A stretch of 64,000 bases of DNA from Alphaproteobacteria bacterium (GTDB lineage: Bacteria; Pseudomonadota; Alphaproteobacteria; CAAHEQ01; UBA3637): the NCBI GenBank assembly GCA_045632845.1, contig JAZQXL010000020.1, forward strand, positions 99,386 through 163,385. The letters run 5' to 3'. The position numbers and the translations under genes are program-made. This document shows positions 1-64,000 of this stretch, piece after piece; the first letter of the stretch is position 1; every line of letters starts with the position of its first letter. Below the pieces are notes generated by a model, which was given only the letters and a program-made list of their open reading frames with translations, had not been told where the DNA came from and searched no databases.

Positions 1-267
1 AGCACATGTGCCACCATTTTTTTGAGCTTCAGCAACAACATGCAATGCTAAAGTTGTTTTACCAGAGCTTTCAGGTCCATACACTTCAATAATACGACCT
101 TTTGGCAACCCTCCAATACCAAGTGCTAAATCCAAACCTAATGAACCAGTTGAAATTGCAGGAATTTCAACTGCATTATCTTTTTGACCCAAACGCATAA
201 TTGAGCCCTTACCAAATGCACGTTCAATTTGACTAAGAGCGGCTTCTAATGCTTTATCTTTTTCCAT
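1..267 (-). CDS. recA: Recombinase RecA, N-terminal part (gene continues beyond window start)
   Basis: Reverse-strand translation from ATG at 267 gives [28 protein letters not shown]...[13 protein letters not shown] (RecA N-terminus with Walker A). No stop before position 1. Confidence 0.85.
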
Positions 268-412
268 AGCGGTTCTCCTTATGTTCTATTCTTGTTCTAA
301 TTCATTGTAACCAATTTAAAATAAAAAAACAATCTTTTTTATCATTCTTTTTATTTTTTTTATAACTTCCTCATAAATTTGAAAAATATTTACTATTTTA
401 TGTGTTTTTTTA

Positions 413-967
413 TTGATTTTTATTAAAAAAAAGAATAGATTTGCCAAATATTTTTTAAGGAATTTAGAAAAAATGCCTCTATTTGCTGAAACGATGATTG
501 CTTTTGATGTTCTGGTTGAAATAAATAAAAATCCAGAAAAATTCTCCTTTTCTTCTAGAAAGGGACGTCACAACTTATATGATTTAGCACTTACATTGTC
601 AGTTAAAAAAGTCAAAAGTCTCCGTGGAACATTTGATCAAGGGCGAATCCTTGGATTTTGCTTAGCGTCTGAATGGGATAAGAAAAACAAAGCTTTTGTA
701 TCCCAAGACAAAGACAAATCCATTCATGATTTATTATATTTAAATACTTTTGTATCAAAACAATCTCTTGCAAAAAGTCCAAACCTTAAAAAGCTTAAAA
801 ACATCGAATCTGCATTACTCAGCGGATTTAAACAAGGATATTTACTGGGCATATATTACACGAATCATAAAAAAAATGATTCAAAACCAAAAAAAATAAC
901 ACATCATCATACTCCTTTTCGTTATTTTAAGATTCCCGAACTTAAAAAACCTGCTTTTCAACGTTAA
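413..967 (+). CDS. Hypothetical protein (likely start at internal Met ~473, MPLFAETMIAF...)
   Basis: 184-aa ORF, Lys-rich, no recognisable motifs. Sits between recA and tRNA-Gly. Confidence 0.4.
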   Translation: MIFIKKKNRFAKYFLRNLEKMPLFAETMIAFDVLVEINKNPEKFSFSSRKGRHNLYDLALTLSVKKVKSLRGTFDQGRILGFCLASEWDKKNKAFVSQDKDKSIHDLLYLNTFVSKQSLAKSPNLKKLKNIESALLSGFKQGYLLGIYYTNHKKNDSKPKKITHHHTPFRYFKIPELKKPAFQR

Positions 968-1068
968 AAACACCAAAATTTTCAACAAATTATCATTTTT
1001 TTTGGTTTTTTATAAAAAAAAGGTTGCTTTTTGCAAAAAAATATGCGATAAATACATCTATCGCAAAT

Positions 1069-1143
1069 GCGGGCGTAGCTCAGGGGTAGAGCGCAACCTT
1101 GCCAAGGTTGATGTCGAGGGTTCGAATCCCTTCACCCGCTCCA
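1069..1143 (+). tRNA. tRNA-Gly (anticodon GCC)
   Basis: GCGGGCGTAGCTCAGGGGTAGAGCGCAACCTTGCCAAGGTTG...GGTTCGAATCCCTTCACCCGCTCCA. Cloverleaf elements present, anticodon loop CUUGCCAAG, encoded CCA. Confidence 0.9.
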
Positions 1144-1153
1144 ATAAAAAATC

Positions 1154-1178
1154 ACCGACCTAATGGTCGGTTTTTTTT
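1154..1178 (+). terminator. Rho-independent terminator after tRNA-Gly
   Basis: Hairpin accgacc-taatg-ggtcggt followed by T8. Confidence 0.6.
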
Positions 1179-1287
1179 ATGAGCGTGGCAAGAGGGTAAG
1201 AACCCGAGAAGAGGGTTTGTTCACAAAGTGGACGCCGAAATATTGAGGCGGTCCGAATAAAATGAGGACGAGGAATTTATTCCGAGC

Positions 1288-1339
1288 AATCCCTTCACCC
1301 GCTCCAATTTATAAACCGACCATCAGGTCGGTTTTTTTT
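1288..1339 (+). repeat. Direct repeat of tRNA-Gly 3' end (20 bp aatcccttcacccgctccaa) plus a second copy of the terminator hairpin
   Basis: 1288-1307 repeats 1124-1143 exactly. The hairpin accgacc-atca-ggtcggtTTTTTTT at 1315-1339 mirrors 1154-1178. Confidence 0.7.
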
Positions 1340-1740
1340 ATATCCACAGAAAGAAAAAATCAAAAGAATCTTAAAAGGAATTTATCCTAACGCCAAAAGA
1401 ATACAAACCCCTCGCCTTTTCATTCAAAATCATCTTTTTTACATAACTAAAATAACCCAGATACTTACATACCAAAAGACAGATTGAATTTTAGTCTTTA
1501 CATTTTTGATATTTAGATATAAAATTAAAGATGGACAAGGTGATGTCTTGTCTGAGGTGTGGAAACCTCTTTAACAGCGTCAGGGTGTAATGACGTAAAT
1601 TTTACACGCTTTCCAGTATGACTGGAAGGCGGTAAAATAAGTGTATATACACAAATATATCGCACTATTCTGTTAAGTAGTTTCCAACTTCCAGTCGCCT
1701 TCATCAGGCGATTTTATTCTATCTGAAAGGAAGGTATGAA

Positions 1741-2493
1741 ATGAAAAAGCTTTTATTATTGGGGACAATAACAGTCTGTTCATTCAGTGCATTCGCTCAA
1801 GAACCCTATTATTATCCGACACAAACACACCAACCAGTTTACATTTATCAACCAGTTGCTGTTCAACCAAATCAAATGTATTATGTGCAAGAACCAGTCA
1901 TTCCAACTGTCAAACACAAACGTATTCAATCAGATTTTTCCAAAAAGAATGATACAAAGGTTTATATCAGTGGAAAAATCAAACATGTCAGTATGGACGC
2001 TAATGTAAAAGATGATCCACTTCTAGATGTCAATAAAGACATTCTGGGTGGGGCAATAGCTTTAGGCGCATCAAACAAAACAGCTGTTGGAACATTTCGA
2101 ACAGAGATTGAATATAATAAAAATGCAACTGCTGAAAAAAGCTTTGATCTCTTAAATGAAAAAATAAAATTTGAAATTGAAACACAAGCTCTTATGCTCA
2201 ACACTTATTACAACTTTGAAACAAAAACAAAAATAAGCCCTTATATTGGTGCCGGTATTGGACTATCAAAAGTCAAAGCGACCCTAAAACTACCAGACTA
2301 TAACCTTTCAGACAGTATCAAAAAAACAAATTTTGCTTGGCAAGCAGGTCTTGGGATTTCTCTTAATCTAACCGACAATTTTGCCATTGATACAGGATAT
2401 CGTTATTTTGACTACGGGAACTTCAAAAAAGAGGGGGTGAAAATTGACACAACCGCTCATGAAATTTACACAGGTGCCCGCGTCTCGTTTTAA
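1741..2493 (+). CDS. Outer-membrane beta-barrel protein, Omp25/Omp31/Hbp (hemin-binding/OmpA-like porin) family
   Basis: Signal peptide MKKLLLLGTITVCSFSAFA. Alternating amphipathic beta strands. C-terminal ...YTGARVSF ends in the aromatic typical of OMPs. Size (~250 aa) and RYFDYG motif are typical of the Rhizobiales Omp25/Hbp family. Confidence 0.75.
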   Translation: MKKLLLLGTITVCSFSAFAQEPYYYPTQTHQPVYIYQPVAVQPNQMYYVQEPVIPTVKHKRIQSDFSKKNDTKVYISGKIKHVSMDANVKDDPLLDVNKDILGGAIALGASNKTAVGTFRTEIEYNKNATAEKSFDLLNEKIKFEIETQALMLNTYYNFETKTKISPYIGAGIGLSKVKATLKLPDYNLSDSIKKTNFAWQAGLGISLNLTDNFAIDTGYRYFDYGNFKKEGVKIDTTAHEIYTGARVSF

Positions 2494-2673
2494 AAAAGGG
2501 AGCCAGTGCTCCCTTTTATCATCTTTTCATATCCACAAGCTCACAAACTGTGTTTTTGAGCAATACACTTTTTTCACAAATCTAAAAACCATTTATCATT
2601 TTCTATTGAAAAAACACCCCCAAAAGATTATAATAACTCAAGGGTATATGATACATAACAAAAGGGGGGAAAG

Positions 2674-3735
2674 ATGACTGTTATAGAATTTAAAACTGAT
2701 CCAATTGCTAGTTTTTTTTCATTGTGGAGTTATGGGTTAACAGAACTCACAAACCCAACAACTGAGAGGAAAATAACTTTTTCTAAATTAATCAACTCAT
2801 ACCAAAGTCAATCCATTCCTAAACTACAAAAAACATTTCCCTCTTTTAAAGATAAATCAGACGAAGAAAAAAAAGACTATATAGAAAGTTTTAAACAAAT
2901 AACCCACAATGTTAACAACGCGTGTTACGATTCATCTGAAAAATTAATCAATGATATGGTGTCAATGTTTCACTTATCTGAAAGTGAAAAAGAAATTTTA
3001 ACAAACGCGTATTCATCATATCAAAAATTTTATGAACTTAATAAACCAAATATTATAAAAAGCAGATCCGCAATTACAAACACTTATAAAGAACAAGGTG
3101 TGTATGATTATTTAAAAAAAATGTATTCATTTTTTCAAATTAATGAATCGCAAAAAGCAAACGCCTACCTTCACCATTATCCCAACGTCTTAATGGATAC
3201 GGGAAAATATGAAGGAAACACCATCCATCAAAACATCTCACTCACAAAAAATGAAGATGAAAACAATTACTTAAAAAACAGCTGTATTCTAAACAGACGT
3301 ATGTTCACTCCTATTCACGAATTGGGGCATTTTTTATTTGAAAAATCAAATAGCGCACAAGATGTTTTAAAAAATAAAAATACCGCAGCACATCAAGTGT
3401 TTCAACAGTTAAAAAATTACTTTTCTTTGAAAAGTAATAAGCCAGAAACATATGCCTATGCATGTATCCATGAAGCATTTGCATCATCCTGCTCTTGTTT
3501 TTTTCAAGCACAAAAAAAACCAACATTTGATCCATTAAAAATGAAAAATCTAAACAGCAATTTTAAAGAAGCAGATGCATTAACCCGTATTTTTTACCCA
3601 ATCTATCAACAATTTTTAAAATCAAACAACACAATATCAGATGATTTTTTTAAACAGGTGCTAAACAACCCCGCTTTTCAACAAAATTTTAAACAGCCAC
3701 CAAAATTATCTGCAAAAAGTTCAGAACGTGATTAA
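2674..3735 (+). CDS. Hypothetical protein with HExxH zinc-metallopeptidase motif (HELGH)
   Basis: 353-aa ORF with RBS-like aaagggggga upstream. Motif IHELGHFLFE at ~aa 214. No signal peptide, no other recognisable domain. Confidence 0.6.
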   Translation: MTVIEFKTDPIASFFSLWSYGLTELTNPTTERKITFSKLINSYQSQSIPKLQKTFPSFKDKSDEEKKDYIESFKQITHNVNNACYDSSEKLINDMVSMFHLSESEKEILTNAYSSYQKFYELNKPNIIKSRSAITNTYKEQGVYDYLKKMYSFFQINESQKANAYLHHYPNVLMDTGKYEGNTIHQNISLTKNEDENNYLKNSCILNRRMFTPIHELGHFLFEKSNSAQDVLKNKNTAAHQVFQQLKNYFSLKSNKPETYAYACIHEAFASSCSCFFQAQKKPTFDPLKMKNLNSNFKEADALTRIFYPIYQQFLKSNNTISDDFFKQVLNNPAFQQNFKQPPKLSAKSSERD

Positions 3736-3763
3736 AAAAATAAAATCAATTTTAAAGTGATTT

Positions 3764-4420
3764 TTAAACCACTTTATTCTCTTGTTTTTCACAGGATAAT
3801 AAAACATTTTTTAATCCAACCAAAGAGGAAACAGCCATATCTGGTTTGACGGTTTCAAACTCAGGCGTGTTTGGGTCAGTCCACACCAAAATGCCTTTTC
3901 CATTTTGATAGTTATGACCCATAGAGATATCCGCTTTCCCATCCCCAATGGAATAAATTTCATCTGGAATATAGCCTTTGATTGCCGCGTCTGTAAATTC
4001 TTTAGATGGTTTATCATTTTCAAAATCTTCAGCACCAACAATTTTTTCAAAATATTGTGTCAAACCCAAAGTTTCAACTTCATTGCGCAAAATGGAACCC
4101 GCTTTGTTACTTGCCAAAATATTGATAAAACCATTATTTTTGGACCATTCAACAATTTCTTTTGCCCCTGCTTTCAATTTAATTTCAGAAGCGCTTTTTG
4201 CATAAGCATCCAAAAAGATTTTGCGAGCTTCAACAGCATTATCTGATCCAACCAAATGAACAATTAAATTGCGCCCACTTGTATTCATGGCAATTTTTGC
4301 TTCTGATTCCGTCCAAGGAGCTAAATTATAAGCCTCTCGCATCACATTTTGCGCTTTTAAAATTGCGCCAAATGTGTCAACCAATGTATTATCCCAGTCC
4401 CACAAAATAATCTTTGTCAT
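3764..4420 (-). CDS. HAD-superfamily hydrolase (phosphatase)
   Basis: N-terminal ILWDWDNTLVDT (DxDxT motif I). C-terminal IGDGKADI (motif IV-like). Confidence 0.75.
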   Translation of the reverse strand: MTKIILWDWDNTLVDTFGAILKAQNVMREAYNLAPWTESEAKIAMNTSGRNLIVHLVGSDNAVEARKIFLDAYAKSASEIKLKAGAKEIVEWSKNNGFINILASNKAGSILRNEVETLGLTQYFEKIVGAEDFENDKPSKEFTDAAIKGYIPDEIYSIGDGKADISMGHNYQNGKGILVWTDPNTPEFETVKPDMAVSSLVGLKNVLLSCEKQENKVV

Positions 4421-4460
4421 AAAAACTCCTTTTAAATTGAAACATCTTTTTATAGCACAA

Positions 4461-4486
4461 AAAAAAGCACTTTGAAAGTGCTTTTA
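4461..4486 (-). terminator. Rho-independent terminator downstream of rpsT
   Basis: Palindrome aaaagcactttgaaagtgctttt. Confidence 0.55.
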
Positions 4487-4512
4487 ATTCTGTGTGGCAA
4501 ACATGTAAAAAC

Positions 4513-4773
4513 TTACATACCTTTTACAGCTGCAGCTAAACGAGAAATTTTACGAGAAGCTGTTTTTTTATGAACTGTATTTCTAACACCAGCACGAGCC
4601 CAAGCTGATTCAGCTAATTTGAAAGCTGCTTGAGCAGCTTCTTTATCCCCAGCCAAGATAGCAGCACGAACTTTTTTTGTAGCTGTTCTAACTGAGTTTA
4701 AACGATCAGCATTAACTCTTTCTTTTTTAGTGTTACGTCTTACACGTGTTTTTGCCGATTTGATATTGGCCAT
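4513..4773 (-). CDS. rpsT: 30S ribosomal protein S20
   Basis: MANIKSAKTRVRRN...AAQAAFKLAESAWARAGV. Start taken at the second Met, matching the canonical S20 N-terminus. Confidence 0.9.
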   Translation of the reverse strand: MANIKSAKTRVRRNTKKERVNADRLNSVRTATKKVRAAILAGDKEAAQAAFKLAESAWARAGVRNTVHKKTASRKISRLAAAVKGM

Positions 4774-4883
4774 ATTTATATTCCTCAATTGAAAAATTTT
4801 AAAATTAGGGTTACTTTATACACCAAATAAAATGAAAAGTCAAGTCATTTTATCAACTTTTGCCTCAAAAATCCGTGAGTTAT

Positions 4884-5252
4884 CTATTGCCCGTTGGTCA
4901 AAAAAATATCAAAGCGAACTTTTGATGGTTTTTTATTCTTTAAAATAATAATATTAAGTGTATCTGATTGTCTTAAAAAAGAACCTTTTTCCACATTTTT
5001 CCACCCCATTTGTGGCAAAACAGATCCATAAAAAGCAATCACCTCATCCCCTGTTTTTGTTTTTGAAACACCTTCCAATGTCAAAACTTGACCTGTTGGT
5101 GTGTCAAAATCCATCTGATTAGATGGACTAATTTTTAATCCTTGCATTAAAGGAATATCACTTGTTTTCGTCAAAAAAGAATCTGCCGCATAACTTGTTG
5201 ATACACACAACAAACAAAAATACAAACAGAAAATCTTTTTAACAAACGACAT
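4884..5252 (-). CDS. Hypothetical secreted protein/lipoprotein
   Basis: Signal peptide MSFVKKIFCLYFCLLCVSTSYA. 122 aa, no known motifs. Immediately downstream of the Sel1 gene on the same strand. Confidence 0.5.
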   Translation of the reverse strand: MSFVKKIFCLYFCLLCVSTSYAADSFLTKTSDIPLMQGLKISPSNQMDFDTPTGQVLTLEGVSKTKTGDEVIAFYGSVLPQMGWKNVEKGSFLRQSDTLNIIILKNKKPSKVRFDIFLTNGQ

Positions 5253-5257
5253 AAAAA

Positions 5258-5974
5258 TTACATCCGATCTTTTTCAGAAAAATAAGATGAACCAGTTGGT
5301 TTTTTATATTTATAAGGTGACTTTGGTTCCTTTTTAGATTTATCTGTTAAAAACTCAGATTCTGGAACTTTGATTTCTGGTGCAACAAATTTAATACCTA
5401 ACATATCATCTATTTCTTTATTAATTTTTTCAAGTTCTGCTTTTTTATTATCCAATTCTTGAGTCAAAACCATTAAACTGTCTGTTTTTTTCTGTGTCAA
5501 AACAGGTAAAATTTCTTGAATAGATTTTGTTGCCATATCAATATCTGTTGTTGATAAAAGCTGTTCCAATGTCAAAGCCATTTGCTCTGCTTTTTTATGA
5601 CCGTGCAAGGCAGCCAAAAACGCCCATTTATATGAAGCCAAATCATTTTGAGGAAAAACAATTCCTTTATTATACATTTGTGCCAAACGATATTGAGCAT
5701 CAATATGACCTTGTAATGCCGCCGACAAGAAACAATAAGCAGCATTATTTTTTTCTTTTCCCTTTTCTAACAAAAAGGATTCACCATAGTCATACAATTC
5801 ATCTGGTGTTGGCAAGAAAACACCCCCTCGGGTTTCATCAAATTGACCATCACACTGCAAAGGAATATCTAACTGGCCATCATTGGCATCAAAAGACCAA
5901 AAAGCTGTTTGTGCTTTTAAATTCAAAGAAATTGATAAACAACATATCAAAAAAGTTAATTTTAAAAGTTTCAT
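5258..5974 (-). CDS. Sel1-repeat (TPR-like) secreted protein with C-terminal coiled coil
   Basis: Signal peptide MKLLKLTFLICCLSISLNLKA. Sel1-like repeats (AAYCFLSAALQGHIDAQYRLAQMYNKG..., SYKWAFLAALHGHKKAEQ). Charged coiled-coil tail. Confidence 0.65.
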   Translation of the reverse strand: MKLLKLTFLICCLSISLNLKAQTAFWSFDANDGQLDIPLQCDGQFDETRGGVFLPTPDELYDYGESFLLEKGKEKNNAAYCFLSAALQGHIDAQYRLAQMYNKGIVFPQNDLASYKWAFLAALHGHKKAEQMALTLEQLLSTTDIDMATKSIQEILPVLTQKKTDSLMVLTQELDNKKAELEKINKEIDDMLGIKFVAPEIKVPESEFLTDKSKKEPKSPYKYKKPTGSSYFSEKDRM

Positions 5975-6072
5975 TGAGCATCCTTTTTTTTAATCTCTAA
6001 GAAAAGGATAATTTTTTTTTCTGCATATAGCAAGCTAAAAATCATCTTTCAGCAAAAAAGTATCTGTTTTTC

Positions 6073-7953
6073 TTAAATTTTCCACCAAGTTAATACATTC
6101 GCACCCTTTAATGGAACTGTTGTTGGCATTCCTATTGTATTTTGAAACATATATCTATGAGCAGGTGTATACCAATGCGGAATAACAATATGTTCATTTA
6201 ACAATACACGATCAAGCGCATGCACAGCCGTTATCAATTCTTCTTTTGAAGAAGACTGAATAACCAATTCAACCAAAGCATCAATTACTGGATTTTTAAG
6301 ACCACTATAATTCATTGATCCTTGGCTGTCCGCAGCAGAAGATGTCCAAAAATATCTTTGCTCATTCCCTGGAGAAAGTGATTGTCCCCAAACACTGACA
6401 ATCATATCATATTCAAACGAATCAAGCCGATTTTTATATTGCAACAAATCAACTGTTCGAATATGCGCTTTGATACCAAGACGCATCAATTTTCCAACAA
6501 AAGGCAGCGTAATGCGCTCCCATGCCGCTGCTGATGCAGTATCAATCAAAATCTCAAATTCAAATTCTTCCCCTTCTTTTTCCAAAAAGCCTTTTTCATT
6601 CACATTCCACCCTGAGGCTTTTAATAAATCCATCGCTTTATACAACCGTTCACGCACATCTGCTGATTCTTGTTGATATAAAGGCTCAAAAACAGTTTCA
6701 TCTAATTGATTCTTAAAAGGCTCTAATAATTTCAATTCATTTTCATCAGGTAACGTAGGCGCTTTTAAATATGAATTATCAAAAAAGCTGGTTGTTCTTG
6801 AATATAATCCATGAAAAAGATTATAATTCATCCAGTCAAAATCAAATGCCAAAGAAAGTGCTTTTCGAACATTCTTATCTTGAAACAATGGTTTTCTTAA
6901 ATTAAACACATACCCTTGCATACCACTTGGTAAATGATATTCAAAACTTCTTAATTTTATACGTCCATTTAAAACGTTTTTTTCATGCTGAAAATTCGCC
7001 CATTTTTTGGCTTCATTTTCAAGACGAACATCAAACTCTCCTGCTTTAAAAGCTTCTAAAGCAACCGTTGTATCTCGATAATAATCAAAATGGAACTTAT
7101 CAAAATGATAAAAACCTTTATTCACATTTAAATTTTTTGCCCAATATTTTTCATTTTTTTGATACGTAATAGAACGCCCCGCTGTAAAACCACTAATAAC
7201 ATATGGACCACTTGAAACTGGAACTTCTAATGTTGTTTTATCAAAATCTTGTTTACTCCACCAAGCAGATGACAAAACAGGTAACTCACCCAAAATAAAA
7301 GGAAGCTCTCTATTTTCTACATTTTCATAAAAATAAAAAGCAATTGTTTGTTCATCTTTAACCTCAACTTTTTCAACATCTCGATAATAATAACGATATG
7401 TGGGAGCCCCTTTTTCTTTCAACGTTTCAAAAGAAAACAAAACATCATTTGCTGTGATTTTTGAACCATCATTAAATGTTGCATTGGGATTGATATGAAA
7501 AACAACACCTTTTTTGTTTGGTAAAATATAAATGCCATCAGCAATTAATCCATACAATGAAAAAGCCTCATCTGAACTTTGTTTCATCAATGTATCATGA
7601 GTCAAACCAATCCCTGCTGGTGAAACACCATTAATTGAAAAAGGATTAAAAGAATCAAAAGAACCAAAAGAAGCCTGTTTAAGGGTTCCGCCGTTTGGAG
7701 CAGAAATATTCACATAATCAAAAGACACAAATCCCTCTTTATACTTGGGTTCACCATACATTGAAACAGCAGATTTAAAATCATATTCTTTCCCTTGCAC
7801 CATAAAAGAGAAAAAAACAAAACTCAAAGCGACAAATATTTTAACTAAAGACAACAAGTAACAAATCCTTTTAATAAAGATAAACAATTGTTTCGTTTTT
7901 GTTAAAAACAGATAAAACACTAGACTTTTTAAAGTATAATCAGTATAATACAA
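6073..7953 (-). CDS. ABC transporter periplasmic substrate-binding protein, family 5 (oligopeptide/YejA-like). True start probably downstream of the annotated ATG.
   Basis: ~600-aa SBP_bac_5-like sequence (FDYVNISAPNGGTLK..., YQKNEKYWAK..., WTSSAAD...). Hydrophobic signal-like segment KIFVALSFVFFSF about 40 aa into the ORF, so the N-terminus is uncertain. Confidence 0.75.
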   Translation of the reverse strand: MYYTDYTLKSLVFYLFLTKTKQLFIFIKRICYLLSLVKIFVALSFVFFSFMVQGKEYDFKSAVSMYGEPKYKEGFVSFDYVNISAPNGGTLKQASFGSFDSFNPFSINGVSPAGIGLTHDTLMKQSSDEAFSLYGLIADGIYILPNKKGVVFHINPNATFNDGSKITANDVLFSFETLKEKGAPTYRYYYRDVEKVEVKDEQTIAFYFYENVENRELPFILGELPVLSSAWWSKQDFDKTTLEVPVSSGPYVISGFTAGRSITYQKNEKYWAKNLNVNKGFYHFDKFHFDYYRDTTVALEAFKAGEFDVRLENEAKKWANFQHEKNVLNGRIKLRSFEYHLPSGMQGYVFNLRKPLFQDKNVRKALSLAFDFDWMNYNLFHGLYSRTTSFFDNSYLKAPTLPDENELKLLEPFKNQLDETVFEPLYQQESADVRERLYKAMDLLKASGWNVNEKGFLEKEGEEFEFEILIDTASAAAWERITLPFVGKLMRLGIKAHIRTVDLLQYKNRLDSFEYDMIVSVWGQSLSPGNEQRYFWTSSAADSQGSMNYSGLKNPVIDALVELVIQSSSKEELITAVHALDRVLLNEHIVIPHWYTPAHRYMFQNTIGMPTTVPLKGANVLTWWKI

Positions 7954-7980
7954 AAAATCAAATTATTAAAGGATAAAAAA

Positions 7981-8934
7981 ATGCAATATTTAGATTTTGA
8001 ACAACAAATACTTGAAATCGACACACGGTTGGCCGATGTGAACGCTGATGTGACACGTTCCAAGGATGAAAAAAAGGAAGAAACAGCTCGCTTGAACAAA
8101 AAAAGAGAAAAAGCACTTGAATCCATTTATTCAAATCTCACACCTTGGCAAAAATCAGCGGTTGCTCGTCATGAAAACAGACCACATACATCTGACTATA
8201 TCAACAGCATTTTTCAAAATTTTTCAATCCTTTCAGGGGACAGATCTTTTGCAGATGATAAAGCCATTATCGGTGGTTTTGCTGATTTTGAAGGTCAAAC
8301 TGTTATGGTTATTGGTCACGAAAAAGGACATGACACAGAAAGCAGACTTGCTCATAACTTTGGCATGGCAAAACCTGAAGGTTACAGAAAAGCCATTCGT
8401 TTAATGAAGCTTGCAGAGCAATTTAACGTTCCCGTTATCACTTTAGTTGATACGGCTGGTGCTTTCCCAGGAATGGAAGGGGAAGAACGTGGACAAGGAC
8501 AAGCTATTGCTGCATCCACAGAAGCTTGTTTAGATTTAAAAGTACCATTGATTTGCTGTATCATCGGTGAAGGTGGATCTGGCGGTGCAATTGCACTTGC
8601 TTCTGGTAACAAAATTTTAATGTTAGAAAATTCCATTTATTCTGTTATTTCTCCAGAAGGCTGTGCCTCCATTTTGTGGAAAGATGCAAAAATGGCACCA
8701 AAAGCTGCTGAAATTTTAAATTTAACAGCTTCAGACTTACTCCGTTTGGGAATTATTGATGAAATTATTCCTGAACCTATTGGCGGTGCACATCGTTATC
8801 CAAATGAAGCAATGGGAGCATTAGCAAGTGCAATCAAAAAACATTTAGATACACTTAAACAAAACACACCAGATGAATTAAAAGCAATGCGTCATGACAA
8901 ATTCTATGCTATGACACGTCTGAGTGAAGAATAA
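7981..8934 (+). CDS. accA: Acetyl-CoA carboxylase carboxyltransferase subunit alpha
   Basis: MQYLDFEQQILEIDTRL..., FGMAKPEGYRKA, GEGGSGGA motifs characteristic of AccA. Confidence 0.9.
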   Translation: MQYLDFEQQILEIDTRLADVNADVTRSKDEKKEETARLNKKREKALESIYSNLTPWQKSAVARHENRPHTSDYINSIFQNFSILSGDRSFADDKAIIGGFADFEGQTVMVIGHEKGHDTESRLAHNFGMAKPEGYRKAIRLMKLAEQFNVPVITLVDTAGAFPGMEGEERGQGQAIAASTEACLDLKVPLICCIIGEGGSGGAIALASGNKILMLENSIYSVISPEGCASILWKDAKMAPKAAEILNLTASDLLRLGIIDEIIPEPIGGAHRYPNEAMGALASAIKKHLDTLKQNTPDELKAMRHDKFYAMTRLSEE

Positions 8935-8952
8935 TTTTGTTTTTTATAAACC

Positions 8953-8987
8953 AAAAGGGTTATCAAGAATGATAACCCCTTTTTTGT
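8953..8987 (+). terminator. Terminator after accA
   Basis: aaaagggttatcaagaatgataacccctttttt hairpin followed by T-run. Confidence 0.55.
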
Positions 8988-9000
8988 ATACTCTTAATAA

Positions 9001-9027
9001 AAAAGGTGGTAAACACCACCTTTTTTA
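9001..9027 (-). terminator. Terminator after pnp (bidirectional hairpin)
   Basis: aaaaggtggtaaacaccaccttttttag. Confidence 0.55.
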
Positions 9028-9040
9028 GCTTTAATATCTT

Positions 9041-11212
9041 TTATTCTGCTGATGTTTCTTCAGCTTCTTTATGATGTTTTTTCTTCATTGGTTTTTCTTC
9101 CAACTCAACAGGTTCGCCTGTTGTTTGGTCAACACGTTTCATTGAAAGTTTGATTTTGCCACGATTGTCAATACCCATACAGACAACCTTGACTTTATCC
9201 CCTTCTTTGAGAACATCTGTTACTTTTTCAACACGGTGAGGTGCAATTTCTGAAACATGAACAAGGCCATCTCTTGTTCCCATAAAGTTAACAAAAGCAC
9301 CAAAGTCCATTAACTTAACAACTGTACCATCATAAATTTGACCAACTTCAGGTTCTAATACAATACCTTTGATCCAATTTAACGCAGCTTCACCAGCACC
9401 ACCATCAACAGAAGCGATATGGATTAAACCATCATCATCAATGTCAATTTTAGCACCTGTTTTTTCAACAATTTCACGAATGACTTTACCGCCTGTTCCA
9501 ATAACATCACGGATTTTTTCTTTATCAATTTTGTAAGAAATAATACGTGGTGCATTTGGACTAAGTTCTGCACGAGGAGCAGCCAAAGATTCAGCCATTT
9601 TATTCAAAATAAAGATACGACCTTCATGAGCTTGTTCCAATGCAATTGCCATAATTTCTTTTGTAATAGAAGTAATCTTAATGTCCATTTGAAGTGCTGT
9701 AACACCATCTTTTGTACCAGCAACTTTAAAGTCCATATCTCCCAAGTGATCTTCATCACCCAAGATATCAGATAAAACAACAAAAGAATCTTTTTCTTTA
9801 ATCAAACCCATTGCAATACCTGCAACTGGTTTTTTCATTGGAACACCTGCATCCATCAATGCCAATGTTGAACCACAAACGGTTGCCATTGAAGAAGATC
9901 CATTTGATTCCATAATTTCAGATACAACACGGAGTGTGTATGGGAAATCTTCTTTTGATGGTAACATTGGGTGAATTGCGCGCCATGCAAGTTTACCATG
10001 TCCAATTTCTCTACGACCTGGAGAACCCATACGACCAACTTCACCAACTGAGTATGGTGGGAAGTTATAATGTAACATAAAGTGCTCTTTATATTCACCC
10101 TGCAAAGCGTCAATAATTTGTTCATCTTCGCCTGTGCCTAATGTAGCAGTTACAAGAGCTTGCGTTTCTCCACGTGTGAATAATGCAGAACCATGTGTTT
10201 TTGGTAAGACATTAACTTCTGTTTCAATAACACGGATTGTTTTTGTATCACGACCATCAATACGAAGACCTGTGGATAAAACCATATCGCGAACTGTTCT
10301 TGCTTCTAATTCATGGAAAACTTGATCACAAATTGCATCTTCAGCTTCACGATCAGCAAACAAAGCATGTGCTTTTTCTCTGATTGCAGAAACTTGATTT
10401 AATCTTTCAAGTTTATTATGAATGTGATATGCTTCTTTTAATTCATCACCAAGATTTTCTAAAATTTCAGCACGAACTGTTGCATATTCTGCAGGTTCTT
10501 CTTTAACATCCCATGGATCTTTTGCACATTCTTCAGCCAAAGAAATAATCATATCGATAACTGGTTTTAAGCTATCATGACCAAAAGCAACAGCACCAAG
10601 CATTGTTTCTTCAGAAAGTTCTTGAGCTTCTGATTCAACCATCAAAACACCTTCAGATGTACCAGCAACAACCAAGTCTAATTGACTGTTTTTAACCACA
10701 TCTAAATCTGGGTTTAAGATGTACTCACCATCGATATACCCAACACGAGCACCAGCAATTGGGCCTAAAAATGGAATGCCTGACAATGTCAATGCAGCAG
10801 AAGCACCAATCATTGCGATAATATCTGGTTGAGTTTTCAAATCATGACTTAACAATGTAACAGTAACTTGTGTATCATTGTTAAAACCTTTAACAAACAA
10901 TGGACGAATTGGTCTGTCAATTAAACGAGATGTCAAAATTTCTGCCTCTGATGGTTTTCCTTCACGTTTAAAGAACCCACCAGGAATACGCCCAGCAGCA
11001 TAACTTTTTTCAATATAATTAACTGTTAATGGAATAAAATCTTCAAATGTATCTGGTGCTTTTTTGCTTGCACAAACAGCAGCATGCACCATTGTGTCCC
11101 CATAGCGTACAATCACAGCACCATCAGCTTGGCGTGAGATTTTACCTGTTTCGATTGAAAGAGGTTTGCCTCCCCACATCATTTCTTTTTTAAATGTTTT
11201 AAAAATAGTCAT
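9041..11212 (-). CDS. pnp: Polyribonucleotide nucleotidyltransferase (PNPase)
   Basis: [33 protein letters not shown]... Two RNase PH domains plus KH and S1. Start set at the Met matching the PNPase N-terminus. Confidence 0.92.
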
Positions 11213-11306
11213 TTTCTTTTCCTTCATACATACAAACTAAGACTTAAAACCCATTTCTAAGTCTTGAAAGGGGAACATCCCTTGATGCTCCCCTTGAAAA
11301 TCGTGG

Positions 11307-11576
11307 TTATTTACGTAAACCTAAACGTTTGATGAGTTCGTTGTAACGGCCTTCATCATCTTTCTTCAAGTACTTGAGCAAACGACGACGATTTGAAACC
11401 ATTTTCAAAAGACCGCGTCTTGAGTGGTGGTCTTGAGCATTTGATTTCATATGTTCTGACAAATAGTTAATTTTTGCTGTCAAAACTGCAACTTGAACTT
11501 CTGGTGAACCTGTATCACCTTCTTTTGTTGCATAATCAACAATAATTTGCTTTTTCATTTCTTTTGAAAGCGACAT
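11307..11576 (-). CDS. rpsO: 30S ribosomal protein S15
   Basis: [44 protein letters not shown]...[11 protein letters not shown]. Confidence 0.92.
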
Positions 11577-11601
11577 CGTAATTTTCCTTTCTTAATTTAA
11601 A

Positions 11602-12516
11602 TTAAACTTCCTCTGGAAAGACACGAAATGGTTTTAACACGCCATTTTCATACCGAACCAAAGCAACGACTTGTTGATTTAAGTGAAGAGCGATAACTGT
11701 TTGGTTTTGAACTTTTTGACCAGTTAAAATACCTTTTGCACTTAGCGCTTTTCCTTGCCTCAACGCCTTTGCCCCTTCCCCATCTACAGCCAGCACCAAG
11801 ATGTCGTCCAGTGCGGTTAAAACAGGGATAATAGACAAATCTTCTGGATTATACTCCTTTTTTTCCAAATTTTCAAGTAAAATCGAATGGTTAAGCGAAA
11901 AAGGACCGCATTTTGTTCTTCTTAAAACGGTAATATATCCATAACAACCTAATTTTCGGCCCATATCGTGCCCCAAAGAACGAACATAAGTTCCTTTTCC
12001 ACACTGTACTTCAAACAAGGTTTTGCTTCCCTCGTGAGAAATAACTTTTAAATCTTTAATCATAACAGGACGTGGTTTTAATTCTACATCAACACCTTTT
12101 CTTGCAAGCTCATAAGCCCTCTTCCCATTTATTTTAATTGCAGAATACAAAGGTGGTGTTTGCAAAATTTCCCCCTTAAACAAAGGCAAAATAGATTCAA
12201 TTTCTTCCAAAGAAGGTTGCTTGTCACTTTCAAACAATACTTCACCTTCTAAGTCATCTGTTGATGTTTCTTTTCCCCAAGTAACTTCAAACTGATAAAT
12301 TTTATCCCCATCCATAACATAAGGGATTGTTTTTGTTGCTTGACCTAAAGCAATGGGCAAAACACCTGTTGCAAGCGGATCCAAAGTTCCTGCATGACCG
12401 ATTTTTGAGGGATGCAAATATCTTTTGAGCCGATTAACAACGGTTGTTGAGCCCATTTCATAAGCTTTATCAATTACAAGCCAACCATTAATTTGATTGA
12501 TAATTTTTGCCATCAA
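11602..12516 (-). CDS. truB: tRNA pseudouridine(55) synthase
   Basis: GWLVIDKAYEMGSTTVVNRLKR...GHAGTLDPLATGVLPIALGQATK (TruB catalytic Asp motif). Position in the nusA-infB operon. Confidence 0.9.
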   Translation of the reverse strand: MMAKIINQINGWLVIDKAYEMGSTTVVNRLKRYLHPSKIGHAGTLDPLATGVLPIALGQATKTIPYVMDGDKIYQFEVTWGKETSTDDLEGEVLFESDKQPSLEEIESILPLFKGEILQTPPLYSAIKINGKRAYELARKGVDVELKPRPVMIKDLKVISHEGSKTLFEVQCGKGTYVRSLGHDMGRKLGCYGYITVLRRTKCGPFSLNHSILLENLEKKEYNPEDLSIIPVLTALDDILVLAVDGEGAKALRQGKALSAKGILTGQKVQNQTVIALHLNQQVVALVRYENGVLKPFRVFPEEV

Positions 12517-12939
12517 TTACAATTCTTCTTCCTCAATTTCTTTTTCAACATCTGCACGAACTTGTGGAGAATTTAAAAGATCATTGATATATTTTGAAGC
12601 TGCAAATCTATTGTCTGATTTAAAAATAATATCAGGAACAATTCTTAAACGAACAGATTTACCAATTTTATAACGGAACACACCTTTATGACGATTCAAT
12701 AATGTAATTTGTTCATCCAAATTAACTGCATCACCAATCGTTTCAACAAAAGCTGTTGCATATGATAAATCAGGAGAAATTGTCACTTGTGTTACCATAA
12801 TAAATGATGGTTTCAATCCTTCAATGAAAACTTCATCTTGTGAAAGCATTTTAGCAAGAACATGTCTGATTTCTTCAGCAACACGTAATTGACGTTGTGA
12901 AGGCGCTTTTGATTTTCCTTTTTCAGTATTTTTCATCAC
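12517..12939 (-). CDS. rbfA: Ribosome-binding factor A
   Basis: QRQLRVAEEIRHVLAKML...VTQVTISPDLSYATAFV. Operon position after infB. Confidence 0.88.
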   Translation of the reverse strand: MMKNTEKGKSKAPSQRQLRVAEEIRHVLAKMLSQDEVFIEGLKPSFIMVTQVTISPDLSYATAFVETIGDAVNLDEQITLLNRHKGVFRYKIGKSVRLRIVPDIIFKSDNRFAASKYINDLLNSPQVRADVEKEIEEEEL

Positions 12940-12944
12940 ACCTC

Positions 12945-15368
12945 CTATACATCAAAATTCAACTTAACTGCGATTTCTTCCATTTCGAAACATTCGATAA
13001 CATCACCAACTTTTAAGTCATCATAATTTTCAAAACTCATACCGCATTCATAACTTTCACGAACTTCTTTAACATCATCTTTAAAGCGTTTTAATTGGCT
13101 AAGTGCCCCAGTATAGATAACAACAGAATCTCTCAATAAACGAACTTTTGCACCACGTTTGACAATACCTTCTTTAACCATACAACCAGCAATTTTACCA
13201 ACTTTTGAAATTGAAATAACTTGGCGAATTTCAGCATAACCCAAGATTTTTTCTTTCAATTCTGGTTCAAGCAAGCCTGCAACAGCTTGTTTCATATCAT
13301 CAGCAACATCGTAAACAATCGAGTAGTAACGAATATCTACACCATCACGTTTTGCCATTTCACGAGCTGTTGGATTTGCACGAACGTTAAAGCCAATGAT
13401 AATTGCTTTTGAAGCACGTGCCAATGTAACATCAGATTCGTTAATTGCACCTACAGCACTATGTAATACATGAACTTTAACTTCATTATTTGCAATACGA
13501 GAAAGAATACCATTCAATGCTTCAACAGAACCTTGTACGTCACCTTTAATTAAAACAGGCAATTCTTTGATTTCACCAGCTTTAATTTTTGCCAACAAGT
13601 GTTCAGCACTGCTCATTGTTTTAACTTGCAATTGTTCTCTTGCTTTTCTTTGACGATAAGCAGAAATTTCCCTTGCTCTTGCTTCTGTATCTACTTCAAT
13701 AAAATCATCCCCTGCTGATGGCGTTCCTTGCAACCCAATAACTTCAACAGGTTGTGAAGGATATGCTTTATCCACACGTTGACCTTTATCATTAAAGAGT
13801 GAGCGAACACGACCCCATTCTTGACCAGAAATAAAGATATCACCCACATTTAATGTACCTTTTTGGACCAAAACAGTTGCAACTGAACCACGACCTTTAT
13901 CCATACGTGCTTCAACAACAACACCTTCTGCCATCCGTTTTGAAGAAGCTTTTAAATCAAGAACTTCAGCTTGCAACAAAATTGTTTCAATAAGCTTATC
14001 TAAATTGATGCGTTTTTTCGCAGAAACTTCAACATCAAGAACGTCACCACCCATTGATTCAACAACAACATCATGTTGCAACAAGTCTGTACGAACTTTT
14101 TGTGGATTTGCCCCTGGAACATCAATTTTGTTAATTGCAACAACGATTGGAACACCAGCAGCTTTTGCGTGGTGAATAGCTTCAATTGTTTGAGGCATAA
14201 CACTGTCATTTGCAGCAACAACCAAAACAACAAGGTCTGTTACCTTTGCCCCACGAGCACGCATTGCTGTAAACGCTTCGTGCCCAGGTGTATCAATAAA
14301 TGTAACCTTTTGACCTTCTGACAAACTAACTTGATAAGCACCAATGTGCTGTGTAATACCACCAGATTCACCTTGAGCAACATTTGATGAACGCAAAGCA
14401 TCCAACAAAGATGTTTTACCATGGTCAACGTGACCCATAACAGTTACAACAGGTGAACGTGGCTCCAAATCTTCTGGTAAATCATCTTCTTTTTTCAAAA
14501 TATCTTCAACATCAGATTCAGCAACACGTTTGATTTTGTGACCCAATTCTTCAACCACCAACTCCGCAGTATCTGCATCAATTGTTTGTGTAATTGTAAC
14601 CATCATACCAAGCTTCATCAAAACCTTAACAACTGTTGCGCCTTTTTCACTCATACGGTTTGCCAACTCTTGAACTGTAATTGTTTCTGGCACAACAACT
14701 TCACGAATAACTTTTTCTTGAACCTTTGGTTCCATATGTTTTAAACGTTCTTTTTCACGAGAGCGTTTAATTGATGCCATAGAACGGCGTTGATGACGAA
14801 CACCATCTTCCATATCATCACCATCAGAATCACTCATACTCATATTTTTATAAGCATTCATATTCATTTTTGATGAACGTTTTTCTTCATGAAACCCACG
14901 TGTTCTACCGCGATCTTCTGATTCAGATTCTCTTTCTTTCTTACGAGAAAAATTAGAATTTTCAACAGGTTTTTTATCATGTTTTTTTTCTGTGCGAGCT
15001 TCAACAACTTCTACCGGAGCTTCTTCTTCAACAACAGACGCTTCAACCTCTTTTTCTTCAACTGTAACAGCAGCAGCGGCTAATTTTTCTTGTTCTTCTC
15101 TTTGTTTTTGTTCAGCTTCCACACGTGCTTTTTCTGCAGCACGTTGTTGAGCCTCTTGAATCAATTTTAATTTTTGAGAAGCCTCTGTTGAAAGGACGTT
15201 AGGTTGTTGTTCTGCCGTAATAACACGTTTTTTACGAACTTCAACTTGAACCATGTTGGATTTTCCTGCGCCTGTATTTTGGCGAACTTGCGTATTTAAA
15301 GAAAGTGTTTTCTTTTTCAATTCTAACGTCTTCCCTGTTAACGTAAGTTGTTTCTTTTCTTCTGTCAT
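12945..15368 (-). CDS. infB: Translation initiation factor IF-2
   Basis: GTPase G-domain [32 protein letters not shown]. Long charged N-terminal region. 807 aa. Confidence 0.95.
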
Positions 15369-15383
15369 AGTTTATCCTTTCCT

Positions 15384-15986
15384 TTAATAGCCTTGTAAAA
15401 GGTTTACTTTTTTAATCAGTTGGATTAAAACAGTTGCCATCTTTTCATCTGTTATAACCAAGTGAACTTGTTCATCTTGCCCTGTTACACTTCCCAATTC
15501 TTGTCTTGAAAAACAATTTAAAATAGGAAAAGTATCTGTTGAACGGTACAATTTATCATGTCCATTTTTTGCTGCATCTTGAGCCTCAAAAGCAATCAAG
15601 ACTTTTTGAGCTTCAATCGCTTTTTTAACCCCCTCAAACCCAAAAACCAAACACCCTGATTTTCGAGCAAATGAAATCAAATTAAGAGCTTTTGTTTTTA
15701 ATGAATTTATAACCATTTCTCTTAAATTTTCAGGAATTTTAACAGTCCCTTTTGCAGCTTTATAAAATATTTTTTTTTCAATAGCTGCATCCAACGAATC
15801 CTTTGTTGGATACAACCATATACCAGCACCTGGTAATTTTTCATTTACATCAAACACAACTTCCCGATCAGGAGAGATGACAAAACGAATCATCTCTTCC
15901 CGAGGAAAGAATTTTTTTGTAACAAAACAACTTTTCAAACCATTATCAGCTGCTCGTTTATGTTGATGTCTATTAATCTTATTCAA
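15384..15986 (-). CDS. YlxR (DUF448)-L7Ae-like RNA-binding protein of the nusA-infB operon
   Basis: CFVTKKFFPREEMIRFVISPD...LPGAGIWLYPTKD (YlxR motif) plus C-terminal L7Ae-like segment. Sits between nusA and infB, as is typical in alphaproteobacteria. Confidence 0.75.
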   Translation of the reverse strand: MNKINRHQHKRAADNGLKSCFVTKKFFPREEMIRFVISPDREVVFDVNEKLPGAGIWLYPTKDSLDAAIEKKIFYKAAKGTVKIPENLREMVINSLKTKALNLISFARKSGCLVFGFEGVKKAIEAQKVLIAFEAQDAAKNGHDKLYRSTDTFPILNCFSRQELGSVTGQDEQVHLVITDEKMATVLIQLIKKVNLLQGY

Positions 15987-17478
15987 ACCAGTGTTCCCGT
16001 GCTTTCATAATAAGTTTATTTGCTTGATCTTCATTCATTAAGCTTTTGCCAACAATTTCAATCAATTCATCAGTTGCTAAATCAGCAAAATCATCTAATG
16101 TTTTGATATCGTTTTCACCCAACTTAACAAGAATATCTAATGTCAAACCATCAAGAGATTTCAATGCATCTTCAAGATCGAGTTCTGCCAATTTCTTTTC
16201 CATTGTATCTTGTTTAAGGATTAAATATGCTTTTGCACGATTTTGCAATTCTTCAGCCAAAGCGTCATCAAACCCTTCAATACCCGCCAATTCATTCATT
16301 GAAATAAAGGCAATATCTTCAACTTTTGAGAAACCTTCTTGAATCAAAAGATGAGCCATCATATCATCAATATCCAAAGCCTGCATGAACAACTCAACAC
16401 GTTCTTTTGTTTCATTGATACGATGTTCTGATTCTTGAGCTTCATTCATCATATCAATATGCCAACCTGTTAATTGACTGATCAAACGGATATTTTGACC
16501 ACGACGGCCAATTGCTAATGAAAGTTGTTCTTCACTCAACACAACTTCGACATTCTTTGATTCTTCATCAATAACAATTTTCAAAACTTCACTTGGAGCC
16601 AATGCATTGATGATAAATGTTGCAGGATCTGATGACCAATGAACAACATCAATTTTTTCACCCTGTAATTCTTGAACAATTGCTTGAACGCGAACACCAC
16701 GCATACCAATACAAGCGCCACGAGCATCCAAAGTGTTATCTTTTGACCAAACAGCAATTTTTGCACGAGAACCAGGATCACGAGCAACTGATTTAACTTC
16801 AATTGTACCATCGTAAATTTCTGGAACTTCTGCTGCAAATAATTTTGCAAGGAATTGTGGATGTGAACGGCTCAAAAACACTTGAGGACCTTTAACTTCT
16901 GCACGAACATCTAAAACATAAGCGCGCAATCTATCACCTACACGATACGTTTCTCTTGGAATAAGTTCATCACGACGGAGTAATGCTTCAACATGGGCAA
17001 CTTCAACAACCAAGTTACCACCTTCAACACGTTTAACAATACCGCTAACAATTTCACCTTTACGGCTCTTCATTTCGTTGAATTGGCACATTCTTTCAGC
17101 TTCACGAACCTTTTGTGTAATAACTTGTTTTGCTGTTTGAGCTGCAATACGGCCAAAATCCATTGGTGGCAAGGGATCAACAATCACATCACCTAATTTC
17201 AATGTTTTATCTTTCTTTTGAGCATTAACCAAAGAAATTTGAGTAAATTCATCTTCAACAGTTTCAACAACAGTAACATATCTTGCCATTTGAATAGCGC
17301 CCGTTGTTGGATCAATTTTTGTGCGAATATCATATTCAGGACCATATTTAGAACGACCAGCTTTTGAAATACCTTGTTCCATAGCTTCTAAAACATCTTT
17401 TTTAGAAATATTTTTTTCACGAGCCAATAAATCAGCCATTTGAATAAGTTCTGGTCTTGGAAGAGTTGCAATTTGCAT
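15979..17478 (-). CDS. nusA: Transcription termination/antitermination factor NusA
   Basis: S1 and KH domains (GDRLRAYVLDV..., LAIGRRGQNIRL). Acidic C-terminal repeats. 499 aa. Confidence 0.93.
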   Translation of the reverse strand: MQIATLPRPELIQMADLLAREKNISKKDVLEAMEQGISKAGRSKYGPEYDIRTKIDPTTGAIQMARYVTVVETVEDEFTQISLVNAQKKDKTLKLGDVIVDPLPPMDFGRIAAQTAKQVITQKVREAERMCQFNEMKSRKGEIVSGIVKRVEGGNLVVEVAHVEALLRRDELIPRETYRVGDRLRAYVLDVRAEVKGPQVFLSRSHPQFLAKLFAAEVPEIYDGTIEVKSVARDPGSRAKIAVWSKDNTLDARGACIGMRGVRVQAIVQELQGEKIDVVHWSSDPATFIINALAPSEVLKIVIDEESKNVEVVLSEEQLSLAIGRRGQNIRLISQLTGWHIDMMNEAQESEHRINETKERVELFMQALDIDDMMAHLLIQEGFSKVEDIAFISMNELAGIEGFDDALAEELQNRAKAYLILKQDTMEKKLAELDLEDALKSLDGLTLDILVKLGENDIKTLDDFADLATDELIEIVGKSLMNEDQANKLIMKAREHWFE

Positions 17479-17496
17479 TTGTATACCTTTCTTTGA

Positions 17497-17985
17497 TTAT
17501 TTTTTTGGTTGTTTTTGCATAAACGTATCAGTTAACAGAAGTTTTGCTTTTGAAATTTCAGAAAAAGCAATTTGAAGCTCTTGATCTTCAAAAGCAAAAT
17601 GCACAGTATGTGTCACTTCATCATATTTTAAAATTTTGCCTTTAAAGCGTTTTCTACCATTAATATCGTGAAGTGTTTCAATTTTTGCATCAGATCCTGC
17701 AAAACGAGAATAATCAGCTTCACGAACCAAAGGCCTGTCAACACCTGGAGATGAAATCTCTAACATATATTTGTTGGGAAAAATATCTTCAACATCCAAC
17801 AGAGCTGAAGATGTACGACTAATTTTTTCACAATCAGCAAGAGTCATTGCAGCCCTATCCAAACGTTCAGCCATAATTTGAACAGTTTTAACGTCACCAC
17901 CTTGCAATGAGATTCTCACAATTTCATATCCCATATCCAACAAGGATGGGGACAACATTTCTGTTAATTGAGTTGATAGTTCCAT
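17497..17985 (-). CDS. rimP: Ribosome maturation factor RimP
   Basis: Immediately upstream of nusA. LLDMGYEIVRISLQGG...VTHTVHF. Typical size of 162 aa. Confidence 0.85.
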   Translation of the reverse strand: MELSTQLTEMLSPSLLDMGYEIVRISLQGGDVKTVQIMAERLDRAAMTLADCEKISRTSSALLDVEDIFPNKYMLEISSPGVDRPLVREADYSRFAGSDAKIETLHDINGRKRFKGKILKYDEVTHTVHFAFEDQELQIAFSEISKAKLLLTDTFMQKQPKK

Positions 17986-18180
17986 TGTTTTTCCTTTACT
18001 AAAAAAGGCGAGCTAACTAGCTCACCCTCATAAAATCATTGAGAATATAGGTACATTATACATATTTTTTACAAAAAAACAAGTGTTTTTACAAAAAAAA
18101 GATATCTTTTGGAAAAAAACTTGCAAAAACTCAAAAAAATTTGTTAACTATAAGAAAAATAGATTAAAAAAGGGGATACA

Positions 18181-19407
18181 ATGCTATTTTCAAAAAAAAC
18201 ACCTCAAACAGTTGAAGAAATAAAAACCGAAGAAGCAAGCGAACCTGCTTCAAATCCAATGCCTCAGGCACCAGCTTTTTCTGGACCTGCATCAATTCCT
18301 CAAGCACCTGTTCTTACCTTAAAAAAAGAGCAACTTATTGGAAATTCTAATACCTCTTCACCTAAAGAACCAGAAGATAATGTTCAAACAACCAATCCGT
18401 TTCCTCACGAAGAAACACAAGGGGATGGAACAAAAGTTTTTAAAGCACAATCCGTTCAAGATGTTAATTTTTCAGACATTTGGTTAACGCCAGAAAAAGT
18501 TTCATACATCCGTGATAAATCCACTAAATTTGCCTTAATTCCTTTTGAAACAGATGATATGGATGACTTTTTAAGAGCACTTGATCAAAACTTTCAAGGT
18601 GCCTCTAGTTATTCCATTAAATTCAAAGGAGAAGCTTATCGTGTAGAACGCGTTGTTACAACAACTGGGATTCAATATAACTGCCGAAAAATGCCATCAT
18701 CTACACCAAACATATATAATCTTGGATTACCCGAACCTGTTGTTAAATATATGACTTCCCTTGCAACCGAATCTGGGCTACTTCTTTTTGCGGGTCCAAC
18801 AGGTATGGGAAAAACAACATCTGCCTCAGCCTTGATACGCGAATTTTTAGAAACACATGGTGGATTCTTATACACCATTGAAGACCCACCTGAAATGCCT
18901 TTAGATGGCATTTATCATGCCAAAAATGGAGGCTTAGGATTATGTAAACAAAGTCCCGTTGAAAACGAAAGATGGGAAGATGGATTAAAATCCGCCTTAC
19001 GTTCTCGTCCAAGATACATCCTTGTTGGAGAAATCAGAACGCCTGAAGTTGCCTCTCAAGCATTACGCGCAGCAACATCTGGACACCTTGTTGTATCAAC
19101 CATTCATGCAAACAGCGTTGAAGATGCTTTAAACTCTTTGATCAAATATGCTGCTGGTGCAGGGTTAGATGAAAAACTTGTTTGCGACCTTTTGGCTCGT
19201 GGCATTTTGGGTGTTATTCACCAACAATTGGAAGGGACAACAACCTTGCGACCTGTTATTCATACCGCTTTTGCAAACCCAAACCCAATGGTAGCTTGCC
19301 AAATGCGTATGAGCATCCGCGAAGGAAAAATTGCTCTTGCTACATTTATGGAGGCACAAAACACCAGAATGTTCCAAGGCCGACCTTTATTTAGGGAAAT
19401 TAAATAA
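18181..19407 (+). CDS. PilT/VirB11/CpaF-superfamily secretion ATPase with divergent, Pro-rich N-terminal region
   Basis: Walker A LLFAGPTGMGKTTSAS. Asp box YTIEDPPEM. Walker B RYILVGEIRTPE. His box SGHLVVSTIHANSVEDAL (PilT-like). The first ~150 aa are low-complexity (PQAPAFSGPASIPQAP) and unlike the PilT N-domain. RBS aaaaaggggata upstream. Confidence 0.8.
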   Translation: MLFSKKTPQTVEEIKTEEASEPASNPMPQAPAFSGPASIPQAPVLTLKKEQLIGNSNTSSPKEPEDNVQTTNPFPHEETQGDGTKVFKAQSVQDVNFSDIWLTPEKVSYIRDKSTKFALIPFETDDMDDFLRALDQNFQGASSYSIKFKGEAYRVERVVTTTGIQYNCRKMPSSTPNIYNLGLPEPVVKYMTSLATESGLLLFAGPTGMGKTTSASALIREFLETHGGFLYTIEDPPEMPLDGIYHAKNGGLGLCKQSPVENERWEDGLKSALRSRPRYILVGEIRTPEVASQALRAATSGHLVVSTIHANSVEDALNSLIKYAAGAGLDEKLVCDLLARGILGVIHQQLEGTTTLRPVIHTAFANPNPMVACQMRMSIREGKIALATFMEAQNTRMFQGRPLFREIK

Positions 19408-19426
19408 TGTTTTCTCTCTCAAAACA

Positions 19427-19451
19427 AAAAGCCCCGCTCGGGGCTTTTTTT
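19427..19451 (+). terminator. Rho-independent terminator after the ATPase gene
   Basis: aaaagccccgctcggggcttttttttg. Confidence 0.6.
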
Positions 19452-19601
19452 TGTTACAAATAAAATAAAAGAGAGATTAAGATCTCTTTTGTTAATAAAT
19501 TTATTTCTATTTAAAATAAAAAAATCGAAGATTGTTTTTCCCACAGATAAATATCCTGTAACATATGTTTTTTTAACAACCAATCAAAAAGGAAACATAA
19601 A

Positions 19602-20222
19602 ATGATTTACGGATATATCAGAGTTTCAACTGACAAACAAACCACAGAAAACCAAAAATTTGAAATCGAGCAATTTTGTATTCAAAACAAGATTGTTATT
19701 GACAAATGGATAACCGAAACCATTAGCGCAACAAAAGAGTTAAATAAACGAAAACTTGGTACTCTTTTAAGACAAATTAAAAATGACGATATTGTTATTG
19801 CAACAGAATTATCCAGATTAGGTAGAAATCTGCTTCAAGTCATGAGTATTTTACACCACTGTATGAATGTTGGTTGCCAAATTTGGACTATTAAAGACCA
19901 CTATCGACTTGGGAAAACCATAGAATCAAAGGTATTAGCTTTTGCTTTTGGATTAGCCGCAGAAATTGAACGAGATCTTATTTCTCAACGAACTAGCGAA
20001 GCTCTAAAACGATTAAAAACCGAAGGAAAAACTTTGGGGCGTCCCAAAGGAAAAAAGAATCAAAAATGTAAATTGGAAAATAAAAAAAATCAAATTAAAA
20101 ACCTTTTGGAAAAGAAAGTTCCCAGAAACAAAATAGCAAAAACCATAAATGTTGATGTAAAAACATTAAATAAATTTATCGATGATTATAAAAAATATGT
20201 TGTTTTTTCCTTATTTTTATAA
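19602..20222 (+). CDS. Small serine recombinase (resolvase/invertase family)
   Basis: MIYGYIRVSTDKQTTENQ (catalytic Ser in the YxRVSTxxQ motif). LSRLGRN. C-terminal HTH KIAKTINVDVKTLNKFI. 206 aa. Confidence 0.85.
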   Translation: MIYGYIRVSTDKQTTENQKFEIEQFCIQNKIVIDKWITETISATKELNKRKLGTLLRQIKNDDIVIATELSRLGRNLLQVMSILHHCMNVGCQIWTIKDHYRLGKTIESKVLAFAFGLAAEIERDLISQRTSEALKRLKTEGKTLGRPKGKKNQKCKLENKKNQIKNLLEKKVPRNKIAKTINVDVKTLNKFIDDYKKYVVFSLFL

Positions 20223-20225
20223 CAA

Positions 20226-20258
20226 AAAAGCCCCTGACGAGCAGAGGCTTTTTCTTTA
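20226..20258. terminator. Bidirectional terminator between the recombinase gene and tuf
   Basis: aaaaaagcccctgacgagcagaggctttttcttt imperfect hairpin with T-run. Confidence 0.45.
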
Positions 20259-20272
20259 TTTTGCGGCTTTGA

Positions 20273-21463
20273 TTATTCAAAGATTTTTGCAACAACGCCG
20301 GCGCCAACTGTGTGACCACCTTCACGAATAGCAAAACGCAAACCTTCGTCCATAGCTACAGGAACGATCAATGAAACTGTTAATTTAACATTGTCGCCTG
20401 GCATAACCATTTCAACACCTTCAGGTAATTCGATTGTACCTGTAACGTCTGTTGTACGGAAGTAGAATTGTGGGCGATAGTTTGCGAAGAATGGTGTATG
20501 ACGACCACCTTCATCTTTGCTCAACACATAAACTTCTGATTCAAATTTTGTGTGTGGAGTAATTGTTCCTGGAGCAGCCAAAACTTGACCACGTTCAACT
20601 TCGTCACGTTTTGTACCACGGAGAAGAGCACCGATGTTATCACCAGCTTCACCTTGATCCAATAATTTACGGAACATTTCAACGCCTGTACATGTTGTTT
20701 TAGCTGTTGGACGGATACCAACGATTTCAACTTCTTCACCAACTTTTAATACACCGCGTTCTACACGACCTGTAACAACTGTACCACGGCCTGAAATTGA
20801 GAACACGTCTTCGATTGGCATCAAGAATGGTTTGTCTTTTGGACGTTCTGGTTGTGGAATGTATGAGTCAACTGCTTCCATCAATGACAAGATAGCATCA
20901 CGACCGATTGCTGGATCACCATCATCTAATGCAACTTTTGCAGAACCTTTGATAACTGGAATATCATCACCTGGGAATTGGTATGAAGATAACAATTCAC
21001 GGATTTCCATTTCAACTAATTCTAACAATTCAGCATCGTCAACCATGTCAACTTTGTTCATGAAAACAACGATTGCAGGAACGCCGACTTGGCGAGCGAG
21101 CAAGATGTGTTCACGAGTTTGTGGCATAGGACCATCAGCTGAAGAAACAACTAAGATAGCGCCGTCCATTTGAGCAGCACCAGTAATCATGTTTTTAACA
21201 TAGTCAGCGTGGCCAGGGCAGTCAACGTGTGCATAGTGGCGGTTTGCTGTTTCATATTCAACGTGTGATGTTGAAATGGTAATACCGCGTGCGCGTTCTT
21301 CTGGAGCTTTATCGATGTTTGCATAATCAACGAAAGCTGCGCCACCTTTTTCTGCCAATACTTTTGTAATAGCAGCTGTTAATGTTGTTTTACCGTGGTC
21401 AACGTGACCGATCGTACCGATATTGCAGTGCGGTTTTGATCTTTCAAATTTTTCTTTACTCAT
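20273..21463 (-). CDS. tuf: Elongation factor Tu
   Basis: [32 protein letters not shown]...[26 protein letters not shown]. 396 aa. Confidence 0.97.
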
Positions 21464-21525
21464 TATTATTTTCCTTAACTGATCAGTGTTAAAAAATTAA
21501 AATCCCACTATGGGATTTCGTTAAA

Positions 21526-21599
21526 TGGAGCGGGTGAAGGGAATCGAACCCTCGTAGTCAGCTTGGAAGGCTGGAGCTTTACCATTAAGCTACACCCGC
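21526..21599 (-). tRNA. tRNA-Gly (anticodon UCC)
   Basis: Reverse complement GCGGGTGTAGCTTAATGGTAAAGCTCCAGCCTTCCAAGCTGA...GGTTCGATTCCCTTCACCCGCTCCA. Confidence 0.85.
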
Positions 21600-21619
21600 A
21601 CATCAGTCGGGTTCGTCCT

Positions 21620-21705
21620 TGGTGGAAGGGGAAAGATTCGAACTTTCGTAGACATAAGTCGGCAGATTTACAGTCTGCTGCCATTAACCACTCGGCCACC
21701 CTTCC
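21620..21705 (-). tRNA. tRNA-Tyr (anticodon GUA)
   Basis: Reverse complement GGAAGGGTGGCCGAGTGGTTAATGGCAGCAGACTGTAAATCTGC...long variable arm...GTTCGAATCTTTCCCCTTCCACCA. Confidence 0.85.
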
Positions 21706-21842
21706 ATCTTTGGACGGACAACTTACACCAACCTCTGTGCAAGTAGGGTTATTATGCCTTTAAATTAAGCTCTTGTCAAGAACTTTTTTAAAAAAATAAT
21801 AACTCTTTCAATTTTATAGAAAAAACTTAATAAAATTTCACT

Positions 21843-23582
21843 TTATTTGAGCCGTTCTAACAATTCTTTTTCAAGCTCAGGCGTTAAATCGTACTTTAAT
21901 GCAAGGGCCTTTTCATATTGCGATTTAGATTCTCTTAAACGACCCAAAGCTTTATAAATATCGCCTAAATGCATATTCGCAACAGAGCTTGCTCCCATAC
22001 CATCAACCGCTTTTTCTGCAAAAAGGAGAGCATCATTATAACGTTCTTGCTTATAATAAGCAAATGCAAGCGAATCCATTATTTCTGGTGAATTTGGGGC
22101 TAACTCATTTGCTTTTTCTAAAAAGGCAACCGCTTCATTGATATGTAAATCTTTTTCAAGCCAAGCATAAGCCAAATAATTCAAAACAGAAGCATCATTT
22201 GGATCTAATCTCAAACATGACCTCATATTTTTTTCAAACAAATCAAATTTATCCTCTTCCAAATAACAGGCACCCGCATCAAAATAAACATCTTTAAAGT
22301 TACTTGCACCCATTTTTTCTAACAAAGAAATTGTTCGCTCATAAAAAGGAATCGCAGATTTACAATCCCCAATTTCTTTATATGAATTTGCAATAAGGGT
22401 TGATAAAACAAAATTGCTTTTATTCCGTGTTTCTAACTCATTAAAAATCACCAAAGCCTCTTTAATTTTCTTTTCTTTTAAATAAAGATTCCCTTTTTTA
22501 TAAAGAATAATATCTGACCTATTTGAAGTTTCCCATAATTCATCATAAATTTTATGTGCCGCATTAAAATGTCCTAAACGATCAAAACTTTCTGCCAACC
22601 AAATTTTTGCCAAATTATGATTATTATTTAAAAATAAAGATACATTCACAATAAAAGCTGCAACCTCATGTTGGTTAGAAGCATTAATTCCCCAAGAATA
22701 AAAGACCTCACTCATCCCCTCTTGTGGTGTTTTAATTGCTGGCATACCAACTTGCTCAATAATGTCTTTTAATAAAGGCGTTTCATTTAATATTTTTGTG
22801 TATTTTAACACATACCCGTTGCTAAAATTCCATCTTTTTCGTCTTTGAAAAAATTCTTTTCCAGAAACAAGCGCTGTCCATGAAGAAATATTGGGAATTG
22901 CTGCGATTTCATTATAATATTTTTCCGCAGCAGATTGATCACCAAAATAATCCATTATCAATGCAGAATGGTACAATCTTGTATGGTTTGAAAATTCATC
23001 TTTTTCCATTTTATTTAATGTTGCAAGAGCCTTTTCTTTATCTTTCAGACCAGCATAAACCCAAGCAAGCAAAGGATATTCATAAGATTTTTCCATCTTA
23101 TCTTTATTCAAAAGAAGAATGGCTTTTGCTTGTTGATAATTTTGATTTTTAATTGCGTGCGCAACCTTCACATAAGTAGCAAAAAAGAATTCATTATCCT
23201 TTTTTAAATCATCTGTAAAAAAAGAATTTAAGTCAGCAACATTGCCTGAAACACCCTCTAAAAAGTAAAGTTGTTTTGCAATAACATCATTTGTAGGATC
23301 AAGCTCATATGCTTTTCTCAAATAAAGAGCACTCTTATAAAAATCCCCTTCATTTTTAGCTGCAATTCCCGCCCAAAAAGCCCCCAAATTGATTGTTTCT
23401 GGAATTTCTCGTTCTGTCTTAAAAAACTCTTGAAACTTTTTTACTTCCTTATCTTTGGCTTGTTTTTGAGTAAAATACAAAACTTTTTCAAACCATTTAT
23501 CCATTGTTAAAGAAACTGGCTTATAAAAAAATGCACTCGATAAAATACCGCAAACAACCAAACTATAGAGAATCTTCTTCAT
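21843..23582 (-). CDS. Secreted tetratricopeptide-repeat (TPR) protein
   Basis: Signal peptide MKKILYSLVVCGILSSAFF. Multiple TPR-like repeats (ALYLRKAYELDPTN, AIPFYERTISLLE, AVAFLEKANELAPNSPE, KSQYEKALAL). 579 aa. Confidence 0.7.
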   Translation of the reverse strand: MKKILYSLVVCGILSSAFFYKPVSLTMDKWFEKVLYFTQKQAKDKEVKKFQEFFKTEREIPETINLGAFWAGIAAKNEGDFYKSALYLRKAYELDPTNDVIAKQLYFLEGVSGNVADLNSFFTDDLKKDNEFFFATYVKVAHAIKNQNYQQAKAILLLNKDKMEKSYEYPLLAWVYAGLKDKEKALATLNKMEKDEFSNHTRLYHSALIMDYFGDQSAAEKYYNEIAAIPNISSWTALVSGKEFFQRRKRWNFSNGYVLKYTKILNETPLLKDIIEQVGMPAIKTPQEGMSEVFYSWGINASNQHEVAAFIVNVSLFLNNNHNLAKIWLAESFDRLGHFNAAHKIYDELWETSNRSDIILYKKGNLYLKEKKIKEALVIFNELETRNKSNFVLSTLIANSYKEIGDCKSAIPFYERTISLLEKMGASNFKDVYFDAGACYLEEDKFDLFEKNMRSCLRLDPNDASVLNYLAYAWLEKDLHINEAVAFLEKANELAPNSPEIMDSLAFAYYKQERYNDALLFAEKAVDGMGASSVANMHLGDIYKALGRLRESKSQYEKALALKYDLTPELEKELLERLK

Positions 23583-23664
23583 ATTACACTTCCATTTTTA
23601 GAAAAAACTTTACATTTTATGTATTTTTATGCTATCATCATTTTACAAAAAAAAGAAGTAAAAA

Positions 23665-24453
23665 ATGAACACCTATGCAATTTTAAAATGGTATCAACTT
23701 TCAAATATCACAGAGGTTATTGGCGAACTTGCCATTGACCGTTTTGAGTTGTTCAAAAAAAACCAAGAACAAACCCGAACAAATCCTATTGTTTTCAACA
23801 CACAAACAGAAGAAAAAACAAATATTGTTGTTGATAAAAATCTTTCGTTTGTAACAAAGGCTGAAGAAATTGCACAATCAAGTAACTCATTAATCGAATT
23901 AAAGCAATCACTCGAATCTTTTGATTCTTGTTCATTAAAAAAAACAGCTCTCAACACTTTTATCGGTGTCGGCAAACAAGAAAATCCAACTGTTTTTTGT
24001 TTGTTTGATGCACCTAAAGCGCAAGCTGAAAAATCAGGTAATTTATTTGATGGTCCAAATGGCGTTTTGATGCAAAAAATGCTTTCAGCCATTCAACTAT
24101 CTCCCCAAAATTCATTTATTGCGCCCTTAATCCCTTGGAGATTACCCGGCGACAGAAAACCAACACAAACCGAAGAATGCATCTGTGCTCCATTTATAAA
24201 AAAACAAATTGAGCTGGTAAATCCAGATTTCATTCTTATTTTTGGAGCCATTCCAACACGTGTTTTAATGGGAATTGAAAGCATCTCCAAAGCAAGACAA
24301 CAAAACTTAACATATCAACTTAATGATAAAAACATCCCTGTTATTGCAACATTTGGGCCCGATTTGGTTTCCACTTCACAAACCTCTCGCAAAAATGCTT
24401 GGGATGATTTAAAAAAACTTAACCAATTAATACAAGAAAAAATATCAAACTAA
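23665..24453 (+). CDS. Uracil-DNA glycosylase family 4-like protein (phage-type DNA-polymerase-associated UDG superfamily) with N-terminal extension
   Basis: FIGVGKQENPTVFCLFDAPKAQAEKSGNLFDGPNGVLMQKMLSAIQL resembles the family-4 UDG GEAPG..E...G.PF.G..G..L motif. FILIFGAIPTRVLMG resembles the C-terminal motif. Extra ~90 aa at the N-terminus. Confidence 0.6.
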   Translation: MNTYAILKWYQLSNITEVIGELAIDRFELFKKNQEQTRTNPIVFNTQTEEKTNIVVDKNLSFVTKAEEIAQSSNSLIELKQSLESFDSCSLKKTALNTFIGVGKQENPTVFCLFDAPKAQAEKSGNLFDGPNGVLMQKMLSAIQLSPQNSFIAPLIPWRLPGDRKPTQTEECICAPFIKKQIELVNPDFILIFGAIPTRVLMGIESISKARQQNLTYQLNDKNIPVIATFGPDLVSTSQTSRKNAWDDLKKLNQLIQEKISN

Positions 24454-24469
24454 CAAAAGGAAATTAAAA

Positions 24470-25744
24470 ATGCTTGATATCAAATTTATTCGTGAAAACC
24501 CTGATATTGTCAAAAAAACTTTGGCTGAAAAATGCTTAACATTAGATATTGATGAACTTTTATCGATTGATAAAAAAATCATCCAAATCAAACAATTGAT
24601 GGAAGCTGAATTACAAAAAAGAAATGCTCTTAGCAAAGAAATGCCAAAAGCTTCACCTGAAAGAAAAGAAGAAATCAAAGAACTTTCTAAAAAATCAGGG
24701 CAACAAGCAGCCGCATATGCCGAAGAATTAAAACCTTTAGAAGAACAATTCAAATCAATGATGGGCATGACACCAACTATCCCTGCTCCAGATGTTCCAC
24801 GTGGAACAAGTGAAGAAGAAAACGTTGTCGTTCGCCAAGTTGGCGAAAAACCAACATTCGATTTTGAAATGAAAGACCATGTTGAGTTGATGGATTTGAA
24901 CAACTGGGGTGAATTCAAAAAAATCTCTCAAATTTGCGGCAGCCGCACTGTCGGGATTAAAGGTGAACTTCTTCAATTAGAAATGGCTTTATGGCAATTT
25001 ACTGTTAATAAATTGATGGAAAAAGGCTTTACCGTAATGAGCGTCCCTTCCCTCTCATTTGAAAACGCATTCTATCACACAGGCCACTTCCCATTTGATT
25101 ATGATTCTGTTTACTCTATGCCAAAAGACAACCTTTATTTAGCTGGAACAGCTGAAGTTATTTTAAACAGTATTCACGCAGGCGATATTCTTAAAGAAGC
25201 TGATTTGCCAATTATGTACGCAGGATTCTCTCCTTGTTTCAGACGTGAAGCAGGCGCTGCTGGTAAAGACACAAGAGGACTTATCCGTGTTCACCAATTC
25301 AGCAAAGTTGAACAATACATTATTTGTAAAGCTGAAGTTGCCGAATCAGATAAAATGCATCAATTTATTTTGCAAAATGCTGAGGAAGTTATGCAAGAAA
25401 TGGAAATTCCATATCAAATCATTGCGAACTGCACAGGCGATATGGGTGCGGGCAAATACCGTATGAACGACATTGAAGCTTGGTGTCCAGGTCAAAACCA
25501 ATACAGAGAAACGCACAGCTGTTCTTCTTTATTAGACTGGCAAGCACGTCGAACAAACATCCGCTATCGTGAAGATGAAACAGGCAAAGTTAAATATGCT
25601 TATACATTGAACAATACAGGCCTTGCAACACCACGTGTGTTGGTTGCCTTTATTGAAAATCACCAACAAGCTGATGGATCTGTTCGTATTCCAAAAGCTC
25701 TTCAACCTTATATGGGTGGAAAAACAAAAATCGGTGGAAAATAA
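24470..25744 (+). CDS. serS: Serine--tRNA ligase
   Basis: MLDIKFIRENPDIVKKTLAEK, N-terminal coiled coil, class II motifs (FRREAGAAGKDTRGLIRVHQFSKVE, GLATPRVLVAFIENHQ). Confidence 0.95.
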   Translation: MLDIKFIRENPDIVKKTLAEKCLTLDIDELLSIDKKIIQIKQLMEAELQKRNALSKEMPKASPERKEEIKELSKKSGQQAAAYAEELKPLEEQFKSMMGMTPTIPAPDVPRGTSEEENVVVRQVGEKPTFDFEMKDHVELMDLNNWGEFKKISQICGSRTVGIKGELLQLEMALWQFTVNKLMEKGFTVMSVPSLSFENAFYHTGHFPFDYDSVYSMPKDNLYLAGTAEVILNSIHAGDILKEADLPIMYAGFSPCFRREAGAAGKDTRGLIRVHQFSKVEQYIICKAEVAESDKMHQFILQNAEEVMQEMEIPYQIIANCTGDMGAGKYRMNDIEAWCPGQNQYRETHSCSSLLDWQARRTNIRYREDETGKVKYAYTLNNTGLATPRVLVAFIENHQQADGSVRIPKALQPYMGGKTKIGGK

Positions 25745-25769
25745 AAATGAACCACTCTAAAAAAAGAGG

Positions 25770-25798
25770 CTTTAACGCCTCTTTTTTTTATTTAAATT
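25770..25798 (+). terminator. Terminator after serS
   Basis: aaaaaagaggctttaacgcctctttttttt. Confidence 0.6.
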
Positions 25799-26033
25799 CA
25801 CCATCATTAAACAACTCATTTGATTTTTATTTTCAATAAGTTAATCAACTTAAGGGTATGGGAGAAAAAACGAACCTTATTTTTCCTATAGCACAAATCA
25901 AATATGTTTGCAAATAATTTCACAAGAAAACTCAATAAAATTATTGTGTTATTTTGTTTTTCAAAAAACATTAAAATCTCCTCAAAATATGGAAAAAAAA
26001 GGTTCGTTTTTTTTCACACAAAAGGAGATAATT

Positions 26034-26507
26034 ATGAAATATAAAAAAAATGAGTCAGGCAGATCAATGGTTGAAATGTTGGGCGTCTTGGCTATTATCG
26101 GTGTGCTTTCTGTCGGCGGTATTGCAGGATACAGTTTGTCAATGCGTCGTCACAGAGCCAATGGTGTGGTAGATTATATCTCAAAATTTGCTTTAACAGA
26201 ATATGCTAAATGTCAACAAGAAGTGCTAGAAACCGGTATTTCAACATGGTACTGCAGCAATAAGGGGACATCATATTCACCCAACAGCACCCAATTGCCC
26301 GATATTGGAACTTTTCCTTCAGGAATTACTCAAATTACAACAAACGACATTTATACCGCTAGTGATGATGGTGCTGATGATAAAGTTGATATTGATGTAA
26401 AATTTTACGATCAAAAACTCTGTCAAGCAGTTGCGAGCGTTTCAGGATACAGTTGTGGCACTCAGAACAATGAACATATTATTAATTTTGTATTTAAGAT
26501 GGAATAA
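26034..26507 (+). CDS. Type IV pilin-like protein (prepilin with class III signal peptide), orphan
   Basis: MKYKKNESG|RSMVEMLGVLAIIGVLSVGGIAGYSL: short basic leader ending in Gly, Glu at +5, ~20-residue hydrophobic helix (parallels GFTLIEMLIVLAII). Two C-terminal Cys pairs (C..C). RBS aaaggaga 6 bp upstream of the ATG. Confidence 0.7.
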   Translation: MKYKKNESGRSMVEMLGVLAIIGVLSVGGIAGYSLSMRRHRANGVVDYISKFALTEYAKCQQEVLETGISTWYCSNKGTSYSPNSTQLPDIGTFPSGITQITTNDIYTASDDGADDKVDIDVKFYDQKLCQAVASVSGYSCGTQNNEHIINFVFKME

Positions 26508-26526
26508 GTTCAATCAAAATGAATTT

Positions 26527-26565
26527 AAATCCCAAAAAGGAGTCTCAAAAAAAGAGACTCCTTTT
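26527..26565. terminator. Bidirectional terminator between the pilin-like gene and rpoH
   Basis: aaaaaggagtctcaaaaaaagagactcctttttt. Confidence 0.6.
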
Positions 26566-26582
26566 TTCTCAACAAAAAGAAT

Positions 26583-27482
26583 CTAAATTGTTAAAAGCGA
26601 AGCTTCAGCTTTTACATATTTTGAAATTTTTTCAAAAGCTTTATTTTCAATCTGACGAATCCGTTCACGGCTAATTTTAAACTGAACACCTAAATCTTCA
26701 AGTGTGACAGGATCATCTGTTAAAAATCGTTTTGAGATAATTGTTTTTTCACGATCTGAAAGCGTTTCAATTGCTTGTAAAAGGAGTCGTTTTTTAACAG
26801 CCATATCTTCTCTATTCCCCAAATCTTCTTCAATTGAAATAGCAGAATCAGCCAACATGTCTTGATGATTGGTTGCCGTGTCCGAAGACAATGTTGCATT
26901 CAAAGAAGAATCACCACTCAAACGTTGTTCCATTTCAATAACATCTTTTTTAGCAACCCCAAGCATTTTTGAAATTTGCTCAGCTGTTTCATCATTCAAA
27001 CTCGTTTCATCATACAAACCCAAACGAGATTTGATTTTATGAAGATTATAAAAAAGTCTTTTTTGTGTAGCCACAGTCCCAATCTTAACCAACGACCAAG
27101 ATTTTAAAATAAACTCTGAAATTGAAGCTTTTATCCACCAAATAGCATATGTTGCTAAACGGAATCCTTTATCAGGATCAAACCGTTTAATCGCTTGCAT
27201 TAAACCAATGTTAGCTTCAGAAATCAAATCAGCTAAAGACAAACCATAATGTCTAAATGACAATGCAACTTTAGCCGCCAATCTTAAATGTGATGTTGTT
27301 AATTGATGTGCTGCAGCAATATCATTGTCATCATGAAATCTTTTAGCCAACATATACTCTTGATCAGCGTCCAACATTGGAAACTTGTTCACTTCAGCTA
27401 AATAGAGAGACAGAGAATTTCTTGTATATAAAAGTGATAATACATTTGTATTTGACTGCGTCATTATCTTATATCCTTTCAA
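26583..27482 (-). CDS. rpoH: RNA polymerase sigma-32 factor (heat-shock sigma)
   Basis: Sigma-70 regions 2 and 4 (LADLISEANIGLMQAIKRFDPDKGFRLATYAIWWIKASI, RpoH box-like QRKLFFNL; TLEDLGVQFKISRERIRQIE). Confidence 0.88.
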   Translation of the reverse strand: MKGYKIMTQSNTNVLSLLYTRNSLSLYLAEVNKFPMLDADQEYMLAKRFHDDNDIAAAHQLTTSHLRLAAKVALSFRHYGLSLADLISEANIGLMQAIKRFDPDKGFRLATYAIWWIKASISEFILKSWSLVKIGTVATQKRLFYNLHKIKSRLGLYDETSLNDETAEQISKMLGVAKKDVIEMEQRLSGDSSLNATLSSDTATNHQDMLADSAISIEEDLGNREDMAVKKRLLLQAIETLSDREKTIISKRFLTDDPVTLEDLGVQFKISRERIRQIENKAFEKISKYVKAEASLLTI

Positions 27483-27847
27483 AAAGCAATATAACTTTGA
27501 GTCTCTCTACTAGAGACAAGACCCACCCCTTCTTAGGTAGATTGACTATAGCAAATAGCAAAAAGATTGTCAACCAAATATTTGTTTAAAATATAATGTT
27601 TTTAAAGCCATTAAGCATATAAAATGATGTATTAATTTGCTAATGGAGAATTTTTAAGCATATAATAAACGATAAAAAAAACTATAATCCCCGCCATTAA
27701 GCATTTTTGTAACGAAAACATTTTTTAACCTCTTTTTTTAATTTGATAACTAAGTATAACATTAAAAATTATTTCAACAATATTTTTCTTGATAAAAACA
27801 AAAAAAAACGCTACCTTATAAGATATAAAAACAAAAATGAGTTAATC

Positions 27848-28636
27848 ATGATAAAAAACGTTACAATTTATCCTCTTGAAGAGTTTGATGGCATGCGTAA
27901 AGCAGGTCGTCTTGCCGCTGAAACACTTGATTACATTACCCCATTTGTAAAACCAGGTGTTTCAACGGGTTACCTTGATGATTTATTGGAAGCATTTATG
28001 CGCCAAAATGGTGGTATCCCTGCTTGCATTGGGTACAATGGATACCCAAAAGCAAGTTGCATTTCTCCAAATCATGTTATTTGCCACGGGATTCCTTCTG
28101 AAAAGAAAATTTTGCAAGATGGAGACATTATCAACATCGACATTACTGTCATTCTTGATGGTTGGTATGGTGATACCTCTCGTATGTACTACGTTGGAAA
28201 ACCATCTTTAAAAGCGCGTCGTTTGGTGGAAACAACTTATGCTACAATGATGGCGGGAATCGAACAATGCCTACCTGGAAAAACAACTGGTGACATTGGA
28301 TATGCAATGCAAAAGCTTGCTGCAAGAGAAAATTATTCTGTTGTTCTTGATTTTTGTGGTCACGGTATTGGAAGAGTCTTTCATGGGCAACCCAACATTT
28401 TAAATTATGGCACACCAGGGGCTGGAACAAAGCTTGTTCCAGGTATGATATTTACCGTTGAACCAATGGTAAATATAGGAACGCATCAAGCCACCATCTT
28501 GCCAGATGGGTGGACTGCCATCACAAAAGACAGATCTTTATCTGCACAATTCGAACATTCTTTGGGAATCACTGAAAATGGATATGAAATTTTCACACTC
28601 TCCCCTAAAGGATACACCTTTCCGCCTTACAAATAA
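27848..28636 (+). CDS. map: Methionine aminopeptidase type I
   Basis: MIKNVTIYPLEEFDGMRKAGRLAAETLD...GHGIGRVFH...TVEPM (metal-binding residues). The annotated ORF starts earlier; internal ATG chosen. Confidence 0.9.
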   Translation: MIKNVTIYPLEEFDGMRKAGRLAAETLDYITPFVKPGVSTGYLDDLLEAFMRQNGGIPACIGYNGYPKASCISPNHVICHGIPSEKKILQDGDIINIDITVILDGWYGDTSRMYYVGKPSLKARRLVETTYATMMAGIEQCLPGKTTGDIGYAMQKLAARENYSVVLDFCGHGIGRVFHGQPNILNYGTPGAGTKLVPGMIFTVEPMVNIGTHQATILPDGWTAITKDRSLSAQFEHSLGITENGYEIFTLSPKGYTFPPYK

Positions 28637-28651
28637 AAAACGGGGTCCTAA

Positions 28652-29362
28652 TTGACAGAAGAAACAAACAATACACCAACTGTTCCAGATTACCTTGGTC
28701 ATCGATCAAGGATGAAAAACAAAGTTTTAGATAAAGGTGGAACGTCTTTAACAGAAATTGAACTGTTGGAAGTTTTATTGATGTATTCTATACCAAGAAA
28801 AGATGTCAAACCAATCGCAAAACAATTGCTTCGAAAATTTGTAACACTTAGAAATGTTTTAAATGCTGATCCAGGATTATTAACAGATGTAAAAGGGGTT
28901 AAAGAATCCACTATTTGCTTATTTAAAACTGTTGAGGCTGCCTGTTTGCAAATGGTCGCTCCAAAAGTTCAAAAAGAAACATATTTAGATGATTGGGATT
29001 CGATTTTAGACTTTATTCGTTTAAATTTATCACACAAAGATACTGAATGTTTAATGGTTATTTATTTAAATAGAAAAAAGAAAATTATTACAACCAGTAT
29101 GTCAAGTACAAGTGGCCGCTCAAATGTTCAAATTATTCCTTCTGAAATTGTGAATAAATGTGTTTCAGCAAAAGCAGCTGCTATTATTTTAATTCACAAT
29201 CATCCCTCTGGAAAACCAACACCATCCGATGCTGATGTCAAAAACACTCACATTTTAGCTGAACAATTATCAACTCTTGATATTGCGTTAGTGGATCATT
29301 TGATTGTTGGAAACAACACAGTTTATTCCATCAACAATCGTGGAATTATTAAATCACTTTAA
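28652..29362 (+). CDS. radC: RadC-family JAB/MPN domain protein
   Basis: HRSRMKNKVL...ELLEVLLMYSIPRKDVKPIAKQLL (HhH-like N-term) and JAMM motif HNHPSGKPTPSDADVKNT. Confidence 0.85.
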   Translation: MTEETNNTPTVPDYLGHRSRMKNKVLDKGGTSLTEIELLEVLLMYSIPRKDVKPIAKQLLRKFVTLRNVLNADPGLLTDVKGVKESTICLFKTVEAACLQMVAPKVQKETYLDDWDSILDFIRLNLSHKDTECLMVIYLNRKKKIITTSMSSTSGRSNVQIIPSEIVNKCVSAKAAAIILIHNHPSGKPTPSDADVKNTHILAEQLSTLDIALVDHLIVGNNTVYSINNRGIIKSL

Positions 29363-30391
29363 TTAAATTCTTTTTATTTTTTTAGGAATACCAGCAATTG
29401 ATGTAATAGCTCGTTCCAACATCAACTCTGCAGGAAGTTCAGTTGTTTTTGTTTGTTTTTCTGTTTCTAACAAAAGCTGTAATACTTTTAAAATAAACGT
29501 TTTTTTCCACAAATATATTTGGGACGCCATAATTTCTTTTTGTTTAAATTGGTTGGCTCTTAATATTTTTTTCAATATTTCATCCCTTGAAACACCGTTT
29601 TCAGACATATCCACAGCCAATAATAATTTGTTAAAATGAGCCATTAATATCCGAACAATTGAAACAGGCGTTTCCCCATTCACCAATAAATTACGACAAA
29701 TCTTGTCAGCTTGCTGCTGTTTTCCAAGTGCAACAGCATGGCAAAGCTCATCAAAAGAGGCTGTTTCTGTTTTAGGAATAACAGCTTGTACATCTGCCAC
29801 AGTGATTTGTTTTTTATCCCCCAAATAGGTCATTAATTTATCAAGTTCAGATTGCGTGATAATCCTGTTTTCAACCAAAGATTCTGAAAGCAAATTCATC
29901 GCATCAGCATCTGGCGTATATCCCTTATCACGCAAATATGATGAAATAAGCAACCTTGTATCTTTTTCGTCATCAGCATAGCATGCAATTTCCAATCCAT
30001 CTGCTGCATTTTCAACCAAATTTCTTAACGAAGATGTTTTTTGCAAAGCATCACTTGTTATTAACAAAAATGTATCAGTCTGTATAAAATTTAAATAACT
30101 TTCAACACACTCTAAAATAGTATTATCTGCCTCTTTAAGCCAAATCAATTTTCTTCCCCCTAAAAATGAAGGCATATTCCCTTCATCTAACAGGCGACTT
30201 GGCGTTTCTTTTAAGTGAGATTTTGTTAGTTTTACTAAAGAAAACTCATCCTTTTGAGGAATAACCATCTTAATAAGGCGTTGAGCACAATCTTCAACAA
30301 TACCAAAATCTGCACCATGAATAAGAGCAACCTTAAAAACGGCACAAATCTGTTTTTGTAAAGACTCAATTTGAGCTGGTTTCGCTTTCAC
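29363..30391 (-). CDS. holA: DNA polymerase III subunit delta (probable)
   Basis: 342 aa. Weak family similarity only; assignment is mainly from the conserved position immediately after lptE. Confidence 0.6.
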   Translation of the reverse strand: MKAKPAQIESLQKQICAVFKVALIHGADFGIVEDCAQRLIKMVIPQKDEFSLVKLTKSHLKETPSRLLDEGNMPSFLGGRKLIWLKEADNTILECVESYLNFIQTDTFLLITSDALQKTSSLRNLVENAADGLEIACYADDEKDTRLLISSYLRDKGYTPDADAMNLLSESLVENRIITQSELDKLMTYLGDKKQITVADVQAVIPKTETASFDELCHAVALGKQQQADKICRNLLVNGETPVSIVRILMAHFNKLLLAVDMSENGVSRDEILKKILRANQFKQKEIMASQIYLWKKTFILKVLQLLLETEKQTKTTELPAELMLERAITSIAGIPKKIKRI

Positions 30392-30887
30392 TTTCCACCT
30401 CTTTTTGCTTTAAGTACGCAGCAACACGCAATGAAATGTTATTTGCAACAATTTGAACTAAATCTTCTGTTTGTCTTTTTTCAGCTTGATATGTTGTATA
30501 CGGTTCATAAAAAACGTTAAACGCACCCAAAGCTGTCGTTGATGAAGACAAAACAGTTTCTTTTGTGTTTTTATCAATTAACTTATAATTAGCTGTTAAT
30601 GTAATCTTTTTTCTGCTTGCAAAATTATCCCCTTGAATACTTTGATCTGAAAGCAGTGGACTATCCAAGTAAACTTCTAAAATATACTTTTTAGGGCCAT
30701 TAATCCTTTTTGGATTTAATGCATTTTCAATACTTTGTTTAAGCACATATCCGTTGTAATCAGCAATAGGCGCAACCAAAACTTGCTCTGTTTGGGAAAC
30801 TTCACCCTCATTTGAATAATACAATGGTGTAAATCCACAACCAGAAAGGACAAAAAAAGTACCTAAAATTATTTTTTTAAACAACAT
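30366..30887 (-). CDS. lptE: LPS-assembly lipoprotein LptE-like
   Basis: Lipobox ILGTFFVLSGC. ~170 aa. Conserved lptE-holA arrangement. Start set at MLFKKIIL. Confidence 0.65.
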   Translation of the reverse strand: MLFKKIILGTFFVLSGCGFTPLYYSNEGEVSQTEQVLVAPIADYNGYVLKQSIENALNPKRINGPKKYILEVYLDSPLLSDQSIQGDNFASRKKITLTANYKLIDKNTKETVLSSSTTALGAFNVFYEPYTTYQAEKRQTEDLVQIVANNISLRVAAYLKQKEVESESETSSN

Positions 30888-30998
30888 ATTGCCTCGTCTA
30901 AAAGAAGTAAAAACCTTTTTCAATTGATTTTTTTTAAAAAACATTGTATGCTTAGTTTAACGATTTTTAGAACAAAAAACAAGGAAAATCATAAGTTT

Positions 30999-31853
30999 TA
31001 CATGCAAAAAACAATTCCCATTATTGTCGGTCCCACAGCAAGTGGAAAATCAGCATTTTCTTTAAAATTAGCTCAACAAATAAATGGCGAAATTATCAAC
31101 GCCGATTCTTTGCAAGTTTATAAAGATATTTTGATTCTCTCTGCAAGACCAAGTGTGCAAGAGCAAAGAGGTATTCCACACCATTTGTATGGGTATTTAG
31201 ATGCTTATACAACACCATCGGTTGCTTCTTGGTTAGAAGATGTTAAATCAACACTTCAAACAATTAAAACACCTTTATTTGTGGGTGGGACTGGCATGTA
31301 CATCAAAGCATTAACAGAGGGGATATCCCCTATTCCTGAGGTTGATGAAAACATCAGAGAACTTGTTCGACAAATGCCACTTGAAGAGGTAAAATCTAAA
31401 GTTATTAATTGCAAAGCAATTGACCCTCAACGTTTGAGACGAGCACTTGAAGTTCAACTCACCACAGGAAAACCACTTCAATATTTTCAAGAACTTCCTA
31501 AAACAAAAATAATTGATAAAGATTTTGAAATTTATTTTTTAAACCCAGATCGTGCTTGGTTATATGAGAGATGCGATCAACGTTTTATTCAAATGCTGCA
31601 ACAAGGCGCTATTGAGGAAGTTAAACATTTAAAAAAAATCAACGCAACAGGTGGTATCACAAAAGCAATTGGAATCAAACAAATATCTCAATGGCTCGAT
31701 GGTGAAATTTCAAATGAAGAAATGATTTTAAAAGCAACACAAGCAACAAGACATTACGCAAAACGCCAAGTTACTTGGTTTAAAAATCAATTTCCCAAGG
31801 CTATTTCTTTTAAACCAAATGAAATTGATGAGGTTTTAAAAACAATTTTTTAA
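30999..31853 (+). CDS. miaA: tRNA dimethylallyltransferase
   Basis: MQKTIPIIVGPTASGKSAFSLKLAQQINGEIINADSLQVYKDI (P-loop plus MiaA signature). Start at internal Met. Confidence 0.9.
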   Translation, partial: YMQKTIPIIVGPTASGKSAFSLKLAQQINGEIINADSLQVYKDILILSARPSVQEQRGIPHHLYGYLDAYTTPSVASWLEDVKSTLQTIKTPLFVGGTGMYIKALTEGISPIPEVDENIRELVRQMPLEEVKSKVINCKAIDPQRLRRALEVQLTTGKPLQYFQELPKTKIIDKDFEIYFLNPDRAWLYERCDQRFIQMLQQGAIEEVKHLKKINATGGITKAIGIKQISQWLDGEISNEEMILKATQATRHYAKRQVTWFKNQFPKAISFKPNEIDEVLKTIF

Positions 31854-32021
31854 GCATACACAATATCCTCGGTCTATTTTTTCTTTTAAAACTATTGAAT
31901 CACTTTTAACATTGGAAAAACAACTAAGTACAAACATTTAATCCCACTTATTTTTTCTTGATTTTGACTTAAAAGCATATTATACTTTTTTTAAATTGGC
32001 TGTTTGTTTAAAGGAGAAAAC

Positions 32022-33635
32022 ATGTTTATATCTCAAAATAATTTATCCACACAAGACGATCTTATTTTAAACATTGATAAGCCAGTTAAACAGCCTTGGT
32101 GGGATAAAAAGGGATTTATTGCCGCAGCTATTTTCAGCGCTGTATGGCTTGCATTTATTTGGGATTATTTATTTTCTTCTGGTTGGTGGAGCACAAGACA
32201 TGAACTCTCCCCAGCTGAATTTATTGGCGGATTATGCGGATTATTTATCCCTATAGTCATTGCCGTTTTAATCAGCTCTTATTTTGATAGAGCCAATCAA
32301 TTAAACTACGAGGCTCAAACTTTACGTTCGTATTTAGGAGAACTTGTCTATCCAACAAATAGCGGTGCAACCTATACAAAATCAATAACAAATGCGTTAA
32401 GAGAGCAAGTTCAAGAATTCAAAAAAGTTTATACCAACACAGCAAGGCAAACGCAAGAATTGGGAGCACAACTCCACCAGTGGTCTGACGAGGTTGCTCA
32501 ACAGATTCATCAATTAAACATCAACACATCAAACAGTATTCGAGAACTTTCTAGCAGTATTGAAAGGTTGAATGCGCATACTGTTAAAGCAGGAAAACAA
32601 GTTTCTCAAAGTGCAACTTCTTTTAATGAAAAACTTGTGTTATTGCAAAGAATTACAAATGAATCAAGTGCATCTTTTAATCCAATTATATCAGAACTTC
32701 AAACTGTTGCGAATGAATTAAAAAAGATTGAATCATCACTCAAAGAATCTGATTTGGCCGCTAAAAATATTTTAGAAGGCACACAAAATTCAACTGAAAA
32801 GATTGAAACAAATCTCAACAATATCAAAGAAATTATTTCTGCTTATGAACAAACTTCAAATAAAAAAGAGGAACTGTTAGAAAGCAGATTAAAACAAGCA
32901 AAAGCTGTTTTAAACATTCAAAATGAAGCTATCGAAAAATCTGACAAGTTCTTAAAAGAGCATGAAGATATTATCTTAAAAGCACAAACATCTATCCGCA
33001 GCCACAACACAGCCCTTATGCAGGCAGAAACACATGTTAAAAACCACCAAGAAACATTGGATAAAACCCTAACCTCTTCCCTTCAAAAAATAAAAGAAAT
33101 CGATTCTTCTTTAATTGAAAACTGTGATAAAACAACAAAAGCAATCAATGAAGCTATTGAAAAATTAAAAACAGCTCACAACGACTTAAAAGAAAGTGCA
33201 GATTCGGCTCCATTATTTAAAAATTTAGAAACAAATGCAGTAGATACACCAACTAAAAAACCTGTTGATTTCTTGCAAAATGCTTCAGCTATTTTGGATA
33301 AACTTCAAATGTTTTCTATCGATATGGCTCATATATTCACACCAAAATCAGAATCAACATTGTGGAAAAAATACTATGATGGGGATAAAACTGTATTTAT
33401 GCGCCACATTACACGTATGATTTCAGAAACACAGCACAAACAAATCAAAGAATTATACAAAGAAAATGCTGAGTTTAATCAAGCCATCAACAGATATATG
33501 ACTGAATTTGAAGATATGACTCAAGCTGTTCAAAAAGAAGACGAAAATAAACTTTTGATGAGCATTTTGATTGGCTCTGATATTGGACGCTTATATATGG
33601 TTCTTGCTGACGTGTTAAAAAGACAAGATTCTTAA
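32022..33635 (+). CDS. Hypothetical membrane-anchored coiled-coil protein
   Basis: Two N-terminal TM segments (FIAAAIFSAVWLAFIW, FIGGLCGLFIPIVIAVLI). ~400 aa of predicted coiled coil. RBS aaaggagaaaac before the ATG at 32022. Confidence 0.6.
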   Translation: MFISQNNLSTQDDLILNIDKPVKQPWWDKKGFIAAAIFSAVWLAFIWDYLFSSGWWSTRHELSPAEFIGGLCGLFIPIVIAVLISSYFDRANQLNYEAQTLRSYLGELVYPTNSGATYTKSITNALREQVQEFKKVYTNTARQTQELGAQLHQWSDEVAQQIHQLNINTSNSIRELSSSIERLNAHTVKAGKQVSQSATSFNEKLVLLQRITNESSASFNPIISELQTVANELKKIESSLKESDLAAKNILEGTQNSTEKIETNLNNIKEIISAYEQTSNKKEELLESRLKQAKAVLNIQNEAIEKSDKFLKEHEDIILKAQTSIRSHNTALMQAETHVKNHQETLDKTLTSSLQKIKEIDSSLIENCDKTTKAINEAIEKLKTAHNDLKESADSAPLFKNLETNAVDTPTKKPVDFLQNASAILDKLQMFSIDMAHIFTPKSESTLWKKYYDGDKTVFMRHITRMISETQHKQIKELYKENAEFNQAINRYMTEFEDMTQAVQKEDENKLLMSILIGSDIGRLYMVLADVLKRQDS

Positions 33636-35032
33636 AAATCTATTGGCAAATACACACTAAAGGTTGTACCTTTTTTAACAGAACTTTGTACTTCAATCAC
33701 ACCTTCATGATCATTCACAATTTGTTGTGCAATACCAAGTCCCAAACCCGTTCCTTCTACCGCCCTGCTTTTTAAATTATCTACACGATAAAAACGTTCA
33801 AATAAACGAGAAATATTTTGTGGCGCAATAGGTGTCCCTGTATTATGAATACTGACCATAACAACCTGTCTGATATCACTAAAATATTTGTCCGATTTTT
33901 TAGGAAACCCAGAGCATAATTGAGCTTTAACCGTGATTACAGAATCATCTGCACCATATTTGATAGCATTATCAATTAAATTTTGAAAAACATGCACCAA
34001 ATCATTTTTATTACCTATCAATCTAGGGATATCATGCAACAACTTTAATTCGATTTTTTTATGAGAATTCAAAGCCTTGTTCTCAAGAGAATTAATCACA
34101 CTTTGCAACAAATCAACAATCAAAATAACATCAGTACGCTTTTCTTTTTGTGTCACTTGAACTTTAGAAAGAAGCAACAAATCCTGAACCAAATTTGTCA
34201 TTCTTGATGTTTGCTCGGCCATTAAATTCAAAAACTTTTCACGAGCAACTTCATCATCTTTTGCAGCTCCTTGCAATGTTTCAATAAAACCTGAAAGAAC
34301 TGATAAAGGTGTTTTTAATTCATGACTTGCATTGGCAAAAAAATCAGACTGCTGCTGTTTAAACAACTTTAACTGTGTAACATCATGCATAGCCATAACC
34401 ATAACACCACCATTTTTTGAAACAGCGGGCAACCGTTCTAACCGAACTTGAAATGAATAAAAACTTTCATCTTCAAAATCCCACTCAAACCATTCTTGAC
34501 GGCTTTTTTTATTAGATAATTGATCGAAAGCATTTTGAAAATCTTGAGCATTAAAGACATCAAACATAGAGAGATGCAAAATATCTTCACCAAAAAAATT
34601 TCGCCCCATTTTATTTACAAAAACAAGAAAACCATCCTCATTTATCAAAAACAAAGGATCTGGTAAATTTTCCAAAATCCGATCGGCAGAAATAGTTTGA
34701 TTAGACCACCTATGTTTCACAGACAAAAATGCATCTGCCAACCGAAAAGATCCAAAAATACCTTTATGCACATGAGGCAAATCAACATCACGTCCTTGAG
34801 ACAAATCTTTCAAATATGAAATAAATTGTTCTTGCTCATGAAACACATAAATCGTCCAAAACACTGTTAACACAAAAAAAACAAACAAAAAGCAAAGAGC
34901 TGTTAAAAAATTAACTTTTCCCAAAAACAATAGACAAATCAAAGCAATAACAATAGGTATATTTAAAACAAATATCCGTGCTAGGAAACGAAACAAATAA
35001 AACGGTGTTTTTTTAACTTTTCTTTTTATCAT
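33632..35032 (-). CDS. Sensor histidine kinase (TM + PAS + HisKA + HATPase), PhoR-like
   Basis: H-box [20 protein letters not shown]1 and G2 boxes (LIDNAIKYG..., [10 protein letters not shown]). PAS-like region. Two N-terminal TM helices. Start at MIKRKVKK. Confidence 0.8.
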
Positions 35033-35074
35033 ACATCCATTATAATAGATTACCAAAGAAAAGGAAAGAATAAA

Positions 35075-37696
35075 ATGAAACAACATAAACAAACGCCGAT
35101 GATGGCGCAATATACAGAAATTAAAAACCAATATCCTGATTGCTTATTATTTTATCGTCTTGGCGATTTTTATGAATTGTTTTATGAGGATGCAAAAATA
35201 GCATCACGCGTTCTTGGTCTTGTTTTAACCTCACGCGGCAAATCCGAAGGAACACAAAATGTTCCAATGTGCGGTATTCCTTTTCACGCCTATCAAAACT
35301 ATCTCACAAGACTTGTTAAAGATGGTTTTAAAGTTGCTATATGCGAACAAGTTGAAGACCCTGCTGAAGCAAAAAAACGTGGTTCTACCGCTATTGTAAA
35401 AAGAGATGTTGTTCGCATTGTTACCGCAGGTACCTTAGTCGAAGATGAACTTTTAGAAGCTAAAAAGAATAATTTTTTGCTCACTGTTGTCCCTGGGTTT
35501 AATGATTTTGCAATTGCATGGGCCGATGTTTCAACTGGTGTATTTTTCACTCAAACATGTTCCGAAGAAGATATTTTTTCTGTCATTATGAGACTTGCCC
35601 CTGCTGAAATTTTATTGCCCGAAAACTTCATTGAGCTTCATCCAACCGCTATTAAGGAAAAAGATGAGCGCTACACATTTTGGAAAACAGAAAATTTTTC
35701 ATACTTAAAGGGTAAAGATGAATTAGACGCCTTTTTTAACAAACAAAACACTGATGGATTTGAGCGTCATGAAATAACAGCATGTGGGGCTTTATTAGCC
35801 TATATCTTACACACTCAAAAAGAAACAAAACCAGCCTTAAGATTCCCTATCAAAACACACTCGCACAAGTTTATGGAAATTGATGCCTCAACAAGATCTA
35901 GTCTTGAATTAACGACATCTTTAGGCAACAACAAAAATGAAACAAGTGTATTAAAAACCATTGATGAAACAAAAACAGCAATGGGGGCTAGGTTATTAAA
36001 TACACAGTTATCCACACCACTTTTAGATATAACTGAAATCAACAACCGTTTAGATAAAATTGATTTTTTCAGCCAAAATCCATTGATAAGGGATAAAGTT
36101 AGAGATGTTTTAAAAACAATACCAGATATTGAACGCGCTTTATCACGTATTTTAATTGGAAATAGCAACCCAAAAGAAATTTTATCCACAGCTCTTGGAC
36201 TTGAAAAACTACCTCTTCTTCGTGAAATTATCTCAAACAATCTTGTTCCTCCATCACTTCAAAAAGATCTTCAAATTATGGGAGAATATTCTGGGCTTGT
36301 AAAAGAAATTACAAGAGCAATTAATCCTGAAGCAAAAAATCAATTAGCTAGAAGCGGTGGTTTCATCCGTATGGGATATTCCGCTCAACTAGATGAGTTA
36401 GTTTTGTTGAAAGAAAATATCAAATATACCTTGCTTGAACTGCAAAAAAAATATTCTGAACAAACAGGTATTTCAAATATCAAAATCGCATTTAACAACT
36501 TGGTTGGATACTACATTGAAGTACCATCAAAATCAGCAGACCCCCTTTTAACAGATAAATCACAAGGATTTATCCACAAGCAAACAATGCTTAATGTGGT
36601 ACGTTTTACAACTGAAGAATTAATTGCACTTGAACATAAGATTATGAATGCAAATGAATTAGCAATTGAAATGGAAGTTGCTATATTCAATCAGTTTGTT
36701 GAACAAATAAGAAGCCTTAATGATTCCATCGTTATGACTTGTATTGCTCTTAGCAATATTGACGTTGCCACAGCCCTTTCCTATTATGCAGAAATCAATC
36801 ATTGGACTCGTCCAATTTTAACAGATGATAACTCTTTTGAAATCAAAGCTGGAAGACATCCTGTTGTTGAAAAATCACTTGCAAAAAACAGTGTTTCTTT
36901 TATTCCCAACAACTGTTCAATGTCTATCGATGCAAGCTTACTTTGGATTATAACAGGTCCCAATATGGCTGGTAAAAGTACCTTTTTACGACAAAATGCC
37001 GTTATTGCAATTTTGGCACAAATGGGATCTTTTGTTCCTGCTGAATATGCAAAAATCGGCATTATTGACAAACTTTATTCTCGTGTTGGGGCAAGTGATG
37101 ATTTAGCTAGAGGTAGATCAACATTTATGGTTGAAATGGTTGAAGTTGCAGCCATTTTGAACAATGCAACAGAAAAATCTCTTGTTATTTTAGATGAAGT
37201 TGGTCGTGGAACCGCAACCTATGATGGCCTTTCTATTGCTTGGTCAGTGATTGAATATTTGCATGACGTGAATAGATGTAGAGCTCTTTTTGCCACACAT
37301 TACCACGAATTAACAGCCCTTGCTAATCGGATGGATAAAATTGATCTTTACACAATGCGTATTAAAGAATGGAAGGGCGACATTGTCTTTTTGCATGAAA
37401 TATGCCAAGGGGCCACAGATAGATCCTATGGTATTCATGTTGGAAAATTAGCTGGATTACCTTCAAGTGTCTTAACAAGAGCTGAAGAAATACTTGAGCA
37501 ATTGGAAGAAAAAAAACAAGATCAAAAACCATTATTTGACGATTTGCCCTTGTTTTCACAATGTTTAAAAACAATATCAAAAGAAAAAGAATCTCCTGCC
37601 CTTGAAGCTTTAAAAAAGCTAGATGTTGATTCTTTATCACCACGTGATGCTTTGGATTATATGTATAAATTAAAAAGTATGTTGGAGGAAAAATGA
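35075..37696 (+). CDS. mutS: DNA mismatch repair protein MutS
   Basis: [30 protein letters not shown] (mismatch-binding domain) and Walker [14 protein letters not shown]. 873 aa. Confidence 0.95.
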
Positions 37697-37968
37697 TACC
37701 TTTTTATCAAATTATGGCCACACTCTTATTTTCAGGCATAAACTTTCTTATTTTTCTGCTTTTCATAGGGTTTGTAATCTTTTTTATTTATATTGCAGCA
37801 TATATTGCATTACCTATTCTTTTAATTTTGTTCATCTTGTATTTGTTTGGCCAAATTACACGTATTGCGAACATTAAAATTACACCTAAAATTTTCACAA
37901 AACAAAGAGAAACAAAAAGAAAAAATGATGACAATATCATTGATGTTGATTACACAGAAATAAAATAA
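37693..37968 (+). CDS. Small two-TM membrane protein, translationally coupled to mutS
   Basis: ATG overlaps the mutS stop (ATGA). Two hydrophobic helices, basic/acidic C-tail. 91 aa. Confidence 0.45.
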
Positions 37969-37972
37969 AAAA

Positions 37973-38344
37973 TTATTTTTTAACTATGCCAATAGGCATT
38001 AAGTCAAAAAACTCTAAAGCATCTTTAAATTGGTTTTTTAAAATCAATCCATAAAGATGCTTAAATACTAAATAAACTTCTTCAAAAGAGGCGTTTTTAT
38101 CCTCTTTATTAAAAGTAAAATTAGGTGTTTCATAAATACTATCAAAAAAGACTTCTTGTATAGCAACCTCATATGATTCTGTGATTATATCTCGATAAAT
38201 GTTACTTTCAGCATTAAATATATTACGGTTTTTATACAATAAAACAAAATCTTCTAAAAACTCTTGAAACTCATCTTTTGAAAGAAATTGTTTGAAAAAA
38301 TACATATTTTGAATTGCATATTCAATTTTATTTATATTATTCAT
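37973..38344 (-). CDS. Hypothetical acidic cytoplasmic protein
   Basis: 123-aa ORF, no motifs. Same strand as virB3/virB4. Confidence 0.45.
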   Translation of the reverse strand: MNNINKIEYAIQNMYFFKQFLSKDEFQEFLEDFVLLYKNRNIFNAESNIYRDIITESYEVAIQEVFFDSIYETPNFTFNKEDKNASFEEVYLVFKHLYGLILKNQFKDALEFFDLMPIGIVKK

Positions 38345-38505
38345 ACACCCTCTCTTTTTTATCTGTTATTACGAAATAAAGAACTCATCTTATAGTTCAA
38401 ATATTTTATATTTTTTCAATAATTCTTTCGTTTATATCAAAAAAGCTATATTGAAAAAAACATTTAAAACATTATTTAAATACTGCTAAAAAAAAGGAGA
38501 AACCC

Positions 38506-38715
38506 ATGCAAATACTTATTAAAATTTTAGCAATTGTATGTTTGATAGGAGCTCTCAATTGGGGATTGGTTGGATTTTTTGGATTTGATTTAATTGCCGC
38601 TCTTTTTGGACCAATGACTCTTATTTCAAGACTTATCTATTCTCTTGTTGGAATCAGTGCAGTCTTGCTTGTTGTTCTCTCTATCAAGCAATATAAACAG
38701 CTTAGCATTGATTAA
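38506..38715 (+). CDS. DUF378-like small membrane protein
   Basis: LIGALNWGLVGFFGFDLIAALFG (conserved NWGL motif of DUF378). RBS aaaaggagaaac upstream. 69 aa. Confidence 0.6.
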   Translation: MQILIKILAIVCLIGALNWGLVGFFGFDLIAALFGPMTLISRLIYSLVGISAVLLVVLSIKQYKQLSID

Positions 38716-38770
38716 AACAAATAAAGCCTGATTAGTATCCCCATCTACAAAGATACCTCTCAGGCTTTAT

Positions 38771-41215
38771 TTATGCTTGTTCTAGATATGCTTGAACCAA
38801 TGCATCTGTATCTTGAACCTGTTTAGCCAATCTTTCAGCCAAAATAACACTTTTGTTACCAGAAGAGTAAATTTTTAACAAAGGCCCTAAACCACTTAAA
38901 TCAACATCTAAAATAACAGATTCGTGAATTGCAGGACGAGAAACCAAAATAGCATACTTTCTATCTGCAAACTCTTTTCCCAAAATAAAGTTCATTTCTC
39001 TTGGCGTTAAATTCCATGTTGCATAGTCTGATGGATTTGCTTGAGGGTTTCTAAAGAAAATAACTGTTTGACATTGACCACGAATAACATCACCCAAACC
39101 ATTATCATCCAAAAACCTTGGTTGTTGGAAAGCACACAAATAAGCTTGTCGTTTTTTACGACCTTCACGAAGACCAACAATAAAACTATCTTTAAACATT
39201 GGATGCTCTAACATTGGAGCAGTTTCGTCAATCATAATCAAACTTGGTGTACCCATAACAGTAGATAACGTTTGAATACGATACATTACATAACTAATAA
39301 CAGCAGGCGCTAAAACACTATCTTGGAAAATAGTTGTAAAGTCAAAAGCCATATATCTGCTAGACAAATCCAAATTATCCGTTAACGAGTTGAAAACACG
39401 ACCATATTGATCATCATTAACCCATCTAAACAATTCTCTTCTCATATAACCATTTGGTGCAAAACAACTTTTATATAAGTTTTTCAACAACCGTTCATCT
39501 GGTCTTAAATATTCAAATGCTGTTGTTACTGCACGCGCAATTTCTTGTTCTGAAATAGCATCTGTACCCCCTGTAATATCACGCATCCATGTTCTTAAAA
39601 AGGCACGTGTATCAGAGGAATCAGGAACAGCAAAAGGATTTAAAGATACAGATTCTTCCCCCCCATCAAATCGAACGTATGGAGCACCTTGCATTAATGC
39701 AAAAACCTTAGCACCATTATTTCTATCAAAGAAATAAGTTCTCAAATCTGGAATACGCATAGATTGCCCTGCAAGGAAGGAGAAAAGCGTTGTTTTACCT
39801 TGTCCAGTTGGACCAATTAATGCGGTATGAGCTACAGCATATTGTTCTTCAGATACGTGAAATTGGAAAGCATATGCCGTTCCTGTAATCGTTCTAAAAT
39901 AAGATAAAGGCATTGGACCCCAATCTGATTTTCTTCGACCTTCAGCTGTTTTATCAATACATACAGCACAAGCAACAACACGTGACAAATATAAGAATGT
40001 TCTTGGATAAATTTCATATGTTGGGAATTGTGCAAAAAATGTTGCTTGAGCAGACCACCCTTCACGAACAGGTGTCACATTGTGCAAACGACAGATTTTT
40101 TCAATCTCTTCTTGCCCGAATTTCAACTCTTCTTTGCTTTCGCCAAAAATAAAGACAGACATTGCATATTCATTTAATGTTTGACCATCAGCATCTGATT
40201 GATCCATCCATTCTAAAGCGGTATTATACTGGGCTTGAACGTTTGTTGAAAACGTTGTTAACCAAGCCATTCTTCGTTGTTGCATCAAGAGCATATTTGC
40301 TTTAATCATAGGGATAGCTTTGATATTGTGAACCAAGGTAACTTCACAATCAATACTGATAATATCAGCAATCATTTGTTCATCCATAAAATCCCCTGGT
40401 TTGCGAATACCAATGCATATACCATATTTAATAATATCGCCTGAAAAGAATTTAATAATCCCTTCATCTTTTGTAAAATGGATATAATCTGCTGTTAATA
40501 AAGCATTTAAAGTATCTCCTTCCTCACCACCAATTCTTGGTTGAGGAACAGATAATGGACTTGCTAATTGTGAAAAAAGCCAAAAAGGACTTTTATCATT
40601 ATGCTTATGAGGTGTTTTTTCTGAAATCAAAACAGGCTCATACACATCCAAAATAGAGGTTAAAGCCAATGTTGCTTGTTGCAAATCATCTAGAGCATTT
40701 TTTCGATCATTAATAGAAATAACAATATAATGTTTATTTCTAAAAACACGTTGCATATTCTCCATCCATTTTGTTGATACTTTTTTGAGAAGCTTGCTAT
40801 CCCTGTGTTCCCCCATATCGTTTAAAGAAATACGCTCACGGATTGTAATTACTCTTGAAACAACCTCTAAAGAAGCCATAGAGTCAATCCATTGTTTTCT
40901 TGCTTGAGCCAAAGCCAACCTTTCTGGCCCTGTTAAAAGAGTTGTATCTGCTCCACGTACCTCAAAAACACGTGCAAGAGAACCATTTTTTAAATGGATC
41001 GTTGCACCATCTGCATCCAACCTACTAAAAGGCAAGAAATCAGAAACCCTTGTTTCTCTAGGTTTTGGTAAAATAATGTCCCCTAATTTTGTCACAAAAA
41101 CAGACATAATAAACATTGCTGCACAAACACCAATTAGTGCAACCAATGTTGAAAAAGAGGATGCCCCCTGTGCTAACAGGTCAAAAATATTCATGTCAAA
41201 ATGGATATCATTCAT
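38771..41215 (-). CDS. virB4: Type IV secretion system ATPase VirB4/TrbE/CagE family (orphan)
   Basis: 814 aa. N-terminal TM helix. Walker A TALIGPTGQGKTTLFSF. Walker B-like SLIMIDETAPML. C-terminal motifs GLREGRKKRQAYLCAFQQP (VirB4 RK/Q motifs). Confidence 0.85.
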   Translation of the reverse strand: MNDIHFDMNIFDLLAQGASSFSTLVALIGVCAAMFIMSVFVTKLGDIILPKPRETRVSDFLPFSRLDADGATIHLKNGSLARVFEVRGADTTLLTGPERLALAQARKQWIDSMASLEVVSRVITIRERISLNDMGEHRDSKLLKKVSTKWMENMQRVFRNKHYIVISINDRKNALDDLQQATLALTSILDVYEPVLISEKTPHKHNDKSPFWLFSQLASPLSVPQPRIGGEEGDTLNALLTADYIHFTKDEGIIKFFSGDIIKYGICIGIRKPGDFMDEQMIADIISIDCEVTLVHNIKAIPMIKANMLLMQQRRMAWLTTFSTNVQAQYNTALEWMDQSDADGQTLNEYAMSVFIFGESKEELKFGQEEIEKICRLHNVTPVREGWSAQATFFAQFPTYEIYPRTFLYLSRVVACAVCIDKTAEGRRKSDWGPMPLSYFRTITGTAYAFQFHVSEEQYAVAHTALIGPTGQGKTTLFSFLAGQSMRIPDLRTYFFDRNNGAKVFALMQGAPYVRFDGGEESVSLNPFAVPDSSDTRAFLRTWMRDITGGTDAISEQEIARAVTTAFEYLRPDERLLKNLYKSCFAPNGYMRRELFRWVNDDQYGRVFNSLTDNLDLSSRYMAFDFTTIFQDSVLAPAVISYVMYRIQTLSTVMGTPSLIMIDETAPMLEHPMFKDSFIVGLREGRKKRQAYLCAFQQPRFLDDNGLGDVIRGQCQTVIFFRNPQANPSDYATWNLTPREMNFILGKEFADRKYAILVSRPAIHESVILDVDLSGLGPLLKIYSSGNKSVILAERLAKQVQDTDALVQAYLEQA

Positions 41216-41227
41216 TTTTGATTTTCC

Positions 41228-41518
41228 TTATGGAGCAAGTTTGTTTCCTTTATCTTTATATACATTTTTTGATGGTGTTGCCATTGGACCAAATGTCAAC
41301 ATCATTTTTGATAAATGAGGTTCGCGAACAGAGTAAGCCGCAATCAATCCATGGGATACAGCAATAGTTCCAATAAAATAAATTGGATTAAGATTAAATG
41401 TTGCTGTACACACACACATAATCCCCATCTGGATTGAAAAATTAACCACAGCAGGATACATTGGCGCCCAAAAGACGCGTGGCGGCATTGCAACAGCTTT
41501 TAAAATCGGCTCTCTCAT
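41228..41518 (-). CDS. virB3: VirB3/TrbD-like small inner-membrane T4SS protein
   Basis: 96 aa, directly upstream of virB4 with a 12-bp gap. AMPPRVFWAPMYPAVVNF motif resembles the VirB3 TRP...G.P...N signature. Two predicted TM helices. Confidence 0.7.
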   Translation of the reverse strand: MREPILKAVAMPPRVFWAPMYPAVVNFSIQMGIMCVCTATFNLNPIYFIGTIAVSHGLIAAYSVREPHLSKMMLTFGPMATPSKNVYKDKGNKLAP

Positions 41519-41735
41519 ATCAACCCCCTATACAACATATACTTCATTTTATTATATTATACAATAAATTAAAAAACTATTAACAAAAAAAATTTCATAA
41601 AAAAAATCGTATCTTTTTTAAAATATGGATTATGAAGCTAAATTTGATATTTTTCTTGACTTTTTAGCAAAAAAAGTGCATTTTAACCGCTGAAAAACCA
41701 TACAAAAAGGTAAACAACAACAAAGAGAGTTAAAA

Positions 41736-42023
41736 ATGAGTTTTAACGAAACAACAATCAAAAATATTGCAAAATTGGCTCGGTTACATTTTCCTGCTGA
41801 GCAAGAAGAAAAATTCACAAAAGATATTAACAGCATTCTAAACTGGGTTGAAGAATTAAAAGAAGTAAACGTTGAAAATGTTGAACCTTTGGTCAGTGTT
41901 TCAATGCAAGAACCTGGATTTAGAAAAGATGAAGTTACAACAGGCGAATTACAAAATGAGCTTATGGCAAACGCTCCAGAATCAGCTCACGGTTTTTATG
42001 TTGTACCAAAAATGGTGGAGTAA
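41736..42023 (+). CDS. gatC: Glutamyl-tRNA(Gln) amidotransferase subunit C
   Basis: [41 protein letters not shown]. Confidence 0.9.
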
Positions 42024-42028
42024 TTTTT

Positions 42029-43513
42029 ATGACAACAAATTTAGTAGACTTACATATCAGTGAAGCATTAAAGCTTCTTGATAAAAAAGAGATTTCTTCT
42101 GTTGAATTAACAAAAGCTCATTTAGAAGAAATGGAAAAAGCTCGTTTTTTAAATGCATATATCACAGAAACACCAGAAATTGCTTTAGAACAAGCTGCAT
42201 TGAGTGATAAAAAAAGAGCTTCTGGCGAAAAAATTGGCAGATTAGAAGGTATTCCAATTGCAAATAAAGATTTGTATTGCACAAAAGGAATTAAAACAAC
42301 TGCTGCTTCAAAAATTCTTTCAAATTTTGTACCCCCTTATGAATCAACTGTTACCCAAAATTTAAAAGATGCAGGTACTGTTATGCTTGGTAAAGTAAAT
42401 ACAGACCAATTTGCAATGGGTGGTTCAACAATGACCAGTTATTTTGGTGTAACCAAAAACCCTTGGGCAGATGAAAATGGTGAATACAATTTAGTCCCAG
42501 GTGGCTCATCTGGTGGTTCTGCATCCGCTGTTAGCGCTGGTCTTTGTATGGGTGCAACAGGTTCTGATACTGGTGGATCCATTCGTCAACCAGCCTCTTT
42601 TTGCGGTATTACAGGGATTAAACCAACATATGGTCGTTGCTCACGTTATGGTATTGTTGCGTTCTCATCTTCATTAGATCAAGCAGGTCCAATGGCTCGT
42701 TCTGTTGAAGATTGCGCCCTCCTCCTTCGTGAAATGGCTGGATACGATCCAAAAGATTCAACTGTTGTTAACACAATGGTTCCAGATTATACAGCCGCTC
42801 TTACTGGTGACATCAAAGGTAAACGAATTGGTATTCCAAAAGAATATCGATCAAAAGATTTGAACCCAGAAATTGCAACAGCATGGGATAAAGGTATTGA
42901 ACTTCTTAAAAATGCAGGGGCTGAAATTGTTGAAATTTCATTACCACATACAAAATATGCATTGCCAGTCTATTACATTATCGCATGTGCTGAAGCATCA
43001 TCTAATCTTGCAAGGTATGATGGCGTTCGCTATACAACAAGAGTCGATGGTTCCTCTTTAGATCAAATGTATGAGAATACAAGAACTGACGGATTTGGCC
43101 CTGAGGTCGTCCGCAGAATACTCTTGGGCACCTTTGTGCTATCAGCTGGCTTCTACGACGCCTATTATACACGTGCACAACGTGTTAGACGCTTGATTTA
43201 TAACGATTTTATCACTGCTTTTGAAAATGTTGATGCAATCCTTGCACCAGCAGCTCCTTCAACAGCTCTTTCTTATGAAGCAATGCAAAACATGAGTCCG
43301 GTTGACACATATCTTGGTGACGTGTTTACAACACCTGCTTCATTAGCTGGCGTTCCATCTTTGGCATTACCTATCACTGTTGCACAAAACGGATTACCAA
43401 TCGGTTTACAAGTAATTGGAAAACATTTTGATGAAAACACAGTTTTCCAAGTTTCAGGTGTCTTAGAATCATTAGCTGGCTTTGACAAAAAACCACACCA
43501 TGTGAAAGGATAA
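42029..43513 (+). CDS. gatA: Glutamyl-tRNA(Gln) amidotransferase subunit A
   Basis: Amidase signature [37 protein letters not shown]. Confidence 0.95.
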
Positions 43514-43517
43514 AATT

Positions 43518-44972
43518 ATGACCTATATTATCAAAGGAAATACAACTGACTGGGAATTGGTGATTGGTTTGGAAGTTCACTGCCAAATTATTTCAAACTC
43601 AAAAGTATTCTCAGGTGCTTCTGCAACTTTTGGCGCAGAACAAAACACTCATGTATCATTCATTGACGCAGCATTCCCTGGGATGTTACCTGTTGTGAAT
43701 GAAAAATGTATTGAGCAATGTGTCAAAACAGGGTTAGGATTAAATGCGGTTATCAACAAATATTCTAGATTTGACCGTAAAAACTATTTTTATGCCGATT
43801 TGCCACAAGGATACCAAATTAGCCAATTATACCACCCAATTGTTGGAGAAGGATATATTGAAGTTACAACAACAGAAGGCACAAGAAAAATTGGTGTAGA
43901 AAGACTTCATCTTGAACAAGATGCAGGTAAATCCATCCATGATATGCACCCTTCTAAGTCCTTTATTGACTTAAACCGTGCAGGTGTCGGTTTGATGGAA
44001 ATTGTTTCAAAACCTGATATGCATTCTCCTGAAGAAGCTGGCGAATATTTGCGACAACTCAGAGCAATCGTTAGAGCTTTGGGCACATGTGACGGCAATA
44101 TGGATGAAGGATCTATGCGTTGCGACGTTAATATTTCTGTTCGCCCTGTCGGTTCAAGTGAATTAAGACAACGTGTTGAAGTTAAAAATGTTAACTCAGT
44201 CCGATTTGTTATGCAAGCTATTGAAATTGAAGCAAACAGACAAATTGAATTATACGAAGCAGGTCAAACATTTACACAAGAAACACGTCTTTTTGACTCT
44301 GTAAATATGGAAACAAGGCCTATGCGTTCCAAAGAAAACGCTAATGATTACAGATACTTCCCAGATCCTGACTTACTTCCTGTTATCTTAACAGATGAAT
44401 ATATCGAAAACATTAAAAACAACTTACCAGAGTTGCCTGCAGCTAAGAAAAAACGATATATTGAAGAATTGGGATTAACACCTTATGATGCTGGTGTTTT
44501 AATTGCAGATAAAGAAACCGCTCTTTATTTTGAAACGGCAAGCCAAAATCAAGATCCTAAAAAAGTTGCAAACTGGATTATGGGTGATTTGTTTGGGTAT
44601 TTAAATAAATCAAACAAAAACATCACAGAAAGCCCTGTTTCTGCTCAAAACTTAGGTGCTTTGGTCGGACTTATCAATGATGGAACAATTTCAGGCAAAA
44701 TTGCAAAAGAAGTTTTTGAAATTATGGTTGAAACAGGAAAAGAACCTGCTGTCATCGTTGAAGAAAAAGGTTTAAAACAAGTTTCTGACACTGGAGCTAT
44801 TGAAGCGATGATTTCAGAAATTTTAGCAGCAAATCAAGATAAGGTAGCTGAAATCAAAGCAGGTAAAGATAAATTAAAAGGTTGGTTTGTTGGGCAAATA
44901 ATGAAAGCCTCACAAGGTAAAGTTAACCCTGCCCTTGCTAACCAGCTTTTAGATAAGAAACTCGCTGAATAA
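43518..44972 (+). CDS. gatB: Aspartyl/glutamyl-tRNA amidotransferase subunit B
   Basis: [13 protein letters not shown]...[20 protein letters not shown] and C-terminal GatB/YqeY domain. Confidence 0.95.
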
Positions 44973-45059
44973 GCTTTAAAACGCTTTTTAAGCTAAAAAA
45001 ACCATCAGACAGACTCTACTGGTGGTTTTTTTATATCTAAAATAAAAAATATTCATCAA

Positions 45060-45075
45060 TGTTTCACGTGAAACA
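45060..45075. promoter_or_regulatory. parS site (TGTTTCACGTGAAACA)
   Basis: Perfect 16-bp ParB-binding palindrome. Confidence 0.85.
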
Positions 45076-45090
45076 TTATACATAAAAAAG

Positions 45091-45099
45091 TTATCCACA
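45091..45099. promoter_or_regulatory. DnaA box TTATCCACA
   Basis: Perfect consensus 9-mer within the parS cluster downstream of parB. Confidence 0.5.
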
Positions 45100-45144
45100 G
45101 GCCCTGATGGTAATTAAATTTTTGTTTAACAAATAAAAAAAGAA

Positions 45145-45160
45145 TGTTTCACGTGAAACA
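45145..45160. promoter_or_regulatory. parS site inside a 30-bp extended palindrome (aagaatGTTTCACGTGAAACattctt)
   Basis: Perfect parS. The extended arms are identical to the copy at 47720. Confidence 0.85.
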
Positions 45161-45186
45161 TTCTTTTTTTTGTAATCGATTCTAAT

Positions 45187-45202
45187 TGTTTCACGTGGAA
45201 CA
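45187..45202. promoter_or_regulatory. parS-like site (TGTTTCACGTGGAACA, 1 mismatch)
   Basis: Sequence match. Confidence 0.7.
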
Positions 45203-45221
45203 TTTTTAATTTAGATTGAGT

Positions 45222-45237
45222 TGTTTCACGTGAAACA
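45222..45237. promoter_or_regulatory. parS site
   Basis: Perfect TGTTTCACGTGAAACA. Confidence 0.85.
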
Positions 45238-45240
45238 AAA

Positions 45241-45266
45241 AAAGAGCGATTTCTCGCTCTTTTTTA
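45241..45266 (-). terminator. Terminator after parB
   Basis: aaagagcgatttctcgctctttttt. Confidence 0.55.
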
Positions 45267-46154
45267 TTCAATAGGACCGCCTAAACTTAAGCGCTGAAGA
45301 ATTAAATCTAACTTATCCAAATCTAATCCAGAAATAACAACGGACCCTGTTAAACCATTCCATTTAATAGAAACAGATGTATTTAAAACACTGCTCAATT
45401 CTTCTTCTAATGTCAAAATATCACCATCTTTTTCTGGTTTTGGCTTAGCTTTTGATATTGTCTTTTTGGAGGCTAATTTTTCAGTTTGACGAACGCTATA
45501 GCCTTTTTTCAAAACTTCAGTGGCTAATTCAACAGGATTTTTTGCCGTTAAAAGAGCACGTGCATGGCCAACAGTTAATTCTTTTTTCTCAACCATCCCT
45601 TTGATTTCATCTGGCAAATCAATCAAACGCATCATATTTGCCAAATGACTACGGCTTTTACCAATCACTTTTGAAAGCTCTTCCTGAGTGTATTTAAACT
45701 CTTCTAAGAGGCGTTTATAAGCTTCAGCCTCTTCTAATGGGTTTAAATCTTCACGTTGAAGGTTTTCAATTAAAGCAACTTCTAAAGCATCTTTATCTGA
45801 AAAATCTTTAATAATTGCTGGAATTTCCTTAAGACCGGCCATTTTTGATGCTCTAAAGCGACGTTCTCCAGCAATCAATTCATATCCACCTTCTTTTTTA
45901 GGATCATTTCGAACCAAAAGAGGTTGTAAAACGCCTTTTTCTTTAATTGATAATACCAAATCAGCCAAAGCTTCTGTTGAAAAAACACGACGTGGTTGAT
46001 ATGGACTTGGAACAATATTGTCGATATTAATTAATGTTACACCATCTGAAGAAGCTTTTTCAGCACCTTTTTTTTCAGATACCTCAACGATATCGTCATC
46101 ATCTTCCCCCATCAAAGCACTTAAACCGCGCCCTAAACGCACATTTTTATCCAT
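45264..46154 (-). CDS. parB: Chromosome partitioning protein ParB
   Basis: ParB box GERRFRAS. HTH region. 296 aa. Follows parA with a 8-bp overlap. Confidence 0.92.
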   Translation of the reverse strand: MDKNVRLGRGLSALMGEDDDDIVEVSEKKGAEKASSDGVTLINIDNIVPSPYQPRRVFSTEALADLVLSIKEKGVLQPLLVRNDPKKEGGYELIAGERRFRASKMAGLKEIPAIIKDFSDKDALEVALIENLQREDLNPLEEAEAYKRLLEEFKYTQEELSKVIGKSRSHLANMMRLIDLPDEIKGMVEKKELTVGHARALLTAKNPVELATEVLKKGYSVRQTEKLASKKTISKAKPKPEKDGDILTLEEELSSVLNTSVSIKWNGLTGSVVISGLDLDKLDLILQRLSLGGPIE

Positions 46155-46932
46155 GGATTAAAAACTCCCTTTCTCTTTTTAAAACTTCTGCAGCTAATTT
46201 AATATAGCTTTGGGCCCCTGCACTCTTATAATCATACAACATAACAGGTATGCCATGTGATGGAGCCTCAGGAATCCGCACATTGCGTGGAATAAGTGTA
46301 TCATAAACTTGATCACCAAAAAACTCTTTAACATCACTTACAATAGACTTAGAAAGATTTGATCTTCCATCAAACATAGTCAAAACAATACCATGAACCT
46401 TCAATGATGGATTAAAATTCTTTTTAATTTTATTAATTGTTTTCATCAAATCTGCAACACCTTCAAGTGCTAAATACTCACATTGAACAGGAATAATCAC
46501 ACAATCAGAGGCTGCCAAAGCATTCATTGTTAACAAACCAACTGCAGGTGGACAATCAATAAAAATATAATCAAAATCATCAGCTTGTTCTAATGCTTTT
46601 TTTAAGTAAAATTGAGGTTTATCAGAACCAGCCAATTCAATATCGACGCCAAGCAATTCCTTACTTGCTGGCAATACATACAAATAAGGGATATCCGTTG
46701 CACAGATACAATCTTTTAAATTTTCACCGCCTACAAATACAGTATATGAATTCTTACTTCCCAAGCGTCTTTTGGCCCCAACACTAACTGTTGCGTTACC
46801 TTGTGGATCTAAATCAACAACCAAAACTTTCTTTTCTACAGCAGCCAAAGCTGTTGCTAAATTAATTGTTGTTGTTGTTTTACCGACACCACCTTTTTGA
46901 TTAGAAACAGAAAAAATTCGAGCTTTTTTCAT
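46147..46932 (-). CDS. parA: Chromosome partitioning ATPase ParA (Soj)
   Basis: Deviant Walker A NQKGGVGKTTTTINLA. 261 aa. Confidence 0.93.
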   Translation of the reverse strand: MKKARIFSVSNQKGGVGKTTTTINLATALAAVEKKVLVVDLDPQGNATVSVGAKRRLGSKNSYTVFVGGENLKDCICATDIPYLYVLPASKELLGVDIELAGSDKPQFYLKKALEQADDFDYIFIDCPPAVGLLTMNALAASDCVIIPVQCEYLALEGVADLMKTINKIKKNFNPSLKVHGIVLTMFDGRSNLSKSIVSDVKEFFGDQVYDTLIPRNVRIPEAPSHGIPVMLYDYKSAGAQSYIKLAAEVLKREREFLIHG

Positions 46933-47540
46933 AAATACTCAACCTCCGTTATTTTTAAAATACAACCATTTTTGTTTGTTTTACTTGTTATTTTTTCTTT
47001 TTTAAACCGAAAAGAAACTTCCTTTAACTCTGAATCAACAGACTCCCCTTTTAAAAGAAGGTATATTGTATCAGATTTATAAAAAGAAGCACCAAAATTC
47101 AGCAAAAGAGCTACAGAACCCAATGCGCGTGATGAAATAATATCAGCTTTAATATCTTTAATTTCTTCAATGCGCGCATTCAAAACTTCTAAATTTAAGC
47201 CTAAAACTCTGGAAACCTCTTTTAAAAAGACTGTTTTTTTATTATCACTTTCAATTAAAATTATTCTTTGTAATCCACCACTTAGCACTTTGTTTAAAAT
47301 AGCAACCACAACAGCAGGAAAACCACCACCAGAGCCCAAATCAACCAATGTTTTAGCATTTTTATTAATTTCAAAATAAAGTTGTGCAGAATCCAAAATA
47401 TGGCGCTCCCACAAAGAGTTCAACTCTTTGTTTGATACCAAATTCACAGCTTTTTGCCACTTTTTAACAAGCGCGACATATTGATTTAATAAATCCTGAG
47501 CTGGAAAAATTTGTTGTTCTAATTGTTTCACGTGAAACAT
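46929..47540 (-). CDS. rsmG: 16S rRNA (guanine527-N7)-methyltransferase RsmG (GidB)
   Basis: SAM motif LVDLGSGGGFPAVVVAI. Position upstream of parAB. Confidence 0.88.
   Translation of the reverse strand: MFHVKQLEQQIFPAQDLLNQYVALVKKWQKAVNLVSNKELNSLWERHILDSAQLYFEINKNAKTLVDLGSGGGFPAVVVAILNKVLSGGLQRIILIESDNKKTVFLKEVSRVLGLNLEVLNARIEEIKDIKADIISSRALGSVALLLNFGASFYKSDTIYLLLKGESVDSELKEVSFRFKKEKITSKTNKNGCILKITEVEYL
47524..47539. promoter_or_regulatory. parS site overlapping the rsmG start codon
   Basis: Perfect TGTTTCACGTGAAACA. The ATG of rsmG (CAT on +) lies inside/adjacent to it. Confidence 0.8.
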
Positions 47541-47627
47541 CCCCTTATTATTATCTTAACTAAACATTAACTTTTTTAAAAAAGGAATGCAAGTATTTTT
47601 TATAAAAAAAGAAAAAATACCACCTAA

Positions 47628-47643
47628 TGTTTCACGTGAAACA
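47628..47643. promoter_or_regulatory. parS site
   Basis: Perfect match. Confidence 0.85.
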
Positions 47644-47719
47644 CTGAAAATTAATAAAAAAGAATAAAATATTCTTATTTTTTTCTGATTACTTAGTGTT
47701 TCACATAATAAAAAAAGAA

Positions 47720-47735
47720 TGTTTCACGTGAAACA
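47720..47735. promoter_or_regulatory. parS site in extended palindrome (preceded by half-site TGTTTCAC at 47698)
   Basis: Perfect match. Flanks identical to 45139-45166. Confidence 0.85.
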
Positions 47736-47787
47736 TTCTTTTTTTAACGACAATTTTAATGACACATTTTAAAGATCATTTTTTTTA

Positions 47788-47803
47788 TGTTCCACGTGAA
47801 ACA
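47788..47803. promoter_or_regulatory. parS-like site (TGTTCCACGTGAAACA, 1 mismatch)
   Basis: Sequence match. Confidence 0.7.
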
Positions 47804-47841
47804 TAAAAAAAACACCCATTAAAGGGTGTTTTTTAACATTT

Positions 47842-48285
47842 TTAATTAAATATAAACTGAATACTGTTTAAATCATCGCAATCTTTTTTAACAAAACTAT
47901 TAATCTTAACTGTAACAGCTTCGGGTATAGCATTAACCAACATATCGCAGCGATCTTTATCAACATTTTTTAATTCAATAAAAAATTGATCATTATTAAT
48001 TCCGCCAATATTCCAGTCAAAAATTCCAAAATCATACTTGAAATCTTCTTTTTTCAAATTCATATAGTTACCCATAGATAACATACGAATGTCATGAACC
48101 AACAATTGAAGTTGTGCAATCAAAGAAACATCACTTACAACAGTTTTTTTAGCAAATTTAACCGTTTGTGAAACATTTTGAGTTTGTTGTGCAGCTTCTT
48201 TAACCGAGCCCATCGAACTCATTAATAGAAAAAAAAGCCCAACTCCCCCTAATAAGAAAACCAACAGTTTCATTCTATCCCCCAA
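47842..48285 (-). CDS. Hypothetical secreted protein
   Basis: Signal-peptide-like N-terminus LLVFLLGGVGLFFLLMSSMGS. 147 aa. Two Cys. Overlaps the dnaQ stop. Confidence 0.5.
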   Translation of the reverse strand: MGDRMKLLVFLLGGVGLFFLLMSSMGSVKEAAQQTQNVSQTVKFAKKTVVSDVSLIAQLQLLVHDIRMLSMGNYMNLKKEDFKYDFGIFDWNIGGINNDQFFIELKNVDKDRCDMLVNAIPEAVTVKINSFVKKDCDDLNSIQFIFN

Positions 48286-48965
48286 ATATTGTTTTTTATT
48301 TTTTTAACAAAATCAGCATGTTGCTCAATATCTTCACTCGATGCAGAAAAAGAACGAGGCTCCCTATATTCTTTTGCAAGTGTTTTAACATCCCTCAACA
48401 CTTGTTGCACCTGCTTACTCTCACTCTTTTTTTCTAAAACCAACCCAGGTTGACGTCCACCAATTAACTCTAAATAAACTTCAGCGAGCAATTCACTATC
48501 AAGCAAAGCTCCGTGAAACGTACGTGCAGAATTATCAATGTGAAATTTCTTACAAAGCTCGTTTAAATTAACTCGTGAACCAGGAAACCGTTTTTTCGCC
48601 AAAACAACAGTATCAATCACCCTATCAAAGGATAAAGGCTCCTTTCCAACCCATGAAAGTTCCGCATTCAAAAATTTCATATCAAAGGGAGCATTATGGG
48701 CAATTAACGTTGAATCTGAGCCAATAAATGTCAAAAAATCATCCGCAATTTCTCGAAATGTAGGCTTGTCAGACAAAAATTCTTCTGTCAAACCGTGTAC
48801 AGCGACGACTTCCTCGCTCATAGAGCGCTCAGGATTGATATATTGATGATAGACATTTCCTGTTGGAACGTGATTAACTAATTCAACACACCCAATTTCA
48901 ACAATACGATCACCTTGAAAAGGATCTAAACCAGTTGTTTCAGTATCAAAAACTATTTCTCTCAT
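48270..48965 (-). CDS. dnaQ: DNA polymerase III epsilon subunit (3'-5' exonuclease)
   Basis: Exo I MREIVFDTETTGLDP. Exo II and Exo III (HGALLDSELLAEVY). Confidence 0.9.
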   Translation of the reverse strand: MREIVFDTETTGLDPFQGDRIVEIGCVELVNHVPTGNVYHQYINPERSMSEEVVAVHGLTEEFLSDKPTFREIADDFLTFIGSDSTLIAHNAPFDMKFLNAELSWVGKEPLSFDRVIDTVVLAKKRFPGSRVNLNELCKKFHIDNSARTFHGALLDSELLAEVYLELIGGRQPGLVLEKKSESKQVQQVLRDVKTLAKEYREPRSFSASSEDIEQHADFVKKIKNNIWGIE

Positions 48966-49733
48966 TTACAAAACTCTAAAAGTTATAAACATATGCTATT
49001 ATAATTGAAAAGAATTTAGATATCAAGTAGAAAAAACAGACTCGGGATAAAATGAAAAAAACATAGATATTCAATAGGTTAAGACTGTTTCTAAAAAGCA
49101 CATTTTTAATAAAAGTAATCAAAAACATCCAAAACGACGTAGTATAGAGAAATCAAGGCTTTCCTGTGGATAAAAAAAATTCCTGTGGATAAGTGAGGAT
49201 TCAAAAAATAATTTTAATTTTATACCGAAACACACTTATTTTATTCACACCCCAAAACTACAAATAAGTTAAAATAAAAAGAATCGGAAAAGTAAGATTC
49301 GAACTTGAAAATATCCGAGTCGGGACTATATCAAAAAACAGTCAATAAAAATAAAAAAAAGTTATGCACAATATCCACAATATATACTAATAAAAAATTA
49401 TTTATTTTAAATAAGATTAGAATGGTTTTATGTGAATTCTTTCACACATCTGTTTTGAAAAAAATGCTTGCGATTTAAAAAAAAGATTGTTACGTTAAAA
49501 TTATCGAAGATGAAAAAACAATCTTCCTCTCTTCACTCCTTGTTTTTTCAAAATCGTTTTTCTGGATAACAAAAAATCTTAACTTTGTGATTATTTTTAC
49601 ACCAAAAGAGATACCTCTTTATTTTTATGTTTTGCAAAAAGAAGAGGTTAAAAAATTAAATTTATAAGAACAGAGTGAATGTTAAAAAATGTTTGAAAGA
49701 ATATAATTTAGTGTTTGAATGATATATTAAAAT
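48966..49733. promoter_or_regulatory. Candidate chromosomal replication origin (oriC): AT-rich intergenic region with clustered DnaA boxes
   Basis: Two perfect TGTGGATAA boxes (49166-49174, 49184-49192), each inside a 13-bp direct repeat ttcctgtggataa. Near-consensus boxes TTATGCACA/ATATCCACA (49362-49379) and TCTGGATAA (49561-49569). Long A/T runs. No ORF of 60 aa or more. ~1.2 kb from the parS cluster. Confidence 0.5.
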
Positions 49734-50657
49734 TTAGCCTTCTTTATTTAATAAATATTTTTCAACACTAAGAGCTGCTATTGCACCACTACCTGCTGAT
49801 ATAATAGCTTGCTTGTATTTTTCTTCTTGCACATCTCCGCAGGCAAAAACACCTTCTATAGATGTTTCCATTGTTCGTTTGCTTGTTTTTATATATCCAT
49901 GAGCTGTTGTCTGTAGTTGATTGTTTAAAAAGGCGGTATTCGGAGCTGTTCCAATAGCTTCAAACACACCATTTATAGACAATTGAAAAATCTCATTGCT
50001 TTTTAAGTTCCTCAGTTTTATTGATGAAAGTTTATTTTCTCCAATAAATTCAATAACTTCAGTATTGTATAAAATTTCAATTTTGGGGTTGTGGATAACT
50101 TTTTCTTGTATTTTTGTTTCCCCTTTAAAGGATTTGTTTTTGTTAATTAAAAAAACTTTTTCAGCCACATTTGCTAAAAATTGGGCTTCATAAAGAGCGC
50201 TATTTCCACCCCCAATAACAGCGACAATTTTATTTTTATAAAAAAATCCATCACAGGTTGCGCAGATAGAAATACCCTTCCCTTTAAATTTATCTTCTCC
50301 AAGCGATTTTAACCACTTTGGAGAGGCCCCAGTAGCAATAATAATTGTATCCGCAGTTCCTTTCAAAGCTCCTCTAGATTCGAATTTAAATGGCTTTTTT
50401 GATAAATCTAAAGTAACAATCTCATCTTGGATAACATTTACACCTACTTTTGTTGCCTGTGAGTGCATTTTTTCCATCAATTCAACACCTGTTATGAGTT
50501 CAAAACCAGGGAAGTTTTCAACCTCGTTTGTTCTTGTTAGTTGTCCACCAATGGTGCTTCCTGTTATAAGGGTTGTCTGTATCCCAGCTCTTGTTGTGTA
50601 TATTCCAGCTGTATAACCAGCAGGGCCTGATCCAATAATTAAAACAGATGTATGCAT
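49734..50657 (-). CDS. trxB: Thioredoxin-disulfide reductase
   Basis: FAD site VLIIGSGPAGYTAG. Redox-active CATCDG. NADPH site GGGNSA. Start at the MHTS Met. Confidence 0.9.
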   Translation of the reverse strand: MHTSVLIIGSGPAGYTAGIYTTRAGIQTTLITGSTIGGQLTRTNEVENFPGFELITGVELMEKMHSQATKVGVNVIQDEIVTLDLSKKPFKFESRGALKGTADTIIIATGASPKWLKSLGEDKFKGKGISICATCDGFFYKNKIVAVIGGGNSALYEAQFLANVAEKVFLINKNKSFKGETKIQEKVIHNPKIEILYNTEVIEFIGENKLSSIKLRNLKSNEIFQLSINGVFEAIGTAPNTAFLNNQLQTTAHGYIKTSKRTMETSIEGVFACGDVQEEKYKQAIISAGSGAIAALSVEKYLLNKEG

Positions 50658-50740
50658 TGTATCCCTCATAAAAAAAACTCCCTCTACAAATAATATCAAA
50701 AAAGATACCATTTCAAGAGGGGGTTTTTAATCAATAAATA

Positions 50741-51217
50741 TTAAATAAATTGAACGTTTAAAATTTCGTAAGATTTTTCACCTTTTGGTGTGACAACATC
50801 AACGAAATCCCCTTTATTTTTTCCAATTAATGCTCTTGCGATTGGAGATAATAAAGAAATGTGGCCTTTTTCAAGATTTGCTTCATATTGGCCAACAATT
50901 TGATATGAATGTTGAGAGCCTGTTTCTGAATCTTCCAACGTGACTGTGGCCCCAAAAAGAACTTTATCCCCTGAAAGAGATTTAATGTCAATAACTTGTG
51001 CTCTTGCAAGTGCACTTTCTAATTCCATAATACGGCCTTCATTAAAACTTTGTTGTTCACGAGCTGAATGGTATTCTGCATTTTCTGATAAATCGCCATG
51101 ACCACGAGCCTCTTCAATAGCTGCAACAATACGAGGACGTTCTTCAAATTTTAAACGTTTTAACTCTGTGGATAAATTTTCATAACCATTTGATGTCATT
51201 GGTATTTTTTCTTCCAT
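50741..51217 (-). CDS. greA: Transcription elongation factor GreA
   Basis: [23 protein letters not shown]...[16 protein letters not shown]. Confidence 0.92.
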
Positions 51218-51348
51218 AATACACCCTTTCTTTAATTTTTTTATTAAAAAATAAAACTACGGTTGTTCAGCCGTAGCTTCTTAAACTCCTATCTGATAAT
51301 TGAATTATATGTTTTTTTTATTTAAAAAGCAAGTGTTTAAATAATTTT

Positions 51349-52161
51349 TTATTTTGAACAATTAAAATCCTCGATTTGTTGTTCTGGATCAAGTCGTGTT
51401 CCATACCATGTTATAGTGTAATGAAGGTGTGGTCCAGTTGATCTTCCTGTGTTTCCAATTTCTGCAATTATGTCTCCTTTTTTTACAACAGCTCCTTCTT
51501 TTACTGAAATTTTATTTAAATGTGAATAACTTGAGAATAAGCCATATCCATGATTAATTAAGAGTGTTTTTCCAGACAAAAACATGTCGTTATGAGCAAG
51601 TGCAACAACACCATCTGCTGGTGCATATAAAGGTGTTCCAATAGGTGCTGCATAATCTACACCGCTGTGACCTGCTTTTTTAATATTATTTAAAATTCTT
51701 CTTGCACCAAAAGGGCTTGAAATACGTTTAAATTTTTTAACAGGTCTTTCAAAACATGTTGGGAAAAAAGATGTATTCATTCTACCTCTTGCTTCTCTAA
51801 GGAGTTGATTTTCTTGTTGAATTCGTTTTGTGTTTTTGTTTGAAGGGGTTACTTTTTCTGGTTGAAGACCTGTAACAATCTCTTCTTTCCACTTTCTTTT
51901 TTCGACAGAAAACTTTTTAATTTCTTTTTCCCCGTTTGAATGAATAAGTGTGAGATTTAATATTGTTGAATCTTGTGGAAGACCAAAGAAAAATTTCCCC
52001 TTTTTTGTTGGTATAATTTCAGTTGAGCCAATCAAAAGTTTTTCATCTTTGTTCAGTTGACCATAAATAAGAGCACCTTCCTGAATTTTTGATGTTATTT
52101 CAAAAGAAAAAACTGAAAAACTATAAAAACATCCAATTAAAAGAGGTAGGTATTTTTTCAT
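51349..52161 (-). CDS. M23-family (LytM-type) peptidase, secreted
   Basis: Signal peptide. HSGVDYAAPIGTPLYAPADG and GNTGRSTGPHLHY (HxxxD and HxH motifs). Confidence 0.8.
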   Translation of the reverse strand: MKKYLPLLIGCFYSFSVFSFEITSKIQEGALIYGQLNKDEKLLIGSTEIIPTKKGKFFFGLPQDSTILNLTLIHSNGEKEIKKFSVEKRKWKEEIVTGLQPEKVTPSNKNTKRIQQENQLLREARGRMNTSFFPTCFERPVKKFKRISSPFGARRILNNIKKAGHSGVDYAAPIGTPLYAPADGVVALAHNDMFLSGKTLLINHGYGLFSSYSHLNKISVKEGAVVKKGDIIAEIGNTGRSTGPHLHYTITWYGTRLDPEQQIEDFNCSK

Positions 52162-53463
52162 CTATATATCCTTAAACAAATTGATTTGATGTGATTCTGG
52201 GGTAATTTTTTTCTTTTTCACGGATGTTGATGTTATTGATTTATTTGTTGGTGAAACAAGAACATTTTTATCTGAAAATTTGATAAAGAAATTTTCTTTT
52301 GTTTCAGCTATTGTCCCTGAAGTGATAACTTTTCCATCTGTATCTGTTACTAAAGAGAAGCCTCTTTTTAAAATTTCATTATATGAATAAGAAGATAGTA
52401 ATTTTGATACAAAAAATAATTTATTTTCAGTTGTTGTGAAGAATGTTTTTAATGCATTTTTGAACCGTTCGGTCTTGTCATCCAATTTTTCAAAAAACAA
52501 ATTGATTAATTCATTTAATTTTGGCATAGACCTTGATAATGATTCTAATTTTAATTTACTTTCATTCAAAAAACGGTATAACGCATCTATATTTCTGGAA
52601 GAAAGCTGTGTTAATGTAGAAATCAACTCACTTCGAACAGGTACGGCTTTTTCAGCAGCACCTGTTGGTGTTGGAGCTCTTAAATCTGATGCAAAATCAA
52701 TTAAAGTTGTATCTGTTTCATGTCCAACAGCGGAGATGATTGGAATTTTTGAAGCAGCCGTTGCTCTTACGACAATTTCTTCATTAAAACACCATAAATC
52801 TTCAAAACTACCGCCCCCTCTTGCAACAATGAGAACATCAGGTTTTTTAATATGTTTATTTTTAAGTGTAAGACCTTCTTTTGGAATATTATTAAAACCA
52901 TTAATAGCGGCCGCTATTTGTTCTGCAGCGCCCTCGCCCTGCACAAGAACCGGCCATAAATAAACTTCTCTTGGAAAGCGTTCATTTAACCTGTGCATAA
53001 TATCTCTTATTACAGCGCCACTTGGGCTTGTAACAACACCAATAGTTTCTGGAAGATAAGGTATTTTTTTCTTTTTAGAAGCATCAAAAAGACCTTCTTT
53101 TTCGAGTTTTTCTTTTCGTTCTGCCAGCAATTTTAACAAAGCGCCAATACCTGCAGGCTCAGCTTTATCAACAATCATTTGATAATTTGATCGACCCGGG
53201 TATGTGGATAACTTTCCTGTACAGACAATTTCTAAACCATTTTCAAGTGATGCTAATGTTGTTTTATCTCGTCCACGCCAACAAACAGCTGATAAAACAG
53301 AATCGTTGTCTTTTAGTGAAAAATAAATATGTCCAGAGGGAGCTTTTTTAACACCTACAACCTCACCTTTAACCCGAATATCGCTAAAAACTTGTTCAAC
53401 ACAGCTTTTAAGTGAAAGAGATATTTCTGTAACTGATAAAATTGGTTTGTTTTCTATTTCCAT
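52162..53463 (-). CDS. xseA: Exodeoxyribonuclease VII large subunit
   Basis: OB-fold N-terminus LSVTEISLSLKSCVEQVFSDIRVKGEV. ARGGGSFEDLWCFNEE motif. Confidence 0.88.
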   Translation of the reverse strand: MEIENKPILSVTEISLSLKSCVEQVFSDIRVKGEVVGVKKAPSGHIYFSLKDNDSVLSAVCWRGRDKTTLASLENGLEIVCTGKLSTYPGRSNYQMIVDKAEPAGIGALLKLLAERKEKLEKEGLFDASKKKKIPYLPETIGVVTSPSGAVIRDIMHRLNERFPREVYLWPVLVQGEGAAEQIAAAINGFNNIPKEGLTLKNKHIKKPDVLIVARGGGSFEDLWCFNEEIVVRATAASKIPIISAVGHETDTTLIDFASDLRAPTPTGAAEKAVPVRSELISTLTQLSSRNIDALYRFLNESKLKLESLSRSMPKLNELINLFFEKLDDKTERFKNALKTFFTTTENKLFFVSKLLSSYSYNEILKRGFSLVTDTDGKVITSGTIAETKENFFIKFSDKNVLVSPTNKSITSTSVKKKKITPESHQINLFKDI

Positions 53464-53924
53464 TATTGTTTCCGTTTTGCTTTAAAAAAATCAGTTAAAA
53501 GTTTTCCATTTTCATCAGCATTTATACCGCCTTGAATAACTGGTTTGTGATGTGTTTGTTTGTGTTTAAAAACCTCTGCTCCTTGTAAAATAGCCCCTGT
53601 TTTTGGATCAAATGCACCAAAATAAATAGCATCTAATCGTGCTAATGACAAAGCCCCGGCGCACATAACGCAAGGTTCTAATGTTACAAAAAGAGAATAT
53701 CCCGTCAGTCTTTTGGTTTTTAATTTTTCACAAGCACGTTGAATAGCTAAAATTTCAGCATGCGCTAAAGGGTTTTTTGTTTGTTCAGTTTCGTTATAAG
53801 CTGTGGATATAATTTCGTATGTTTTAGAGTGATACACAACTGCTCCTACAGGAACTTCATCTTCTTTGAAAGCTTTTTGCGCTTGCTCATAAGCTGTTTG
53901 TAAAATCGTTTCGTTTGGTTTCAT
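53463..53924 (-). CDS. tadA: tRNA-specific adenosine deaminase
   Basis: CMP/dCMP deaminase zinc motifs HAEILAI...PCVMCAGAL. Confidence 0.88.
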   Translation of the reverse strand: MKPNETILQTAYEQAQKAFKEDEVPVGAVVYHSKTYEIISTAYNETEQTKNPLAHAEILAIQRACEKLKTKRLTGYSLFVTLEPCVMCAGALSLARLDAIYFGAFDPKTGAILQGAEVFKHKQTHHKPVIQGGINADENGKLLTDFFKAKRKQ

Positions 53925-53967
53925 TTTTTACTTTCATCTTTTTGTTTTTTAATATAATATACTAATT

Positions 53968-54681
53968 ATGACAGAAAAGAAAGAGAGAATTGCAAAAATA
54001 ATGGCTTCTGCGGGATTATGTTCACGTAGAACTGCCGAACAATGGATTTTAGATGGACGTGTTAAGGTAAATGGAGTTGTTCTTGAAACACCAGCATTTA
54101 CCGTTTCATCAACAGATGTCGTTCTGGTTGATGATAAACCTATTGCTCAAAAGCAAGAAACAAGGTTGTGGTGTTATCACAAACCTACTGGGTTGGTTAC
54201 AACACATAAAGATCCACAAGGAAGACCAACAGTTTTTGATTCGTTGCCTAAATATTTACCACGTGTTATTTCGGTTGGTCGTTTAGACTTAAATTCTGAA
54301 GGATTGTTATTATTAACAACTGATGGTGGTTTGGCGCGTGAATTAGAGCACCCATCAAAAGGATGGAAACGTAGATATCGTGTTCGTATTCATGGTGTTT
54401 TAACGCCAGAAATGCAAAAACGCCTTTCCAAAGGGATTACTATTGATGGAATTAGATATGCTCCTTGTGAAACTGTTGTTGAGCAAGTTAAAGGAACAAA
54501 TAGTTGGGTTTCAATTACTCTAACAGAGGGAAAAAACAGAGAAATTCGAAAATTAATGGCTTTCTTTGGATTAGAAGTAACAAGATTGATTCGTGTTTCC
54601 TATGGACCTTTTCAATTAGGTAATTTGGAAAAAGGTGAAGTTCGAGAAGTTTCTAAAAAAATGATGAAAGAATTGTTATGA
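53968..54681 (+). CDS. RsuA-family pseudouridine synthase with S4 domain (RluB-like)
   Basis: S4 RIAKIMASAGLCSRRTAEQWILDGRVKVNG. Catalytic VGRLDLNSEGLLLLT. Confidence 0.82.
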   Translation: MTEKKERIAKIMASAGLCSRRTAEQWILDGRVKVNGVVLETPAFTVSSTDVVLVDDKPIAQKQETRLWCYHKPTGLVTTHKDPQGRPTVFDSLPKYLPRVISVGRLDLNSEGLLLLTTDGGLARELEHPSKGWKRRYRVRIHGVLTPEMQKRLSKGITIDGIRYAPCETVVEQVKGTNSWVSITLTEGKNREIRKLMAFFGLEVTRLIRVSYGPFQLGNLEKGEVREVSKKMMKELL

Positions 54682-55226
54682 GGGTTATTTCTGGGCAATA
54701 TCGTGGCAAAAAATTGTTAGCTGCTGATGAAGAAATCACAAGACCAACCTCTGATCGAGCAAAAGAAGGTCTTTTTAATATTTTAAACAATTATCTTTTG
54801 AAAAATTCAAAATCCTGGCAAGAAATTTTCTTTTGTGATGTTTTTGCTGGTTCTGGTGCGATTGGAATTGAGGCTGTTTCACGTGGAACAAAAAATGTTT
54901 TTCTTTTTGAAAACAATAAGTTAGCATTGAAAATGATCCGTGAAAATTCAAAAGGAATGCCTGTTCAAATCATTGAAACAGATGCTTGTTTTCCTCCAAC
55001 TGCAAAAAACAAAATGGATATTATATTTTTTGATGCCCCTTATGGAAAGGGTTTGTGGCAAAAATCATTGGAGGCTTTTTATAAACAAGGGTGGATAGAT
55101 TCTAACACATTGGTTATTGTTGAAATTGATAAAAAGATAAAAGAAGAAATCCCCTCCTCTTTTATTTGTACAAGGGAGCAAGAATATGGACGTAATTTAT
55201 TTTTGTTCTTACAATTGGGGGATTGA
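54678..55226 (+). CDS. rsmD: 16S rRNA (guanine966-N2)-methyltransferase RsmD
   Basis: MRVISGQYRGKKL...DVFAGSGAIGIEAVSRG...FFDAPY. Confidence 0.85.
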   Translation: MRVISGQYRGKKLLAADEEITRPTSDRAKEGLFNILNNYLLKNSKSWQEIFFCDVFAGSGAIGIEAVSRGTKNVFLFENNKLALKMIRENSKGMPVQIIETDACFPPTAKNKMDIIFFDAPYGKGLWQKSLEAFYKQGWIDSNTLVIVEIDKKIKEEIPSSFICTREQEYGRNLFLFLQLGD

Positions 55227-56713
55227 TGAAAAATGATGCTTTAGAAGATTTTAAAAATATTCTTCAATCAAAATGGGTTATTGCCTTTTTTTTAATGATA
55301 ACATCTTTCTTGTATGATGTTGTTTTATTTTCAAAAAATGGAATGTCATTTTCTTCAACTGTTTATTCAGTTATTCTTGTTGGTTATTATGTTTTTTGGC
55401 TTTTATCGTTGTTTTTAGGAAGAACAGTTACAGTTTTTTTTCTGATAATTAATTTTTTGATGTTTTGTGTTTTAAAAGAATATTATAAATTTCACACACT
55501 TCCATTAAAATTAGATATCATTTTAAGCTTGTATAAAGATGGATTGATCGCGGGGCTAAAAAATACAACATCTCTTTTTGATAGTGTATTTTTCTGCTTT
55601 TTTGTCTGGTTACTTATTCAAATTAAAGTTATATGTAAAAAATCCTTTTATAATATTAAAAAAGCAGGTTTTATTTTAAGTTCATTTCTGATTGTTGGTT
55701 TTTTGTATTGTCGATTTATCATCTGGGGAACAGAAGCTGCTATTCAACTCATCCATCCCAAATTGTTTTTATCTTATCAACAAGGGATGTTATATAAGAT
55801 AAAGTGGCCGATGGAGTTGTTTTTGCCAAAAGACACATATATCAGTCAATTGATATATAATGGGAATGAAGAGTTAAGGTCAAAAATGGCTTTAGATGAT
55901 ATATCTCTTTCCTTTTTACCAAAACATATTTATTTGATTCAAGTTGAAAGTTTAACAACCATTGCTCTTAAAAATATGCCATTTTTCAAACAAATGATAG
56001 AGATTAATTCATCAAAATATTTTGAGGATAAAAACCATGAGCATTGTATTGGGAGTGGAAATACAGATTTTATGATGATGAGTGGTTTTTCATTTGATTG
56101 TGAAAAGGCGCATACTTTGGTTTATTATGCATATCCAACTGAAATCTATCAAAAAGTTAAGCCATTGTCTGCTGTTTTGAAAGATAAAGGATATCAAACT
56201 ATTTTTGTTCATGGATATAAAGGTGATTTTTTTAATAGAAATAAACATTATCCAAAAATGATGTTTGATAAAATTTATTTTCAAGAGAATTTCTCAAAAC
56301 ATATTCCCAAAGGGGAATGGGGTATTGGTGATTATTCTTTGTTAAAAATCATTTCTTCATTAAAAGAAATAGAAAAAACATTTTATTTTATTATTACATC
56401 GGGGATGCATCCTCCCTACGAAATTCCTGAAGAAAAAAACACACAACAATCATTGTTAAGAGATGATGTAAATGCATATTTAAAAGCTGTTTCATTCTTA
56501 GATAACGGCTTAAATGAGTTGTACATTTCGGCTCCAGAAGATAGTTTGTTTATCATATATGGGGATCATAATGTGCCAGATATAAAAGCTTTTGACACAC
56601 CTGTTTTATTGTTTTATAAAGGTAATCAGAATTTAATAATTAAAGGGGATAAAAAAGAAGGGTTCGATGGGACACTTTATTATATCAACTCCCTTTTTGA
56701 TGAAAGGAATTAA
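55223..56713 (+). CDS. Sulfatase/alkaline-phosphatase-superfamily integral membrane protein (phosphoethanolamine/phosphoglycerol transferase- or LtaS-like)
   Basis: Five N-terminal TM helices. Catalytic-domain motifs IQVESLT, GSGNTDFMMMSGF (Thr nucleophile context), HPPYEIPEE, YGDHNVPD. Overlaps rsmD and abuts tkt, indicating an operon. Confidence 0.65.
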   Translation: MMKNDALEDFKNILQSKWVIAFFLMITSFLYDVVLFSKNGMSFSSTVYSVILVGYYVFWLLSLFLGRTVTVFFLIINFLMFCVLKEYYKFHTLPLKLDIILSLYKDGLIAGLKNTTSLFDSVFFCFFVWLLIQIKVICKKSFYNIKKAGFILSSFLIVGFLYCRFIIWGTEAAIQLIHPKLFLSYQQGMLYKIKWPMELFLPKDTYISQLIYNGNEELRSKMALDDISLSFLPKHIYLIQVESLTTIALKNMPFFKQMIEINSSKYFEDKNHEHCIGSGNTDFMMMSGFSFDCEKAHTLVYYAYPTEIYQKVKPLSAVLKDKGYQTIFVHGYKGDFFNRNKHYPKMMFDKIYFQENFSKHIPKGEWGIGDYSLLKIISSLKEIEKTFYFIITSGMHPPYEIPEEKNTQQSLLRDDVNAYLKAVSFLDNGLNELYISAPEDSLFIIYGDHNVPDIKAFDTPVLLFYKGNQNLIIKGDKKEGFDGTLYYINSLFDERN

Positions 56714-56714
56714 A

Positions 56715-58694
56715 ATGAAAGAACATTTATCAAAAATGGCCAATGCGGTTCGTTTTTTATCTGTGGATATGATTGAAAAAGCAAAATCAGGGCATCCAGG
56801 TATGCCTCTTGGAATGGCTGATATTGCAACAGTCTTATGGACAAAGTTTTTAAACATTGATCCATTAAACCCAAATTGGATGAATAGAGATAGATTTATT
56901 CTTTCAAATGGGCATGGATCAGCTCTTTTGTATAGTTTACTCTATTTATCAGGATTTAAAGATGCCTCTTTGGATGAATTAAAACAATTTAGACAACTTG
57001 GCAGTAAAACAGCGGGGCATCCAGAAAAAGGTGTTATGGGTGGTGTTGATTTTTCAACAGGACCGTTGGGGCAAGGTATTGCTGGTGCTGTTGGTATGGC
57101 TTTGGCTGAAAGAATTTTGAATGCAAAATATGGCGATGATTTAATTAATCATAAAACATATGTTTTTGCAGGTGATGGCTGTTTGATGGAAGGGATTTCT
57201 GAAGAGGCAATCGCTTTAGCTGGGCATTTAAATTTGAAAAATCTGATTGTTCTTTGGGATAATAATAAAATCACAATTGATGGATCAACAGATATTACTT
57301 CATCTACCAATATGAAAATGAGATTTGAAGCTAATAATTGGACTGTATTGGCTTGTGATGGTCATAATTTTGAAGAAATTGAAATAGCTTTAAATCAAGC
57401 ACAAAAAGCAGATAAACCAGTCCTTATTGATTGCAAAACAGTCATCGGATATGGTGCTCCAACAAAAGCTGGTAAATCTGCTTCTCACGGTTCCCCTCTT
57501 GGTGTTGAAGAAACTGAAGGTTTAAGAAAAGCATTGGGTTGGGATGAACCTGCTTTTGTCGTTCCTGAAGAAATTTTAAATTTATGGCGTGCATCATTTG
57601 CAAAAGGGGAAGAAAAAAGAATTTTATGGGAAGAAAAATATCAAAATCATCCCTTAAAAGAACAGTTTGATGCACAGCTAGGTTGCAGTGTTACACAAGA
57701 AATAAAAGACTTGTTAATGAATTATAAAAAAGAGCAAGTTGAAAATAAAAAAGCAATGGCAACACGCAAATCTTCTCAACAAGTATTAGATGTATTGATT
57801 CAAAATTGTTCATCTTTAATAAGTGGATCTGCAGATTTGGCGGGGGCTTGTTATACAAAAACATCTACAGCTATACCTGTTTCTGCTCAAAACTACAATG
57901 GAAATTATATCAATTATGGTATTAGAGAACATGTAATGGCTGCTATTATGAATGGTTTGACTGCTCATGGAGGTTTTATTCCTTTGGGTAGTACATTCCT
58001 TTCTTTTGTGGATTATATGAAGCCGGCAATTCGGTTAGCTTGTTTGATGGAAGAAAGAGCAATCTATGTTTTAACACATGATTCTTTAGGTGTGGGTGAA
58101 GATGGACCAACTCATCAACCAATTGAACAATTAGCGTCTTTAAGAGCAACACCAAATTTGAATGTTTTTAGACCTGCTGATAGTGTTGAAATGGCTGAAT
58201 GTTATGAGTTGGCGTTGGAAAATAAATCAACCCCTTCAGTGATTGTTTGTTCAAGACAAGATCTGCCTGTTCTTCGAAAAGATGTTAAAATGAATATGTC
58301 TGCACGAGGAGCTTATGTAATCAGTGATACTGTTGGGGAAAGAGATGTTACTTTAATTGCAACAGGTTCTGAAGTTGCATTGGCTGTTGAAGCTCAACAA
58401 GAGTTGTTGAAAAAAGATATCCACGCAGCTGTTGTTTCAATGCCTTGTCGAGAATTGTTTGAACAACAATCAATTGAATATCAAATGTTTATCATGGGAA
58501 ATGCACCTCATTTGATTATTGAAGCTGCTTCATCTTTTGGTTGGGATAGATTTATTGGAGAAACAGGTGCAATTTTATCAGTTGATGCTTTTGGATGTTC
58601 TGGCCCTGGAAAAGCTGTTTTAGAAAAGTACGGTTTTACAGTATCAAATATTGAAAATATTGTCGAAGAACTTATCTCTTTAAAAGAAGAATAA
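56715..58694 (+). CDS. tkt: Transketolase
   Basis: MANAVRFLSVDMIEKAKSGHPGMPLGMADIATVLW...GDGCLMEGISEEA. 660 aa. Confidence 0.95.
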   Translation: MKEHLSKMANAVRFLSVDMIEKAKSGHPGMPLGMADIATVLWTKFLNIDPLNPNWMNRDRFILSNGHGSALLYSLLYLSGFKDASLDELKQFRQLGSKTAGHPEKGVMGGVDFSTGPLGQGIAGAVGMALAERILNAKYGDDLINHKTYVFAGDGCLMEGISEEAIALAGHLNLKNLIVLWDNNKITIDGSTDITSSTNMKMRFEANNWTVLACDGHNFEEIEIALNQAQKADKPVLIDCKTVIGYGAPTKAGKSASHGSPLGVEETEGLRKALGWDEPAFVVPEEILNLWRASFAKGEEKRILWEEKYQNHPLKEQFDAQLGCSVTQEIKDLLMNYKKEQVENKKAMATRKSSQQVLDVLIQNCSSLISGSADLAGACYTKTSTAIPVSAQNYNGNYINYGIREHVMAAIMNGLTAHGGFIPLGSTFLSFVDYMKPAIRLACLMEERAIYVLTHDSLGVGEDGPTHQPIEQLASLRATPNLNVFRPADSVEMAECYELALENKSTPSVIVCSRQDLPVLRKDVKMNMSARGAYVISDTVGERDVTLIATGSEVALAVEAQQELLKKDIHAAVVSMPCRELFEQQSIEYQMFIMGNAPHLIIEAASSFGWDRFIGETGAILSVDAFGCSGPGKAVLEKYGFTVSNIENIVEELISLKEE

Positions 58695-58719
58695 ATTTCT
58701 TACTTTTAAAGAGGAAAAA

Positions 58720-59649
58720 ATGAATTTAAAACACAAAACAAATATTTGGGTTGAAAATAAATTAATTTCAAAAGAGCAACAAAAAGAAATATTAAAACAA
58801 GAGGATAGGCGGTTTTTGCCGTTTGTCCTCTTAAGTTTTTTGTGGAGTGGAATTTTCTGTTTTTTACTTGGACTGGTTTCTTTCTTAAGAGCGCATTGGT
58901 TTGATATTTCACTTTTAATAAAAACAGGGGTATTTTTAAGCGTTGCAACTATGATTGGAGTGATTCTTTTTTATGCTGTTAAAAATCATAAAAAAACTTT
59001 ATTAGAATTGGCACTTTTTGTTGCTTTTTTGATGATAGGTGGTGGCATTGGATTGTGTGCACAGTTGTTTAATTTGCCGTTAGAAAGTCATCATGGTTTA
59101 TTATTGTGGGCTTTTTTATCATTATTTCTTGCCTATTTAAGCAAAAAAGAGTTTTTGTTTTTGTTATGGATACCTCTTTTTTTAGGGGGATTGTTAGGCT
59201 TTTTAAAATTAGAGCTTTTGCTTCTTTTTTTTGAACAGTCTCCGCTTTTTTCAACAAGTTTATTAGCTGGTATTTTGTTAATTGTTATTTATATGTGTAA
59301 AAACTTTCAAAACAAATACATTTCTGCTTGTTATAAGTGGGCTGTTGCACTTTATATTTGTGTTCTTTTTTTAGGAGATAATGCAATGAAAAGCGCTGTA
59401 GAAGGTTTTGTTTTATTTTTGTTTTTTATGCTGCTTCTTTTATCATTAGCTATTAAAGAAAGACGTGTGTATTTATTTAACACTGTAAGTTTATTTATTA
59501 TTTTTCGACTTGTTTTTTTATATATTGAGTTGTCACATAATCAGCATATTACAGGTGTAAGTTTTTTAAGTTTAGGGGCTGTAATTTTAGGATTAAGTGG
59601 TGTATGGTATTTGTTGGAAAACAAATTAAAACAACTCAAAAAAAGATGA
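58720..59649 (+). CDS. Hypothetical polytopic membrane protein
   Basis: 309 aa, ~8 hydrophobic segments, no motifs. RBS agaggaaaaaa upstream. Confidence 0.55.
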   Translation: MNLKHKTNIWVENKLISKEQQKEILKQEDRRFLPFVLLSFLWSGIFCFLLGLVSFLRAHWFDISLLIKTGVFLSVATMIGVILFYAVKNHKKTLLELALFVAFLMIGGGIGLCAQLFNLPLESHHGLLLWAFLSLFLAYLSKKEFLFLLWIPLFLGGLLGFLKLELLLLFFEQSPLFSTSLLAGILLIVIYMCKNFQNKYISACYKWAVALYICVLFLGDNAMKSAVEGFVLFLFFMLLLLSLAIKERRVYLFNTVSLFIIFRLVFLYIELSHNQHITGVSFLSLGAVILGLSGVWYLLENKLKQLKKR

Positions 59650-59771
59650 ATTTGCTTGATTTGAATTTTGGGTGAATTTGTCAAAAAAATATTGATTTTT
59701 ACCTTGTTTTTTTGTATAAAAACTCTTAAAGAACGTGGAAGTTTTAATTTTTATAAATGAAAGGAAAAAAA

Positions 59772-60836
59772 ATGGCTTTAGTTTCTTTAAGACAATTATT
59801 AGATCACGCTGCAGAATATGGATATGGTATTCCTGCTTTTAACGTGAATAATATGGAACAAGTTTTGGCAATTTTAGCAGCAGCACAAAAAACAGATTCA
59901 CCTGTTATTATTCAAGCAAGTAAAGGTGCAAGAGCTTATGCTAATGATGCTGTTTTAAAACACTTAATGATGGCTGGTGTTGAAATGTACCCAGATTTGC
60001 CAATCTGTGTTCACCAAGACCATGGTTCAAGTCCTGAAGTTTGCTATTCAGCAATGATGAATGGTTTTACATCTGTTATGATGGATGGTTCTTTAACAAC
60101 AGATGGTCAACCAGCTTCACATGAATACAACGCTCAAGTTACAGCTCAAGTTACATCAGTAGCTCACCCTGTTGGTGTTTCTGTTGAAGGTGAATTGGGT
60201 TGCATTGGCTCATTAGAAACAGGTAAAGGTGAAAAAGAAGATGGACATGGTTTTGATGGTGAAATTGATAAATCAAAATTGTTAACAGACCCAGATGATG
60301 CTGTTCGTTTTGTTGAAGAAACACAAGTTGATGCATTGGCTGTTGCTATTGGTACATCTCATGGTGCATATAAATTCACACGTAAACCAGATGGTGCAAT
60401 TTTATCAATTGATACAATCAAAAAAATTCATGAAAAATTGCCTTATACGCATTTGGTTATGCATGGGTCTTCTTCGGTTCCACAAGATTTACAAGATATC
60501 ATTAATGCTTACGGTGGACAAATGCCTCAAACATACGGTGTTCCTGTTGAAGAAATTCAAGAAGCTATCAAACATGGTGTCAGAAAAGTTAATGTTGACA
60601 CAGATTTAAGAATGGCTATGACAGGTGCAATTCGTAAATTGTACACAGAAAAACCAGCAGAATTCGATCCTCGTAAATACTTAAAACCAGCATTAGATGC
60701 AATGCAAAAAGTTTGCGAAGAAAGATACATGCAATTTGGTGCAGCAGGTCATGCTTCAAAAATCAAACCAATTTCATTAGCTGATATGGCAAAACGCTAT
60801 AAATCTGGTGAGTTGGCACCAAAGATTATTAAATAA
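59772..60836 (+). CDS. fba: Fructose-bisphosphate aldolase class II
   Basis: [30 protein letters not shown]... Metal-binding His residues ([15 protein letters not shown]). Confidence 0.92.
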
Positions 60837-60894
60837 TAAAAAAATGCAAAAGGAAAGGTTTTAAAGCCTTTCCTTTTCTTATTTTGAGGGAAAA

Positions 60895-61542
60895 ATGGTT
60901 TTAATTGCACCAAGTATATTATCTGCTGATTTTGCGTGTTTAGGAAAAGAAGTAAAAGAGATTACTTCTGCAGGCGCTGATTGGGTTCATGTTGATGTTA
61001 TGGATGGCCATTTTGTGCCAAATTTAACATTTGGGGCACCAATTTTAAAAGCGATACGTCCTTATACCTCAATTCCATTTGATGTACATTTAATGATGGA
61101 ATATCCATCAAAATTTATTGCTGATTTTTCAAAAGCAGGTGCTGATTATATAACTGTTCATTTAGAATGTAAGGAAGATATTTCTTATCTTATTTCTTTG
61201 ATTAAAAAAGAGGGTAAAAAAGTAGGTTTATCAATCAAACTCAACACAAAAACTGCAGATTTATTACCATATATTCCAGATATAGATTTGGTTTTAATTA
61301 TGTCTGTTGAGCCAGGATTTGGTGGTCAATCATTTCAAAAAGAGGCGATTAAAAAAATTGCAGATATAAAAGAGTTGATTGGAAAGAAAGATGTATTGGT
61401 TTCCGTTGATGGCGGAATTAATGATTGTACAGCTCCTGCTTGTGTTTGTGCTGGAGTTGATGTGTTGGTTGCGGGAAGTTTTATCTTTAAGAAAAAACCT
61501 TATCGTTTGGCCATACAAAAATTGAAAGGTAGCATAAAATGA
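60895..61542 (+). CDS. rpe: Ribulose-phosphate 3-epimerase
   Basis: IAPSILSADFACLGKEVKEI...HVDVMDGHFVPNLTFG...MSVEPGFGGQSF. Confidence 0.93.
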   Translation: MVLIAPSILSADFACLGKEVKEITSAGADWVHVDVMDGHFVPNLTFGAPILKAIRPYTSIPFDVHLMMEYPSKFIADFSKAGADYITVHLECKEDISYLISLIKKEGKKVGLSIKLNTKTADLLPYIPDIDLVLIMSVEPGFGGQSFQKEAIKKIADIKELIGKKDVLVSVDGGINDCTAPACVCAGVDVLVAGSFIFKKKPYRLAIQKLKGSIK

Positions 61543-62240
61543 CAAAAATAATGATTGTAGAAGATGAGGCTGCATTAACAACCCTTTTGAAATATAATTT
61601 AGAAAAACAAGGGTATGAAACAATCATTGTAATGGATGGCAAAGATGTTATGGCAACAGCTATGCAAGAAAAGCCAGATCTTATTTTATTAGATTGGATG
61701 CTTCCAAATGTTCAAGGAATTGATTTGTGTCGCGAAATTAGACGAACGTATGAATTAAGAAGTACGCCTATTATTATGTTAACAGCGAGGAGTGAAGAAG
61801 CTGATAAAGTAAGAGGGCTTTCATTTGGGGCTGATGATTATATGACAAAGCCCTACTCTATCCCTGAATTGATGGCAAGAATTATGGCCCTTTTAAGACG
61901 TGTTCAAATTGAGGTGCCTCAAGATAATTTATCATATGAAGATTTGACAATGGATTTTGCCAAAAGAAGGGTTATGCGTGGCGATCGACCAGTTCATTTG
62001 GGGCCAACGGAGTTTAGATTACTTCAATATTTGATGGAAAAACCAGGTGTTGTTTTATCTCGTGAAGCATTGTTGAAACTTGTTTGGGGTGGTTCTATTC
62101 ATGTTGAATTAAGAACTGTTGATGTTCACATTAGACGTTTACGCAGAGCTTTAAATGAAGGAGGCGAACCCGATATTGTTCGCACAGTTCGTTCTGCTGG
62201 ATATGCTCTTGATAGTACTGCGAGTGAGGAAGAAGAATAA
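61539..62240 (+). CDS. phoB: Phosphate regulon response regulator PhoB (OmpR family)
   Basis: IMIVEDEAALTTLLKYNLE...LILLDWMLP...IIMLTAR...VRGLSFGADDYMTKPYSIPEL. Winged-helix C-terminus. Confidence 0.8.
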   Translation: MTKIMIVEDEAALTTLLKYNLEKQGYETIIVMDGKDVMATAMQEKPDLILLDWMLPNVQGIDLCREIRRTYELRSTPIIMLTARSEEADKVRGLSFGADDYMTKPYSIPELMARIMALLRRVQIEVPQDNLSYEDLTMDFAKRRVMRGDRPVHLGPTEFRLLQYLMEKPGVVLSREALLKLVWGGSIHVELRTVDVHIRRLRRALNEGGEPDIVRTVRSAGYALDSTASEEEE

Positions 62241-62250
62241 TTATATTGTA

Positions 62251-63537
62251 TTATTTTACATCCACAGCAATCCAATCAGGCAGTTGAATTCTGGTTGGAT
62301 TTTTTTCATTGTAAAAACCTGTAGAAGGAACAATTGTTACCCCTGTTCGATCTTTTTTTAAAAAAGCACCCCACCAAGAAAATGAAGAATTGGCAATAAT
62401 ATGATGTTTTGCAAAAGTCATTAATTGTAAGTCTTCATAATCTTTTTTGTTCCAATCGACGAATGTATGTGGTTGCTCAATTTTCAAATTGTCTCTTGCC
62501 CATAAAATATCATCCGAAAAAATATAAAAATAAGGATTTTTGATATTTTTTATTATATAATTAATTGCATTTTTATAGTATGAAAGTGGGAGAAAAGGAA
62601 TTTTTTCAGCTGTGAAATCCCCTCTTCTAATATGGATAGCAACAGATTCTTCTGTTTGCATTTTTTCAGAAATAAATTTACTTTTGTCAACAAGCGGTGT
62701 TTTAAAATGAGAGTGTTCTCTTATATAATCTTCAAAACCTTCTAAATTTTTTCGATTGATTGGATTTTGAGAAATGATTAATTGCCCTTTCTCTTCGCTC
62801 ACATTTCTGTTTGAAACACAAAAACGAAAAACTGGTTTCATACTTAAAAATGGTTCACGAGAAGAAATAAGATTATCAAAAATTTGATGGATAGGTTGAT
62901 TTTGTAACAGGATGAGTTTTTTATTGTTTTTTTGAGCATAAACAACTGCACTCCAATATTGGAAAAGTTGGTTCCCAGTTCCCGCATCATTAAAGGCTAA
63001 AAACACAACATCATTTGGTTTTTCGATAAGTAAGGTTTTGTTGAAAAAATCGTTATAATCAAGGTGTGTTAATTTGTTGTTTTTTATCTTAACAACTTTT
63101 TTAGATTCAAGAATTGAATAATCGTCTAAACTTAAAAGGATGAGCGAACACTCGTTTTTATTAGAACATAAATGCCATAAATTTCTATAATAAGTTATAT
63201 TATTTTTGTCTGTAATTTTTTGTTTTTCACACGCTGTATTGAATTTTTGTTTGAGTTTTTTTTGATTAAAAATGTTTAAAAAAAGGTTGTTTTTTAAAAT
63301 TTCATCTTGATAAAAACAGATGTTGTTTTTTGCAATTTGAGGGGGTGTAGCATCCAAATAAAGCTTCTCAAAAAATTCAAAAGCATAATCGAGATGGGTG
63401 TTCGAAAATAAATCAAATTTTTTACTTTCAAAGAAATGGTTCCAATTTTTTGTTTGATAATCTTGAAGTTTAAAATATCCAAAGATCAAAATTTCACTCA
63501 AGATGAATAACACGCAAAAAATACTTAATTTTTTCAT
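62251..63537 (-). CDS. Glycosyltransferase family 11 (alpha-1,2-fucosyltransferase-like) with ~180-aa N-terminal extension
   Basis: GT11 motif VAIHIRRGDF. C-terminal FSDD...HHIIANSSFSWWGAFL motifs. N-terminal signal/TM MKKLSIFCVLFILSEILIFGYF. Confidence 0.7.
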   Translation of the reverse strand: MKKLSIFCVLFILSEILIFGYFKLQDYQTKNWNHFFESKKFDLFSNTHLDYAFEFFEKLYLDATPPQIAKNNICFYQDEILKNNLFLNIFNQKKLKQKFNTACEKQKITDKNNITYYRNLWHLCSNKNECSLILLSLDDYSILESKKVVKIKNNKLTHLDYNDFFNKTLLIEKPNDVVFLAFNDAGTGNQLFQYWSAVVYAQKNNKKLILLQNQPIHQIFDNLISSREPFLSMKPVFRFCVSNRNVSEEKGQLIISQNPINRKNLEGFEDYIREHSHFKTPLVDKSKFISEKMQTEESVAIHIRRGDFTAEKIPFLPLSYYKNAINYIIKNIKNPYFYIFSDDILWARDNLKIEQPHTFVDWNKKDYEDLQLMTFAKHHIIANSSFSWWGAFLKKDRTGVTIVPSTGFYNEKNPTRIQLPDWIAVDVK

Positions 63538-63575
63538 TGATTTTATCCCCTTATTTTTTTATCTATAGAGTATAT

Positions 63576-63600
63576 AGATAAATAAAACTCTTAAATAAGA
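63576..63600 (-). terminator. Terminator after tRNA-Ser
   Basis: aaactcttaaataagagttct hairpin. Confidence 0.5.
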
Positions 63601-63604
63601 GTTC

Positions 63605-63696
63605 TGGCGGAGAGGAAGGGATTCGAACCCCCGATACTGTAAACCAGTATACATGATTTCGAGTCACGCGCATTCAACCAGCTCTGCCACCTCTCC
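63605..63696 (-). tRNA. tRNA-Ser (anticodon CGA)
   Basis: Reverse complement GGAGAGGTGGCAGAGCTGGTTGAATGCGCGTGACTCGAAATCATG...long variable arm...GGTTCGAATCCCTTCCTCTCCGCCA. Confidence 0.85.
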
Positions 63697-63854
63697 ACGT
63701 AACCAGACAAAAAGGAATGTCCTGTTGTCATTTATGGTTTTTATAATCAATTTTAGTTTTTAAATCAAGAAAAAACAATCAAACAGTTTAAAAGATGATG
63801 AAAAAGTCTTTTATATTTAAATGTGTATCCTATCTTTTTAAGGGGGTATTTACA

Positions 63855-64000
63855 TGAAAAAAAATATAATAAAAAAAGATGATATTATAAAAAATTTATC
63901 GCACCAAATAGGTGTTTTACAAGAGGATAAAAATATCCTTGCGAAACAAGTTGTTGAAATTAACAAAGTGGTTGCAAATTTGTTTATCTCACAAAACCAT
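63855..64000 (+). CDS. Hypothetical protein, N-terminal fragment (runs off window end)
   Basis: ATG with upstream ttaagggggtatttac RBS-like sequence. MKKNIIKKDDIIKNLSHQIG... No stop within the window. Confidence 0.3.

Follow-up and report, generated by a model that had tools for sequence, protein, structure and literature searches.

A probable chromosomal replication origin between dnaQ and trxB in an uncultured low-GC alphaproteobacterium

The stretch of DNA analysed in this work (64,000 nucleotides, G+C content of 33%, hereafter the window) contains a 768-bp non-coding gap at positions 48966–49733, flanked by dnaQ (48270–48965) and trxB (49734–50711), both encoded on the minus strand. On the dnaQ side, the same strand carries a conserved 147-aa ORF with no family assigned (47842–48285) and the rsmG, parA, and parB genes (45264–47540). 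Beyond trxB, the greA, M23 peptidase, xseA, and tadA genes are also found on the minus strand, and a run of plus-strand genes starts at position 53968 with rluB, rsmD, and tkt. NCBIfam assignments, on which the names of dnaQ, trxB, parB, parA, and rsmG are based, coincided with the gene names given in a preliminary description of this DNA. The DnaQ protein of the window was at most 77% identical to proteins from metagenome-assembled genomes (MAGs) of uncultured Alphaproteobacteria, such as SIG53 and UBA7488, and a look-up of identical proteins retrieved no record. The related genomes used for comparison, L001–L006, showed DnaQ identities of 62–77%; the window genome and L001–L004 (70–77%) made up the five-genome set from which a core alignment was built.

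Analysis of the gap with ARAGORN revealed no tRNA, and no Rfam family reached the gathering threshold in this region; at E ≤ 10, Rfam produced four chance-level matches, none of them corresponding to a tRNA. The only ORFs in the gap encode 50 and 57 aa, and neither has a conserved counterpart. These data agree with the preliminary description of a gene-free, AT-rich gap of about 770 bp, and so does the lack of an adjacent hemE: the flanking genes are dnaQ and trxB, and neither hemE nor dnaA was found in a scan of 52 of the 54 window ORFs. The same description had pointed to a T-arm-like motif at 49290–49335 as a possible tRNA fragment. The motif, gattcgaac, is indeed present at 49296–49304, inside a 17-nt insertion specific to the window genome, and contains one of the five GANTC sites of the gap; in view of the ARAGORN and Rfam results, the tRNA fragment was discarded. 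At the trxB side, no intrinsic terminator for this gene was identified by a simple scan, and a weak hairpin followed by a U-run (49602–49648, minus strand), considered as a candidate, was not significant (z = −1.4). At the opposite side, a candidate sigma-70-like promoter for dnaQ (TTGATA-17-TATAAT, 48998–49026, minus strand), recognized by its 11/12 consensus matches only, is separated from the dnaQ start codon by approximately 33 nt on its upstream side and would mark the dnaQ-side limit of the putative origin.

The gap contains four perfect and three one-mismatch DnaA boxes. Two perfect TTATCCACA boxes form a distal pair on the minus strand (49161–49192), seen as TGTGGATAA at positions 49165–49173 and 49184–49192, each within an exact copy of the 13-mer TTCCTGTGGATAA (49161–49173 and 49180–49192). 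The two boxes and their 13-bp direct repeats had already been noted, with a separation of 18 bp that has to be corrected: the distance is 19 bp from start to start, with 10 bp between the boxes. A middle box, TTATTCACA, is a perfect match to TTATNCACA and lies on the plus strand at 49241–49249. Further toward trxB, two boxes abut in the same orientation on the plus strand (49362–49379), TTATGCACA at 49362 having no mismatches to TTATNCACA, and ATATCCACA at 49371–49379 having one, with a gap of 0 between them. The three one-mismatch boxes are located at 48983, 49371, and 49561. The outlying one-mismatch box TTATCCAGA (49561–49569, minus strand) is found in window-specific sequence, and its status as part of the origin is uncertain.

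The number of perfect boxes in the gap (four, vs 0.04 expected) was not matched in any of 20,000 dinucleotide shuffles of this sequence, in which four or more never appeared; similarly, seven boxes with one mismatch at most were observed vs 1.2 expected, and none of 3,000 shuffles yielded at least seven. A scan of DnaA-box density identified the gap as the box-densest 768-bp stretch within the 64-kb window, with other intergenic regions holding one perfect box at most. Since the window as a whole contains more boxes than chance predicts (20 vs 4.4 expected), not every box can be taken to mark an origin. Altogether, the clustering of DnaA boxes in this non-coding DNA is statistically significant, as sought in an oriC.

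The proximal tandem pair is directly adjoined, on the side of the box at 49371–49379, by a predicted DNA-unwinding element (49380–49419, plus strand) made up of an ATAT spacer, the triplets ATA CTA ATA, and A/T tracts. This segment is 95% AT and, with a dG of −35 (vs a mean of −48.6), is less stable than any other 40-mer sampled over the 64 kb. The long A/T tracts had been suggested as a possible unwinding element, and the location of the least stable DNA next to the tandem boxes supports this prediction.

The sequence of this junction was compared with the DnaA-box/DnaA-trio unwinding module (BUS), for which the published rule considers a DnaA box, or a tandem pair separated by 3 bp at most, followed by a spacer and at least three NAN triplets (PMC8287927). 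The trios are situated within 16 nt of the box, 3′-GAT-5′ is preferred, and the first trio most commonly starts 13 nt past the upstream box (PMC8287927). In the window, the plus strand reads TTATGCACA ATATCCACA ATAT ATA CTA ATA AAA…, so that the bottom strand reads 3′-…TATA TAT GAT TAT-5′, a DnaA-trio-like sequence. The tandem boxes, in the same orientation and with few mismatches, abut, well within the 3-bp limit, and three consecutive NAN triplets (3′-TAT GAT TAT-5′) are present on the correct strand and side, starting 4 nt past the proximal box and 13 nt past the upstream one. In contrast to the short GC-rich spacer that separates boxes and trios in a BUS, the spacer of the window, ATAT, is not GC-rich; the corresponding spacers in L001, L002, L003, and L004 are GGTT, GACA, AACA, and GGGT, respectively. 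The trio run of the window genome is minimal (three triplets, one of them GAT) and, considered alone, could have arisen by chance in AT-rich DNA. Over the five genomes, the predicted frame contained 19 NTN triplets out of 30, nine of which were CTA. The two alternative frames contained 10/30 and 8/30 NTN and no CTA at all. Each of the five genomes has CTA triplets in phase, and L003 has four in a row. These observations suggest that the tandem pair, the 4-nt spacer, and the in-phase 5′-CTA-3′ triplets match a BUS.

Examination of the related genomes revealed that L001–L006 share the dnaQ-(hyp)-rsmG-parA-parB arrangement, and that perfect boxes are clustered in all six within the gap preceding dnaQ. 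Among 78 scorable dnaQ loci, boxes within 600 bp of dnaQ were found only in these six. The gene on the far side is variable, being trxB in the window, cysS in L001–L004, and rho in L005 and L006. In the core alignment of the window with L001–L004, the common order toward dnaQ starts with the AT-rich segment containing the in-phase CTA triplets and the two abutting boxes (49379–49362), continues with a T-tract ending in TTGAC (49361–49341) and, 17–18 nt on, a conserved GANTC (49321–49317), and is completed by a second GANTC about 36 nt on, the middle box (49249–49241), and the pair with 19-bp spacing (49192–49165). Motif columns showed conservation values of 0.89–0.98, vs 0.65 in the remaining columns of the core alignment. 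The distal pair and its 19-bp spacing are kept in L001–L004 (0.96–0.98 vs the 0.65 background), as is the proximal tandem pair (0.89), whereas L002 and L004 have a box at a position comparable to that of the middle box, and L003 apparently has a one-mismatch version of it. The conserved T-tract with TTGAC, which reads CTTTTTTTTATTTTTATTGAC on the minus strand (49341–49361, column conservation of 0.89), may correspond to an origin-internal promoter or to a protein-binding site. The architecture is kept in related genomes, and its conserved core extends over approximately 49160–49420.

The trxB-proximal 300 bp (49440–49733) showed no homology in the relatives, and cysS takes that place in L001–L003; the lineage-specific sequence and the loss of cysS relative to these three genomes indicate a recent rearrangement at the locus. 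A very permissive tblastn search for leftovers of cysS or rho, whose output was mostly noise, gave no match with E < 1, either within the gap or across the window. When metagenomes were scanned for the conserved core pattern, 0 matches were obtained, and a DnaQ-based scan was uninformative, as it retrieved only relatives of 59% identity or less.

Since gene strand contributes to skew, we calculated the plus-strand skew at third codon positions gene by gene. GC3 skew was negative in 38 of the 40 genes left of position 48965, mostly between −0.2 and −0.7 and irrespective of the coding strand, the exceptions being tuf (+0.48) and one gene with +0.015. Values of 0 to +0.23 were obtained for the five genes from trxB to tadA (49734–53924), and of +0.05 to +0.51 for the genes from 53968 on. 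The AT3 skew changes sign at the same point, between dnaQ and trxB. In a logistic change-point model that was fitted to the G3/C3 and A3/T3 counts and included both replication arm and gene strand among its covariates, the best breakpoint was dnaQ|trxB for GC3, AT3, and all-position AT; for these three measures, neighbouring gene boundaries gave log-likelihood drops (dLL) of −3 to −5, and for GC3 the model with no breakpoint gave −99.8. The change from negative to positive values, that is, from a C-rich to a G-rich plus strand, has the polarity of an origin and not that of a terminus. In relatives L001 and L003–L006, the GC3 switch was located at the same gap or at most one gene away. These results place the gap, within the 64-kb window, at a switch in strand composition with origin polarity.

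The region to the left of dnaQ contains eight perfect or one-mismatch TGTTTCACGTGAAACA parS sites arranged in two clusters. The first one (47524–47803, with sites at 47524, 47628, 47720, and 47788) lies mostly between rsmG and the 147-aa ORF, its first site overlapping the rsmG start. The second one (45060–45237, with sites at 45060, 45145, 45187, and 45222) is situated between gatB and parB and includes one DnaA box, at 45091. In the window as a whole, 11 parS matches were found vs 0.85 expected. The parS cluster and parAB-rsmG had been described as lying 1.2–4 kb away from the gap, in good agreement with the distances of 1.2–3.9 kb determined here for the eight sites and these genes.

Regarding potential methylation sites, the gap contains five GANTC sequences vs 1.7 expected (P = 0.03), a density of 6.5 per kb that compares with 2.2–2.8 per kb elsewhere. 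When the gaps of seven genomes were pooled, 17 sites were counted vs 7.6 expected (P = 0.002). Three of the sites in the window, candidates for CcrM methylation, are clustered at 49281–49322 (GAATC at 49281, GATTC at 49296, and GAGTC at 49317). The position of the CGAGTCG sequence at 49316–49322 is conserved, with a variable central base and invariant flanks, and a second conserved site is found 36 bp off. On the plus strand, this conserved GANTC reads CGAGTCT in L002 and either CGAGTCG or CGATTCG in the four other genomes of the set, resulting in the consensus CGAKTCK. The motif preferred by GcrA is YGAKTCK (PMC4647560), and the conserved GANTC fits it in all five genomes, which we take as a lead and not as a finding.

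The DnaA-box cluster, the skew switch, the predicted unwinding element, and its fit to the BUS rule, together with the conserved layout, the linkage to dnaQ, the skew of the relatives, the nearby parS sites and parAB-rsmG genes, and the known origin context discussed below, lead us to propose that the dnaQ–trxB gap very likely holds the chromosomal oriC of the window bacterium. This is very probably an ordinary DnaA-type origin in a trimmed alphaproteobacterial origin neighbourhood of an uncultured low-GC alphaproteobacterium. The probable oriC put forward in the preliminary description is therefore reinforced by the compositional switch at the gap, by the corresponding switches in relatives at the same gap or one gene off at most, by the least stable DNA beside the tandem boxes, and by the architecture kept upstream of dnaQ. 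A second skew switch or a stronger box cluster, for instance beside dnaA, may exist outside the 64-kb window.

An alternative explanation is that the box cluster serves as a promoter region through which DnaA controls dnaQ, or as a DnaA-titration locus of the datA/DARS type near the origin, the true unwinding site being located elsewhere. The constant association of the cluster with the 5′ end of dnaQ would be in line with this possibility, as would the proximity of the distal boxes (about 140 bp) to a good sigma-70-like promoter of dnaQ and the window-wide excess of boxes (20 vs 4.4). However, the compositional switch coincides with the gap in the window, and with the gap or a position no more than one gene off in five relatives; the least stable DNA abuts the tandem pair, with an orientation and a phase like those of an unwinding module; and the other non-coding stretches within the credible change-point interval contain no boxes. 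We consider this explanation quite unlikely, bearing in mind that regulatory and origin roles can coexist in the same region.

Location of the origin in a neighbouring gap, either one of the parS-containing gaps (47541–47841 and 44973–45263) or the divergent tadA|rluB gap (53925–53967), is suggested by some of the skew data. The raw cumulative GC skew has its minimum at 53–54 kb (near 54 kb, not at 49.3 kb), gene orientation flips at 53968, and the best breakpoint for all-position GC skew is displaced one or two genes rightward (50.7–51.3 kb), dnaQ|trxB giving a dLL of −4.5. The mismatch of these two measures with dnaQ|trxB is a discrepancy, although an explained one: the raw minimum near 54 kb results from the five head-on genes at 49734–53924. 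With an origin in the gap, dnaQ, the 147-aa ORF, rsmG, parA, and parB (45264–48965, minus strand) are co-oriented with the leftward fork, and xseA-M23-greA-trxB on the right side point at the origin. Raw cumulative skew was for this reason rejected as an origin locator, the artefact being resolved by the third-position analysis, in which these five genes show GC3 values of 0 to +0.23, like the right arm, whereas the same-strand genes of the left arm are almost all negative (mostly −0.2 to −0.7). Furthermore, GC3 dLL values fell below −15 for breakpoints beside tadA|rluB (approximately 53.9 kb), and shifting the breakpoint to the left of dnaQ by one gene gave −12. The candidate gaps on the right are also short (43 bp for tadA|rluB, 29 bp for trxB-greA, and 131 bp for greA-M23), and those containing parS hold 0 and 1 perfect boxes. 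An origin in any of these gaps thus appears very improbable. It is extremely improbable that the locus is a relic, that is, an ancestral origin or rearrangement scar that has kept boxes and skew while initiation now takes place elsewhere, for instance near dnaA: despite the lineage-specific 300 bp on the trxB side, the loss of cysS from this position relative to L001–L003, and the lack of dnaA among the 52/54 window ORFs scanned, all motif blocks are intact and visibly constrained in five genomes, the skew at third positions, an indicator of the direction of replication over the long term, still changes sign at the gap, the parS sites and the ParAB system are adjacent, and a dnaA gene far from oriC is normal in Alphaproteobacteria.

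For the origin in the dnaQ–trxB gap, a mode of action can be proposed from the sequence. DnaA, encoded outside the window, would bind the high-affinity boxes, and the abutting same-orientation pair at 49362–49379 would position an ATP-DnaA oligomer on the adjacent strand, across the 4-nt spacer and the 3′-TAT GAT TAT-5′ triplets, leading to the melting of the AT-rich segment at 49380–49419. The distal pair (49165–49192) and the middle box at 49241 would raise the local concentration of DnaA, probably by looping, as in B. subtilis incC. Forks would then depart both ways, and the two parS clusters, located 1.2–3.9 kb leftward, would load ParB for origin segregation. In addition, the conserved GANTC sites may tie firing to CcrM methylation.

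A more elaborate version of this proposal would consider, for the clade as a whole, a stripped-down alphaproteobacterial origin, devoid of CtrA/IHF control and of the hemE arm, that is gated by the conserved element TTGAC-N17/18-(C/A)GANTCG on the dnaQ-coding (minus) strand. This element, whose GANTC is the CGAGTCG of the plus strand at 49316–49322, would act as a methylation-sensitive promoter of the GcrA/sigma-70 type inside oriC, whose transcription or hemimethylation would time the DnaA-dependent unwinding at the BUS-like module. We regard this possibility as speculative and rather unlikely.

Assignment of oriC to this gap would establish the origin, and with it the layout of the replichores, in an uncultured lineage of low-GC alphaproteobacteria that has no experimental system; knowing its position should help to estimate growth rates from metagenomic coverage and to check assemblies. 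It also adds a comparative case, that of a BUS-like module without CtrA sites in an alphaproteobacterium. Neither the origin, nor the erosion series described below, nor the BUS-like module should be surprising to specialists.

Among experimentally described systems, incC of B. subtilis is explained by a two-subregion model that comprises DnaA-boxes 6 and 7, DnaA-trios, an AT-rich region, and distal boxes (PMC6669920, PMC8287927); its module reads 3′-AATAGGTGT TTAGGTGT CCGG GATGATAAT…-5′, with trios beginning GATGAT (PMC8287927). The gap resembles the BUS of this bacterium in the abutting boxes of the same orientation, the 4-nt spacer, the 13-nt offset, the side and strand of the trios, the in-phase 5′-CTA-3′ (3′-GAT-5′) triplets, and the A/T-rich DNA, and resembles incC in the presence of a second box subregion approximately 180–200 bp away. 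On the other hand, the window has three consecutive NAN triplets, one of them GAT, and an ATAT spacer, its origin is not beside dnaA, and its module is a predicted one.

The Cori of Caulobacter crescentus, an origin defined by experiment, lies between hemE and CC0001 and contains five CtrA sites and an IHF site (PMC1914354). The window gap shares with it an intergenic location at a skew switch, a cluster of DnaA boxes accompanied by an AT-rich region, and the proximity of parAB. Differences include the boxes of the window, which are canonical TTATCCACA, and the flanking genes, which are dnaQ and trxB instead of the Cori-type boundary genes hemE and COG1806 (CC0001/RP001). Full CtrA sites (TTAA-N7-TTAA) are absent from the gap and from six related gaps, the whole window having two vs 9.4 expected, and a consensus scan for the IHF site WATCAANNNNTTR found no match in the seven gaps. 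GANTC sequences, as candidate CcrM methylation sites, are present in the window gap, and GANTC sites occur in the Caulobacter Cori.

A precedent in alphaproteobacteria for the replacement of one flank is provided by the predicted origins of Wolbachia and other Anaplasmataceae, in which one classical flank has been kept and the other was swapped by rearrangement (PMC1914354). In those origins, hemE is retained and sites for CtrA and IHF are found, whereas the window keeps the dnaQ arm and is devoid of both types of sites.

In gene context, the window resembles the predicted origins of Azospirillum sp. B510 and Magnetospirillum AMB-1, organized as rho-hyp-hemH-hemE|ori|hyp-maf-aroE-coaE-dnaQ…parA parB (PMC2818188). 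As in these bacteria, dnaQ is located on one arm, parA and parB are found downstream, and the origin coincides with the GC-skew shift. In contrast, COG1806, maf, aroE, and coaE are missing in the window between the origin and dnaQ, the arm with hemE, hemH, and rho is replaced by xseA-M23-greA-trxB, and rsmG-parA-parB are just 1.4 kb beyond dnaQ. The earlier suggestion that the neighbourhood may be rearranged consequently holds for the hemE/rho arm, but not for dnaQ and the downstream parAB, which are those of the known origin cluster (PMC2818188). Intermediate arrangements were observed as rho|boxes|coaE-dnaQ in more distant low-GC MAGs (L011, L020, L041, L079, L012, and L062) and as rho|boxes|dnaQ in L005 and L006, which places the window at the end of a reduction series in which the dnaQ arm is kept. 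This stepwise erosion of the origin neighbourhood can be traced from hemE…|ori|…coaE-dnaQ through rho|ori|coaE-dnaQ and rho|ori|dnaQ to cysS or trxB|ori|dnaQ, and the origin context of the window is a shortened form of the known rho-hemH-hemE|ori|maf-aroE-coaE-dnaQ…parAB cluster.

Analysis of the trxB-side flank of the predicted origin revealed that, in the four closest relatives, the origin is adjoined by the cysS gene (L001:1991-3385, L002:3538-4941, L003:4675-6066, and L004:8034-9428), which in L001 and L003 lies with trxB on one side and the origin on the other. No cysS gene was found anywhere in the window, and no homologous sequence could be detected for the 300 bp replacing it (49440-49733). 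On its minus strand, this segment has a weak hairpin with a U-run after it (49602-49648), 90-130 nt past the trxB stop codon. This structure is a possible trxB terminator, although comparison with shuffled sequences did not distinguish it statistically (z = -1.4).

In the five genes immediately to the right of the origin (trxB, greA, a gene for an M23 peptidase, xseA, and tadA; 49734-53924), transcription runs head-on against the predicted rightward fork. Their orientation relative to the origin is unchanged in L001, L003, and L004, indicating that the head-on arrangement is old and does not result from a recent inversion. Perfect TTATNCACA DnaA boxes are present in four of these genes, at positions 50090 (trxB), 51167 (greA), 51521 (M23 peptidase gene), and 52992 and 53203 (both in xseA), all five sharing one orientation and situated on the coding strand, and three additional ones lie within mutS (36008, 36182, and 36570). 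Over the entire window, 20 perfect boxes were found vs 4.4 expected, which represents a 4.5-fold excess. The trxB-xseA and mutS coding stretches were devoid of boxes in the relatives inspected, L001 and L004. The window-wide excess could reflect titration of DnaA, or it could be just an effect of codons and skew.

Two parS-like sites were identified outside both main parS clusters, one with two mismatches at 24793-24808 and the other, with a single mismatch, inside rsmD (54875-54890), 5 kb to the right of the origin. On the dnaQ side, a 147-aa ORF on the minus strand (47842-48285) overlaps the 3′ end of dnaQ. This ORF matched no Pfam or NCBIfam family, and it is conserved in L001, L002, and L004, which have it in the corresponding place with ca. 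32% identity. Further away, genes for a T2SSE/VirB11-like ATPase and a serine resolvase (18181-21705) adjoin tuf, whose GC3 skew (+0.48) is an outlier, and tRNA-Gly/Tyr; a VirB4/TrbE-like ATPase is encoded at 38771-41215. These genes may be what is left of an element for conjugation or type IV secretion.

Within the origin core, a conserved TTGAC-N17/18-(C/A)GANTCG element was found on the minus strand (49316-49345), where it reads TTGAC … CGACTCG. This element is confined to the window and L001-L004, and in all five genomes its opposite strand matches the YGAKTCK motif preferred by GcrA.
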